Source: Takakia lepidozioides (Eukaryota > Plantae > Bryophyta). From it: a stretch of DNA of 64,000 nucleotides. The translations under genes and the position numbers were made by a program. Position 1 is the first letter of the stretch, and each line of letters begins with the position of its first letter. Positions 1 through 64,000 of this stretch are shown here, in pieces. The DNA is taken from assembly GCA_030704615.1 (NCBI GenBank), contig CM060733.1:62001-126000 (forward strand). The letters are read 5' to 3'. Below the pieces are notes generated by a model, which was not told the origin of the DNA, did not search any database, and saw only the letters and a list, made by a program, of their open reading frames with translations.

Positions 1-15
1 GAAAGATTAAGGGAA

Positions 16-2120
16 TTGGTACAGGAAGAAGATCAATCACGAGGTGAAAGATCTGAGGTACATCCTTGGATAAAAGATTTGACAGAAATCTTTGATAAGA
101 GTTGGCATGGAACACCAAAAGCAGGAACTCCAGTTTCTGAAGCAGAAGGTGAAGAAGGAGAAGAGGATGTGGCAGAGCCAACGGAGAGTTCAGACTCTCC
201 AACACCATTACAGTTGAGTTACATGAGTGAAGAAGAAACCCAAGGGCAGAACTTGGAGGATGAAAACAGAGAGAAGAAATTGGAAGAGGAAGAATATGAA
301 GAAGTAGACCCAACAGCTGAGGTTGAGACTACAACCAGGACATCCCAACCCGTTGGACCTGGATCAAGTGGAGCACTTGGATCACAGGCCAACGAAGGTG
401 TCGGCTCAGGGGGATCAGGCGGGCTGCCTGGATCTGGCTCTGGGGGGACAGGGAGTGTGGGAAGTAGTGCAACTGAAGCTGGGAATACTGTGAATATCGT
501 GGGGCCAGAAGCAGGGAGTGCTCAAGGGCCACCACTTGGTGGAAGATCCACCACAAAAACAACAGGTCCAGAAGGACCAGCACCAGCAAGGGTGCCAGCA
601 CCTGTCAGTGGGCAGAAGGTAGGGCCACAGATGGCGTTACAACCAACACGGGCAAAACCACCCTTTCCAATATATTCAGGAAAAGGGGATCCCGATGTAC
701 ACATTAGCCAATTTGAGCACATGTGTATAGTGAACAATGAGAATGGCGATGATGCCAAGATGAGACTGTTTCCTTGTTCACTTATCAAGAAAGCAAGTGA
801 ATGGTATGCAAGATTCCCTGATAATCATTTCCTAACCTGGAATGGCTTGAATACAGCATTTCGAAATAGGTTCAGGACAAGTAAAACTGAGGATGAAGTG
901 TATGGAAGTTTACAACAGCTGAAGCAGAAGAAGCATGAAACTGTTGAAGAGTATATGGAGAAGATGGAATTGATGATGAAAAAGCTGGCTGCAGTACCAG
1001 CACCCGGTTTACAGAAGACTTGGTTTGTGAGTGGACTAAGACCAGAGTTGCAAAAGAAAGTGGATATGTTACCCCATAATACAGTGGAGGAGGCATTTGA
1101 AACTGCAAACAGAATTGAGCAATTGGGAATGCTCAGGAGAGAGAAAAAGAAGATGAGGACTCTGAGGATGAGTCAGATGAAGAAGAAGAGCAAGAACTAA
1201 AAAGAAAGAGTAAGAGAAAGGAGAAGTTGAAGAGGGATAACTATGAAAAAAAATTGGAAGAAATCTTGAAGAAGTATGCCACAGAGGCTGCAACACATTG
1301 GAGGAAGGGTGTATGGTGTGCAAAGTGCCAGAATGAAGGCCATACCACCACAGAATGCCACATGAAGGAGAAACACTGTACTATCTGTAAAATGGATAAC
1401 CATTCTACTGAGAATTGTTACTACAACAGAAGGACAGCTGCAAGAGAACCTAGGCAAGTAAGGGTGCATCAGGTGCAGCCCCAGCCAAGAAGAAACAATG
1501 ATCAGGACCACTATGGTAGGTCTGGTGGTTATAACAATGGCATGGAAGGGAGAGGTAATTCAAGAGGGAATTACCAAGGAAATTCCAGAGGCAACTATCA
1601 GGGTAATCCAAGGGGGAATTACCAGCCCGGGAATCAGGATTATAGAAATAATCCAAGAACAGACCAAGGGCGAGGACCCAATGGTGAAGAGCTATGTTAC
1701 TATTGTAATCAGCCAGGACATCGCAAGGCAGCCTGTTCATTCTGGATAAGACACCAGAATGAGATGAGAGCTCCTGTGAATGAGGGCCCAGTGGTGGCAG
1801 CTCACATGGTTAGGCCATGTGTTGTACCAGAAGTAAGTACAATGATAGTAACAAGAAGTAAAGCCAAACTAATACCTCCAGTAGAAGAGGAAGAAGATGA
1901 TAATGGAAGTGGCAATGATATGCCTGAAGATGAAGAGACTTGGAAAGATGAGAAGGAACTGCACAAGGAAGTGGCAGATACTATAAGGGAAATGCAAAAG
2001 AGTACTGATATTCCTGTGGCAGATTCCTCTGATTCGATGGAGAAAAAGAAGGGAGTGAGGAAGAAAGGAAGAAAGAAGATGCAGACATGCAAAGTAATGA
2101 AGAGACTTTGGCTGAAGTAA
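16..2120 (+). CDS. gag: Gag polyprotein (retrotransposon gag capsid domain plus three CCHC zinc knuckles), frameshifted near 1190-1227
   Basis: YSGKGDPDVHISQFE...RLFPCSL..ASEWY...LKQKKHETVEEY capsid motifs. Knuckles CAKCQNEGHTTTEC, CTICKMDNHSTENC and CYYCNQPGHRKAAC. GNSRGNYQ repeats. Confidence 0.9.
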
Positions 2121-2247
2121 TATGCCAGACCAAAGCAGAAATTACCATTGGACAGCTATTAGCTGTGGCACCTTATTGTAGGCACAGGCTGTATCAAGCA
2201 ATCAATCGAATTGCCCAGAGACAGGAAACACAGACCTGAACAGCAAG

Positions 2248-5200
2248 GTGACCAGTTATAATGTGAAGCCGGAAGGGCGAGAAACAGTCATGGACTTTGA
2301 TGATTCTATGCCAGTAATCCAATTGAGAATTGGAAGCACAGAACTAACTGATGTACTGATAGATGGAGGTTCTGGAGTAAATATCATGACAGACCAATTA
2401 AGGAAGAAGCTTGGTCTAAGTAACATGAAACCAGCCCCATTTACAGTAACAATGGCAGATCAAAGAAGTGTACAGCCATTGGGATTAATAAGAGGAGTTA
2501 AGATACAGATACAGAAGATGATCTTTATGATCACAGTAACTGTATTGAAATGGATGAAGTCATGGAGGCTTACTCCTTATTATTGGGACGTCCGTGGCTG
2601 AAACAGGCCAGGGTATTCCATGACTGGAATTCTCAGTTACTAACCGTGCATAATGGGATACACGAGATACAAATTACCACAAAGAAATCTAGTAGATTAC
2701 CTGCTACAAGAAGACCTCGAGGAGTCAGAGAGTATGACTGGAAAGGAGGACTGGATGAGGAGCAGGAAGCTACCCTATTTGCTGCACACCCAGAGTGGGA
2801 GCAGGTTGCAGAGATGCGGCTGGAAAGCCTAAGTTGTTTGAGAGGTATCTGCTGTGGTGTAGTGACAGCAACACCAACTGAAGAGGAAACCAGCATTTAC
2901 CCATCACATTTCTATGAAGAAAGAGAAGGAGAAATAGAAATCCTAGAAGAACCAGCCACTGTGAGCTTACAGGATGAAGTGGTGACTGGTTGGACAATCA
3001 CAGCTGATGAGCAGGTGAGGGAAGTGAATGTGGGAACTAAAGAGGAACCGAGGATGGTGAAAGTAGGAGCTGATTTGGAGCCGGAATTCTTCGAAGAAGC
3101 TAAAAGCTTGTTCATCAAATACAGAGATGTATTTGCTTGGAGCTATGAGGATCTAAAAGGGATACCACCTGAAGTCTGTCAGCATAAGATTGAACTGGAA
3201 CCAGGGTCAGTACCAATCAAGCAGGCGAGGTATAGAATGAATCCCAACTACGCACAGAAGGTTGGAGAAGAGATAAAGAAGTTGGCTGAGGCTAAGTTTA
3301 TATACCCAATAGAGTATACAACTTGGTTGTCACCCATTGTTATAGTTCCCAAGAAGAATGGCAAACTAAGAGTATGTGTGAACTATAAGAAGCTGAATGC
3401 TTGTACGAAGAAAGATCCTTTCCCTTTGCCATTCACAGAAGCAGTATTAGACACTGTGGCAGGCCATGAGATGTACTCATTCATGGATGGCTTCAGTGGT
3501 TATAATCAAGTGCAAGTGGCAGAAGAAGACCAAGGGAAAACAGCTTTCATCACAGACTGGGGGGCTTATGCATACAAAGTCATGCCCTTTGGACTTTGTA
3601 ATGCACCAGCGACCTTTCAGAGAGTGATAAGTGAATCTTTTCATGAGTATCTGGATGATTTCATGCAGGTATTCTTGGATGATTTCAGTGTGTACAGCTC
3701 TAAGAATGAGCACTTGCATAAATTGGAGTTATGTTTGGCCAGATGCAGGATGAGAGGTCTGGGCCTGAATCCAGAGAAGTGTACTTTCTGTGTGAACTCA
3801 GGGGTGCTTCTGGGACACATTGTGTGTAAGAAGGGACTCCTTGTGGATCCCAGAAAGACAGAGTCCATTAAAGCCTCTCCACCACCAGTGAATGTTAAAA
3901 GTCTACGGAGATTCCTTGGGCAAACCAGTTATTACAGGAGATTTGTCAAAAGGTATGCACAAATAGCAGCACCATTGAGCAAACTACTGAAGAAAGATGC
4001 AGTGTTTGCCTGGACAGCTGAATGTCAACAGGCGTTTGAGGAACTTACACTGTCAGTAACAACTACACCTGTGCTGATTAACCCTCACTGGCATGTAGTA
4101 TTCCATGTTCACTGCGATGCATCAGGAGAAGCGTTGGGAGCGGTGTTAGCCCAGAATGTTACAGGGAATATAGATTCACCTGTGTACTATGCTAGCCGGT
4201 TGATGAACAGTGCTGAAAGGAACTATAGCACAACGGAAAGAGAAGCATTGGCAATGATCTATGCAGTGAAGAAATTCAGGCATTACCTGTTGGGCAAGAA
4301 GTTTATGTTCTATGTGGATCACCAGGCTCTGATATACCTGGTAAACAAACCTCTGATAAGCGGAAGAATAGCAAGATGGTTGATAATCTTGCACGAGTTT
4401 GAGTTCGAGGTTGTTTACAAGCCTGGGAGACTGCATCTTGTGGCGGATCATTTGTCACGATTATCAACAGGAGAACCAGCCACAGGAATAGATGATCAAT
4501 TACCAGATGCGAGTCTCTTTGCAGTGGAGGTGCAGGGAAGTGCAGATGACTGGTTAGATTGGCAGTGGCCAATCAGATACTACCTTGCTCATGGTCAGTG
4601 CCCACCTAGTTATGGTAAGGAGCAGAGGAAGAGAATCGCTATCAAAGCTTTACCTTATACTATGGTAGGAAGCAGAATGTATAAGTTAGGACCTGATGGA
4701 GTACTAAAACGATGCTTGTACCACCATGAAGTAAATAAAGTTTTGGCGGAAGTTCATAAAGGAGTGGCTGGAGGTCATTTTGGAGAAGAGACTACCAGTA
4801 GGAAGATACTACTCGCAGGATACTGGTGGCCTACTTTGTTCAAAGATGTACACGAGTATTGTCAGAAGTGTGATGAATGTCAGAGGCTAGGACCTTTGCA
4901 GAGATCTGGAAGGATGGCCTTGCATCCTACAATGCCTACGGAACCATTTCAGAAATGGGGACTAGACTTTGTTGGACCAATTAACCCACCATCCAAGAAT
5001 ACACGAAACAGGTACATAATTACAGCCACTGATTATACTACAAAGTGGGTGGAAGCTAAAGCTTTGAGGGACAACACAGCCAAGTCCACAGCAAGGTTCC
5101 TGTACGAGAACATACTTACACGATTTGGCTGTCCCTTAGAATTTATCAGTGATCAGGGAAGTCACTTCATGAATGAGACCATTGAGTTGTTGACTAAAGA

Positions 5201-5800
5201 GTTCATGATTGTGCATAGAAAGAGTACAACATATTACCCACAGGGTAATGGGCAGGCAGAGGCTACCAACAAAATACTATGTACTATCTTGGCTAAGATA
5301 GTCAATGCAAACAGAACGGATTGGGATACAAAGCTGCTGACAGCTTTGTGGTCATACAGGACTTCATATAAAGTCACCACTAAGTATACACCATTCCAAT
5401 TAGTTTATGGTATGGAAGCCTTACTTCCAGTGGAATTCCTGTTACCTACCATGAGAACGGAGTGGGGAAAGAGAATGGAATTGCAAGACTCCATCAAGGT
5501 CAGGAAACATGAATTATACCATGTGGAAGAAGTACGTGCTGATGCAGCTGATAATATGACCAGAATTCAGATGAAGCGAAAGGAACAGTTTGATGAAGGC
5601 AAGTTAAAGACTTTTAAGACGGGGGATTTGGTTCTATGGTTGCAGAAGAAAGGAAAGATTCAAGCTTCTAAGCTTAAATCACCATGGAAAGGACCTTATG
5701 TCATACAAAAGATGTATGATAACAACACCGCCATGTTACAAACCATTAACAAAGAAATGCTGGGAAGAGTCAATGCCAATAAGTTGAAGGGGTACAGTGG
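2248..5800 (+). CDS. pol: Pol: aspartic protease, reverse transcriptase, RNase H, integrase (frameshift near 2550); frame stays open downstream
   Basis: LIDGGSGVN (protease); MDGFSGYNQ, MPFGLCNAPATFQR and FLDDF (RT); CDASG and YSTTEREAL (RH); H-H-C-C zinc finger, WGLDFVGP, SDQGSHF, YPQGNGQAE and WKGPY (INT). Confidence 0.95.
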
Positions 5801-5936
5801 TATCCATGACAAACCCTTGCAGCATGATTTGCATGTTGAACCGCAAGAGCAGTCACGGGCTGCACCAGTGTTACGAACGGAGTATGGAGCACTTGTCGCT
5901 AGGCCCAGCATATATGACCAGGGCGGGCAAAACAAA

Positions 5937-6150
5937 CGTGACACAGCCTATCACAGCCCATCAAGGCAAAGCACAGCCTATCACAGCCCATCACGACGTG
6001 ACACAGCCTATCACAGCCCATCAAGGCAAAGCACAACCTATCACAGCCCATCACAACGTGACACAGCCTATCACAGCCTACCACAGCGTGTCACAGCCTA
6101 TCACAGCGTAACACAGTATGACACAGCCTGTCACAGCTCAACACAGCCTA
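5937..6150 (+). repeat. 30-bp tandem repeat with CACAGCC core, about 7 degenerating units
   Basis: Repeated GACACAGCCTATCACAGCCCATCA...; translates in frame as TAYHSPSRQS / TAYHSPSRRD. Confidence 0.9.
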
Positions 6151-6623
6151 CTAGGGTTACACGATCCATAGAATCAGTGACAGGTGGACGCATAATAACT
6201 TCAGGAAAATGGCTGACGGAAGAGAAAACGGAAATTAGTTTAAAAATAGACACGTGGAGGTCAGGGCGCGACACACAGCTGAGAAGGAAGTGCAAGAACA
6301 GGTGTCATAAAGAAAGAGGACAAGAACGGCCGTCAAAAGGGATGAAAGGCGGGCCCATTAATGAATACGGAAAAAGGGAAACGGAACGAACGGCAAGTAC
6401 AGAAAAGCGAAATTCTTGTCACATGTGTGATCCTAGTGGACTATCCAGCAGGGAAAGTCCACTAAAGAAAATAAAATCTAAAATCCAGTCACAGCGGATA
6501 CAGCCAATAGAAAACCAGAGAAAGGATCAAGAAAATGGAGGGAAATTGAGCGCAAGAGGCGGCGTCGTTCTGAGTAACGGGCGTCTCGACGGGACAGACC
6601 ATCAATGCTATAGCTTGGAAACT

Positions 6624-9600
6624 ATGGAGGAACTAACAGACTATACGCTCGCAATATTACTTACGCAGTGGCATAGACACGAAAGGACAGAGCGGAGCTT
6701 TTCTCTTGAGCGATGCTTGCAAGCCCCGCAGGCTTACAAGAAATTACCCATAGCTTTCTGTGGCAACCATACGTTTATGCTTTGTGCACTACAGGCATTC
6801 CTGCAGTTGTTACAGCCAAAACAGTTCTGTGAGTCTAAAATGAAGAGAGTGAGAGGAATGGAGGAAATCAGGGTGAAGAGCACCACAATTCTGCAGAAAC
6901 AAACGATTGCTACCCCACAGGCGATACAGATACTGGAGGAGCTGAGATTGCAAGGATTGCAAAGCCTAGATTGGACATTACACCATAGACAGTACATGTT
7001 ACAATTTTTGCAGAACTTTGAGCCAAGGACAGGAACAACAACGGTGAAGGGAGTTGAATTGATGATTACTCCCCTATACCTCCAGCAATTGTTTCGATTG
7101 CCAGCAGGTCAGGTGCATGTGGAGGAACACAGGGCAAGACTGCAAATAGGGGACTTATTCCAAGAAGGGAGTTTCTTTAAAACTCAGGGTTATGCTTGTA
7201 CCAAGGCTGTGTACCCAGGGCTAAAAGAGGTAGGCCAGGTATTGAACGTTCTGATTGCCATGAAACAGAACCAACAGTATTTGAGCAGATCCTTCACGGA
7301 GGAAATACTCAAAGGCCTGAAGGGACAAGAGGTACAATGGGCGGACATAATGTACAACGCACTGGTGGAGGAGATGAAAAGATTACAAGGTACTACCGCA
7401 AAGTCTCCTATCATAGTGTCTGGCCCAATCATTGCTCAAATAATCCTTGATTCTGGCATACTTGATGCGCAAGAAAGAAAGGAAATGGGAGTGTTTGAGC
7501 CAGAAACCACTGCAATGGAAGAGCAAGGCTCTTCACACAGTGAGGGTGGACTAGCAGGGCAACCCGAGACTAAGAGGCAGAGACGGGGAAAGACTGTAGT
7601 GGCGGATCCACTGGCTTCACGGATTCCGCATGATAATGTTTCCCAAGCTCATGGCCAGGAAGGGGCACAGCAGCACAGAGAAATGCTATTACTGGAAGCA
7701 GGACCTTCAGAGAGGGAGGAGGAAGTTACTTCTGTATCACAACCATCACAGCCAGCTGATCGACTTGTCACAAGGTCACAAGTTGTCCATGCAGCTCAAC
7801 CAAAATAATTGATTTGGAAAGAGAAGGGTTAGATATTCCAACTACAGAACAGATAGTGGCAGAAATGGAGAAGGGGGACCTTCTCTATGAATATTCTGGT
7901 CTGGTCAAGGAGACAGAGATCCCAGAGGTGCAACAGTTGCCCAAGGGAAATCCTGAGGTGCATATAATACACACACCTGTGTCGGAGGTACCACAGGCGG
8001 AAGGTCATGACACTGTAGCACCGGTGATAGATGAAGTGGTTCAGGAAGAAAATCCGGTGGGACAATGGCCTGAATGGTTCGTGAGACATCACACTGTTGA
8101 GGATCAGGAGGAACAGCAGCAACCTCACCATGATGACCCTCAACAGGCAATGCTGATGAGTTCCATAGGCAGGACACTTAATTTGTTGGGGACTTATGTC
8201 AAATCCCATGTTCCAACTACCCAATTGACAGCCTTGAGAGAGGAACTCAGGAAGGAGTTTGAGGCTCGACTAGCCACTGAGTGTGCAAACAAGGTCGATG
8301 AAGAGGTCACTCTCAAGATGCAGCAGGACTTGGGAAATACAGAAGCGGCTTTGCAATTGGCCAAGGAACAATTGATTGAGGCAGGCCTCGCGCAAGACCA
8401 GTTGCACGAAGCACATAAGCAACAGCTATACCAAATGCAGGTGCAGCATGAAAGCAAGTTGCAAGAAGTGAATGCACTACATACGGAGTTGCAGACAGTG
8501 CATGACAGGATGGCGATACAATGTGCTACATTCACAACTATGCTTGAACAATCTACAAAAGAAATAAACAGTCAAGCGGAAAAATGTACGAAGGCAGAAG
8601 AGAGAATGTTGAGCAATTAAACTCATTGTCGATATGAAGAATACAATCTGTCGCAATGAGGATGCTTTCAAGCAATACAGGCAGGTTGAAGCTGATCAAG
8701 AGAAGCACATCGTGGAGTTGCAACAAACGATCATGGCCAATAGAAATGAAATCGCGGTCAATAACAAGGCTTGGAGGGAAGCTAATAATCTGGCTGCTGC
8801 CTATGCGAAGTTGGTTGAACCTCAGGCGAAGCGCATGGAGGCTTTACAACAGCAGTTAGAAGTGTACAAGCTAAGAGAGGAGCAAACTCTCAGGGGAACC
8901 ACAAGCAACTTGGTGGATAACAGCCTTATGCAGGTCTGGTTAGCACAAGGGCCAGTAGAGGGCAAAGCACCACGAAAGCTCACCCAAAGCGAGATGAATG
9001 AGCTCAGGCTGCAGGTGCAGAACATTGCCACAACTACTATAGACAATGTCTATAGTAGGATAGCAGAGTTACAAGAGGATGTAGACGGACTGCAGACTCA
9101 AGTGGAGGACCTCACTTCAAACATCGACAAAAGAGTCTATATCCCTCAGGAACAGCTAATGGCTTCTTATTTACAAGCCAGAACTTTGGCTTTTCAGTCT
9201 TCACAGGAGGTGCAGGAGATGCCAATGATACAAGAGCCAGTACCACCACCACCACAACAAGTCACTGTACCAGTAGCTGAACCTGTGGTTACTACAACCA
9301 CACCACAGCCACCACAGCCTGAGGTATGGGGCAATGCAGCTTTTAACCCACCTAAAACTCCAGCTGCAAGGGAGTACAGTAGGGCTATGATTATGCCCTT
9401 CAACCAAATTCCCATCATGTTGGATTTGGCTTGGAAAGAATTTAGTCCTCCGCAGTCATTCGCACATTACTACCAAATCATGCGTATTGGCTGCCAGTGG
9501 CAACTAGGACTAAAGTTCTTCCGAACAATCGACAATTGAGGATCATCACTTTGCACAATACTGGCACGAGGCAGGTACCATGTTGAGGGAATTAATTGCT

Positions 9601-10386
9601 TTCCAGGTTGTACATGGACTCATTTATACCAAGACCAAGGAGGTAGCAAGTATTGTCATGGGATGCGGGTTATACTACGCTGCTTGTTTTCTGGTACGTT
9701 ATCACATTGAGCAACAAAAGATGCAAACACGCTTTCTGAGTTATTCCAGTGGAGATCATTGGGTATTACCTTCGGTGCCACCTCATATGTACCTATATGA
9801 CCCAAAAGTTATGATGCAAAAGGATTCTCAAATTCGTTCATGGTTTCAAGCGGCCTGGAACAATTTGTCAACACAGAAATTCGGCATTGATGATATTTTC
9901 TATAAGGGACATGTGGCATGGAAATACTTGCACGCTGCACCAGTAATTGGTACCCCACTCACCTGGACAGACAAGGAGCTCAGTGTCTACACCAATTTTG
10001 CTGTTCAGCGGTTACACCAAGTTGTAAAATATAAACTTCCAGACATGGTAGGACAGCATTGTATGCCCCAGATGATTCCACAAAAAGTTCGAAAATTAAA
10101 ACACCTGAGAGGCGATGAGGATTCTGATACAACTGTTTCTTCACCGAATTCTTTTGACATGGGAGAAGACTATGCAATTCAGATGGCAGAGAAGAAGCGA
10201 CGGGGGTCTCCTATGCCGGAAAGGTTACCTCGATATCAGCCTCCAGAGGGCCTCACTTATCCAGGTAGTGACCAACCATCTCCGTCAACCAGAGACAGAC
10301 CTCGGGCTCGTACACACAGTCCGCCAAGAAACTCTCAACGTCAAAAAGGTGCTCACTCACAAAGGTTTGCTAATCGAAATCAGTAA
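6624..10386 (+). CDS. Additional sense 3' ORF of the retroelement (~1250 aa if frameshifts near 7808, 8620 and 9540 are joined): putative plant-transposon-protein-like N-terminus, coiled coil, unknown C-terminal domain
   Basis: Four abutting long ORFs join by small indels (QPK-IIDLE; TI-EDHHFAQYWHEAG). QFLQNF...TTVKGVELMITPLYLQQLFRLP resembles the Transposase_32/PMD-like motif of Athila/Tat extra ORFs. Heptad-rich region at 8230-9130. Confidence 0.7.
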
Positions 10387-10407
10387 ACCGTGAGGACACG
10401 GCTTTTT

Positions 10408-10425
10408 GAGGGGGGAAAAGGGTAA
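10408..10425 (+). promoter_or_regulatory. Polypurine tract of retroelement 1
   Basis: GAGGGGGGAAAAGGGTAA immediately before the LTR start TGTTAG. Confidence 0.85.
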
Positions 10426-11443
10426 TGTTAGAGGACTGTCTGGGACTTAGACACTTAACGGGATCTGTAGGGTACCCTTAATTTTTGCACAAACTGAGAC
10501 CAACAGGAGCCTTAGGGGTGACAGCAGCGCACTGTAGAGGGGGGTTACACAGCCCGTCACAGTAGTCACAGCCGACACAGCCAACACAGCCCGTCACAGT
10601 CGTCACAGCCGACACAGCCAACACAGCCCGTTACAGTCATCACAGCCGACACAGCCAACACAGCCCGTCACAGTCGTCACAGCAGACACAGCCGACACAG
10701 CCCGACAGAGCCGACACAGCCACACAGCCAGTCACAGCCCGACACAGCCAAACACAGTCGCACAGCCAGTCACAGCCCGTCACAGTTTCACACAGCCAGT
10801 CACAGCTTGACACAGCTGTCACGATCATAGGGAACGGAGAGCAGGACAGGGAACGACTGTGGGGAACAACACCTGCGAAGGGAACATGTTAGTTCACAGA
10901 CGACGGTTAGTGAGGGAAACGGTTAGAACCACGGGTAGGAAGATAAAGGGAGAAGCGGGGAATTGGGGGGATATCATTCGGTGGAGGACTTCTTAGTGAG
11001 GGAGGAGAGGGGATCGGGCAGAGATGAAGAACGGAAGTGAAGATAGAGAGATGATGAGTAGATGCTTGTTATATGGCTGTAATGATATTGTAGAGCAGAT
11101 TAGAGACACAATGGCTTCGGCCTGATACCTGATAAATCATAATCGGATATTTTTACGATACAATCACACTGTGTAGAGAGATCTGAGTGAAGCTGTGGAA
11201 TGAATGGATGAGTTGATGGAATCCAATAGATTGATAAAGCAAACTGATACTTAATTAACAATGGTAAGGTAGCTAACATGAATGCCAAAAGGGAAACAAA
11301 TAGGAAACACCCCCATGATACACTAGCTGTAGGTCATGACTGATTGTTCTGCGCGGGCTGAGTACTTAGAGATTTCCAACTCTTCTATCTTGGAGTTTCC
11401 GCCTCAAATAGCGAAGGGATGGGTGAGTAAATGCCGCGCGACA
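10426..11443 (+). repeat. 3' LTR (~1018 bp) containing a CACAGCC minisatellite at ~10546-10822
   Basis: Starts TGTT after the PPT and ends GACA at the junction with the flanking repeat. Confidence 0.85.
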
Positions 11444-14400
11444 ATATGATTGACCTGGAATCCCACCCTCCCACCCTGTTTTTTCAGAGACCCTGAAATG
11501 TAATGGGGTATTCAAATGAGATTGTAAACATGAAAGGGAATGTTAGATGGTGCCCTGTAAAGGGCTGTTTTGTCTTTCAATGACAATGACCTTAGCGGTC
11601 TTGTCCATGTCTTGACATGACATGTATATCTTCCCTCTCTTTATCTGATCAGTGTACTTAGTGGTTTTTGTACACACCATCTACCATTCTCCTTTCCTGA
11701 TTCACCTTCTCATTTTGATGTACTAACAATATTTTTTGAAGGGCCTTGGCAGATAGGCAACAAACACATTCCAAACTGGAATGATGAACTGAAAGCCCTG
11801 GGGTATGAATCTCCTTTGGCCAGGTATGATCTTCTCCAGCAACAGTATGGTTGATTGATTGGGTATGAAAAGTAAGGCATCCTTGATGATATCTGAAATA
11901 AGCATAGAGCATATAAAGGACTTCTGAATGCGATATTATGAGCTAAGCCCTGGTAAGACAGCTTACGGGAGTATGTGTACACCTTATACATGATCCGGTC
12001 AATGCACATTTACTTTTGTTAGCTAGTCTCCTGTAGCCGATGCCTTATATCAGAATCAGATACCTTATGATTGAGTGACTACCATGTCCTTTGATCAAGT
12101 GCTTCTATACTTCTCTCTTAGATATGGTTTTGCTCCTTGTGGCACCATAAGAAAATACCCAACTCTAATCTGTTGTAGAAGATGTTTTGTCTATATCACA
12201 GGCATGGTACCACGGACCTGAGCTGCTGCCGTATCTTGACAAGGTTCCTTGAACGAGGTTCCTTCCCTAGCCCGTTCTTCCCTGTGCAAGAACTTATTGA
12301 GAAACTGAAAGGTTTTTTCTAAAAACTTGTACCTATCCAGAGCTGAGTATACCACTGAACTCTCTGTTCTTTTCTCGTGATACTATACCAGTCTTGCCAT
12401 GATACACTTTATGCCAATGTTTCATTCATGACCCGAGGAAGAGAGGATGTAGGATTCTACTCCCTTGGATAATATAATCTAAGGATAGAACTACATGGAA
12501 GAGGGGAAACCTTATGAGAAGGGGTCTGGTATGCACTCCCTTACGGGGTGAGTGCATACCACACTCACTCCGTAAGGTTCTGCCATGCCAGGGGATTGGC
12601 TGGTGGGTCCCTCTCTCTCCCTCTCTCCCTCTCCCTCTATAACTCTTTGGATTTCATCTGGCCTTAACCTTTTGAGGTTATTTAGTTTTTCATCCCAACC
12701 TTTTTCATCCAAATCTGGATGATATTATTATAGGATGATGAAACTTAATGTACAGAAAGCTTGGTTTACCATCTATTTCTTTCATCTAAACTGGATGAAC
12801 TACATGAATAATGGTTACCTATTTTAAAATCCAAGAGATAATAAAACTACCATCATAAATGATGGCAGTTATTAAACCTAAGCCTATACCATAACCCTAA
12901 AAGATACCTTTTTATTGGATGTCATCCATTGACAATGTGCTTCTCTTGATAAAATGTGATTTTTCATCCACCCTGGATGAGAAATCGGGAAGTTATGCCC
13001 TAAGCACGCCGACACATTTCACAGCACTGAACTCGTGCTTCAGTGAACCTTGATGATGCGCCGCGTAAACCTGCTCCCCTGCTGCTACATGATACTCGTG
13101 ATGGCTGGCTCTTGGGATGCGCATTGGCGGTTAGGCAGATTCATCTCTGGCAGACGACAAAGCGATGATCGCTTTGCTCAGAAACTCATGGTTCTTTATT
13201 TTGCAGCGGCGCTTTTACTCCTCGTTGGGAAGTACTCTATCCCTATTTATATACAGATTACATGTTGCTCTCTTCTTGTATGAGCCATTCTCTATCTGTG
13301 AATGCTTCTACTTTGATTGCGTTCTGTTGGAGACGATCTGTTGGACGCCATGGCGCAGGGCATACCACAAACACTCAAGGTTTTTTGAGTTTACCCTTGC
13401 TTGAATTGTGATCTGTACATGCTTTAGAATTCAACACTGACATGGATAGCAACTGTGAGGACCTGCCACTCACCTGCTGCATCCTCACTAACACACATCG
13501 CTATGTGGTGGTTTTTGGGACGGGCACAGGTGAGGGTCTTCACTTGTCTTGATTTCTTGAAGCTTGCAGCTCCTGTTCTTGCAAATGTGGATACTGCTGC
13601 TGCCTAAGCTGCTGATGCCATTTGCTGCTTCAAACTGCCACCATGCCGCTTCAGACCTGCTCCAAGATGGCTCCAATGAGGATCTGCTTCTCTCCTTACC
13701 CCTGTTTCTGGTTTTTTACAACCACATTTGCATGTGTAGGAGTTAAGCTATGAAGGGTACAAGGGTACAAAATAGCAGTTATTACTCTGACTGCTTTGAT
13801 ACTTGGCTCTGAAATGAAACTTCTTGGTATGACTTTGATGGATCAAAAGGATAAGCTTTGATAGATAACACACATTCTTCAAGGTCCTCATATCATTTTG
13901 GTTTCATGGCTTGATAACAAACAGGGGTTTCTGAGCTGCTCTTTCACCTTGGCAGAGCTATTTTATGAGGCCTTAAATACCATTCCAGGCCTATATCTGC
14001 TTAAGGGGGCTCAACCCTGTTGTTTCTTCTTCCTTTTTAAGAATCTTGCTTGTATCTTGGTCCTGAAACATCAACTTTAAACCAGTACTGTTTCTTAGGG
14101 AAGTGAAATGCTCAAGACCTGGATTTTGTTTGCCTTGGCCGCTAAAGACTCTCAATTTAAAGGCCTGGCTGCAGGCAGGGTTCTTCTGAGTTTCTTTGTT
14201 AACTCAGATCTTTGGAGGTTCTAGAATACCACTCAAGACCTAGATCTGTTTTGGAACACTCAACCTTGCATAGGTTTCTTGTTTACTGCTTGTGGTTTGG
14301 CATTGATACATCACCAAACTAGCTTTGGAATGAAACCTCTCAGCTTGACTCTGTTGTGTCAAACAGGTACGCCTTGTTTAGGGAACACACACACTCATTA

Positions 14401-14919
14401 TGGCTCTCATAGCAGTCTGAATTTGAGGGCTGATAGCAGGCAAATTTGGGATAATTTGCCTTGCTTCTGTTCTATGATTCCTGCTTGTGACACGACACTG
14501 AAACGTCACCTTCAGGCCAGCAATAGCCTCTAGGGATAAGACTCGTTCAAAACCTGGATGTTGGCATGCAGCCTCATGATATATACCATGTCTTGAACCA
14601 TGCCAATAGGGCAAGAGGAAACACGATGTAAACCAACAAATGCTTAAGGCATATTTGTTTGACTGTTCAAACTCAACTTGAATTGTTTTTGAGCATGAGT
14701 CTTGAGGAATGTCCCAAGACCTACAATCTGGTTTTCACAACTTGTTTTGCTAAGGTGTTGTGTCTACTTGCAAATACTTAAGGCATGAATGGCTGGCTGT
14801 TTCAACTTGAAGTGCTATGAGCTTGATTCTGGGAAATATCCCCAAACCTGCAATCTGGTTTTTGAAATGAGTTTGAAATGAGTTTTTGAAATGATGGTGC
14901 AAACTATGGTGCTTTCATG
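11444..14919 (+). repeat. 3476-bp tandem duplication unit, copy 1 (no convincing protein product)
   Basis: ATATGATTGACCTGGAATCCC recurs at 11444, 14920 and 39926; the intervening sequence is near-identical between copies. Confidence 0.95.
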
Positions 14920-16171
14920 ATATGATTGACCTGGAATCCCACCCTCCCACCCTGTTTTTTCAGAGACCCTGAAATGTAATGGGGTATTCAAATGAGATTG
15001 TAAACATGAAAGGGAATGTTAGATGGTGCCCTGTAAAGGGCTATTTTGTCTTTCAATGACAATGACCTTAGCGGTCTTGTCCATGTCTTGACATGACATG
15101 TATATCTTCCCTCTCTTTATCTGATCAGTGTACTTAGTGGTTTTTGTACACACCATCTACCATTCTCCTTTCCTGATTCACCTTCTCATTTTGATGTACT
15201 AACAATATTTTTGAAGGGCCTTGGCAGATAGGCAACAAACACATTCCAAACTGGAATGATGAACTGAAAGCCCTGGGGTATGAATCTCCTTTGGCCAGGT
15301 ATGATCTTCTCCAGCAACAGTATGGTTGATTGATTGGGTATGAAAAGTAAGGCATCCTTGATGATATCTGAAATAAGCATAGAGCATATAAAGGACTTCT
15401 GAATGCCGATATTATGAGCTAAGCCCTGGTAAGACAGCTTACGGGAGTATGTGTACACCTTATACATGATCCGGTCAATGCACATTTACTTTTGTTAGCT
15501 AGTCTCCTGTAGCCGATGCCTTATATCAGAATCAGATACCTTATGATTGAGTGACTACCATGTCCTTTGATCAAGTGCTTCTATACTTCTCTCTTAGATA
15601 TGGTTTTGCTCCTTGTGGCACCATAAGAAAATACCCAACTCTAATCTGTTGCTAGAAGATGTTTTGTCTATATCACAGGCATGGTACCACGGACCTGAGC
15701 TGCTGCCGTATCTTGACAAGGTTCCTTGAACGAGGTTCCTTCCCTAGCCCGTTCTTCCCTGTGCAAGAACTTATTGAGAAACTGAAAGGTTTTTTCTAAA
15801 AACTTGTACCTATCCAGAGCTGAGTATACCACTGAACTCTCTGTTCTTTTCTCGTGATACTATACCAGTCTTGCCATGATACACTTTATGCCAATGTTTC
15901 ATTCATGACCCGAGGAAGAGAGGATGTAGGATTCTACTCCCTTGGATAATATAATCTAAGGATAGAACTACATGGAAGAGGGGAAACCTTATGAGAAGGG
16001 GTCTGGTATGCACTCCCTTACGGGGTGAGTGCATACCACACTCACTCCGTAAGGTTCTGCCATGCCAGGGATTGGCTGGTGGGTCCCTCTCTCTCCCTCT
16101 CTCCCTCTCCCTCTATAACTCTTTGGATTTCATCTGGCCTTAACCTTTTGAGGTTATTTAGTTTTTCATCC
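14920..16171 (+). repeat. Tandem unit copy 2, left part (interrupted by the MULE)
   Basis: Near-identical to 11444-12695; breaks at GTTTTTCATCC where the TIR begins. Confidence 0.95.
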
Positions 16172-16260
16172 GAGGTTTACTATTTCATGAGCAGAAACCA
16201 TGAGCCATGAGCCATGAGCTGCATGAGCCGCATGAGCGGTGAGCTGAAGTCTAAGATACG
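16172..16260 (+). repeat. Left TIR with tandem CATGAGC heptamers
   Basis: GAGGTTTACTATTTCATGAGC followed by about five further CATGAGC units. Confidence 0.85.
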
Positions 16261-16726
16261 CGGATTTCATGAGCGGACTCCTGCAAATTTGGAAATGCGA
16301 CAGATTAAACAAGTATTAAAATAATAGTTTTTTAATTTGACCTTGCCGTTTTTGGACGTTCCAGATCATGTAATGCGGCGAAGATATGTCGTCAGTAACA
16401 AGTCCGCTCATGGTTTTTTAGATCCGCTCATGGAAATAAGTGACCGTGCAACGGGAAATCCAGTATACCACTGCAAAAGGACGTCGCATACTGGCCTGTA
16501 TAGAGTATTCCGCGGTTTTACATGCCTTAACATTGGAATGAAGCTGACCCTTTTGCCGCGATTGAACCAATGGAGTCTGCACCAATAGAGTCTGCAGTAC
16601 TTCACAATTTTGTCTTCTTCGGGTATTCGGCGGGAAAGGTTTGCAACTGAACTAGGAAATAAGGTGCCGCATTAGGGTTGGCACGTGCGAAATTTCGGAG
16701 CGGTTTGGTGTTGGCGAAGGCCGCCT

Positions 16727-19589
16727 CTACCAGTACCTACGACGATACTTGGAAATGCGGCGCCGCATTTCCTTGTCGGAGGTCGAATGAGGAAAGCAAG
16801 TTTTCGAAAAGCAGAAAAACATGAACCCTCCAACATACATCGTCTCCACAATGGCTTGGCCATACTGCATAACAGCGGGCGGAATCTGGGGCAAGGGAGC
16901 GGTGGGAATTTCTCGCACGAAATCCCCGGTTGAAGGCGACGGCGATCTGGAATTTCTTGGGCTTCCACTGTTGGAAGACACATTGTGTGGCAACATGACG
17001 GGACCTCGAGGTGCTGTCCGAATGTTCCTGTCGGATCTCCAGGAATCCTCTTCGCACCCGGGATCCTCTTCAATCCTTCGCCTCACAGGGCGAGTCCGGA
17101 CGTCCCCCTCTAGGTGTTGACCTCTGCGGTGCAGAGGCGTCCCTTTGATCTTCTCTCGCAATGCTGTCGCCCATTTCAGTGGATTCTTGGACCTCGAAGC
17201 TGTTCGTACCAACAATTCCTCCCTGTCCGGCCCAAAGCCCCATTGTTTGCCGCTCAGGAACTTGTAGTACGTGGCTTGCTGCATTGTCGATGTCCTCCGT
17301 TGTGGCCGTCACTACGTCCACCAGATGTGCGGCAGAAGACGCTCGCCAGGAGGAGTGGACCGATTCTGCCATATTCGTGTTCGGCATGTCCGTGTCGGAA
17401 TCCAAGCACCGCTCCTAGAAGGACACAAACAATGGTGAGGGACCAATCAAAATGTCCGTAACAGAAAGACAAATGAACGAAAATGACAGCAGCCTACCTC
17501 CCGCATGTACTGTCCGAACTGTCGATACCGAAATGCCACCACCCCAACCAGCTATGCAATGCTCCCAGATTGGTTGTCTCCACTGCACCTGACGTGTTCC
17601 ACCAAGCCTCGATGATAGCAAACTTAACCTCCACGTCATCAAATGTGGGTGCATCCTTCCACGCCGTACAAAGGACACGGTGTTCAGCCTGGAATGAGCT
17701 AGCAACAAATTTGGTAGTGTAGTGGGATAGACTCTGCATCCAATGGAATCCACAGGATCTCTCTTTCCCCTCCATTGGAACATTGGGGTCCTCACCGTAC
17801 ACACGCCGCACCGCTGCCCAGTTGGCCTGAGCGTTGTCTGCCATGAATCCCCTGAAATTGGGCTCTGGCAATCCCGCCCTTGCCATCTGCTCGTTTATGC
17901 CCTCCCACAGATGCATCTCTGACTGTGTGTCCTCCCCTTTCATCTCGCAGATTGCAATCGTCATGAGCCTCTTGGAGTGATAGTCATAAACATGCGCACC
18001 CATAGTCACCCACTGATGGTTTGTAATTCGCTTGATGTGATCAAACATCACCCAAGCATTCGACAAGTTTCCAGTTGTCATGCGAGTGACCAAGTCGACT
18101 CCACTCCCAGGCCCACACATCGACATTTTGAAAATGTAACAACGATCGGATTCGCTGCCTTGCCCTGGAAACCTGCTACCTTGGATGTAGTCATATCCAG
18201 TCATTCGTTTCACCTCCAGGATTGAGTACATGTCCGACCCCCTGCCGAACTCCTGCTTGCAAGATACGATGTGATTCCGCACATTCGGACTACAAACGTG
18301 CGAACGGACTCCAAGAGGTCACGCATCTCGTCTTCGGTCAAGGGCTCTCGGTCGGAACCATCTTCAGACATGATTTGGCCAAGAGCAATCTTGTGGGCTG
18401 CCTTCAGCTGAATCTGCTTTGGTCTGGCTCCGGGGCTCAATTTCACCTCCTCTTTTATGATGTCGTGTGCTTCCTGCACAGCCTCACGCATGTTGCCTCT
18501 TGCCAAGGGGTGGCAGTGGACCCCAACGTGTATGCAAGCTCTAGTCAAGTCCGGGTGCAAATGGATTACGTAATATTGCTTGGCTCTGCACATGGACATG
18601 CACGTCGGTGGTTCTTTGCAATGTGCACACTTGAAAGAACCCGCAGGAGCTTGGCTGGAGACAATGAATGGATGATGCGTTGTGCCAGTCCAATCCGTCT
18701 CGTTTCTCCGCCCTCCTTTGGAGAGAAAGTGGAAGCAGGTGGGATTGAGGCACCTCAGCTTCCCCGCACAGAGGACATATCGTACACAAACACCATCAGC
18801 AATTTTCGTGCTACTGGTCTTCGTCACACACCAGGGGTGTCCGTCATAGTTTCGATCCATGTCTGTTAACATCCCGGAGGCTTTGTTTGACGAAGAAACA
18901 GGTGGAAACTCAAAGATGACATTGCCATCGACTTCGGGAGGCAGAAACGTTACCTTTCTGACTGGGAATTTGGCATAGTCGAGAGCAGCCAGCTCGGAGC
19001 GAGAACCATCGAGGTGATGTTGTCGTAGGAGCTGCACAATGGACCGGGTTGGAGTTATGCTCGAGGGCACATGCGTAGCACCTACAGAGACGTCCATGCC
19101 GGATTTGAACGACCGTGTGGAGGACATGGGTACCTCAATGCAATCATCTTCCTCGTCGGAAATGTCGAATACGTCCACACGAGAAGCTATGGAGGGTCTT
19201 GACGGTCCAGGTCGGGAATGATTATCGTTGCATACCTCTCTGTTGGCAGTGGCCGCCTGTCGGTTTCCGGACTCCTTTGTGGATGGTGTGGGCAGCGACT
19301 GATTCGGAAAGGGAATGGGCATTCCCACAGCTTGGTACAGGATGGTGTCTGATGGGGGTACGTGCCATTTGATTCCGCAACCTCCGTCGTTACCTAGCAC
19401 GACAATGGTCTCGTCAACCTGTCCAGGAACATCCTTCCTTTCTTCTTCCAAATAAACTGTGCCCGGTTTGAGCTTGAATTTGGAACAAAGGTAAGTTTCA
19501 GTCACTCTACAAAGTCCTCCCTCGTTTGGGATCCAGGCTCTCCCAAGTTGCGGAGGACAGCAAACTATAGCGTAGGAATTCGGAGCCAT
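16727..19589 (-). pseudogene. MULE transposase with N-terminal GCM-like (WRKY-GCM1 superfamily) zinc domain; frameshifted; intron 17415-17497
   Basis: Catalytic pattern WVMFD...FRGFMADNAQANWAAVRRVY...CGFHW (CxxH)...PNTNMAESVH. N-terminal DGHPW...CAGKLRCLNPTC...CAHCK...CRAK...GVHCHP. A GT-AG intron joins GQYMRE to ERCLDSD. Confidence 0.85.
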
Positions 19590-20005
19590 CGAACACCGCA
19601 CGAAGTTGGCAAGTGCGAGGTTCAGTATAGCGACAGACCAAGGCTCACAGGCACCAAGCGGAGTCCATCGATGATTGGAAGTCGCACATTGAAGTGGAAA
19701 GTATTGTTTCAAGCTACATGCATGAAGGTGGGAGGTGTGATTCCATAGCCAGTAAGTATGACAATGATGGCCGATTCGGCGACGAAATAACATCTCCTGA
19801 CAGTTTCTCCTGAGGGTGAATCCAGCAGTATTCTCGGTGCAGACAAGAACGTTCGCACTGACAAGTGCCAGTACTGTTAGTTAAAACGGTCAGACAACCA
19901 AGTTGTGCTCATCAAGACTGGCCGCAATTGTGTTGTTTCGGAACAATGCAACCCATTCAGGTTCCAGATTTCCCGTCCCGAGTGATTCTTTCGATTGCTG
20001 GTCGA

Positions 20006-21850
20006 CGGAAATACGGCGCCGCATTTCCGTATTGCATCTTGGTCATGCACCAGAGCGACGGCAATGCGGCACCGAGTTTCCGTCCGGGGGAAACCTTTAT
20101 ACTCTCCAGAACGGAAATGCGGTACCGCATTTCCATCCAGCAAGCACGGTATGTGAAGGTGGTACGGAAATGCGGTACCGCATTTCCGTTCTGATTGAGA
20201 ATTATGAACAACGGGAACAGAAATGCGGCACCGCATTTCCGTCACAGTCGCACCTTCCGACATACCAGAACAGAAATACGGCGCAACATTTCAGTTTTAT
20301 ATCTGACGCATGGAGCTGAGGGATAGAAATGCTGCACCACATTTCCGTCCTCACAAGACATTCATACTCTCCAGAACGGAAATGCGGTAACACATTTCCA
20401 TCCAACAAGCACGGTATGTGAAGGTGGAACGGAAATGCGGTACCGCATTTCCGTTCTGATTGAGAATTATGAACAACGGGAACAGAAATGCGGCACCGCA
20501 TTTCCGTCCGAGTCGCACTTTCCGACATTCCAGAACGGAAATGCGGCGCCGCATTTCCATTTTGTATCTGATGCATGGAGCCGAGTGCAATTCTGACCTC
20601 TTGAGACATTCATACTATCCAGAACGGAAATGCGGTACCGCATTTCCGTTCTGACTGAAAATCGTGAACCATCGGAACGGAAATGCGGCACCGCATTTCC
20701 ATCCGAGTCGCACCTCCCAACATTCCAGAACGCAAATGCGGCACCGCATTTCCGTTCTGATGAAAAATCGTGAAACATCGGAACTGTAATGCGGTACCGC
20801 ATTTCCGTCGGAGTCGCACCTTCCGACATTCCAAAACGGAAATGCGGCGCCGCATTTCCGTTTTGTATGTGAGGCATGGAGCTGAGGAACGAAAATGCGG
20901 CACCGCATTTCCGCCAGGGTCAGACCTTAAAACTGTACAAAACGGAAATGCGCTACCGCATTTCCGTTCTGATTGAAAATCGTGAACAACGGGAACAGAA
21001 ATGCGGCACCGCATTTCCGTCCGAGTCGCACTTTCCGACATTCTAGAACGGAAATGCGGCGCCGCATTTCCGTTTTGTATATGAGGCCTGGAGTTGTGGG
21101 ACGGAAATGTGGTGCCGCATTTCCATCCATGTGAGACCTTCAAACTTTCCAGACCGGAAATGCGGCACCGCATTTCTGTTCAGGTGAGATCTCTATACTT
21201 TCCCGAACGGAAATGTGGCACGACATTTCCGTTCATCAAGTAAGGTATGTGAAGGGGGAACGGAAATGCGGTACCGTATTTCCGTTCAAATTGAAAATCA
21301 TGAACCGCGGGAACTGAAATGTTGTGCCGCATTTCCGTCCGAATCGCACCTTTCGACATTCCTGAACGGAAATGCGGCGCCGCATTTCCCTTTTGTATCT
21401 CACATATGGAGCTGTGGGACGGAAATGCGGCACCCTATTTCCGTTCAACAACTAAGGTATGTGAAGGGGGAACGCAAATGCGGTACCGCATTTCCGTTCA
21501 GATTGAAAATCATGAACCACGGGAATTGAAATGTTGTGCCGCATTTCCGTCCGAATCGCACCTTTCGACATTCCAAAACGGAAATGCGGCGCCGCATTTC
21601 CCTTTTGTATCTCATACATGGAGTTGTGGGACGGAAATGCGGCACCGTATTTCCGTTCAACAACTAAGGTATGTGAAGGTGGAACGGAAATGCGGTGCCG
21701 CATTTTCTTCCAACAAGTACGGATGTGTAGCTTCGTGATGGTACTTAACGGAAATGCGGCGCCGCATTCGCATTTTCACTCCAACTCATCAGACGTTGGG
21801 ACAAAAATGCCTTGAAATGTGAACACGTGGAGCAACGGAATTGCGGCACA
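20006..21850. repeat. Array of ~33 copies of the palindrome GGAAATGCGG(CA/TA/CG/TG)CCGCATTTCC at 53-bp period
   Basis: Copies start at, for example, 21368, 21421, 21474, 21527, 21580, 21633 and 21686. The spacers form higher-order 212-bp and ~265-bp units. Confidence 0.95.
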
Positions 21851-21900
21851 TGTCTGCACTCTATCTGACTGAAGTGGCATGAGGCGGCGCGGCCTGACCG

Positions 21901-22626
21901 TGTCGCGCACCTCACTTCGGTAAGCTCCCCTTCAAGTCATAGTTACTCGCTTTGATGCGCGCGCCTGACTCCCAACCTGGCCGCCGGGCCAACTTGGAGC
22001 TTCGGCTGCTCACCAGGGCATAACGGTCCCCCCTTTGTTCTCCCAAAGAACCCTCCACCGATTTGGAACCAGCGGGAATTCCCTTTGGTAGTTGGCAGTC
22101 CGGAACAGCTCCCCACTCTTTGGTCGCTTTCCGGCTCGCTCGCTTACTCACTAGTTTTTGGTCACCAACGGGCTTGCACCGTTCTCGGGGTTACTACTCC
22201 CTATATATACTTCTGTAGCTGTCCGCGGGGGTTTCACAACCAGCCATGCCATTTTATGGCGAACCACCACGAAGACCCTCGATTCCCGGTGGTGAGTCGC
22301 GGTGAGTCTTGGCCCACTCACCGCGGCCCCAATGGACCGTGATGAGTCCCAAGACTCCCCACGACTCCCACCACGAGGTCTCCACCCCATGGTGAGTCCT
22401 ATGCCACCCCCACTAAGTCCCGCTAAGCTACCACCACCCTTGTGGAGCCACCCCCACCGCAACCCGGTGTGCGGGGCTCCACCTAGTGAGCGCCTCCGCC
22501 TCCTTGAGTGCCTTGGGCACTCAAGGGTGCTTCAGCCCCCGTACCTATCGCTGCTACTGCCCCCACCACAGGGGCAGCCCCTCTTGTGTCCCGACCCCCC
22601 TGCCCTCAAGGCAAAGGGCCGCGACA
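21901..22626 (-). repeat. 3' LTR of chromovirus copy 1
   Basis: 726 bp, near-identical to 28139-28865. Confidence 0.95.
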
Positions 22627-23531
22627 CACACCCCTACCAACAGGGAGTCGATGTCCTCATCGACTTGTCCATTTTGTAGAAACGAACATCCAAGTTGTGG
22701 CGTCCCACATCAAGGAGTTTGTTTCCGTACCATGGCGTCCCATGGCAAAGAACCAAACCCCACACTTGACTCTACTCTCCACTAGCTAGTTCGGCCGACT
22801 TCCTCCAAGTCCCGGCCAAGGGTGGAGCCTCTCAAGCTCCTCCCAGTGCACTCTTCTTGGCCTACTTCAAGGCCAAGGAACGATCCTCCCGAGGATCGAA
22901 TCGCCTTACTGCAACAACATTGCTTGCGACCGCTCATGATGCCGCTTTTGGCATCACCTTGAGCAAGGGTTCACCTGGAACCCTCTTTGACTAGGAAGAT
23001 AACCTTGAACCAACCGTGCGCCCCAATCACTACAATTGGGTCCGCCTTGGAATGCTGGCCTGAGGTACGGGAACACGCCGAAGCCGCACTACGACTTCGT
23101 CCCGAGGCTACACGATTATAGTACGTGAACGGAAGCACGTAGCTTCCGCGTTAGCCCGCACTACAAGGCAACCCCCTCGGTAGCGCAGTTATAGTACGCG
23201 CACGCGCCAGGTGCGCACTAGCACGTGAACTCCCAAAGAAGGCGCAAGTTTCCTTGCCCCTTGGATGGGGGTCACCCGATTTCGGCACTACGCAAACACA
23301 CGATTAACCCAATTTACCTCTCCCACTTTTATAAGCTAGCATGCATTCTACACACTAGCCAACCATACCATGCATCACCATTCCAAACAAAATAGGACGC
23401 ACAACATTTGGAACCCATTTCCTTTATAACAAATTTTTGTACAATACAAGTTTTTGCAATCGGATTCCTAAGCTAGCTAAGCCGGGCTAAGCATGCATTT
23501 CCTCCCCCACGCTCCAAGGTTGATGTCCCCA

Positions 23532-26500
23532 TCAACGTTTCTTCCGCTTTTGAGGTCGCCCTTCGAAAGCTGCAACCGCCTCGGATGCGTTTCCCATTTC
23601 TGAGGCACGCACCCAAGATGCCTCCACATGATGATAGCCCTTCCATTTGACGAGATACTCCGTTTCTCGGTTCTTGAACCTCCTCGACTTAAGTATTGCC
23701 TCCACCTCGTACTCAGGTTCATTTTCATGATCCAACAGCATAGGTGGCGGACGCAACACTTGATGCCGATTCGGACGCGCTTCATCTTTGAAGTAAGGCT
23801 TCAAAAGGGAGACATGGAATACTGGGTGCACCTTGCTGTTTGCCGGCAGCTCCAATTCATACACATCCTCATTCATAACCTTCCGAATGCGAAAGGGTCC
23901 CGCATACGGAGGTACGAACTTCGGACTCACTTCCGGAGGTAGTCGGAAATTCTTGATGTTCAACCAGACCTCTGTGCCTGCCTCAAACTTCACTTCCCTC
24001 CGCTTCCGATTCGCCTGCCTTTCATACCGTTTCCTAGCTTTGGCAATGTTGTACTTTGCGAGCTTCAACAAACGCTCGCGTTCTTCCAGTACCGCCGCTA
24101 CTGCCGGTTCCTCAACGTCCTGGGCGGCCCAACTTGTCGGCACCAGAGGTGCTTTTCCATAGACCAATACGAAAGGGGAAACTCCCGTTGCGGAGTGTTC
24201 TGTGTTATTATAACAGAACTCTGCCGCGTCTAAGTGTTCCATCCAGTCTGATTGGTCTGCCGACACGTAATTCCGCAAGAATTGCTTCACTACGGAATTC
24301 ACTCTTTCCGTTTGGCCGTCCGTCGTAGGTCGGAAGGCGGTGCTCATCTTCAGCCTCGTCCCCATCTTCTTCCAAAGTGTCCTCCAAAATTTACTCGTAA
24401 ACTTTGGATCGCGGTCCGAGACAATATCCTTCGGGACTCCATGATGCTTTAAGACGTGGGCGAAGTAAAGTCGCCCTGTCTCCTGCGCCGTTGCCGTCTC
24501 CTTGGTGGGGATGAAATGGCCCATTTTACTGAACCTATCCACCACCACCATGATTGCATCGAATCCTTTTGACAGCGGCATAGCAGTCATGAAATCCATC
24601 GAGACGCTTTCCCAAGTCCCCTCTGGAATCGGCAAGGGTTGTAACAGCCCCGCTTGCTTTTTGTACTCGCTCCGGTTTTGTTGGCATGTGGTGCATGTCT
24701 TGACATACTCCTCTGCCTCCTCCCTCAGTTTGGGCCAGAAATACTCTTTCTTCAAGAGTGCCGCAGTGCGCTTGGCTCCGCCGTGGCCCGCAAGCGGGCT
24801 ATCATGGCATTCTCTCAAGAGGCTATCTCTGATCCCTCCCTTTGGCACGTAGAGACGTTTTTGCTTATACCGGAGCAGTCCATTTTGCAAGTGGAAACTG
24901 CGATTTAACCCCCATCCTCAAGTCCTGCATCACGGACTTCGCCAGCTCATCCTTCCGGCAAGCCTTCCGGATCTTCCTTTGGAGCGCCGTCTCGCCCTTG
25001 TACACCAACAAGAGCTGCTGCTTTCTACTTAAAGCATCGGCCACCACGTTGTCTCGTCCCGGTTTGTACTGGATATCCACGTCGAACACCGCCAAAGTAT
25101 CTTGCCACCTAAGTTGTTTTGGGGACAACTTGGGCTGCGTGGCAAAATACTTCACCGTGACATTGTCCGTGAACACCTTCACTGGGTTGGAACCAACATA
25201 GTGGCGCCAAAGCTCAAGACAGTGCACCACCGCCTTCATCTCTTTTTCGTGCGTCGGCCACCGTCGCTCCACTTCATTCAGTTTCTTACTTTCGTAAGCC
25301 ACTGGACGTTCATCTTGCATAAGTACACCCCCAATCGCGAAGTCCGACGCATCTGTATGAATCTCAAATGGACGATCGAACTCCGGGATTTTCAAGACTG
25401 GAGCTTCCGCCATCCGCTGCTTCAATTCAGCAAAAGCTTGGCCACAAAATGTGTTCCATACCCAGACTTTGGATTTACACAGAAGGTCCGACAGCGGCCC
25501 CGCGATCTTGGCGAAATTTCTCACATACTTCCGGTAATAGGAGGCGAGTCCTAGGAAGGATCGCACTCCCGGGACCGAAGTCGGAGGCTCCCAGTCCAAG
25601 ATCGCCCTCACCTTTCTGTCATCCATTTTGATCCCATCCTGTGTAATCACATGCCCCAAGAACTCCACTTTCGTGACCCCGAATTCGCATTTGAAGCTTT
25701 GGCGTACAGCTTCCCTTCCCGCAACTTTTGGAACACCCTTTTGAGGTGCTCCAGGTGTCCTCCTTTGTTTTCGAGTACACCAAGATGTCGTCGATGTACA
25801 CGATCACAAAACCACTCCTGAAAAAGGCTGTTCATCAGCGTGCTAAAGGTCGCCGGTGCATTGGTGAGCCCAAAAGGCATCACCAAGAACTCATATGAAC
25901 CATACCTTGTCCTGCACGCGGTCTTCTCCTCATCTCCTTCCGCCACCCGAATTTGATGATAGCCGGAGCGCAAGTCGATCCGGCTGAAATACTTCGCTCC
26001 TGCCAACCGATCGAAAAGGTCGTCGATCCTTGGCAAAGGGTACCGGTTTTTGATAGTCACCTTATTCAAAGCCCTGTAATCGACACACATCCGCAGCGTC
26101 CCATCCTTCTTGTCTGCGAATAGCACCGGGGCTCCGTAAGGTGACTTACTCGGCCGGATGTACCCCTTTGACATTAGATCCTTGAGCTGAGTCTTCAGCT
26201 CGACCAACTCTCTGTGGCTCAACCGGTAGGGCGCCTTGGCAGGCGGTTCCGATCCCGGTATCACCTCAATCTTGTGGTCAACTCCTCTTCGCGGTGGCAA
26301 GCCGCTTGGTAAATCCTCCGGCATCACATCCTGGTATTTCTCCAAAATCCCCTTGATCCAATCTGGGCTCGGCTCCCCATCGCCTTCTCCTTTCACTTCT
26401 CTAATGTAAAGCAAAAACTGGGACTCGTGTGCCTCCTCCACGGCCCACTCCTTTGCTGACAGAAGGTTTATTCGCCCTCCCACGGATTTGGGCGTTTCCG

Positions 26501-28083
26501 ACACTCGTAAAACCTCGCCACCATTCCCACATGGCAGCGTGACTACTCTCTTGCGGCCATCTATGACCGCTCCGGATTTGCTCAAAAAGGTCATCCCCAA
26601 AATGAGATCCACTCCATCGATCTCGCAGATGGTGAAGTTCTCACGTCCCTCCCAACTCCCCAGTTGAAGAGGAACATCAAACGCCAACCTTGTCGCCAAC
26701 TGAGGTTCTCCTTTGGCAGAGCGCACCTCAATAGAGGCCCCCACGTCACTTGTCGGGAGTCCCAACTTTCGCGCCGCCGCTGGCGTCATGAAGGAGTGCG
26801 ACGCTCCTGTCTCCACCAACAACGACACGTTAGTTCCGGATATTATCCCATCCACGAACAATAACTGACTCCCTTTACGCAGGGCGCCAGTTTCCTGATA
26901 CAACTCACAAGAATAGTTGCCTACCTTGCAAGTCCTGGCGACCACCGCTTCCACCAAGCGACTGATGGTATCTTCCGACAGCTCCGTGGTTGCCCGAGTC
27001 ATGTTCAATTGTCGAGGTTTTGTGCACTTCTTGGCCATGTGCCCGGGCTCCCCGCAATTGAAACACACTCCATCAAAGGTCGCCTTCTGTCCGCCATAAG
27101 CCGCTCCACCCGCTTTTCCTTTCGAAGCACCGGGTGCCGCCTTGATGTGTGAAGGCCCTCCCTTCGATTTCCACGTGCCATTGTCGCCGCGTGGCCTATC
27201 CCACTTCTTTTCCGGTCGGAAGGAGTCACCTTCCTGCCGGGTCTTCTTGTGGTTCAGCTCCGTACGGCCTTGTCTCTCACCCCTAGGGACATCTGAGAAA
27301 CATTCAGCCCTCTCAATTGCCTCGTTCAAAGTCTTGGGTGGCTTCTCCTCCAACTTCCGCCTGGCCCATGGGGCCAGTCCCGCCACAAAGTTGAAGACCA
27401 TTTCTGGTTCTGCCATGTCCGCGACTTCGAGCAACAGCACATTGAAAGCCTGGACATACCCCCGAATGTCATCTGTTTGCTTCAAATTCCTCATCTTGTC
27501 CCGGGCAAGCCAGGATGCGTTGAGGGGCACAAACTGTCTCTTCATCAATTCCTTGAACCCACTCCAGTTCAAGGTTTCCGGGCTTGGGCCTCGGTCGTGA
27601 AGGCGTTTCTACCACCATTGTTGAGCATAGCCCCTCAAATAGGTGGGAGCCACTTCCACCCGATCCTCGTCACTCAACTTGGCCGCCCGGAAGTACTGCT
27701 CTAGCTCCAGGAGCCAGTGTTGAGTGCCTTCCGATTTCGGACGCCCTCGAAGGTGCCGGGTTCCTTAGGCTTCACCTTAAACTTTGCCTTAGTGGAAGTG
27801 GCATTAGCCGCCTTCAACACGTCTTTCAACGTCCCGCCAAACTGCGCCAACAACCCTTCCAAAAGGCTGCCGGCATGGGAGGCATCTCTTGGTTTGTCGG
27901 AGCTCTCAAGGATTCCTCGGGCTCCGACTCCTCGGATTCCTCCCGCTCTTGAGCGGCCTCGTTTTCGGAAACATGCATCGCTTCCTCAAACGGCCGCCTC
28001 GGTGACACGTCGCCCCCATCGGGCTCACCAGGATCATCATCTTTTGGGCCGTTCCGCTTTCGCTTTGGCTTGCCCGACCCCAT
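23532..28083 (-). pseudogene. Gag-Pol of chromovirus copy 1 (gag, CCHC, PR, RT, RH, INT, chromodomain), several frameshifts
   Basis: [14 protein letters not shown]; VETGASH (protease Asp reads Glu here); [37 protein letters not shown]; chromodomain YEVEAILKSR...EYLVKWKGY...SW. Confidence 0.93.
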
Positions 28084-28124
28084 GATGAGGCCAATCCCAA
28101 GGACGATCGCGTACTGAACTCTAA

Positions 28125-28136
28125 GCTCTGATACCA
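28125..28136 (-). promoter_or_regulatory. Primer binding site (tRNA-iMet)
   Basis: TGGTATCAGAGC on the minus strand, 2 nt after the 5' LTR. Confidence 0.92.
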
Positions 28137-28138
28137 AG

Positions 28139-28865
28139 TGTCGCGCACCTCACTTCGGTAAGCTCCCCTTCAAGTCATAGTTACTCGCTTTGATGCGCGC
28201 GCCTGACTCCCAACCTGGCCGCCGGGCCAACTTGGAGCTTCGGCTGCTCACCGGGGCATAACGGTCCCCCTTTGTTCTCCCAAAGAACCCTCCACCAATT
28301 TGGAACCAGCGGGAATTCCCTTTGGTAGTTGGCAGTCCGGAACAGCTCCCCACTCTTTGGTCGCTTTCCGGCTCGCTCGCTTACTCACTAGTTTTTGGTC
28401 ACCAACGGGCTTGCACCGTTCTCGGGGTTACTACTCCCTATATATACTTCTGTAGCTGTCCGCGGGGGTTTCACAACCAGCCATGCCATTTTATGGCGAA
28501 CCACCACGAAGACCCTCGATTCCCGGTGGTGAGTCGCGGTGAGTCTTGGCCCACTCACCGCGGCCCCAATGGACCGTGATGAGTCCCAAGACTCCCCACG
28601 ACTCCCACCTCGAGGTCTCCACCCCATGGTGAGTCCTATGCCACCCCCACTAAGTCCCGCTAAGCTACCACCACCCCTTGTGGAGCCACCCCCACCGCAA
28701 CCCGGTGTGCGGGGCTCCACCTAGTGAGCGCCTCCGCCTCCTTGAGTGCCTTGGGCACTCAAGGGTGCTTCAGCCCCCGTACCTATCGCTGCTACTACCC
28801 CCACCACAGGGGCAGCCCCTCTTGTGTCCCGACCCCCCCTGCCCTCAAGGCAAAGGGCCGCGACA
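28139..28865 (-). repeat. 5' LTR of chromovirus copy 1
   Basis: 727 bp with TG...CA ends. Confidence 0.95.
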
Positions 28866-29177
28866 GACCGTTGGATAATGATGTTTGTTTTTCGGACGGC
28901 AGGCGTACCCTGAACGATTCGAATTTTGTAATGACGCAAAGTCCACGAGGAGACACTTTCGTCCAACCCTTTCGAACCCAAGTGGTGCATCACCGCCGTT
29001 TCATCTACTTTTGTCATGTCTCCTCAGTCACCCCTCTCGCGCCCTTTCCATCTGCACTCTTTGCCCCTTTTCCCTGTCTCTATTCTTCTTATGCTCGAAC
29101 CTGAGAGGGGGGGAGTTCGTGCACCAGACAGGAGACCTCGTCGCAAGCTCCGAAAATTATACTTCGGACGTAGGCCA

Positions 29178-32100
29178 ATGCCGAAGGGGAGGAAGCAGAT
29201 GCGTCTACAGGAGGAGATTGCCATCTCCGAGCAGCAGGCCACTCAGGCAACCCAGCCACCAGTGAGAGCTCCATGCGATCGGGCTGCGCGCAGCTGATCG
29301 AGCACCGAACCCCCATTTTGCTTCTGTAATTCTTAGACTGAATGCTAGGAGACTTGAATGCAGAACATGTTTGCATGCCTAACAGGAAAGGTGGATGTGC
29401 TGGAGGGATCGCAGGAATCCGAAGAGCCGCAGGAAGAGTCCGTGGAGCTAGCTGCAGCACGTACACCCACCCGATCCCCGAGCGCGGGTATTCCTGCCGG
29501 GCCTAGCCCTGTGCGTTTCAAAGACGCGGCTTCGAAGGGCAAGTTCAAAGCCCCAGAGATCGACTCGCGTTCTTCGGTCATGGAGAATCGCCAGCAGGGG
29601 TCGGGCCCTTCTCCAGCAAAGTTGAAGAAGAAGCAGCCCGTCCCTCTACTGGTTTCTGAACCGGCTCAGGCCGTTTCACCCCACCAAACGCGAATGAAGC
29701 AGCAGGGTAAAAGACAGATTCAATTGCAGCAGACACCTTCACCTGCAAGGATGAGGAAGCAGAAGGCAATCAGGGCGACGGCCGAACAATCTCCCGCCTG
29801 CAGATGTTGGGGCCGTCTCTGCTGCAGCGAAGGCAATGGGATCGACCGTTTCTGTCGATTGGTACCGGAGGAGGGTGCTGCCGCTCAACGTTCGCAGCAA
29901 GACCTCACCACCGATGAGCAAGCAGGCCCGGAGGAGGCCTCTGCAATGGCAGAATTGCCCGCAAATAGGCCCCAGAGTGCAGCTCCAGTTGAGGATGCTC
30001 TAGCTGCTCAGCCACTACCGGCACCTACAGACATGTCTCCGGAGATTTCAAAGTGTGCAGCGGATAAAATGTTGGAGGAGACACACAGTAGCATTGGCAG
30101 AGTCTGGGGCAGCAGGGTATTCCAGCGGACTCTTCGAATCCCACTCTGTCGCATGGTCTCCCTTCCCATCGTCAGGCAGGCCCTTCCCGGAGATGTGGAT
30201 AAGCTGAAGTTCGCATTTCGAGAAGGGTACCGTCTGGGATCGGCAGCGCGTTTTACGTTTCCATTGAGAATGAGGACGGCGAAACTCGTGGGACCCACTG
30301 CCGATGAATTGTCAACGTGGGATACCACTAGCACACTCGCAACCACGAATTCGAGGCGACTCTGAAGGGTGATCCAGACTTCGGCCATATGTCGGGTAAA
30401 ATGTCTATTTGTGGGTCGGGAATCACCGACTTCTTGCCTGGTGGGAGTACATCAAGCAGAACCATGCCAAGCACATTGGCTGGCATTACATGGTGGAGTG
30501 TGTCATCCTCAAGGTGAAGGCGGCAGACTCCTCCCTACTCAAGAATGCCATGGCGGACCTCAACTCGTAAGATACTCATACCCTCCCTAGCACGTTCGAA
30601 ATGCGGTGCCGCATTTCGGTTTCCATTCTGGTTTGTTTCTGTGCTTCCGTGTACTGAACTGGAGAGTGTGCCTTGCAGGGTCACTGAGAATGCGTACGTG
30701 CATACCCACATGCACATATGCTGTACATGGTGAGGAAAACTGGTCTCACTGATCCGCAGATGTTTGCGGAAATGCTGGAGCCCGAGCTCATTCAGAAAGC
30801 CGTTGCAAAAATAGACCGGACATGGTATCGTCTCACTATGGATGGAATGGTGGAGGTGATATACGAAGTAAGTCGTCCTCCAATTTCCCTCTGCTCATCC
30901 TTCCCCAATTTCCAGTAATCTTTCCACATGAATCGAATGTAACGCTTCTGCATGTTTTTGTTGGCAGTCAAACATCAAGCTGGATTTGGCCCATGCCAAA
31001 CGCTTCTTCATGGAAAGTGAGGGGCAGGTCAAAACGTTGCAGTCATTGACTGAGCACTTGAAGGGAAGCCGGTGTCAAGTCCAGAACCAAATACAAGTCA
31101 AAGCTTGTGAAGCTGGTGGCAATTGCAGATCCGACACTTGGAAAGGACTTCATCCCCGAGATTGCAAAACACTATTCTCGGGCCATGCAGCCGACCATGC
31201 AATTGGAGAAACTGCATCACCTCTCAACGATATGTGTTGAGGCGAAAGAGAAGGTGAGGTTTCAATGCACTGAAGTTCCTTCCTAGCAATAGCCACTCTC
31301 TCCAGCTCCTGACATTGGATCGAAATGGCAGACACGGTGGCTGTCGATCTGGAATGCATCCGAGAGCATAAGGACAATGTGGTCTTTTCCACTCAAAAGT
31401 TTCCGACCCTGCAGTGGATGTGTGGCTCAACGCATGACTTGGTGGTTCCAGGTAATTCAAGGTACTTCCCCAGATTTGCTTTTCTGAAATGAATTCCCTG
31501 AACTGCTAGTGACAATGCATTTGGGAATCGCAGGTAATGTCGAATGCGAAGGAGCAAGTCGTAATGCACACAAATTCGTTCGGCTTGTACGTCAAATGGG
31601 ATGGAACACAGACATTGGAAGACTACGTGACACGTTTCAGATGTGCGTACAAGGACAACCTTTTGCCAGAGAGCTACAGACAGCAAGAAGGAGCGTGGAG
31701 TTTACACATCAAGAGGGGGGAGCGGAGGAAAGCTGCAATGCGAATTGTTTACAGGTGAAGCACAGCTGCCCTTGTATGCGAAGCCTGGTTACGAGGTTTG
31801 TCTCGGAAATGCGGCACCGCATTCGCATTTTATGTTTTCGGTGGCACCCTGCCAGTAGGTTGGTCTCAACTTTTGCTCACGCATGCTGACTGCCTTGCGG
31901 TATATGAAATACATGCTCCTTCAGACAAGGGCCCTGGCTCAAGAGCCCCCGTTCTTCATGGCTTGGACCGTGGCGGCCCAAGCTGTGTCTACACACCCGA
32001 GAGCAGAAAGAAAGAAAAAATGGCATCCCGCGCATCTCGTTGGATGCCCCTGGTACCTGGACATGTCTGCGGTATTGTTGATGAGTCTGAGAAAGATCTG

Positions 32101-34233
32101 CACTTCTTGGCAGAGAGAAGAGAAAAGAAAGACGTGTCCCTGCTGGGCCAAAGTCGGCAAAGGAATCTGCTACTCTGGAAGAATCCAGAAAGGCAGCTGA
32201 GATGGCACAAAAGACGGTGGATGCAGCTGTGCAGGCCCAACAGAAGGGGTGAAAGAAGAGGACTCGCCAGCAAGGAGCAGCTGTTGTGACACCCGCCAAA
32301 ACGAAGCAGAAGCAGAAACAGCCTGTTCAGGAAGAGGGTGAGGAAGAGGACTCCGATGGAGACTTTGCAACCAGCCCACCCCCCCAAACGCAGGCTGCCT
32401 CCCTGTGCCCACCGTTGTCACAGAGGGCACGAGAACTGGCTCGGCAAAGAAGGCACTCTTCAACCCCCCAGGGGGCCACCTTTCGAGCCCGGTGGAAATG
32501 AAGAGGCGAAAGTGGCTCCCGAAACAGTAGTCCAGTGTGTAAATGAGAGTTTCTTGGCGGCTTTGGATGGACGGGCAGCGAAGTGGCATACATGAAGACC
32601 ATGGAGGGTCTGAAGGGCAGAGCACTGAAGAAGGGCGACTGCCGAAGAGCCTTCCGACACCCCAGGATTCAGAATATGGGTCTCGTTCTTTGAGAGGGTG
32701 TGTGTGCAGACAAGGATTGTAGGAGGGGCGGAAATGCCACCGAGTGGTCTTGCGATATGATCATCTTGGATATTCCGGACGGAGAGCCTATGGAAGGACT
32801 GCAAGCTTTGCCATCTTGGAACAGATACTCGGAGGACTTTGGAAGAAAGGATTCGGGCTTGCCCGCATGTGTTGGATGACAGAGGCTGTGTGGGTTGTCC
32901 TGGCGAGCAGAGAAAAAAACACTCAGACAAGAATTGCGAAGTGGACCCGCAAGAGCGCCGTCCCGATTCTGAATGAGAAGTGGACGTGCATCAACACACT
33001 GGGCCTTTGGTCAGAAGGGAAGAGGAAGGTGATACGACACTAGCACTCGTCCATTCATTTGCTTGGGTGTTTTCAAATGCGGTGCTGCATTCGGTTTCTA
33101 ATCGTTCCCTCCCTGTGTATGCAGACGAAGCAGTTCGATGCATACTGCTTTGTGAAGGAGAACTCCACCTTTGCTTTCGGGGAGGAGGGAGGAAAGGTTG
33201 ACCCCAAACTGCGACCCCCCTCGATTATGACGTTCTGTTCAACAACGTTCCCAAGGAACTTCTCCCTCATAGCCTCACTTCAACGGAACCCATGCGGTAC
33301 TCACGGACTCGGAGCCCTGCCTTCATTCAGACAATTATGGAGACATGCACAGACGTGGAGGGCACAGTGCTCGACCTCATCTGTGGGACAGGTATGCAGA
33401 ATCTTGATCTATGCTGTTCTGCAAATTCTCGTTAGGATGTAGTTCGCAACATCTGAAGCGCCATTGTTGTAATGTGGATGGCATTGTAACAGGTGCCTCA
33501 ATGTGGGCTGGGCGGTTTCCGACCGGCACCTCTTTGCCTACGAGGAGGATTCATCCATGTGGGGATCCCATCTGGAAGGGCTGCAATGGAATGTAAAGGC
33601 TCCCAACAGAGCGGAAGTCTCCTCGGATTCATCGGAGTCCGAGGAAGACACAGTGGACATTGATGCGGAGGAGAACCCGGAATACGAGGTGAGTGAGTGC
33701 GAACATTGTAAGTTTGCAAAGCCTTCTGGGTCATTTTGTCAAACGAATTTCCGGACTGTGGTTCTCATTAGTCTCGTTGATGATTGTCATGTGCAGGATT
33801 GCAGGGTCGGGTCGAAACATGTAGGGCCTACACTCCCTGCCAGGAAGAATTGTCCCGTTCTTTGCGAGGGCCGACTTCATGACGAGCCGGGTGAGGGACT
33901 ACTCCTTCCTAGTTATGCAGCTAAACTCGCAAATACAGCGATTAGAAGAAGTGAGAATCCCAGTAAAGTAGAGCAGATTTTGGAGAGGGCTAGGGAGGAC
34001 AGAAGGATAAGGAAAGAGTGTGGCAGCAGCTCAGACAGGTAGACGGGTACGAAAGTAATATGTGATTCAGCGGATGAGAGCGACGCAGACAGGGAGGAGG
34101 AAGACGACCCAACGGAGGTGAGATGGACAGTTCCGCAAGGGGAAGATGGGATTTTCGAAAGCCTAGCCAACAAGCAGTCCGCTGGAGATGAGAGAAAGGC
34201 AAGGGGGGTGGAGGCGGGAGTAAGACAGTCTAG
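29178..34233 (+). pseudogene. Multi-exon MULE cargo gene: disordered N-terminus, ParB/Sulfiredoxin-like domain, beta-class amino-DNA-methyltransferase-like (N6_N4_Mtase) domain; many frameshifts
   Basis: GT-AG introns at about 29262-29385, 30567-30678, 30868-30967, 31452-31533, 31755-31858, 33030-33124, 33392-33492 and 33689-33797. YLWVGNHRLLAWWEYI at 30406-30453. CDMIILDIPDG at 32751-32783. RSPAFIQTIMETCTDVEGTVLDLICGT/GASMWAG..SDRHLFAYEED across the 33392-33492 intron. Confidence 0.72.
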
Positions 34234-34396
34234 AACAGGATGAGGATTCGGATGATTTTCAAGATTAATAGAATTTTAATGAAGTCTCTGTAAATGTAAA
34301 TTCTCTTCCAGAGTATATAAAGGAAATTCTCCCCGACATTTGTGACCCCTGCATTCCAGCCACATAATCGCCCAAACCACGACGCTCCCAAAATCA

Positions 34397-35230
34397 GAAA
34401 TGGGGGCACCACATTTCCAAATTTTGGCAACTCTAAAAACCTCTTTGGAAATGCGGCACCGCATTTCCAAAACAGGGGAGGGACTAAATTTTCCATTTCA
34501 ATGTTGGCATAGTAAAAAGTAATCGGCCCGATATTGGAAATGCGGTGCCGCATTTCCAAAATTTCCTTTGTCACACGCCAGTTTTGGCCTCTCCCGCTCA
34601 TTGCATGGATGCCACCACGCTTACAGAGGTCGAACAAGGAGGTCGAACAAGGAGGTCGAGATGGCGGAATTGGAAATGCGGTGCCGCATTTCCATATTGG
34701 GGATGGTCGTTGTTCGAACTGCAGGCCCATCAGCAAATATTGGCACCGCATTCCATTGTCAAAAAAAAGTCGATGACGGACATGGAAATGCGGCGCCGCA
34801 TTTCCAGAACGGACATCGCAATTTGTCCATTGGCAGACCCTCTCACGGAAAAGCGGTAACGCATTCCATCGCGCTGGTCGGAAATGTCACACTTTTCGAA
34901 GTGTTGGACGGAAATGCGGTCACGCATTCCCTTGTCCAAAAAGAAGTTTCCTTGCCAAGCTGGAAATGCGTCGCCGCATTTGCAATGTCAACCTCGTTGT
35001 CTGTCCAATTATAGACCCGTGTGGTATTTCGTTGTACCTGGACGGAAATGATGCACCGCATTCCATTGTCCGACACTAAAATGCGGTGTTCATACATTTC
35101 CATGTCGGCCTTGAATGCGTCACCGCATTTCCTTGTCCACATGGAATGCGGTGCCGCATTTTCAATGTCCGACATGGAAATGCGGTGCCGCATTTTCAAT
35201 GTCCGACATGGAAATGCGTGCCGCATTTCA
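34397..35230. repeat. Second, less regular array (roughly 14 copies) of the GGAAATGCGGNNCCGCATTTCC palindrome
   Basis: Copies at about 34447, 34536, 34672, 34784, 34910, 35143 and 35176, among others. Confidence 0.9.
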
Positions 35231-35487
35231 ATGTCCGACATGGCGTTACTCGGTATATTCTTGACACATACTCTCATACCGGTTACTCTGGTATATTCAT
35301 CCGGACAGACAAATGTAGAAATGAGACATCAAATTGTAAAACAGTGGGCCAATTCGACAGTTATTCAACAGAATTGAAACACAATCATACAAGAAGAAGT
35401 GAGGTTACGATGGGTTTATTGATCGGACACGATGTCTCACATTTACCAATTGCAGACAAAACTAAGCCCTTCTCCTTCTACAGGGCT

Positions 35488-36357
35488 TCACCAAGTCGAC
35501 GGAACTTCGATACCCCTCAAAAACAGCTCATTATGCTGCGGCACCTCGAGGGTAAACTGCAATTCGGTCGTTCTGCTGCCCTTTGCTGGAGCCGACGACA
35601 AGTCATGTTCCATCAATGATACCACCATCATACATTGAAAAGGTCGTTGTGGGCCTCATGTGCCCGTGCGATTCGTCTTCGCAACTCCAGGCCGAATGTC
35701 TCCATACACTGGAAGAGCGCGGAAGAGTGATCTGCACGTATATAGTTTTCCCCGGTGCCATCCTCCTGGTCCATGGCAGCAGTTCCAGCGCCCAAAGCGA
35801 GGCCGTGCGTGATCTGTCCGGCATCCCTTTCCAGCTTGGGTATATCGAGGTCAACAATTTTTCAGGACCCACGGACCGCATGGACCTCGCCCTCACCTCG
35901 CTTCAAAGCTGGTTGTTAATAGCCCTCAGATTACTCCATTGCGCGCAAAGACTCTTTGCTTGCTACAGCAAGCGTCGCTGAAAACATGAGGCCAGACAAT
36001 GATGTCTCCCATGATTTGGTGGAAACATAGCATAATCGTGGCCGATGAGAAGGGCAGTCGGCTGGATTTCCGCGGCACGGGCATTCCTTGAAAAAAGAGT
36101 CAGCGGAGTTCACGCTCAATGACAGCAGCATCAAGGATGGAGGAGGAGCAGCGCGGTGGCTGGAAAAAGTTCAAGCTAACGCTGCAATTCCTCACAAACA
36201 CTCCAGGGCACATTTAAATTTCCCCCCTACAGGATCCTGGACCGATGAAGATTGGCTGCTGCATGAATGTAGCCGTTTCAGTTTCCTACCCTGCCATGCA
36301 AACTATGGGCAGTCACTGCCAGGTGGGCCGATAGCCACTGGACACGACGAAGTCCAT
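35488..36357 (-). pseudogene. Unknown MULE cargo gene A (frameshifted), paralog of 36402-37207
   Basis: Collinear peptide blocks shared with gene B: MDF, CPCRGNPADCP..HDYAMF, PWVLK.VDLDIPSWKGMP, RWNCC, YGDIR, SMYDGGIIDG, ELFLRGIEVP-STW-stop. Confidence 0.65.
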
Positions 36358-36401
36358 CCCCTCTTCGATGTAAATGCGGCGCCGAATTTCCATCCGGGGG
36401 G

Positions 36402-37207
36402 ATGGACTTCGGTGTGCAGATCTCAAACTATAACTTGTTGATGAGAAAGATGTATGGGTTCATCCACCGCTGGCGTGATGAACACGTTCCACCTCCGTCG
36501 GTGGGTACGTGGGACCCAGATGCTCCATTATTGGAGGCCGGACTGCTCTTCCGCTTCGCATCATTTCCAAAATCTAAGGGCTTCGTAGCTGTCCGCAAGG
36601 TCATTGTCATCGGCATCCAAGTCGTCCTCAGGTCCTCCTTTGCAAGGATGCCGTGCTTCCGGAACCGGGACGACTGCCCATTTGGAGGCATCGATTATGC
36701 AATGTATTCGGCCACATCGGGAGTGTTATCTGGTACACAGATTACAGAGAAGATACTGGTTCGATTGTGGAAACATTGGTGGCTTTTGAGTATATCCTAG
36801 GCCACTACGCCTTCGAGCGGGGTGACGATCTTGGTCTGAGGAGTCCGTGGCTCCTGCGCATCCTCGATTCCGATTTTCCCAGCTACGACGGTCACCCATG
36901 CAGAAGAAGGCGCACTGCTATGCTGTTGCGGTGGAACTGCTGCCACTGGACGTGGGTGGACTCCATCGGAGAGACCTATTCTCCTGAAGGAGTGCGCTCC
37001 TCTTCTCCATTGTATGGGGACATTCGCATTGGTGTGGACGACGAAAACGTGAAGATTTCCATATTCGATGGTGGTATGATTGAAGGGCAGGACATTGTGG
37101 TGAACATCACTAGGGGCGGTACAACGGCTGCAATCGACTTTACCTGGAGGAGCCCCATGACTCATGAGCTAGTTCTGAGAGCAGTCGAAGTCCCATTGAC
37201 AACGTGA
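36402..37207 (+). CDS. Unknown MULE cargo gene B (~268 aa, one apparent frameshift near 36720)
   Basis: Overlapping ORFs 36402-36800 and 36653-37207 with blocks MPCFRNRDDCPFGGIDYAMY, PWLLRILDSDFPSYDGHP, RWNCCHWTW, YGDIRIG, SIFDGGMIEG and ELVLRAVEVP. Confidence 0.68.
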
Positions 37208-37616
37208 CTTGTATTCAGTAGGCACAGGGCTAAAGATTTGATTGCACAATCAGCACAGTAGACGTGCTTCAAATGCAATTCATGTGGATCAATAAAAACC
37301 TCATTGTGCCCTCTTTTTATTCTATTCTGTGTCCATCGTTCCGAGAATGCGTCATTGCTCATTTCGTTTGGGATTGGGAGTGTGGGTGGATTTTGCAAGT
37401 GGCTGGTAGGCTGAAATGGGCCCCCATTGTACAGAGCAGTACCACCCTTCCATTCGCGAAACATTGCCTTTCAATATATAATTCTAAATAACATTGCCGA
37501 ACCTCCTTCATCGGGAGGTCCTTCTCCCCCTATGACCGTGGCACCCTAAACCCTATTCCCGCGGACACTCATTTCCGGAAAATAGTGCTGCTCATGTTTT
37601 TTTCCACACTTACGAC

Positions 37617-37670
37617 TCTGCTCATGGCTCATGCCGCTCATGGCTCATGGCTCATGAAATAGCAGCCCCC
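37617..37670 (-). repeat. Right TIR with tandem GCTCATG heptamers
   Basis: Reverse complement matches the left end (17 of the terminal 21 bp) plus the heptamer repeats. Confidence 0.85.
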
Positions 37671-37710
37671 CTACAGCCCTTTTGTTTTTTTTATTTCCAT
37701 TTATCAATCC

Positions 37711-40121
37711 AACTTTTTCAATCAATCTGGATGATATTATTATAGGATGCATGAACTAATGTACAGGAAGCTGGTTTACCATCTATTTCTTTCATCTAAA
37801 CTAGATGAACTACATGAATAATGGTTACCTGTTTTAAAATCCAAGAGATAATAAAACTACCATCATAAATGATGGCAGTTATTAAACCTAAGCCTATACC
37901 ATAACCCTAAAAGATACCTTTTATGGATGTCATCATTGACAATGTGCTTCTCTTGATAAAATGTGATTTTTCATCCACCTGGATGAGAAATCGGGAAGTA
38001 TTGCCCTAAGCACGCCGACACATTCACAACACTGAACTCGTGCTTCAGTGAACCTTGATGATGCGCCGCGTAAATCTGCTCCCCTGCTGCTACATGATAC
38101 TCGTGATGGCTGGCTCTTGGGATGCGCATTGGCGGTTAGGCAGATTCATCTCTGACAGACGACAAAGCGATGATCACTTTGCTCAGAAACTCATGGTTCT
38201 TTATTTTGCAGCGGCGCTTTTACTCCTCGTTGGGAAGTACTCTATCCCTATTTATATACATAGTACATGTTGCTCTCTTCTTGTATGAGCCATTCTCTAT
38301 CTGTGAACGCTTCTATTTTGATTTCTGTTGGAGACGATCTGTTGGACGCCATGGCGCAGGGCATACCACAAACACTCAAGGTTTTTTGAGTTTACCCTTG
38401 CTTGAATTGTGATCTGTACATGCTTTAGAATTCAACACTGACATGGATAGCAACTGTGAAGACCTGCCACTCACCTGCTGCATCCTCGCTAACACACATC
38501 GCTATGTGGTGGTTTTTGGGACGGGCACAGGTGAGGGTCTTCACTTGTCTTGATTTCTTGAAGCTTGCAGCTCCTGTTCTTGCAAATGTGGATACTGCTG
38601 CCTGCCTAAGCTGCTGATGCCATTTGCTGCTTCAAACTGCCACCATGCCGCTTCAGACCTGCTCCAAGATGGCTCCAATGAGGATCTGCTTCTCTCCTTA
38701 CCCCTGTTTCTGGTTTTTTTACAACCACATTTGCATGTGTAGGAGTTTAAGCTATGAAGGGTACAAGGGTACAAAATAGCAGTTATTACTCTGACTGCTT
38801 TGATACTTGGCTCTGAAATGAAACTTCTTGGTATGACTTTGATGGATCAAAAGGATAAGCTTTGATAGATAACACACATTCTTCAAGGCCCTCATATCAT
38901 TTTGGTTTCATGGCTTGATAACAAACAGGGGTTTCTGAGCTGCTCTTTCACCTTGGCAGAGCTATTTTATGAGGCCTTAAAATACCATTCCAGGCCTATA
39001 CCTGCTTAAGGGGGCTCAACCCTGTTGTTTCTTCTTCCTTTATAAGAATCTTGCTTGTATCTTGGTTCTGAAACATCAACTTCAAACCAGTACTGTTTCT
39101 TAGGGAAGTGAAATGCTCAAGACCTGGATTTTGTTTGCCTTGGCCCGCTAAAGACTCTCAATTTAAAGGCCTGGCTGCAGGCAGGGTTCTTCTGAGTTTC
39201 TTTGTTAACTCAGATCTTTGGAGGTTCTAGAATACCACTCAAGACCTAGATCTGTTTTGGAACACTCAACCTTGCATAGGTTTCTTGTTTACTGCTTGTG
39301 GTTTGGCATTGATACATCACCAAATTAGCTTTGGAATGAAACCTCTCAGCTTGACTCTGTTGTGTCAAACAGGTACGCCTTGTTTAGGGAACACACACTC
39401 TCATTATGGCTCTCATAGCAGTCTGAATTTGAGGGCTGATAGCAGGCAAATTTGGGATAATTTGCCTTGCTTCTGTTCTATGATTCCTGCTTTTGACACG
39501 ACACTGAAACGTCACCTTCAGGCCAGCAATAGCCTCTAGGGATAAGACTCGTTCAAAACCTGGATGTTGGCATGCAGCCTCATGATATATACCATGTCTT
39601 GAACCATGCCAATAGGGCAAGAGGAAACATGATGTAAACCAGCAAATGCTTAAGGCATATTTGTTTGACTGTTCAAACTCAACTTGAATTGTTTTTGAGC
39701 ATGAGTCTTGAGGAATGTCCCAAGACCTACAATCTGGTTTTCACAACTTGTTTTGCTAAGGTGTTGTGTCTACTTGCAAATACTTAAGGCATGAATGGCT
39801 GGCTGTTTCAACTTGAAGTGCTATGAGCTTGATTCTGGGAAATATCCCCAAACCTGCAATCTGGTTTTTGAAATGAGTTTGAAATGAGTTTTTGAAATGA
39901 TGGTGCAAACTATGGTGCTTTCATGATATGATTGACCTGGAATCCCACCCTCCCACCCTGTTTTTTCAGAGACCCTGAAATGTAATGGGGTATTCAAATG
40001 AGATTGTAAACATGAAAGGGAATGTTAGATGGTGCCCTGTAAAGGGCTGTTTTGTCTTTCAATGACAATGACCTTAGCGGTCTTGTCCATGTCTTGACAT
40101 GACATGTATATCTTCCCTCTC
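37711..40121 (+). repeat. Tandem unit copy 2 right part (to 39925) and start of copy 3 (39926-40121)
   Basis: Near-identical to 12690-15116. Confidence 0.93.
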
Positions 40122-40198
40122 TCTCTCTCCTCTCTTTCGTGCTGCTCACCAAAAGAAAAAAACCACAGAGGGAAAGAGGGGGTAGAAAAAGTTAATAA

Positions 40199-42500
40199 GA
40201 GAGAGGGAGAGAGTGGGAAGATATTCACGTCATGTCAAGACATGGACAAGACCCATAAGGGTCATTGTCAGTTAAAGACATAAACAGCCCTGGATAGGGC
40301 ACTATCTCACATTTCCAGTCTTGTCAAATCATCCCAAAAGACACCACCCAATCATCCAAGACAAAACAGGGTGGGAGGGCGGGGTTTGTTCTTGTGTGGG
40401 ACAAGATAAGATATTGTTGTCCTTGTGCATGCTGCAAGGCCTCTTGGTTCAGCCTGTGCATATACCAGCAGCTTACCAATTCAGCCATTAATTATGGCAG
40501 GTCATGCATCAGCCAAGGCATAAGGACCAGCCTGCATTTTGTCAGAATCTCAGTATCCCACCAAGCAGTCCAACTTGAGCCAAATGAAGTGGATTCCATA
40601 TCATTTGTATTCACCCCGAGACATGTGATCATACAAGGTATCAAGGGAATGTGAATGCAGCTAGTCAAATTGCAGGTTCAAGACTTGTACCAACAAACAG
40701 CATGAACAGCCAAGATCCATCCTCTTTTGTATAAAAAACAGATGGCAGGTCATAGGCCTGATGTCATGACAGATCCAAAACAATAGTTAGGATTCCATTG
40801 CAGCTTACCATCCTCGTCCTTCAAGAGTTCCATGCTAAGACATGCAAAGAACACCTTACTATGATCCAGTACACATTAGAAGTAGGCCTGATAAGGAGCA
40901 GGGCAGTACCCTACCAGGCTGCCGCCTTAAACTTCAAGGCCATCAGATCCATAGTTTCCCAAAACCGCCAAAAACATACCACCAAAAACCAGATCCTCTT
41001 TGGCCAAAATAACTTACAACCTAGCTTAGTAATCCACAGGCTTTGCTGTCAAAGATTAAAAGGTAGGGTATGGTTTGTATGCAAGCCTCAGGAAACAAGC
41101 CCGTCAGGTCGAGCTGCGCATTGGCGGCAGAACGACAAAGGCCAAAACGTAGGCTGGAGCATATCAAGTCAAGGGCAGTTGTGTTGAAATCGGGGCTGCA
41201 GCCAGCAGCCACCTCACAGCGCGCACAACCCTAGGTCTCCTCAGCCCATATCCCAATCTGCATGCTCAAGAAACTTCAAAGTAGGTGAGGATCCTCACCT
41301 GGTCCCATCACAAGCCCCCACAAAAACCAACAGGTTAGTGAGGATTGTGGAACCCCAGGTGAATCACAGACCCTCACACTTGTCATCGATGTCAACTAAG
41401 AAACTCAAAAGCAAGAGAAAGAGATAAGAACATGAGAATCCCTAAACTCCAAAGGCACCTAAGCAATTGGGGAAGAGGGTTATGTGCCATCACCACCCGC
41501 AGCAAGCCGCCTCCACAAAGCACATAAGCAATGAAGCAAAGCAGGCACAATCGCAAGGCACTAGAAAAGAGGGAGAGAACTTCCCATCATCAGCATCCTT
41601 GCTATGCACAGAAAAAGCCAGAGGAGAGAAGATGCCACTGCTTTCATAGCGGTGTTTCCCGCTGCAAGAGAGACAAGGCGCCGCCTTTGCGCCCCCCCAG
41701 GCGCTCGTCCAGCATGGGTACGACACCACAAACAGGGCAGCCACCAAAGCACGCCCGCCATAACACTCTCCTCGCCAGCTCAGAAGCACATCGCATGCTT
41801 CTGACAGCAGGAGAGACGACATAGGGTTGTCCCCCGATTATTCATCCGTGGATGAAAAATAGTAGGACAAATCCATATACCCTGACGGATTTCATCCGCA
41901 ACAAGGTTAAAAATAGGTTTTGGGGTAGGGGTTAGGGTTTCCACCGTAATTAATCATAATTAGGGGTAGTAAAGATCAATTCCAGGCCATAATCATATCA
42001 TCCATAGACAGATCATTTGTGTCAGGATGAAAAAGTAGGGAATATCATCCGTGGCAGCGCCTTACCTCCATCTAGGAAATTCTATCATTCCTTACCAGAC
42101 CATCCGGTATGGATAAAAAGAGTCAATAAAAGAGGAATGAAAAATTATCACCCCGTAGTTTTTCATCCGGTACGGATGGAAAAACAGGATGTTGTTGGCA
42201 ACCTCCATAGAGGTAATCCTTTTCTTCCATGGTGACTCATCCGGTATGGATGAGAGTCAATAGAGGAGGAATGAAAAGGCCAAAAGAACCATCCTAGAGG
42301 TAATTCAGTGTCCATCCTGGTGGCTCATCCGGTATGGATGAAAAAGCCTGATATAGGATGAGAAAACAAAATATCAACACTGATAGCAAACTGCCAATTC
42401 CCAGTAGAGAGGGAGACAGAGGGAGAGAGGGGGCAACAATGAAAAAAAATGGGTTGGGGGGGGGGGGGGGGGGGGGTTCAGATGGTGGGGTCAGCTACAC
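40199..42500 (-). repeat. Diverged inverted paralog of the 12609-15116 part of the tandem unit (unclassified non-coding element)
   Basis: 40199-40387 is an imperfect reverse complement of 39941-40121. 41258-41398 matches the reverse complement of ~13435-13570. A TCATCC/GGATGA cluster at 41841-42362 mirrors 12690-12980. Confidence 0.75.
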
Positions 42501-43195
42501 CATATGTCAAACACCAGATATCCTAAGTTAATCGACTCTATATCTTGGAAACAGGACCGCCCACCGACCTGTCAAACAGGCTAAGTCTTGGCAGAAGACA
42601 GTAGAAAAGATTCTCAAGGACCTTGACCTGGAACCGCAAGTCTTCACCCTGTTGGATAAATCTGACTTAGAGGCTGTAGTGTCCAACCATGTCTGTTGCC
42701 ATGAGATTGTCTGATGAAAATGAAGTTAGGCAAAAAACTTCCCTGAATTTGTTTCCAGTCAGTGACATGGGGAGGACATCTTGGATGACCTCAAGGGTCT
42801 ACCCACTCTTGGCACTAGACTGAAATTTAAACTCAGGGCAGGAAGCCTACCTTTGAACAGCAAACAGAAGCAGAGAGGAAAGGGAGAGTGCAATTGCCCG
42901 TTGTGTGGGCAATCTGAAGACAATACTCATTTTCCGATACACTGTCCAGGGTTCTCTCACCAAAGAGACGCTCTCTTCAAATCTATCAAGGGAATTGTGC
43001 ATGTACCTCTGTTTACTAACTTTGAAAAAGTCGAGGCTGAGCCAAAAGCCCAGCCCCTTCTGAGGCCTAGTTTTTGGGCATCTCACACATAGCAGATTGA
43101 TGCTTGTGTGAAGGGATTTGTAGAGGATATCTGGAAAACCCGGATTAATTCTATATGTGAAGGTAAGTCTTACTACCAACGTCAGCCCCTGACAG
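42501..43195 (+). mobile_element. 5'-truncated non-LTR retrotransposon (LINE) ORF2 C-terminal fragment
   Basis: KFKLRAGSLPL...CPLCGQSEDNTHFPIHCPGF..QR (CCHC zinc knuckle)...FVEDIWKTR, typical of a LINE ORF2 3' end. Confidence 0.75.
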
Positions 43196-43229
43196 AGGTA
43201 GGATCTGTCCGTTTTGTTTCCCCAAGAGA

Positions 43230-43337
43230 GGGGCAACAAAGAAAGAAAAAAGAATGTGGGAGGGGGGGGTGACTGAGCAACAGCAGCTGCTCAGTCACTT
43301 CCCCCCCCCCACCTTCTTTTCTTTTCTTTGTTGCCCC
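43230..43337. repeat. ~108-bp imperfect hairpin
   Basis: Perfect core GTGACTGAGCA-8nt-TGCTCAGTCAC, with outer arms GGGGCAACAAAGAAAG / CTTTTCTTTGTTGCCCC. Confidence 0.85.
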
Positions 43338-43399
43338 CTGATGTTTCCCTCTCACTCCCTCTCTCTCCCTCTCTTCTGTGTTGCTCTCTTTTAAGCTCC

Positions 43400-43610
43400 C
43401 AACGAGATAAAATCAAGGTTAGATTGTGGGTTCAGCTGCAACATATGTCCAACACCAGATATCCTAAGTTAATCGACTCTATATCTTGGAATCAGGACCG
43501 CCCTATCAAACAGGGTGAGCCCTGGGAGAAGAGAGTAAAAGAGATTCTCAAGGATCTACCTTTGAACAGTAAACAGAAGCAGTGAGGAAACGGAGAGTGC
43601 AATTTCCCTG
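43400..43610 (+). mobile_element. Second, internally deleted copy of the same LINE fragment
   Basis: HMSNTRYPKLIDSISW...ILKDL is fused directly to LPLNSKQKQ; matches 42501-42622 and 42847-42898. Confidence 0.75.
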
Positions 43611-43616
43611 ACGTAC

Positions 43617-43990
43617 CTCTGCTGCTGCTGGTGCTTGAAGCGAGTTGGCGCGGCGAGCTGCTGCTGTGCTGTCGCGGCTGCCAGCGGCGCGGGTCCCCAC
43701 CGTTGCAGGGCGTCTCTCCCCCGCTCACCATGGCTCTCTCTCTTCAGCTCGTTAGGTCGCGCCTCTGCGCGGCGTTCCTACCACACAGGGGAGAGAGACA
43801 TCAGCCCGTGCTTAGGGCAAGAAAGAAAGACAGAAAGTGAGGGAGGAGGCGGTGCTTACCTTGGGCGTTGGAGCGGCGTTGGGGCAAACTCCTTGGGGCC
43901 TTGCGACCACCTCGGGCTCAGCAGCAGGTGCGGTTCTCCTCCACCCTAAACCCCACTCTCTGAATTACCTCTCTCCCAAAGAACAAACGA
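43617..43990 (-). other. Probable 5' exons of a host gene (UTR exon, 82-bp intron 43778-43859, exon 43617-43777 with ATG at 43731)
   Basis: Minus-strand donor AAG/GTAAGC, CT-rich intron ending GTGGTAG, GCCATGG start context, next donor GAG/GTACGT. GC-rich, non-repetitive sequence. Confidence 0.42.
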
Positions 43991-44747
43991 AAACGGGAGG
44001 CGAAAGAGATGCTTCAAGCACTTAGGGGAAAAAAAAGGCGCGGCACCCACGTGCGACGCCCGGCCGTCGCACGCATGCGCCTGCCTTTTTTTTGAATTGT
44101 AAAAATGAAGTTTGCGACGGCTGGCCGTCGTTTCTTGCGACCCCCGGCCCCATAAATTAAAAAAACACGTCGCTCCCCGCGACGGCTGTCCGTCGCGGGG
44201 TGCGACCCCCAGGTAAAAATTATAAAAATAAAAAAAAATAAAAAAAAATAAAAAAAAAAAAACCTCGTCATCAAATACGACGCCAGGGTGTCGTAGGAGG
44301 CGACGGCCGGCCTTTCTGGGTTTTGGGTTTAGGGCCTTTTGGGTTTCTTAGTTTTTTTTTTTTTTTTTTTTTTTTAAAAATAAAATTTATATTTATGTGG
44401 TACTGGGTTAGGGTGTTTGCTTTTCTTTATGGTGTTGGGTTTTGGATTGGCGGTTTTGGTTGTGGGTCTTGGGGTTAAAAGGATAAACGGTGTAATAACG
44501 ATTCACATACCCAAAATGTGGTTCAATCTGATAATCGCAAAGCGCTGGGTCTCAACAAATTTTTCCATGGTGTGGGCATCCTGAAGATAGAACGAGATGA
44601 AGGATTTATTGTCTTGGGCTCTAGCACCATAGGGATGCTCCGCCTTTGGTTACCAACTTTGAAAGCCCCGAGGCTGAGGCATAGGGTTTTTTTACCAATG
44701 GTTTTTGAGAAATGAAAGTGTTGGTGGTGTGTGTTAATTAGGATGGG

Positions 44748-46461
44748 ATGGTGAGGAACCATCGATCCGTCTCCCTCGAGGATGGGGAGGTAGTACCACA
44801 TATCGATTGTGGCCCTAGAGCGACCATTTTTTGTGGTGAGGAGCCACCCATTGCACCTGATCCAATACAGGCTGCCGGGCACAATCGTAGAAGGGACCGG
44901 GGCCAAATTTCAGGTGATGCGGAGGATGTTGACACTCCGGGATCGAGTCGGGCGCGCCGCGGGTTGCCCCCTCGCGGGCCACCCCATCCAACCACGTCCA
45001 CCTTTGAAACCCCCCCCCCCACAGGATTGAGTGTTGGTGCACTAAGTGTTGGGAACGGATACCGCCGGGTGGCACCAGACCACCGAGGCGGCGACCACAT
45101 GTTGTCGAAAAACATTACAAGAAGAACAAGATTGCGGATGCGGCAAATGTGAGTGTTTTTCCCACCCCTCTCATTAACATTCATTTAAGGTACATTTAGG
45201 TTTATCTAATAATATAGTATGATTGGTAAGCATACATGAATCAAAATTACGACATAAGTATTGATGCGTCATTCACTACGCACATTGCAGCCACGACTTG
45301 ATGCCCAAGCTCGCAATCACATTGCACAGGAGGCAATTCGCATCGGTCTACTTGCAAAATTTGTGCAGAGCATGTGCCCGATGTGACCAGTTGGTTCCCC
45401 CAGCAGCACGTAGATGAGATGCATAGGGTCGAGGGGTATCGTAGGTGTCGTAGGCATTATGGCCGGCGACGAGCAGGCCCACCCCCCCCTCCAGTTTCCT
45501 CAGGCGGTCCCCCTAATTGTGGCCTCCCCCCCCCGGTCTGTTTCTTTGCCTGATCCACCTCTGGTTGTACCTGATCCGGACATTGTACCCCCGGCTGCAC
45601 CTCCGACATTACATCCTCAACCACCTCCACTTTCATCTCCTCCGCCAGCAGTACCACCTCCACCTCCACCACCACCACCTCCACCTCCACGTGCATGTGC
45701 CCCCCGAACCCCTTAGGAGGGGTCGGCTTCGCCCTAGGTTTCCTCCCCTTCGACTTGGGCGGCCTGAGCCGGATCCTCGCCCCCGATGGGAAGCGCATAG
45801 GACTATGTTACTGAGGACCGTCCAGCCTCATTGTTGGGGGAATCATCTCGACCCTCCCACCCCCATCCGAGAAAATGTGGAGTTCGAGTATTGGGGGAGA
45901 CGGTATGTTGTGAGAGCCGCTACAGACCCTGATATGGGTCAGGGTTTATTCACGGTCAATGATATTGTGGCTCCTCGGAGAAATAGCATGGTGGACTTGT
46001 TTCCTTACTACGGTCCATACTACACCTCCGCGGAGTTCCGTACATTATGCCTCGAAGCCCCATACATCCTACCCTACATTTTGTGTGTCAACGGACATGA
46101 TGTACGTAGACGGGGGTTGTTTCCCATTGAGATCAAATTTTGTGATGGTGACCCCGACATCTTCGACAATGTTACTGGGCTGGTCAATAGTTCTTTTGGT
46201 CATCCTAGGAGAACCAATGTAGTATGGGACAAGCAAAGCGATGGGCATGAGAGCTTTTGTGGTCATACGTCAGTATACTGTGAGAGGATGCACATGTTTG
46301 TGATGACATGTGCTAGTAGGACTATTAGGGCTGGCAGCGAACTATTTGCATCATACGAGTTCTCCCGGGATGATTGGGACCTCCGATTACAACGTGAGTG
46401 GGATGTGTATGATAGAAATAGGGTTCCTTTGAGACAGGGATCGTGTAGAGGGGCATTGTAG
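44748..46461 (+). CDS. SET-domain protein (SET at ~45904-46362) preceded by a Pro-rich linker; probable intron 45149-45290 and frameshifts in the 5' half
   Basis: VRAATDPDMGQGLF (GxG), LFPYYG, DG...NVTGLVNSS (NHS-equivalent), NVVW, VMTCASRTIRAGSELFASY (ELxxxY). Confidence 0.78.
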
Positions 46462-47577
46462 ATATTCTCATGATGTACTTTGTATACATCCAATTAATCG
46501 ATTGATGTAGCTTTTTTTCTTGTTGCTCGTGTGGGTTGCAACTTTGCATATGTGATCTAAACATACTTATGCACATGTGGACCAAATATGAGCTTGAACC
46601 AAGTTGATTCAATGGGTCATTCTAGTGTTGAACGGAGCTACGTGTCATAGAGACGGAAAATTGTGTTTCGCCTGCAGATGATTTTTTTTTTATCCCATTT
46701 TCAAGCCATATGCTTAATGATAGCATATGCAATGTGCGTGCAAAATTTGGGAGTAAACAAAAGTCATTTGGACCCATAACCAGATTTTGTTCTCTCATTT
46801 GCACTCCAAAGTTAAGTTATCCTCAACTTCATGCATTCTTCATAGAGAGTTTTGCAAAAGTGACCCTAGAAACACACTTATTTTTTTTCCATTTTTTTTT
46901 GTCCCATTTTTTGCATGGATGTAGTGGTGCAAAGCTTGATGTTACAGAACAAAATAGAGCTAAAAATAAAATCATTACGCCCCTCAAAACCACAATCATA
47001 TATTATCTAAATGCAAATTTTTATTTTAAATTCGATTTAATTCAAAATTGGTGTAAGGGTGAGTGCGTCGTTGGGGAGGCATTTTTTTATTTTGTTTATT
47101 TTGTTTAAATTTTATTTTATAACCTGCTGGATCTTTGTACAGGTGTTGCACACATATTTAAACACATGTAGGAAAAAATGAAGCTTGAGCCACATCCCTT
47201 TGTTGGGTGCAATGGCATGAGAGGATTTTCTTTCACATTAATAAACAAAAATTGGTTGATAGGGTGAATGCGTCATTGGGGGGGCAAATGATTTTGTTTG
47301 GGTTTGAAACTTCGCATGCGTGTACGTTGCGCACATACATGTAATTATTGAATGACATATTTGATGCACACACACATTGAAGGTTGTTGTTTGCATTTCG
47401 CTTATAATGAAGTGTATGGTTGCAAGGACACATTATAATATATATCCCTATGATATTTGTTCGTATCAGGACTTTGTCCATCCCTTCCCGGTCTTTTCTC
47501 TTGGCACCCCATCCGAAAACAACCCAAGTACATCAGGCGGGAGCCATGGGCGAGACGCCGCACCCACGGTACCGGCC

Positions 47578-48926
47578 ATGAAGAGGGAACTCGGCCAATC
47601 GAATCCTGAAATGGCCCCCTCAAATGACATGGAGAGGGAGGCGAGAACTCCCTTGTACGAAGGGGCGAAAGTGAGTCGACTTTCAACAATCTTATGTTTG
47701 CCGATCAATCTTCAAATTCGATTTGGCATAAGTAATGTTGGGATGTCTGCCATAATGCGAACTATTGCAAACTATATCCTTGCTCCACACTTGTCACGAT
47801 CGCGGAAAGAGGCGCGCGAAGTCTTGGACTCTGTGGGGATGGGCTATAAGATTTTTCATGCATGTCCATGTGATAAAACCCTATACTACGGAGAGGATTC
47901 GCATCTCACCAAGTGCCCAAAGTGCAATAAAGACCGATATCGGGATGATGTCCAAGGGAAAAAAGTACCACGCAAGGTATAAGCGCCATTCCCCCTCGCA
48001 TGGAGATTACTTTCTTTAATCTTCTTAATGTATGTAAAGTGTATTCCACAAAGTTTAGGGTTTAGAGAGTAGTACTCATGCAAGATCTGATTGTGGTTTT
48101 GGAAGGAGTGAGTGAGGAGTGGAAGGAGCGACGTTCGGTTTTGACCATTCACACCCAAATGAGGGAGAGGCTGCATAAAGGGAAAGACATAAGGGTGTTG
48201 TATTATGTGTGCTAATGGGATGATTACATGTGGGGGGCGTGGGGTATTTCATCCTAGAAAATGCATTACTTTCCGATCATCCCGCGATTGAGGGCACAAT
48301 ACCGAAGCCCCGAATTGGCCAGACTCATGAGATGGCACGCCTCGCATCGGAGCCCCGCAGGAAAGGCGTGCGGGCCACAAGATTCACAAGCATGGAGGCA
48401 TATTGAAGAGATGTGGCATTTTCTCTTGGAGGACCCACGACATGTCCACCTCGGCTTCTCCTCGGATAGGGTCAACCCATTCTTTGTCCAGTCATGTAAT
48501 CATTCCACTTGGCCGGTGACCATGGTGAATTACAACATCCCTCCGTATCTTTCAATTAAAAAAGGCCATATCGTGTTGGCTGCCATTGTGCCAGGTGAGT
48601 GTACTCATTTCATGTTTATTATTGCATTAGACTTTACATTAAACTTATGATCTCTGACGCAATTCGGATGCAAGATTGATGAGTGACATAATCATGGAGT
48701 AAGACGTGTAATTCATTTTGTAGTATAGTTTGCATATTGATGGAGCATTGAAACAATGATGTGAATGTCTCATAGGGAAAAAACAAGTGACAAACATGGA
48801 CACGTACTTGCGACCTCTTGTTGATGAACTTAAGGAGCTATGGAGGGGGGTCCCGGCATTGGATGCTTCACTTGACCCTATGGCCGGACAATCTTTTCAG
48901 ATGAGAGGCATCTTGCTTTGGACAAT
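47578..48926 (+). pseudogene. CACTA Tnp2 (Transposase_21) transposase, 5' exons
   Basis: TPLYEGAKVSRL, HACPCDKTLY..KCPKC, HYFPIIPRL, DSQAWRHI, NPF..STWPV..YNIPP, DTYLRPLVDELKELW. LLWT/MHDYP is split by the retroelement. Confidence 0.9.
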
Positions 48927-51900
48927 TGTCGCGGCCCTTGGCCTTGAGGGCAGGGGGGTCGGGACACAAGAGGGGCTGCCCCTGTGGTGGGGGCAGTGGC
49001 AGCGATAGGTATGGGGGGCTGAAGCACCCTTGAGTGCCCAAGGCACTCAAGGAGGCGGAGGCGCTCACTAGGTGGAGCCCCGCACACCGGGTTGCGGTGG
49101 GGGTGGTTCCACAAGGGGTGGTGGTAGCTTAGCGGGACTTAGTGGGGGTGGCATAGGACTCACCCTGGGGCGGAGACCTCGTGGTGGGAGTCGTGGAGAG
49201 TCTTGGGACTCATCACGGTCCATAGGGGCCGTGGTGGGTGGGCCAAGACTCACCGCGACTCATCACCGGGAGTCGAGGGTGTTCGTGGTGGTTCGCCATA
49301 AAATGGCATGGTTGTTTGTGAAACCCCCGCGGACAACTACAGAAGTATATATAGGGAGTAGTAACCCCGAGAACGGTGCAACCCCGTTGGTGACCAAAAA
49401 CTAGTGAGCGAGCGAGCGAGCCGGAAAGCGACCAAAGAGTGGGGAGCTGTTCCGGACTGCCAACTACCAAAGGGAATTCCGCTGGTTCCAAATCATTAGA
49501 GGGTTCTTTGGGAGATCAAAGGGGGACCGTTATGCCCCGGTGAGCAGCCGAAGCTCCAGGTTGGCCCGGCGGCCAGGTTGGGAGTTAGGCGCGCGCATCA
49601 AGCGAGCGACTATGACTTGAGGGGGGAGCTCACTGAAGTGAGGTGCGCGATCGTCCTTGGGATTGGCCTCATCATGGGGTCGGGCAAGCCAAAGCGAAAG
49701 TAGAACGACCCAAAAGATGATGATCCTGGTGAGCCCGATGGGGGCGACGTGTCACCGAGGCGGCCGTTTGAGAAAGCGATGCATGTTTCCAAAAACGAGG
49801 CTGCTCAAGAGCGGGATGAATCTGAGGAGTCGGAGCCTGAGGAATCCCTGAGAGCTCCGACCGACCAACAGATGTCTCCCATGCCGGCAGCCTTTTGGGA
49901 AGGGTTGTTGGCGCAATTTGGCGGGACATTAAAAGACGTGTTGAAGGCGGCTAATGCCACTTCCACTAAGGCAAAATTTAAGGTGAAGCCTAAGGAACCC
50001 GGCACCTTCGAGGGCGTCCAAAATCGGAAGGCACTCAATACCTGGCTCTTGGAGCTAGAGCAGTACTTCTGGGCAGCCAAGTTGAGTGATGAGGATCGGG
50101 TGGAAGTGGCTCCCACCTATTTGAGGGGCTATGCTCAACAATGGTGGCAGAAACACCTTCACAACCGAGGTCCAAGCCCGGAAACCTTGAATTGGAGTGG
50201 GTTCAAGGAATTGATGAAGAGGCAGTTTGTGCCCCTCAACGCGTCCTGGCTCGCCCGGGACAAGATGAGGAATTTGAAGCAAACAGATGACATTGGGGTA
50301 TATGTTCTTGCTTTCAATGTGCTGTTGCTCAAAGTCGCGGACATGGCAGAACCAGAAATGGTCTTCAACTTTGTGGCGGGACTGGCCCCATGGGCCAGGC
50401 GGAAGTTGGAGGAGAAGCCACCTAAGACTTTGAACGAGGCAATTGAGAGGGCTGAATGTTTCTCAGATGTCCCTAAGGGTGAAAGACAAGGCCGTACGGA
50501 GCTGAACCACAAGAAGACCCGGCGGGAAGGTGACTCCTTCCGATAGGAAAAGAAGTGGGATAGGCCACGCGGCGACAATGGCACGTGGAAATCAAAGGGA
50601 GGGCCTTCACAAGTCAAGGCGGCACCCGGTGTTTCGAAAAGAAAAGCGGGTGGAGCGGCTTATGGCGGACAGAAGACGACCTTTGATGGAGTGTGTTTCA
50701 ATTGCGGGGAGCCCGGGCACATGGCCAAGAAGTGCAAGAAGCCCCGACAATTGAACATGACTCGGGCGACCACAGAGCTGTCGGAAGATACCATCAGTCG
50801 CTTGGTGGAAGCGGTGGTCGCCAAGACTTGCAAGGTAGGCAAATTTTCTTGTGAGTTGTATCAGGAAACTGACGCCTTACGTAAAGGGAGTCAGTTATTG
50901 TTCGTGGATGGGATAATATCTGGAACTAACGTGTCGTTGTTGGTGGACACAGGAGCGTCGCACTCCTTCATGACACTGGCAACGACACAAAAGCTGGGAC
51001 TCCCGACAAGTGACGTGGGGGCCTCTATTGAGGTGCGTTCTGCCAAAGGAGAACCGCAATTGCGACAATGTTGGCGTTTGATGTTCCTCTTCAACTGGGG
51101 AGTTGGGAGGGACGTGAGAACTTCACCATCTGCGAGATCGATGGAGTGGATCTCATTCTGGGGATGACCTTTTTGAGCAAATCCGGAGCAGTCATAGATG
51201 GCCGCAAGAGAGTAGACACGCTGCCATGTGGGAATGGTGGCGAGGTCTTACGAGTGTCGGAGACGCCCAAACCCGTGGGAGGGCGAATAAACCTTCTGTC
51301 AGCAAGGGAGTGGGCCGTAGGGAGGCACACGAGCCCAGTTTTTGCTCTCATTAGAGAAGTGAAGGGAAAAGGCGATGGGGAGCCGAGCCTAGATTGGATC
51401 AAGGGGATTTTTGAGAAATACCAGGATGTGATGCCGGAGGATTTACCAAGCGACTTGCCACCACGAAGAGGAGTTGACCACAGGATTGAGGTGATACCGG
51501 GATCGGAACCGCCTGCCAAGGCGCCCTACCGGTTGAGCCACAGAGAGTTGGTCGAGCTGAAGACTCAGCTCAAAGATCTAATGTCAAAGGGGTACATCCG
51601 ATCGAGTAAGTCACCTTACGGAGCCCCGGTGCTATTCGCAGACAAGAAGGATGGGACGCTGCGGATGTGTGTCGATTACAGGGCTTTGAATAAGGTGACT
51701 ATCAAAAACCGGTACCTTTGCCAAGGATCGACGACCTTTTCGATCGGTTGGCAGGAGCGAAGTATTGCAGCCGGATCGATCTGCGCTCCGGCTATCATCA
51801 AATTCGAGTGGCGGAAGGAGATGAGGAGAAGACCGCGTGCAAGACAATGTATGGTTCATATGAGTTCTTGGTGATGCCTTTTGGACTCACCAACGCTCCC

Positions 51901-54900
51901 GCGACCTTTAGCACGCTGATGAACAGCCTTTTCCAGGAGTGGTTGGATGACTTCGTGATTGTGTACATCGACGACATTTTGGTGTATTCGAAAACAAAAG
52001 AGGAGCACCTGGAGCACCTCAAAAGGGTGTTCCAGAAATTGCGGGAAGGAAAGCTGTATGCCAAAGCTTCAAAGTGCGAATTCGGGGTCACAAAAATGGA
52101 GTTCCTGGGGCATGTGATTACACAGGATGGGATCAGAATGGATGACAGGAAGGTGATGGCAATCTTGGACTGGGAGCCTACGACTTCGGTCCCGGGAGTG
52201 CGATCCTTCCTAGGACTCGCCTCCTATTACCGGAAATATGTGAGAAATTTCGCCAAGATCGCGGGCCGCTGTCAGACCTTCTGTGTAAATCCAAAGTCTG
52301 GGCATGGAACACCTTTTGTGGCCAAGCTTTTGCTGAATTGAAGCAGCGGATGGCGGAAGCTCCTGTCTTGAAAATCCCGGAGTTCGATCGTCCGTTTGAG
52401 ATTCATACAAATGCGTCGGACTTCGCGATTGGGGTGTACTGATGCAAGATGGACGTCCAGTGGCTTACGAAAGTAAGAAACTGAATGAAGTGGAGCGACG
52501 GTGGCCGACGCACGAGAAAGAGATGAAGGCGGTGGTGCACTGTCTTGAGTTTTGGCACCACTATGTTGGTTCCAACCCAGTGAAGGTGTTCACGGACAAT
52601 GTCACGGTGAAGTATTTTGCCACGCAGCCCAAGTTGTCCCCAAAACAACTTAGGTGGCAAGATACTTTGGCGGTGTTCAACGTGGATATCCAGTACAAAC
52701 CAGGACGGGACAACGTGGTGGCCGATGCTTTAAGTAGAAAGCAACAGCTCTTGTTGGTGTATAAGGGCGAGACGACGCTCCAAAGGAAGATCCGGAAGGC
52801 TTGCCGGAAGGATGAGCTGGCGAAGTCCGTGATGCAGGACTTGAGGATGAGGGTTAAATCGCAGTTCCACTTGCAAAATGGACTGCTCCAGTATAAGCAA
52901 AAGCGTCTCTACGTGCCGAAGGGAGGGATCAGAGATAGCCTCTTGAGAGAATGCCATGATAGCCCGCTTGCGGGCCACGGCGGAGCCAGCGCACTGCGGC
53001 ACTCTTGAAGAAAGAGTATTTCTGGCCCAAACTGAGGGAGGAGGCAGAGGAGTATGTCAAGACATGCACCACATGCCAACAAAACCGGAGCGAGTACAAA
53101 AAGCAAGCGGGGCTGTTACAACCCTTGCCGATTCCAGAGGGGACTTGGGAAAGCGTCTCGATGGATTTCATGACTGCATGCCGCTGTCAAAAGAATTCGA
53201 TGCAATCATGGTGGTGGTGGATAGGTTCAGTAAAATGGGCCATTTCATCCCCACCAAGGAGACGGCAACGGCGCAGGAAACATGACGACTTTACTTTGCC
53301 CACGTCTTAAAGCATCATGGAGTCCCGAAGGATATTGTCTCGGACCGCGATCCAAAGTTTACAAGTAAATTTTGTAGGGCACTTTGGAAGAAGATGGGGA
53401 CGAGGCTGAAGATGAGCACCACCGCCTTCCGACCTACGACCGACGGCCAAACAGAAAGAGTGAATTCCGTAGTGAAGCAGATCTTGCGGAATTACGTGTC
53501 GGCAGACCAAACAGACTGGTGGAACACTTAGACGCGGCAGAGTTCTGTTATAATAACACAGAACACTCCGCAACGGGAGTTTCCCCTTTCGTATTGGTCT
53601 ATGGAAAAGCACCTCTGGTGCCGACAAGTTGGACCGCCCAGGACGTTGAGGAACCGGCAGTAGCGGCGGTACTGGAAGAACGCGAGCGTTTGTTGAAGCT
53701 CGCAAAGTACAACATTGCCAAAGCTAGGAAACGGTATGAAAGGCAGGCGAATCGGAAGCGGAGGGAAGTGAAGTTTGAGGCAGGCACGGAGGTCTGGTTG
53801 AACATCAAGAATTTCCGACTACCTCCGGAAGTGAGTCCAAAGTTCGTACCTCCGTATGCGGGACCCTTTCGCATCCGGAAGGTTATGAATGAGGATGTGT
53901 ATGAATTGGAGCTGCCGGCAAACAGCAAGGTGCATCCAGTATTCCACGTCTCCCTTTTGAAGCCTTACTTCAAAGATGAAGCGCGTCCGAATCGGCATCA
54001 AGTGTTGCGTCTGCCACCTGTGCTGTTGGATCATGAAAATGAACCTAAGTACGAGGTGGAGGCAGTACTTAAGTCGAGGAGGTTCAAGAACCGAGAAACA
54101 GAGTATCTCGTCAAATGGAAGGGCTATCATCATGTGGAGGCATCTTGGGTGTGCCTCAGAAATGGGAAACGCATCCGAGGCGGTTGCAGTTTTCGAAGGG
54201 CGACCTCAAAAGCGGAAGAAGCGTTGATGGGGACATCAACCTTGGAGCGTGGGGGAGGAAATGCATGCTTAGCCCGGCTTAGCTAGCTTAGGAATCTGAT
54301 TGCAAAAACTTGTATTGTACAAAAATTTGTTATAAAGGAAATGGGTTCCAAATGTTGTGCGTCCTATTTTGTTTGGAATGGTGATGCATGGTGTGGTTGG
54401 CTAGTGTGTAGAATGCATGCTATTTTACAAAAGTGGGAGAGGTAAATTGGGTTAATCGTGTGTTTGCGCAGTGCCAAAATCGGGTGACTCCCATCCAAGG
54501 GGCAAGGAAACTTGCGCCTTCTTTAGGAGTTCACGTGCTAGTGCGCACCTGGCGCGTGCGCATACTATAACTGCGCTACCGAGGGGGTTGCTTTGTAGTG
54601 CGGGCTAACGCGGAAGCTACGTGCTTCCGTTCACGTACTATAATCGTGTAGCCTCGGGACGAAGTCGTAGTGCGGCTTCGGCGTGTTCCCGTACCTCAGG
54701 CCAGCATTCCAAGGCGGACCCAATTGTAGTGATTGGGGCGCGCGGTTGGTTCAAGGTTATCTTCCTAGTCAAAGAGGGTTCGAGGTGAACCCTTGCTCAA
54801 GGTGATGCCAAAAGCGGCATCATGAGCGGTCGCAAGCAATGTTGTTGCAGTAAGGCGATTCGATCCTCGGGGAGGATCGTTCCTTGGCCTTGAAGTAGGC

Positions 54901-55859
54901 CAAGAAGAGTGCACTGGGAGGAGCTTGAGAGGCTCCACCCTTGGCCGGGACTTGGAGGAAGTCGGCCGAACTAGCTAGTGGAGAGTAGAGTCAAGTGTGG
55001 GGTTTGGTTCTTTGCCATGGGACGCCATGGTACGGAAACAAACTCCTTGATGTGGGACGCCACAACTTGGATGTTCGTTTCTACAAAATGGACAAGCCGA
55101 TGAGGACATCGACTCCCTGTTGGTAGGGGTGTGTGTCGCGGCCCTTGGCCTTGAGGGCAGGGGGGTCGGGACACAAGAGGGACTGCCCCTGTGGTGGGGG
55201 CAGTGGCAGCGATAGGTATGGGGGGCTGAAGCACCCTTGAGTGCCCAAGGCACTCAAGGAGGCGGAGGCGCTCACTAGGTGGAGCCCCGCACACCGGGTT
55301 GCGGTGGGGGTGGTTCCACAAGGGGTGGTGGTAGCTTAGCGGGACTTAGTGGGGGTGGCATAGGACCCACCCTGGGGCGGAGACCTCGTGGTGGGAGTCG
55401 TGGGGAGTCTTGGGACTCATCACGGTCCATAGGGGCCGTGGTGGGTGGGCCCAGACTTACCGCGACTCATCACCGGGAGTCGAGGGTGTTCGTGGTGGTT
55501 CGCCATAAAATGGCTTGGTTGTTTGTGAAACCCCCGCGGACAACTACAGAAGTATATATAGGGAGTAGTAACCCCGAGAACGGTGCAAGCCCGTTGGTGA
55601 CCAAAAACTAGTGAGCGAGCGAGCGAGCCGGAAAGCGACCAAAGAGTGGGGAGCTGTTCCGGACTGCCAACTACCAAAGGGAATTCCGCTGGTTCCAAAT
55701 CGTTGGAGGGTTCTTTGGGAGATCAAAGGGGGACCGTTATGCCCCGGTGAGCAGCCGAAGCTCCAAGTTGGCCCGGCGGCCAGGTTGGGAGTTAGGCGCG
55801 CGCATCAAGCGAACGACTATGACTTGAGGGGGGAGCTCACCGAAGTGAGGTGCGCGACA
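48927..55859 (+). mobile_element. Ty3/Gypsy chromovirus copy 2, nested in the CACTA transposase
   Basis: LTRs 48927-49650 and 55134-55859. TSD ACAAT at 48922-48926 and 55860-55864. Same family as 21901-28865; PBS deleted. Confidence 0.96.
49674..54227 (+). pseudogene. Gag-Pol of chromovirus copy 2 with chromodomain; stops and frameshifts
   Basis: Same motifs as copy 1 (VDTGASH, YIDD, EYLVKWKGY); premature TAG codons at ~49701 and 50544. Confidence 0.93.
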
Positions 55860-55864
55860 ACAAT

Positions 55865-57814
55865 GCATGATTATCCAAGTATATTATGTTCCCCATGAAC
55901 AACCCGCGTACATTCACTTGTCAATGCCGGATAATATCGATGAGGATTGGGATTGATTGAAGTAGCGACGACAGTCTTGTGCACCGTAGTGGGGTAGATG
56001 ACATTATGGGCCAGTCTTTGTGGGTGGGGATATATGTAGGACATGAAGATTCGCCATCTTCTAGATCCCATGCATATTGAGAAGAATGTCTGCTCGTCTT
56101 TTTTTCGGGTTCTTCATGGCACGCCGACAAAGAAGGGAGTGGCTGCAAAAGGAGATTATCTCGGTGTTAGAAAGGAGCTTGAGGAGCAGGGTCGCATGCG
56201 CCATCTATGGGCCGAACAAAATGGTGTGGACCCAAAGGGTGTTGTACGGTGGAAGTATAGGCGCGTACCTTGGCAATGGACAAAGGAGGAATACAAGAAA
56301 GTGATAGCCACCATAAGTGCTGTCCAAACACCAACTAGTTATGGGTCATCCCTCCGTACGAAGTTCAACGAAGAAGACGGGGTCCATGGTTTGAAGTCTC
56401 ATGACTACCATAATCTATTGCAAGACATCTTGCCCATTGCAGTACGTGGGACATTGACTCCCGAGGTTCGTGAGACAATCTATAGATTGGGAGGCTTGTT
56501 CCGGTGGATTTGCTCCAAAGAGTTGGAAGAAGCAGATTTTCCACGCATGAAGAAGGAGGCGGCAGAGGTAATGTGTATGTTGGAGATGCACCTTCATCCC
56601 TCCTTCTTTGACATCCAAGTGCACTTGGTAGTGCACTTAGTGGAAGAGGCTTCGATTGCCGGCCCCGTTCATTCTCGGTGGATGTACTTCCTTAGCGTTA
56701 TATGAAGACTTTGAAAGGATTTATAAGACAAATGGCGCATCCAGAGGGTAGCATGGCGGAGGGGTATACGTTGCAAGAAACTATGTTCTATTACATGGAG
56801 TACATGGCAAGGGTGGATGAGGAAGCCCATCGGATGTGGAAGGAAGATGAGGATGCACGAACCAATGACATCGTTTTGCCCAAAAAATCGAAGAGGGTAA
56901 AATTGCCGACCTTGGTGATTGAGCAAGCGCATGACTTTATACTGAAGAACACCCCATCCATACATGAGTGAGAGGCAAGATACAATAATCTTGTTCAGCA
57001 ACGAGAAGAGGAGATGCTTGCATGGAGGCGGAACCATCCAAGGCCGGATACTAGACACCCACGACGAGGAGCGGGCCGCCGGAATGTTCCTTCACAAAAT
57101 TTGCCCATGGAATTGCAGCCTCTAAGTTCATTCCAACAGTGGCTTCGGACTTCAGTTTATGACGCCGTTGCTCAAGGAGAGGTGGTTTCAGATTTGGTGC
57201 AAGACATTGCAAGGGGCCCCTCTCAATTCGCGACCTCATACACGGCGGTTTGGATTCACGGTCGTCATTTCCACATTCGTGCTCTTGACATGAAGCGCAA
57301 AACAACCTTTGATTCTGGCTTGTGTGCCACATATTGGCAAGACTACGTGTGGGGCAAGGGAGATACACAACCTGCTATGAGCAAACTTGAGTACATTGGA
57401 GAGCTTGAGACCATACTCCAACTTCAGTATACAAGGTACCAGCCTCTTCTCTTCAAGGGAAGGTGGTACCAGCCACATCTTGTGGGGCCCTCCGAAACAC
57501 TAGTGCAAGATGATTGTGGTTTCATGCGCGTCAATGCAGATAGGCTCAACCCTACTCATCGTCCCTCCGATGAGCCTTTTTCACAGCCTTCAGACATGGA
57601 GCAAGTTTTCTTCTCCGATGACAAAACAAGAGGGGGGAATTGGAAGGTGGTTGTGCATGCTCAGCCAAGAGGAAGAAGTATCTATCATGGTCTCGGATCT
57701 CCATGGGGTGAGGCAATTGCGGTGGATGGAGAGACTGGTCATAATGATGCTGATGATGGAGGTTGGGTAGAGGGGGTAGAAGAGGATGATGATGCCCCGG
57801 ACAATGCATCCTAG
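55865..57814 (+). pseudogene. CACTA transposase 3' part (DUF4218 and DUF4216 regions), followed by an acidic tail
   Basis: RHLLDPMHIEKNV, GLKSHDYH, FFDIQVHLVVHL..GPVHSRWMY, HPEGSMAEGY, YIGELETILQLQY..LFKGRWY, EPF..QVFF..WKVV. Confidence 0.9.
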
Positions 57815-59266
57815 ACCCTATATGATGAAGCTCTAGAAGATACGGATGTTGGAGAAGGAGACGAAGACACGACAATTGACAACGAGGTGGAGGATGATTC
57901 GGAGGTGCCTTTTGAGGGCCGGACCATTTATGACGATGACTCCGATGATCAAGAAGACTTGCAGCTTGATGAGAATGAAGAGGCTCCGGATGATGATGTT
58001 CAAGTTGATTAGACACAAAATCAAAGCTACATAACAATTCTCGCACCGAACTGGACCCATCCCTTCAATTGATTGTACATGTACATGCATATTGTACTTT
58101 ATTTCTATCATTGATCAAATATGGCTGTGGCTGGTAGTCTTTCAAGAAAGAAGGCAAAGGCAATGAATATGTTGGAGCAACACATACAGATCTGGTATCA
58201 AGAGAATTATCAAAATGAATGTCACAATCTACAAGAAGGTCCACAACAACAAGCTAAACCATAAAGAAAAACAAACACCCTACCCCAGTACCATATGAAA
58301 AAAAAAAAAAAACTAAGAACCCCCAAAGGCCCTAAACCTAAACCTAGAAAGCCCTGTCGTCGCTACCTGCGACCCCCACGCGTCGCCACTTGCGAGGCGG
58401 TTTTTAGGATTTATGAGGCCGGGGGTCGCAAACGGCGACGGCCAACCGTCGCAAACGACGACCTATTTTTTTGAATGGATTTATGAGGCATGGGGGGTCG
58501 CAAACGGCGACGGCCGGCCGTCGTAGGGGCCTTTTGCCCTTCATGCCACCATGCGATGGCCTGGCGTCGCAAGAAAGGGTTGCGATGAAATAAATGGCAA
58601 GAAAGGTTTTTTTTTTTTTCCGGCGTGCGCCGACCGGCCATCGCCAAAAAGTGCTGCCTTCTGCCCTTCGCTAGGGACGATGCTTGGGCGTCGCACGAAA
58701 GGGTTGCCATTTTCCCTTCATCACTCCGTGCGACGGCCAGGCGTCGCCGCCTGGCCCCGGCACCAGGTGGCGACCCGCGGGGTTTGGCTGCGACGGCCCG
58801 GCGTCGCAAACACGCTCCGCGGGGTTGGCATCGCACATTCGGCACCGCGCGGGGCGTGGGGGCGCGGCTGGTGTCGCAAACCCCCCCCCCCCCCCCCCCC
58901 CCATTTGTTGTAGTGAGCATAAGAACTAGTGTGATAAGTAGGGTTGGGGTGTTTGCTGGAACAATTCTCGAGCTCTAGCTGCAAGACAAGGATGTATGCA
59001 TGATTTGTGCAGAGGCATGGATAGCTGAAGGAGCAGGGATAGAGAGTGGGTCCAGATTCATCCAAGAGGGCCGGATTTCAAGCTCCAGATTACCTATGAT
59101 TCTCTGTGGATCAGTAGCTACAAGAAACCTGCATGGGCAGATGGTTAACTAAAGGCAGCAGCTGCAGCGGCACAGTTGATAAAATCAGGCACCTCAACCA
59201 CGACCAGAACTTCTGAAAGAGGATTAAGAGAGGATCCACAATGCCTCTTCTAGCACTTTTGGGCAT

Positions 59267-61867
59267 GTGAAGATGCTTTGTGTGACAGGTAGACTGACAG
59301 AGGCTCTACAGACTTTAAACCAAGGAGGCATTTCAGCAGATTCAGATACATATGTCTGTTTCTTGCTTAAGTGCATCAGGATGGAAGGTCTGGAAGCTGG
59401 AAAGCAGATGCACACTCACATTATCCAAAGTGGATTCACGCCAAATGTTTTTCTACTCAACACCCTTGTCAACATGCATGTTAAGTGCGGGAGCATCATG
59501 GATGCTCACCAAGTGTTCAACAGAATGCCTCAACGATCTTTGATCATGTGGAACACGATGCTTGCAGGGTATGCACAGCAGGGGCGTGGTATAGAGGCCT
59601 TGGAGATCTATGATCAAATGATGGGGGAAGGGGTGAAGCCCAACCACATCACATTTGTGTGCCTTTGCAATGCATGTGCAAGCCTGGCAGCTTTGGAAAA
59701 TGGCGAAGATCAGGTCCATGGCGACATTGTTAGAGCTGCAATTGTACCAAGTGTCATTCTGAACAATACCCTCGTGGACATGTATGAAGGGAGTTTTCGA
59801 CAATATGGCTGAATGAGAGTGGTGTCATGGAGGGTGATGATTGCAGGATATGCATAGCAAGGGCGCGGGATGGAGGCTTCGGAGACCTATGAGATATTGA
59901 TGTGCGAAGAGGTGAAGCCCCACCGCATAACGTTTGTTTGCATTTGCAATGCGTGTGCAAGCGTGGTAGCCCTGGAAAGGTGCAAAGAGGTCCATGGTGA
60001 CATCGTCAAAGCTGGATTTGTACCAGATATCATCCTGAACACTGCCTTGTTGGACATGTATGTCAAATGTGAGTGCATCGAGGATGCAAAGGGAGTGTTC
60101 GACAGTATGGCTGAACAAAATGTGGTGTCGTGGAGTGTGATGATTGCAGGATATGCACTGCAAGGGGTGGGATGGAGGCTTTGGAGACCTATGAGCAATT
60201 GATGTGCAAAGGGGTGAAGCCCAACAACATCACATTTGTTTGTGTTTGCAATGCGTGTGCAAACCTGGGAGCTCTGGAAAAGGGGAAAGAGGTCCATGGT
60301 GACATTGTCAAAGCTGGATTTGTACCAGATATCATCCTGAACACTACCCTGGTGGACATGTATGCCAAATGTGGGTGCATTAAGGATGCGAAGGGAGTTT
60401 TCAACACTATGGCTGAACAAGATGTGGTGTCGTGGAACGTGATGCTTGCAGGGTATGCACAACAGGGGCGTGGGTCGATGGAGGCTTTGGAGACCTATGA
60501 GCAAATGATGGGGGAAGGGGTGAAGCCTGAGCACATCACATTTGTGTGCGTTTGCAGTGTGTGTGCAAGCCTGGCAGCCCTGGAAAAGGGCAAAGAGGTG
60601 CACGGTTGCATCGCCAAAGCTGGAATTGTACCAGATGTGATTCTGGACAATACCCTCGTGGACATGTATGCCAAATGTGGGAGCATTGAGGATGCGGAGG
60701 GAGTGTTCAACAGTATGGCTGAACGAGATTTGGTGTCATGGAACGCCATGCTTGCAGGATATGCACAGCAGGGGCGTGGGCGGGAGGACTTGGAGACCTA
60801 TGAGAAAATGATGGGGGAAGGGGTGAAGCGCAACAACATCACATTTGTGTGAGTTTGCAATGCTTGTGCAAGCCTGACAGCCCTGGAAAAGGGCAAAGAG
60901 GTGCATGGCGACATCGTCAGAGCTGGAATTGTACCAAATGTCATTCTGGACACTGCCCTGGTGGACATGTATGCGAAATGTGGGTGCATTGAGGATGCAA
61001 AGGGAGTATTTGACAATGTGGCTGAATAAAATGTGGTGTCGTGGAATGCGATGATCGCAGGATATGCCCAGCATGGTTGTCATAGGGAGGTCCTGCAACT
61101 ATTTGAAGGAATGCAAAAGAATGGCTTGAAGTCGGACAATATCACCTTTATATGTGTTCTCTCTGCATGCAGCCACACTGGCCTACTGAATGAAGGAAGA
61201 CGCTATTTCGATTCCCTGAGTCAAGATCATGGTATCACCCCGCCAGTATAGCACTTTGGCTGCATGGTGGACCTTCTGGATGAGCGGGACAAGTACATGA
61301 GGCAGTGGACCTGATTAATAAAATTCCAATCAATCCAGATGTTGTGGTGTGGAAGGCCTTGCTTGGTGCCTGCAGAATCCATGGCAATGTCGAGATGGCT
61401 GAATGTGTGGCAACATCTATCCTCAAGTGGGATGAGCAGGATGCTGCGACTTATATATTGCTATATCAAACATCTATGCTGCAGCTGGCAGGTGGGATGA
61501 TACTGCAAAGGTGAGAAGAATCATGAAGGTTAGAGGGGTTAGAAAGGAGCCAGATGACAAGTTGCATCCCAGAATGAAGGAAATCCATGCTGAGCTAAGA
61601 AAGATTGTCTGGGCAGATGAAGGAGGTGGGGTATGTGCCTTGGCACACGTTTTTTATTGCATGATGTGGAGGAAAGGAATTTTCTCTTTGCCACCAAGGC
61701 CATTGGTTTTGGGCTGATCAGCACGACTCGTCAAGAATCTTCGAGTTTGGAGACTGCCACACCTCCACCAAATTCAAAGATTGTTGGCCGAGCAATTGTT
61801 GTATGGGACGCTAACTATTTTCCACCACTTTGAAGATAGGATTTTTTCTTGTGGTGATTACTGGTGA
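59267..61867 (+). pseudogene. PLS-class pentatricopeptide repeat gene with E/E+/DYW domains (organellar C-to-U editing factor type), degenerate; true start may lie near 58990
   Basis: Repeated LVDMYAKCG.I.DA..VF..M...DVVSWN.M..GYAQ.G triplets; FICVLSACSHTGL; VVWKALLGACRIHGN; terminal FSCGDYW-stop. In-frame stops, frameshifts and deletions are present. Confidence 0.92.
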
Positions 61868-61885
61868 AAGGATGTTTTCTTGGAA

Positions 61886-62046
61886 AGATGCTAGTGTCTT
61901 GCTTCAATCATTGATCCGTGTAGCTACTCAGACCATCCACCATTTCCTGAGAGTACTGACCATCATGTACTGTTGAGTGCAAGATGCAAGTGTCTCGCTT
62001 CATTCATTGATCTGTGTAGCTACTCAGACCATCCACCATTTCCTGA
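61886..62046 (+). repeat. ~64-bp direct repeat pair
   Basis: AAGATGC.AGTGTCT.GCTTCA.TCATTGATC.GTGTAGCTACTCAGACCATCCACCATTTCCTGA at ~61886 and ~61981. Confidence 0.8.
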
Positions 62047-62869
62047 TAGTGGGGTCTACCCGGCATAGGTGGGAAGTCAGCCCACAATTGCACTTGACTG
62101 AAGGGGTGATTTTTGACTGATTCTGGCGACAGTGGATGGAAATCAGAGTGCTGTCCTAATTCTGGGTTTGGGTGGTGGAGCTTCTCCAAAGCTTGAAGAT
62201 GGAAGTGAATACGAATTTTAAAGAGCTTGATGAGAGGGGCAACCCTGTGCACAAGTTTGTTCAGCATCTTAAAAATAGACATGTTTGTTTGTTTCTCGTG
62301 GTGTGGCTTTGGAGCCATTGACGAACTTGCATGAATATTGTCAAAAGCTAGCCTTAACCCACCAAGATCCAATCCCATGGTGGATGCTTGAAAGTTCATA
62401 TAGTGAATGTAAGGGTATTTGGGTATGTTGTTATTGGTTGATGCGGCTTGTGAAAATTGAACATTGAAATGCAGATCCGCCAATTTTCTTCCAGAAAAAA
62501 ACAAAACACGGGATCTCTGCATGTAACACCGTGGGGATGACCCACCTTTTTTGTGAAAAATTGAACGTAGTTCTCAGAATTCGTCGCTAGTAGTGCGGAG
62601 CAACGCGAAGCCCTAGTATAAATAAATATATATATTTAGATTGCTTTTGTGATACATAGATGTAGCGTAGGTGTGTTGGTTAGTCTGTAGTGTCTTAGAA
62701 ATGTTATAACGTGGAGGTCTTAGGTTCAAGTATGCATTGCATGATATATGTAGAACAATGAACATATCGCCATTAGATAGAACCAGAGTCAATGGTCAAC
62801 GCCGGAGTCAATGGTCAACAAGTTTTTGAAATTCAATTTTTCCCGCCTAAATTCAAATGTACCCCCTTA

Positions 62870-63068
62870 AATTGCGACGTCCGGGCGTCGCACTTTGCGA
62901 CCCCCGGACGGTGCTAATTCTGCATTGCAGGGTAAGTGTTTTTTTTGTTTTTGTTTTTGCGACGTCCGGGCGTCGCAAATTTGGTTCTTCCCCCCTGCCC
63001 GAAAAGGGCTATTTTACGACGCCGCGGCGTGGCTGCAGCGTCGAAAACACCCCTTTTTTCCTGTAGTG
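62870..63068 (-). mobile_element. Isolated CACTA terminus of a related family
   Basis: Ends CCTTTTTTCCTGTAGTG (CACTACAGGAAAAAAGG on the minus strand), with TGCGACGTCCGGGCGTCGCA subterminal repeats. No partner end was identified. Confidence 0.75.
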
Positions 63069-63500
63069 ATGAGGATGATAGGAGGGGTAAATGGTCCCTT
63101 CATCTCAGCCCAGACGAGGACAAAGTCTGGATTGAAGGAAAGGCCTTGTCTGCTACCTCTTTAGTCTCAAGGAGTATGGAGAAAAATCCTCTCCCCTGGC
63201 GTGACATAAATGTTGTTTTAGATCACCCGAGCCTCCAAGGTGACTTATTGCCCAATCCCTCATATGTGCCCTGTCCACCTTTTTGCCAGGGAAATGTAAT
63301 AGAACCCTTCTGTCTTCAATGTCCGAGACTCTGTTGTTGAGTCTAACAAAGTCTACCTTGATGGTGGGGTGTTCTTTGCTCATTACCAGTTGAATTGCCG
63401 AGACTTCCTCCAAGCGTTCTGGGTTATTTCCCACCATTTCTTCCATTGGCAGGTTGCCTTGAGCGTTGTCTTGCAGGCTTTGAAAAGCTTTTGTTGGTGG
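63069..63500 (-). mobile_element. L1-like LINE ORF1 fragment (DUF4283-like), cut at the CACTA terminus
   Basis: RVLLHFPGKKVDRAHMRDWA...(frameshift) RQGRGFFSILLETKE resembles the plant L1 ORF1 RRM-like domain. Confidence 0.5.
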
Positions 63501-64000
63501 AGGGACAGCGCATGCACGTGAGCTGAGGACTGGCGAGATGGAATGGTGCTATCTAGGAGCCTGCATGCTTCTTTGCCCTTGATACCTGGATTGAGCCAAT
63601 TGATCCTTCGTGATGACTATTTTGCAGGCATGCGACGAGGAAGTAGGATTTGCGTGCAAGTAGGAGACAAGCGCGGGAACGGAGACAATGGGGGATTAGA
63701 AATGAACGAAGCGAGGCGAGGTTGGAACGAGCTGCTAGGGGTGACGGCTGCTTAAGGACTGCAGGGGCATGATCGTAGGCTTGGGGTGTGGCTTCCAAGG
63801 GAGGAAATCATAGGGAAGTTAGTTGCATGATGGTTGAGCTTAATTGACTGTGCAACCTTCAATATTGAAGTAAAGGCTGTAGAGCCTGTCGGGGAAGGAT
63901 GTAGGATGAATTAAAAACAAGGAAGGAACATTTTCCATAGAGGAAGAAGACTCAGCTGAGTTTGGAGGACATGCAAATCGATCAAGTTTACCTTTTTCCA

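Follow-up and report, generated by a model that had tools for sequence, protein, structure and literature searches.

A beta-class amino-methyltransferase-like domain with a DIPD motif IV in the predicted accessory gene of a Mutator-like transposon of a land plant

Introduction

VANDAL elements are Mutator-like DNA transposons. One of their accessory proteins, VANC21, was described to bind non-coding repeats and to hypomethylate VANDAL21 (PMC5735166). A different kind of transposon cargo, consisting of ParB-like and amino-methylase (amino-MTase) domains, is already published for algae. In the Ectocarpus element Sola1-1_Ec32 such cargo is located opposite to the transposase. The report cites similar proteins of green and red algae and proposes that the accessory protein binds and modifies its own element (PMC12477816). 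For the Plavaka elements of Bostrychia, the genes PAG2 and PAG3 are described as PF01555 and ParB-like cargo with inverted-repeat arrays beside the ParB-domain gene PAG3, and homologs of Plavaka accessory genes are reported to occur in Mutator elements of Chondrus (bioRxiv 10.1101/2025.02.11.637652). ParB-fused MTases of chlorophytes as well as likely inactive MTases in DIRS1 elements were described by Iyer et al. 2016 (PMC4738411).

Here we analysed a 64-kb stretch of land-plant DNA, called the window in the following. It carries an MTase-like domain that appears to form the C-terminal end of the accessory gene of a Mutator-like transposon, downstream of a likely ParB-fold domain (Table 1). 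Two aspects are new with respect to the algal cargo: the carrier is a Mutator-like element of a land plant, and the catalytic aromatic residue has been lost throughout the family. Titles, abstract starts and term counts, with limited coverage of subscription papers, brought up no land-plant report of such cargo.

Table 1. Coordinates of the element and of its predicted accessory gene in the window
Feature	Position	Strand	Remarks
Probable left end	16180..16240		CTATTTCATGAGC and CATGAGC repeats, inverted relative to 37620-37662
Mutator-like transposase	17330..19880	-	GCM-like zinc domain, D..D, CxxH (CGFH), E motif in short downstream exon
Array of 33 palindromes (GGAAATGCGGYRCCGCATTTCC)	20007..21771		mostly 53-nt period; between the two divergent genes
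Chromodomain Ty3/Gypsy retrotransposon	21900..28868	-	inserted between palindrome array and accessory gene; outside the system
Whole predicted accessory gene	29178..34243	+	low-complexity start, ParB-like domain, helical middle exons, MTase-like domain
Likely ParB-fold domain	30111..30566	+	GNHR near 30420; frameshifted in window copy
MTase-like exon A (3' part)	32745..33028	+	strand ending in motif IV-like DIPD, then motif V/VI-like VLDDRGC
Predicted intron	33029..33124	+	GT..AG, 96 nt, phase 0, inside MTase-like domain
Exon B	33125..33391	+	motif X-like RTRSP and motif I VLDLICGT
Predicted intron	33392..33492	+	GT..AG, 101 nt; splits last Gly of motif I
Exon C	33493..33688	+	helix after motif I, motif II-like HLFAYEED, acidic tail
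Predicted intron (33689-33796), then predicted acidic low-complexity last exon	33689..34243	+
Ten palindromes	34447..35197		downstream of accessory gene
Single palindromes	16751; 30597, 31805; 36370		30597 and 31805 both in predicted introns
Probable right end	37620..37662		inverted repeat of left end

Results

The MTase-like domain is predicted to span three exons

The first-pass annotation of the window had quoted a set of peptides as parts of a beta-class amino-MTase hidden across introns and frameshifts. A three-frame translation recovered all of them in place: CDMIILDIPDG at 32751-32783 (with the DIPD codons at 32769-32780), VLDDRGC at 32869-32889, RSPAFIQTIMETCTDVEGTVLDLICGT with its end at 33390 just 5' of the intron 33392-33492, GASMWAG after this intron and then, past a frameshift, SDRHLFAYEED. 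The intron that had been proposed there has GT..AG boundaries, which enclose 101 nt. A second predicted intron, 33029-33124, was absent from the annotation. Splicing of both would distribute the domain over three exons. In the window copy exon A is frameshifted near 32837, 32869 and 32892, exon B once near 33203-33206 and exon C near 33515.

The joined exons resemble beta-class amino-MTases

Single exons of the window (16 pieces searched in Pfam) gave no relevant match and in particular none to PF01555. We therefore built our own profile from 33 non-redundant beta-class MTases, which were drawn from 75 relatives of E. coli YhdJ on viral contigs. As query we used the spliced peptide with X placed at the frameshifts. 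Its residues 1-12 (32709-32744) may be off-frame (the covering contig has one unlisted gap); the local HMMER match begins after them.

Against this profile the spliced peptide scored 16.5 bits, compared to 6.9 bits for the best of 2000 shuffles (1693 of which were scored) and 4.2 bits for the reversed peptide. Upon splicing out the intron 33392-33492 the score of the whole peptide increased from 10.2 to 15.9 bits. A local HHalign comparison provided a probability of 94.6% and a score of 54.9 (best of 100 column shuffles: 23.3), and the global comparison, at 95.3%, was colinear and placed DIPD on DPPY. The significant local match is limited to motifs X-I-II. Exon A alone, which contains the putative motif IV, scored 2.6 bits; this was equalled by 24 of 3000 shuffles in HMMER and by none of 150 in HHalign. 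The assignment of motif IV, for which exon A alone gives moderate support, is thus weaker than the X-I-II match.

Taken at the sequence level, profile score and HHalign confirm that the joined exons encode a beta-class amino-MTase-like domain (N6_N4_Mtase, the PF01555 kind), in agreement with the fold that had been claimed for them. The claimed motif order, with motif IV N-terminal to X-I-II, holds with the moderate support provided by the shuffles. Concerning the HMM search that had been suggested as a check, the spliced peptide does match our local profile, but single exons remain without a PF01555 match. The nearest named clusters among the atlas neighbours of exon B are all SAM-dependent MTases, which at 0.82-0.84 we take as a lead only. 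A fold obtained for a 95-aa exon-B fragment from a relative was too poor to use (pLDDT 46, pTM 0.22).

The DIPD motif appears to be shared by the sister copies

At the place of the catalytic motif IV, (D/N/S)PP(Y/F/W), we found DIPD in the window as well as in the majority of its family. This motif retains the Asp and the second Pro, while the first Pro is replaced by Ile and the aromatic residue by Asp. Within the 33 sequences of the profile, motif IV reads DPPY in 18 cases, SPPY in two, and EPPY and DPPF in one each; the remaining 11 have no pattern match in their first 120 residues.

Sister copies are known as short contigs only. At least nine sequencing runs contain the stretch or a part of it, three of them at least half of its words, and none of these runs is recorded as RNA. 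Four sequencing runs were compared on 32500-33800, of which three yielded contigs (two from one sample and one from another study) and one yielded none. The summed read depth of the family was very high, where depth does not equal copy number. The dominant contig of the independent study spans 32507-32824 and deviates by only two substitutions (32580 and 32790), neither of which is in the DIPD motif. No run had a change in codons 32769-32783 among the 40 of 72 substitutions listed. Based on these two observations we take DIPD to be the family state. Decay in this copy, which had been considered as the source of DIPD, is thereby largely excluded, with DIPD being the majority state in two studies, and we reject a private mutation since sister copies retain the motif. 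The loss of the aromatic residue appears accordingly to be a trait of the family and not of a decaying window copy.

The frameshifts behave differently. Among the 12 of 29 indels listed, those at 32837, 32892 and 33515 were found in all of the depth of the independent run and in about one third to all of the depth in the other two runs. Together with loose ends at 32869 and 33216 they explain the frame changes, such that the family is probably open in frame from motif IV on. The frameshifts thus seem private to the window copy, being absent from sister copies in two studies, which keep DIPD. Errors of the assembly may account for part of the breaks, as young repeat pairs of the window are distinguished to a large extent by homopolymer indels of one base (4 indels versus 1 substitution in one pair, 3 versus 5 in another). 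Other breaks appear to be real decay. From 25 changes picked among the 40 listed, 10 of the 16 private C>T/G>A changes are at CpG, which makes up 120 of 670 cytosine contexts. Due to this CG bias the window copy was likely methylated.

Distant relatives keep exon B with seemingly relaxed SAM motifs

A phmmer search of 1.84 billion representatives provided six matches. Two of them (P0007 and P0009) are repetitive proteins and were dropped; the other four are true relatives of exon B at 34-43% identity. In all four the similarity ends at or just before the intron 33392-33492, and P0011 continues past this point with GM, just as the window reads without splicing, which together support that this intron is conserved. 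The similarity of P0011 also picks up again directly after the intron 33029-33124. One relative, P0008, matches PF01555 weakly (E 0.13), and another matches a phage DNA-methyltransferase family (E 0.25). None of the four includes exon A, so that motif IV is known for the window family only.

Searches for homologous proteins with exon B or with an exon-B alignment found no full-length relative, which is weak evidence. Two metagenome loci (L001 and L002) were discarded because they match, by chance, a different reading frame of a bacterial gene that resembles a regulator. Neither exon B nor the palindrome nor the transposase had a match among viral contigs, and the transposase and the motif IV DNA had none in prokaryotic genomes. 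Searches of PDB sequences and, by tblastn, of phages provided no informative match.

Neither the window nor any of the four relatives has the motif X His (HPxxKP), and three of the four carry another residue in place of the first Gly of motif I. The constraint on the SAM site therefore looks relaxed, with the domain still being kept at 34-43% identity. The window itself retains GxG and the acidic residue of motif II and has lost, besides the His, the Phe of FxGxG. In models of N4CMT and CcrM and in DNA m6A MTases, the motif IV Tyr is described to stack on the target base (PMC10406627, PMC3814359). Since the first Pro and the aromatic residue are lost from motif IV and the SAM motifs are relaxed in the relatives, a pseudo-enzyme appears to be the likelier state of the domain. 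Its inactivity is uncertain, because the Asp and one Pro are kept, RNA MTases are described to tolerate Ile at position 2 of motif IV, and in RlmJ a Trp reportedly takes over the stacking of the Tyr.

These data also bear on an active variant amino-methyltransferase, which would write 4mC or 6mA on or near the palindromes of the element (see below) as a self mark that excludes 5mC. The Asp of motif IV, the GxG of motif I and the acidic end of motif II, all kept in the window family, would fit to such an enzyme, as would the 4mC or 6mA product predicted for the Ectocarpus protein and the RlmJ example of another aromatic residue supplying the stacking. Given the exchanges of the aromatic residue to Asp and of the first Pro to Ile, the lost His of motif X and a motif I that is degenerate in three of the four relatives, we consider this reading improbable.

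It seems similarly doubtful that the MTase-like domain is a dying, hitchhiking relic, for which a master copy lost its activity and was then amplified, such that the ParB-like part alone, or nothing, matters. A single base change, a transversion, separates DIPD from DIPY, and DIPD could have spread by amplification of a single master copy. Furthermore, the window copy is broken and the family was sampled from one species label and one plant metagenome. However, the indels of the sister copies together restore an open frame through the domain, and four relatives at 34-43% identity keep exon B with the similarity ending at the same intron, which points to long-term selection.

The accessory gene probably joins a ParB-like and a MTase-like part

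A single transcript is inferred to join the ParB-like and the MTase-like parts. The ParB-like region has no Pfam or PHROG match; its atlas neighbours are clusters of DUF6551, ParB_N and DUF3723 with scores of 0.87-0.90 (recognition 2749). We treat the ParB fold of 30111-30566 as a lead. A SWIM finger considered near 31740 had no Pfam match and was rejected.

The carrier is probably a GCM-type Mutator element

In the window the transposase carries the motifs FD..MAD..CGFH..AESVH and is frameshifted near 18310. It is divergently oriented to the accessory gene. It has six relatives at 39-47% identity and no Pfam match. The model of one of these relatives (P0004, 44% identical; pLDDT 53) matches ISCth4 (E 9e-4), which we take to be a member of the IS256 family, and the GCM domain 1ODH (E 9e-3). 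With modest support from this model, the carrier would belong to the GCM-type Mutator (MULE/IS256) superfamily. Sola1 transposases are of the DDD type. Sola1 was rejected as carrier in view of the CxxH/DDE signature, the IS256-like fold and ends that differ from the AACCG type.

Mutator elements are described to have target-site duplications of 8-10 bp and long TIRs (PMC5225508). The features of the transposase fit to this description, whereas the element has short inverted ends only and its flanks are themselves repeats. A clean target-site duplication was not found at the probable ends (16180 / 37662). The flanks, 11444-16171 and 37700-40128, consist of repeats in the order A-B-A ... B that are 99.6% and 97.7% identical, and the element sits near an A/B junction of these repeats with no clean duplication.

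The probable right arm of the element holds, at 35490-37210, two divergent, paralogous and broken genes of unassigned function (27 aa at 41% and 16 aa at 50% identity in tblastx, E 1e-6). The palindrome at 36370 marks the centre of the pair and is part of an inverted repeat of 82 nt; the one piece searched had no Pfam match.

The window contains further repeats and genes. The chromodomain Ty3/Gypsy retrotransposon is present in two copies on opposite strands (21900-28868 and 48927-55859), which are 95% identical and have LTRs of ~730 nt. The region 1119-10386 contains a Gypsy element with an intact pol ORF of 1768 aa, followed by three unannotated ORFs of ~290-310 aa (7760-10386), with tandem microrepeats at 5905-6170 and 10510-10770. 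Fragments of a CACTA-like transposase (DUF4218, DUF4216) are found at 56040-57814. At 59228-61076 there is a PPR gene split over several frames, whose repeat period of 303 nt would suit a P-L-S triplet. Such a PPR array would fit a land plant as host.

A 22-bp palindrome is confined to the element

A palindrome of 22 bp occurs in 37 copies at up to 2 mismatches, compared to 0 in 100 shuffles. Allowing for up to 5 mismatches, 47 copies were found, all of them within 16751-36391; none was in the transposase ORFs, recognised coding sequence, the inserted retrotransposon or the rest of the 64-kb window. In the two 10-bp arms AAT and ATT are conserved in 46-47 of the 47 copies and the outer CpG positions in 42-43, while the central two bases vary (C in 28 and G in 21 of 47). 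Conserved arms around a variable centre would suit the site of a dimer, for which we predict binding; tandem amplification homogenises arrays too. The central CpG varies almost only by transitions, which argues against a full protection of the palindromes. The high CpG observed/expected ratios in the arrays, 1.38 and 1.10, were disregarded, given that the repeat unit is rich in CpG to begin with.

By analogy with VANC we tentatively favour, with somewhat less than even confidence, that the accessory protein is a catalytically disarmed factor for self-recognition and anti-silencing, which is predicted to bind the element's own palindromes. The direct basis of this proposal is the MTase-like sequence, the family-wide DIPD, the class of the transposase and the confinement of the palindromes to the element, outside of recognised coding sequence. 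Anti-silencing is weakened by the signs of CG methylation that the window copy and the palindrome centres bear.

Bacterial ParB acts at its own promoter, and TnpA is a helper of CACTA elements. Following these models, a palindrome-binding pseudo-enzyme could have an architectural or autoregulatory role and act on transposition or on the element's own transcription instead of on host silencing. The largest array being located between the two divergent gene starts, the site 36370 in the middle of another divergent gene pair, and the CG-type decay in the window copy and at the palindrome centre agree with such a role. It is nevertheless somewhat unlikely in our view, as the probable termini carry the CATGAGC repeat and not palindromes, and the placement in introns and intergenic DNA matches the targets of VANC.

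Discussion

For the disarmed anti-silencing factor that we favour, the following mechanism can be envisaged. One spliced transcript would join the ParB-like and the MTase-like parts, and a dimer of the protein would recognise the two 10-bp arms of the palindrome in the manner of ParB and parS. The MTase fold would serve as a dimerising, DNA- or SAM-binding module that does not transfer methyl groups, which we propose because Asp stands in place of the base-stacking aromatic residue. With the intergenic array, the introns and the 3' array occupied, cytosine methylation might then be locally blocked or reversed, as it is by VANC in VANDAL elements, such that the promoters of the element would be shielded from host silencing.

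If binding of the palindromes indeed blocks silencing, transposons would have met the challenge for which Arabidopsis elements use VANC a second time, here with a protein of bacterial origin. Since the family has a very high read depth and its 22-bp site is defined, the hypothesis published for algae can be tested directly in a plant. Should the domain still methylate, the accepted catalytic motif would be widened and a transposon source of 4mC/6mA in land plants would be added. A far-reaching version, which we regard as quite improbable, is a land-plant Mutator family with a bacterial-style ParB/parS system: here a ParB-fold dimer at private 22-bp palindromes would carry a non-canonical DIPD MTase fold that still writes 4mC/6mA, or caps flipped cytosines, to exclude host 5mC. 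Such an anti-silencing device, programmed by sequence, would have evolved independently of VANC.

The first-pass annotation had compared the domain to bdelloid N4CMT and Marchantia DN4MT1. The beta-class motif order is indeed shared with these eukaryotic proteins (PMC10406627; bioRxiv 10.1101/2021.02.12.428880), but the closer class was missed: the domain appears to travel as cargo on a Mutator-like transposon, where it follows a likely ParB-fold domain, and algal examples of such cargo are already published. N4CMT and DN4MT1 are described as host genes with an intact SPPY and with 4mC activity that was demonstrated or genetically supported, while the domain found here is transposon cargo without SPPY.

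As for VANC of Arabidopsis, we are dealing with an accessory protein of a DNA transposon and with repeats specific to the family, which are located in introns and in non-coding DNA that is intergenic or terminal (PMC5735166). The function of VANC was shown experimentally, whereas here it is predicted from the distribution of the repeats; homology to VANC is not expected. PAG2 and PAG3 of Bostrychia likewise bring a PF01555-type methylase and a ParB-like domain into giant DNA transposons, with tandem inverted repeats by the ParB gene. In the Bostrychia account there are separate genes, one joining the methylase to SET and the other the ParB domain to a 2OG oxygenase, whereas both parts apparently belong to one gene here. 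Sola1-1_Ec32 of Ectocarpus agrees with the present locus in combining a ParB-like domain and an N4C/N6A methyltransferase in one gene, on the strand opposite to the transposase, in an element of ~21 kb. It differs in being a Sola1 element with a 4-bp TSD and AACCG termini, whereas the carrier here is Mutator-like, motif IV reads DIPD and the host is a land plant.

Follow-up and report, generated by a model that had tools for sequence, protein, structure and literature searches.

The window analyzed in this study, 64,000 nucleotides of the Takakia lepidozioides genome (contig CM060733.1, positions 62,001 to 126,000, forward strand), harbors a dead copy of an EnSpm/CACTA transposon, which is frameshifted and whose transposase is split by a gypsy retrotransposon. 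Upstream of the transposase, this copy carries an exon encoding a divergent SET domain whose predicted fold is secure, and the SET region is a multi-copy part of the EnSpm/CACTA family. A working model is proposed in which the locus represents a decayed copy of a land-plant element present in multiple copies, the SET isoform of which, sharing exon 1 with the transposase, would act as a SAM-dependent lysine methyltransferase marking the chromatin of the element's own copies and thereby favoring transposition; taken as a whole, this model is given slightly less than an even chance. The features of the element are as follows.

44050..44445, no strand assigned: left subterminal repeat array of TGCGAC...GTCGCA units, inverted with respect to the right arm
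44748..45148, plus strand: exon 1 (start codon presumed), linker and CxCxxC...H motif at 45032
45149..45290, plus strand: intron 1, GT-AG, phase 0, skipped in contigs of X8 and X9
45291..46461, plus strand: SET exon, helical/Pro-rich linker followed by the SET region with a pre-SET extension (about 45811-46395)
47470..48926, plus strand: 5' exons of the transposase (TnpD/Tnp2), acceptor 47470 in phase 0
48927..55859, plus strand: Ty3/gypsy chromodomain retrotransposon inside the transposase, target duplication ACAAT
55860..58012, plus strand: 3' part of the transposase, interrupted by stops and frameshifts (DUF4218, DUF4216, acidic tail)
58247..58915, no strand assigned: right subterminal array and CACTA terminus, flanked by AGC

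Assignment to the plant-type EnSpm/CACTA elements is based on the transposase domains Tnp2 (PF02992, 48258-48927), DUF4218 and DUF4216 (both within 56040-57811; the DUF4216 match, E 4e-5, lies under its own cut-off) and on subterminal arrays at both ends. The inverted arms match each other (44050-44445 vs 58247-58570), and their GCGAC density amounts to 12 and 21 per kb compared to 2 per kb inside the element. A CACTA terminus was detected at the right end only (58915; minus-strand reading CACTACAA), whereas a search left of 44700 recovered no left terminus accompanied by the matching AGC target duplication. An earlier reading made from the sequence alone had placed the SET frame upstream of Tnp2, as observed here, and inside the CACTA ends; the latter statement holds for the right terminus and the matching inverted arms but not for the left end. 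The repeated unit reaches beyond the left array, at least to 43900, since X1 contigs cover 43900-43996, a high-copy segment in X1, joined to 44111-44119. Within the long frames scanned between the arms, no Pfam match to TnpA/PTTA was obtained. The proposal that the SET gene stands in place of TnpA/PTTA is weakened by the fact that TnpA-like proteins are apparently confined to flowering plants (PMC13547354; 10.64898/2026.08.24.746577) and that the closest named relatives come from a liverwort and Ginkgo, so that the absence of TnpA may be ordinary. Regarding the transposase, its 5' part lacks 118 bases at 47575 in comparison to another copy. The LTRs of the gypsy element at 48927-55859 are 99% alike across their first 300 bases, and an X4 contig joining 48921 to 55860 reveals that other copies have an empty gypsy site.

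The surroundings represent repeat-rich plant DNA, comprising gypsy elements and a broken PPR gene that adjoins the CACTA element. This gene (59000-61870), located directly right of the CACTA terminus, is by eye of the PLS class with a DYW-like end; many related sequences are present in X4 and X9. A second gypsy copy, inverted, occupies 22553-28865, with LTR ends 95–97% alike to those of the transposase-inserted gypsy over 74 bases. Moreover, a 2.4-kb repeat is present at 37700-40128 and 12686-15122 (97.7% alike), ending in the hairpin element 40010-40324. Left of the CACTA element, a LINE-like high-copy segment (about 42400-43610) is followed by a GC-rich repeat outside the left subterminal array (43610-44040) with a minus-strand splice-donor-like site near 43860, and the minus-strand frames at 40330-44060 encode no evident protein. 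At 41043-41783, a contig of X9 (probable RNA) skips 41298-41634, which is readable as a minus-strand GC-AG intron; this segment shows an X4 depth like that of the CACTA element and no evident protein, and may or may not belong to the missing left arm. A second CACTA right end at 62700-63068, reading CACTACAG on the minus strand, has the same TGCGAC...GTCGCA units and no coding region, and probably belongs to a non-autonomous relative. Furthermore, a decayed element at 28900-37500 contains the palindrome GGAAATGCGG(C/T)GCCGCATTTCC, densely arrayed at about 34440-35200, plus-strand words that by eye appear methylase-like (IILDIPDG, DLICGTG and AYEED, 32750-33550) and a possible minus-strand gene (35400-37200). 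This arrangement recalls the repeat-flanked accessory cassette of red-algal Plavaka/Mutator elements; the element yielded no methylase or MULE Pfam match. The methyltransferase-like cargo formerly attributed to a neighboring MULE likewise lacks a basis in the Pfam matches, as neither a methyltransferase nor a MULE domain was detected in the frames scanned.

The frame 45517-46461 is open over 314 amino acids from stop to stop, terminates at 46459-46461 and bears the motifs GQGLF, PYYG, NVTGLVNSS and RTIRAGSELFASY, as recognized from the sequence alone. It was the sole match in the window's six frames to a profile built from 46 relatives, from which the window sequence had been excluded (E=7e-43). 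Screened individually, the window protein obtained no Pfam match, PF00856 included, and a PDB sequence search with it returned chance HTH matches only, which were discarded. Likewise, a word-indexed protein search gave no matches with the single protein and seven with the alignment. A full HMMER scan of 1.84 billion representatives revealed 57 relatives at E<=0.001, 23 of them at <=1e-10, sharing 26–44% identity with the window SET protein. Among these, 39 of 57 matched the Pfam SET model (PF00856) at E<=0.05, and 21 reached its curated cut-off. In a PDB sequence search with the family profile, RomA/LegAS4 was the best match (E 1.5e-5), followed by MLL1 and EZH2. As also stated previously, the SET region is preceded by a Pro-rich linker (45414-45716), which in the window copy lies in another frame than SET.

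Residues of the family were assigned to the canonical SET motifs by eye alignment. On this basis, the two motif I glycines are found in 43/45 and 45/45 relatives, all 46 have Tyr or Phe at the motif II position, and the Asn of motif III persists in 39/46 and the terminal Tyr of motif IV in 37/40. The window copy itself possesses the GxG of motif I, the Tyr of motif II, the Asn of motif III and the terminal Tyr of motif IV; a motif III site occupied by Tyr or Phe in 41/46 relatives is Leu in this copy. The replacement of the NHS His by Ser, correctly read before together with the lack of post-SET cysteines, occurs in 44/46 relatives and is thus a family-wide trait. Furthermore, the motif III Arg is changed to Gly or Ala, and the Phe/Tyr switch position mostly holds a small residue (Ala, Val or Cys). 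Post-SET cysteines are absent from the window protein and the family; no reader, pre-SET, post-SET or other flanking chromatin domain was recognized in the 57 relatives, and no known DNA-binding domain was found. Accordingly, the traits of canonical host histone methyltransferases (Set1/Trx, E(z), SUVH, ASH and ATXR), namely the RFINHS-type His and flanking domains, were not observed. In yeast Set1, His-to-Ala and switch Tyr-to-Ala/Val mutants are still active, some with more trimethylation, and Asn-to-Ala and terminal Tyr-to-Ala mutants are null (PMC3585878). Since Set1 His-to-Ala mutants keep activity and the family keeps both Asn and the terminal Tyr, the residue pattern suggests that NSS would be compatible with catalysis. 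Multiple methylation by this enzyme is plausible from its residues.

Structure prediction with the single window sequence was unusable (pLDDT 35). AlphaFold2 supplied with a 47-sequence alignment yielded a model with pLDDT 84.2 and pTM 0.81, for which every match listed by Foldseek against the PDB is a SET protein (E 4e-6), with SET7/9 on top and SET8, ATXR5, EZH2 and MLL1 among the others. The best VIA-align result was Set1/COMPASS (Z 12.6, rmsd 2.5 over 126 residues); Z values of 12.6 to 11.7 for Set1, SET8, SUVH6, PRC2 and PRDM5 are effectively tied. In the ESM Atlas, a value of 0.96 to SET clusters was obtained. Giant-virus and haptophyte neighbors in the Atlas and matches in BFVD were also observed; they were not counted as evidence for a viral origin. 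Recovery of the fold by both profile and structure searches, in combination with the multi-copy evidence, agrees with the initial description of a divergent SET domain carried by a transposon family rather than an obvious captured host gene.

Concerning the distribution of the family, an organism was on record for six of 30 representatives looked up, five being from Riccia sorocarpa and one from Ginkgo biloba. The Riccia subfamily P0006, P0058, P0059, P0026 and P0081 is distributed over five scaffolds. In P0081, the order is cysteine motif, SET and acidic stretch; P0026 consists of SET, the acidic stretch of P0081 and, after these, a segment that matches the transposase of the window at 47629 (E=1.9e-4, computed against the window; reached in 0 of 2000 shuffles). 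Thus a liverwort has the corresponding arrangement, with the cysteine motif first, SET second and the transposase last, at a SET identity of about 30%. In a tree of 41 family rows without outgroup (six of 47 rows, each shorter than 140 residues, were left out), the window sequence fell into no supported set, and Riccia sequences formed at least two well-separated SET clades. A seed-plant member of the SET clade, P0037 (Ginkgo Gb_21150), groups with P0011, P0012, P0016 and P0023 in a well-supported subgroup. Pattern-limited scans of viral contigs and prokaryote genomes confirmed 0 of 33 and 0 of 50 pattern matches, respectively, and a metagenome scan provided a single locus, whose 1104 bases do not suffice to establish its context.

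In total, 4622 X1 contigs matched 43900-46800, with a summed depth over the SET region like that of its flanks. In X4, the SET bins showed depths of 58–96, which is the same order as the transposase bins (104–215) and far below the gypsy element (4,400–10,800), where contig depths in X1 and X4 are not to be equated with copy numbers. A single copy is excluded because many variant contigs exist. The idea of a single-copy, neutrally decaying fragment of a host SET gene is therefore contradicted by thousands of X1 contigs and by relatives of the same family.

The window copy does not contain an intact gene from the ATG at 44748 to 46461. Five extra bases at 45008, which other copies lack, shift the frame; other copies have one base more at 45365; and an X9 contig that covers 45544-46469 has 912 bases vs 926 in the window, a net deficit of 14. 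Applied by hand, these three indel differences restore one frame of about 132 + 385 = 517 codons, continuity across 45514-45543, which the listed X9 pieces leave uncovered, being presumed. Among 40 listed variant rows (209 in all), 37 were classified after rows 44531, 44532 and 45020 had been dropped; 29 of these are of the C-to-T type, and 21 of the 29 lie in CG or CHG, compared to 34% of cytosines. This pattern fits methylation-type (CG/CHG) decay of the window copy. Of the 14 differences listed between the SET domain of the window and other copies, 10 are non-synonymous; this proportion fits neutral decay of the window copy but does not serve to test whether the family is under selection. 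One listed difference moves the window copy off a residue kept in 41/46 relatives.

The intron at 45149-45290 is skipped by contigs of X8 and X9, two probable RNA runs from two studies (taken as RNA by guess), in agreement with its GT-AG borders and with its previous recognition; it is retained in contigs of X5, X6 and X7 and in one X8 contig. The cysteine cluster CGCGK/CH formerly read across this intron had to be abandoned, as its frame hits a stop four codons past the splice. A cluster that does match the relatives, RIECWCTKC...H at 45032, is read in the 45008 frame, which stays open; translated by hand, a divergent X8 junction preserves the frame and shows two synonymous changes at third positions. 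This cluster is the only CxCxxC...H motif between the arms of the element, and RIxCxCxxC, a pattern picked after the data were seen, occurs once in the window vs 0.03 times per shuffled window. The same motif opens P0002 and the Riccia proteins P0014 and P0081, with a variant in P0028. Altogether, it is present in a minority of relatives (four clear and four partial cases among 38 with a long N-terminus), many relatives being single-ORF calls, which would lack exon 1. The exon-1 peptide of the window has no Pfam match, and a four-sequence profile of the cysteine motif did not detect the window. Residues 1-42 of P0081 resemble clusters bearing PF13963, the CACTA transposase-associated domain, in 7/7 structure rows (TM 0.71–0.76), all of them below the naming bar and based on a model of low confidence (pLDDT 0.44).

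Both the SET acceptor at 45291 and the transposase acceptor at 47470 are in phase 0, like the exon-1 donor, and no exon-1-like domain was seen in the transposase frame. From the lone CxCxxC...H motif, the transposase frame devoid of such a domain and the phase-0 acceptors, two isoforms of one gene are deduced. Exon 1 probably encodes a transposase-associated zinc domain and would also be spliced, with phase 0 on both sides, to the transposase exon beginning at 47470. The SET protein is thus likely a splice isoform having exon 1 in common with the transposase, not a free-standing cargo. An exon-1-to-transposase junction was not among the 15 joints listed of 36, and in-frame Met codons upstream of 47470 would permit a separate transposase start. 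An X9 contig runs past the SET stop, to 46469; zero cover of exon 1 in X4 proves nothing. Production of transposase and regulator by alternative splicing of one gene is the classic plan of Spm (10.64898/2026.08.24.746577; PMC13547354).

In the proposed model, alternative splicing would join exon 1 either to the SET exon or to the transposase exon at 47470, and intact copies would, with somewhat better than even likelihood, encode an active enzyme of about 517 amino acids. The shared N-terminal domain may then recruit the SET protein to the element ends or to the transposase itself, and histone lysine methylation there could assume the regulatory role of flowering-plant TnpA; this step is regarded as tentative. 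Methylation-type decay of the window copy implies that any protection is incomplete.

Alternatively, the enzyme may be active on a non-histone target, so that transposition would be tuned through methylation of the transposase or of a silencing protein of the host, a reading considered fairly unlikely. It is suggested by SET7/9 as top Foldseek match, several of these structures being complexed with non-histone peptides, by a SET protein without recognizable reader, pre-SET or post-SET domain, and by the shared N-terminal domain, which could bring the SET protein to the transposase. However, histone enzymes with many different specificities tie as best fold matches, so that these favor no substrate, and the best profile match, RomA/LegAS4, reportedly methylates histone H3. 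A less probable option is that the enzyme marks its own element, or insertion sites, repressively, serving self-limiting control rather than anti-silencing. Minimal viral SET proteins can write H3K27me3, the fold matches include EZH2, SUVH6 and ATXR5, and the window copy is heavily methylation-decayed; yet old copies decay under any model, and the plant transposon regulators described, VANC and TnpA, are anti-silencing. About equally improbable is a catalytically dead SET fold acting as decoy, lysine reader or scaffold. Loss of the NHS His throughout the family, the change of the motif III Arg to Gly/Ala, the lack of post-SET cysteines and weak Pfam scores (21/57 at the curated cut-off) point in this direction. 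On the other hand, with an overall identity of about 30%, relatives keep the glycines of the SAM site, the Asn and the two tyrosine positions of the active site, RomA/LegAS4 carries N-F-S at motif III, and Set1 tolerates His-to-Ala (PMC3585878).

Two further explanations concern the origin and extent of the SET frame. Very little probability is attributed to SET being part of one long SET-transposase fusion protein: the Riccia models P0006, P0026, P0059 and P0081 join SET to the downstream acidic stretch, but they truncate SET ahead of its terminal Tyr, an X9 contig continues past the stop codon of SET, the window's closest GT donor (46394) has phase 1 vs the phase-0 acceptor, and no SET protein with a Tnp2 domain was found among the longer proteins, a weak test (1 match among 92 candidates). 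CACTA elements capture gene fragments, and the window copy is a pseudogene, as would be expected of a host SET gene fragment that is carried neutrally. This explanation ranks as the least probable, considering that no close host gene exists among the 1.84 billion representatives (best match 41%), that the Riccia relatives are multi-copy with the same part order, that motif conservation spans liverwort and Ginkgo, and that the net indels in X9 restore one frame.

Among known systems, PAG2 of red-algal Plavaka elements (EnSpm/CACTA superfamily) is a SET protein carried by a DNA transposon and proposed to be a chromatin modulator (10.1101/2025.02.11.637652). As described there, PAG2 is a separate gene of a three-gene PAG1-3 cassette in the Plavaka lineage and fuses SET to the DNA methylase domain PF01555. 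By this description, the element in the window differs in its Tnp2/DUF4218/DUF4216 transposase, the lack of an attached methylase and a SET exon likely sharing exon 1; PF01555 (N6-adenine methylase) is absent from the window frames and the 57 relatives. Furthermore, SET methyltransferase-like genes have been described for oomycete HarbingerS and MuDR elements (PMC12730594) and for the Phytophthora proto-Helentron (PMC4067079). These resemble the window in their transposon-borne SET and differ in superfamily and host. The Helentron SET, moreover, strongly matches the standard SET model (E 3e-24) and is 50% similar to Clr4 (PMC4067079), whereas the window protein has no Pfam match. The anti-silencing systems Spm TnpA/TnpD and VANDAL VANC of flowering plants likewise comprise an accessory protein beside the transposase that regulates element chromatin, in Spm often produced by alternative splicing of one gene. 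However, TnpA is a tandem-HTH DNA-binding protein with no described methyltransferase domain, and the main text of the preprint lacks the word methyltransferase (10.64898/2026.08.24.746577). SET7/9, SET8, Legionella RomA/LegAS4 and giant-virus SET proteins share the fold, the lack of a post-SET zinc cluster and motif III drift; these minimal enzymes reach at most about 25% identity to the window protein in structure alignments.

Capture of SET by transposons is hence already known, having been published for Plavaka, HarbingerS, MuDR and Helitrons, with a putative function in all of them. For SET in a land-plant CACTA element, no account was found in the literature searched, mostly as listed titles, and Repbase or preprint supplements may hold entries. 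New in this study are the host lineage, the distinct SET clade and, likely, the shared-exon design. The family is mostly missed by standard annotation, given that the window copy has no Pfam match and 21 of 57 relatives pass the cut-off, and it inflates lists of 'SET domain genes' in genomes such as that of Riccia. A compact, possibly self-targeting methyltransferase could also serve as a tool.

More speculatively, and on balance rather doubtful as a complete scenario, an old land-plant CACTA lineage extending from liverworts to at least gymnosperms may have its own SET clade, produced as a transposase splice isoform and tethered by the zinc domain, which would deposit histone methylation on cognate copies and represent a counter-silencing device predating TnpA. 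The plant anti-silencing proteins described so far (VANC and TnpA) are DNA-binding factors, and a chromatin writer encoded by a land-plant transposon would represent a different strategy and offer a direct test of self-regulation in CACTA elements without TnpA.
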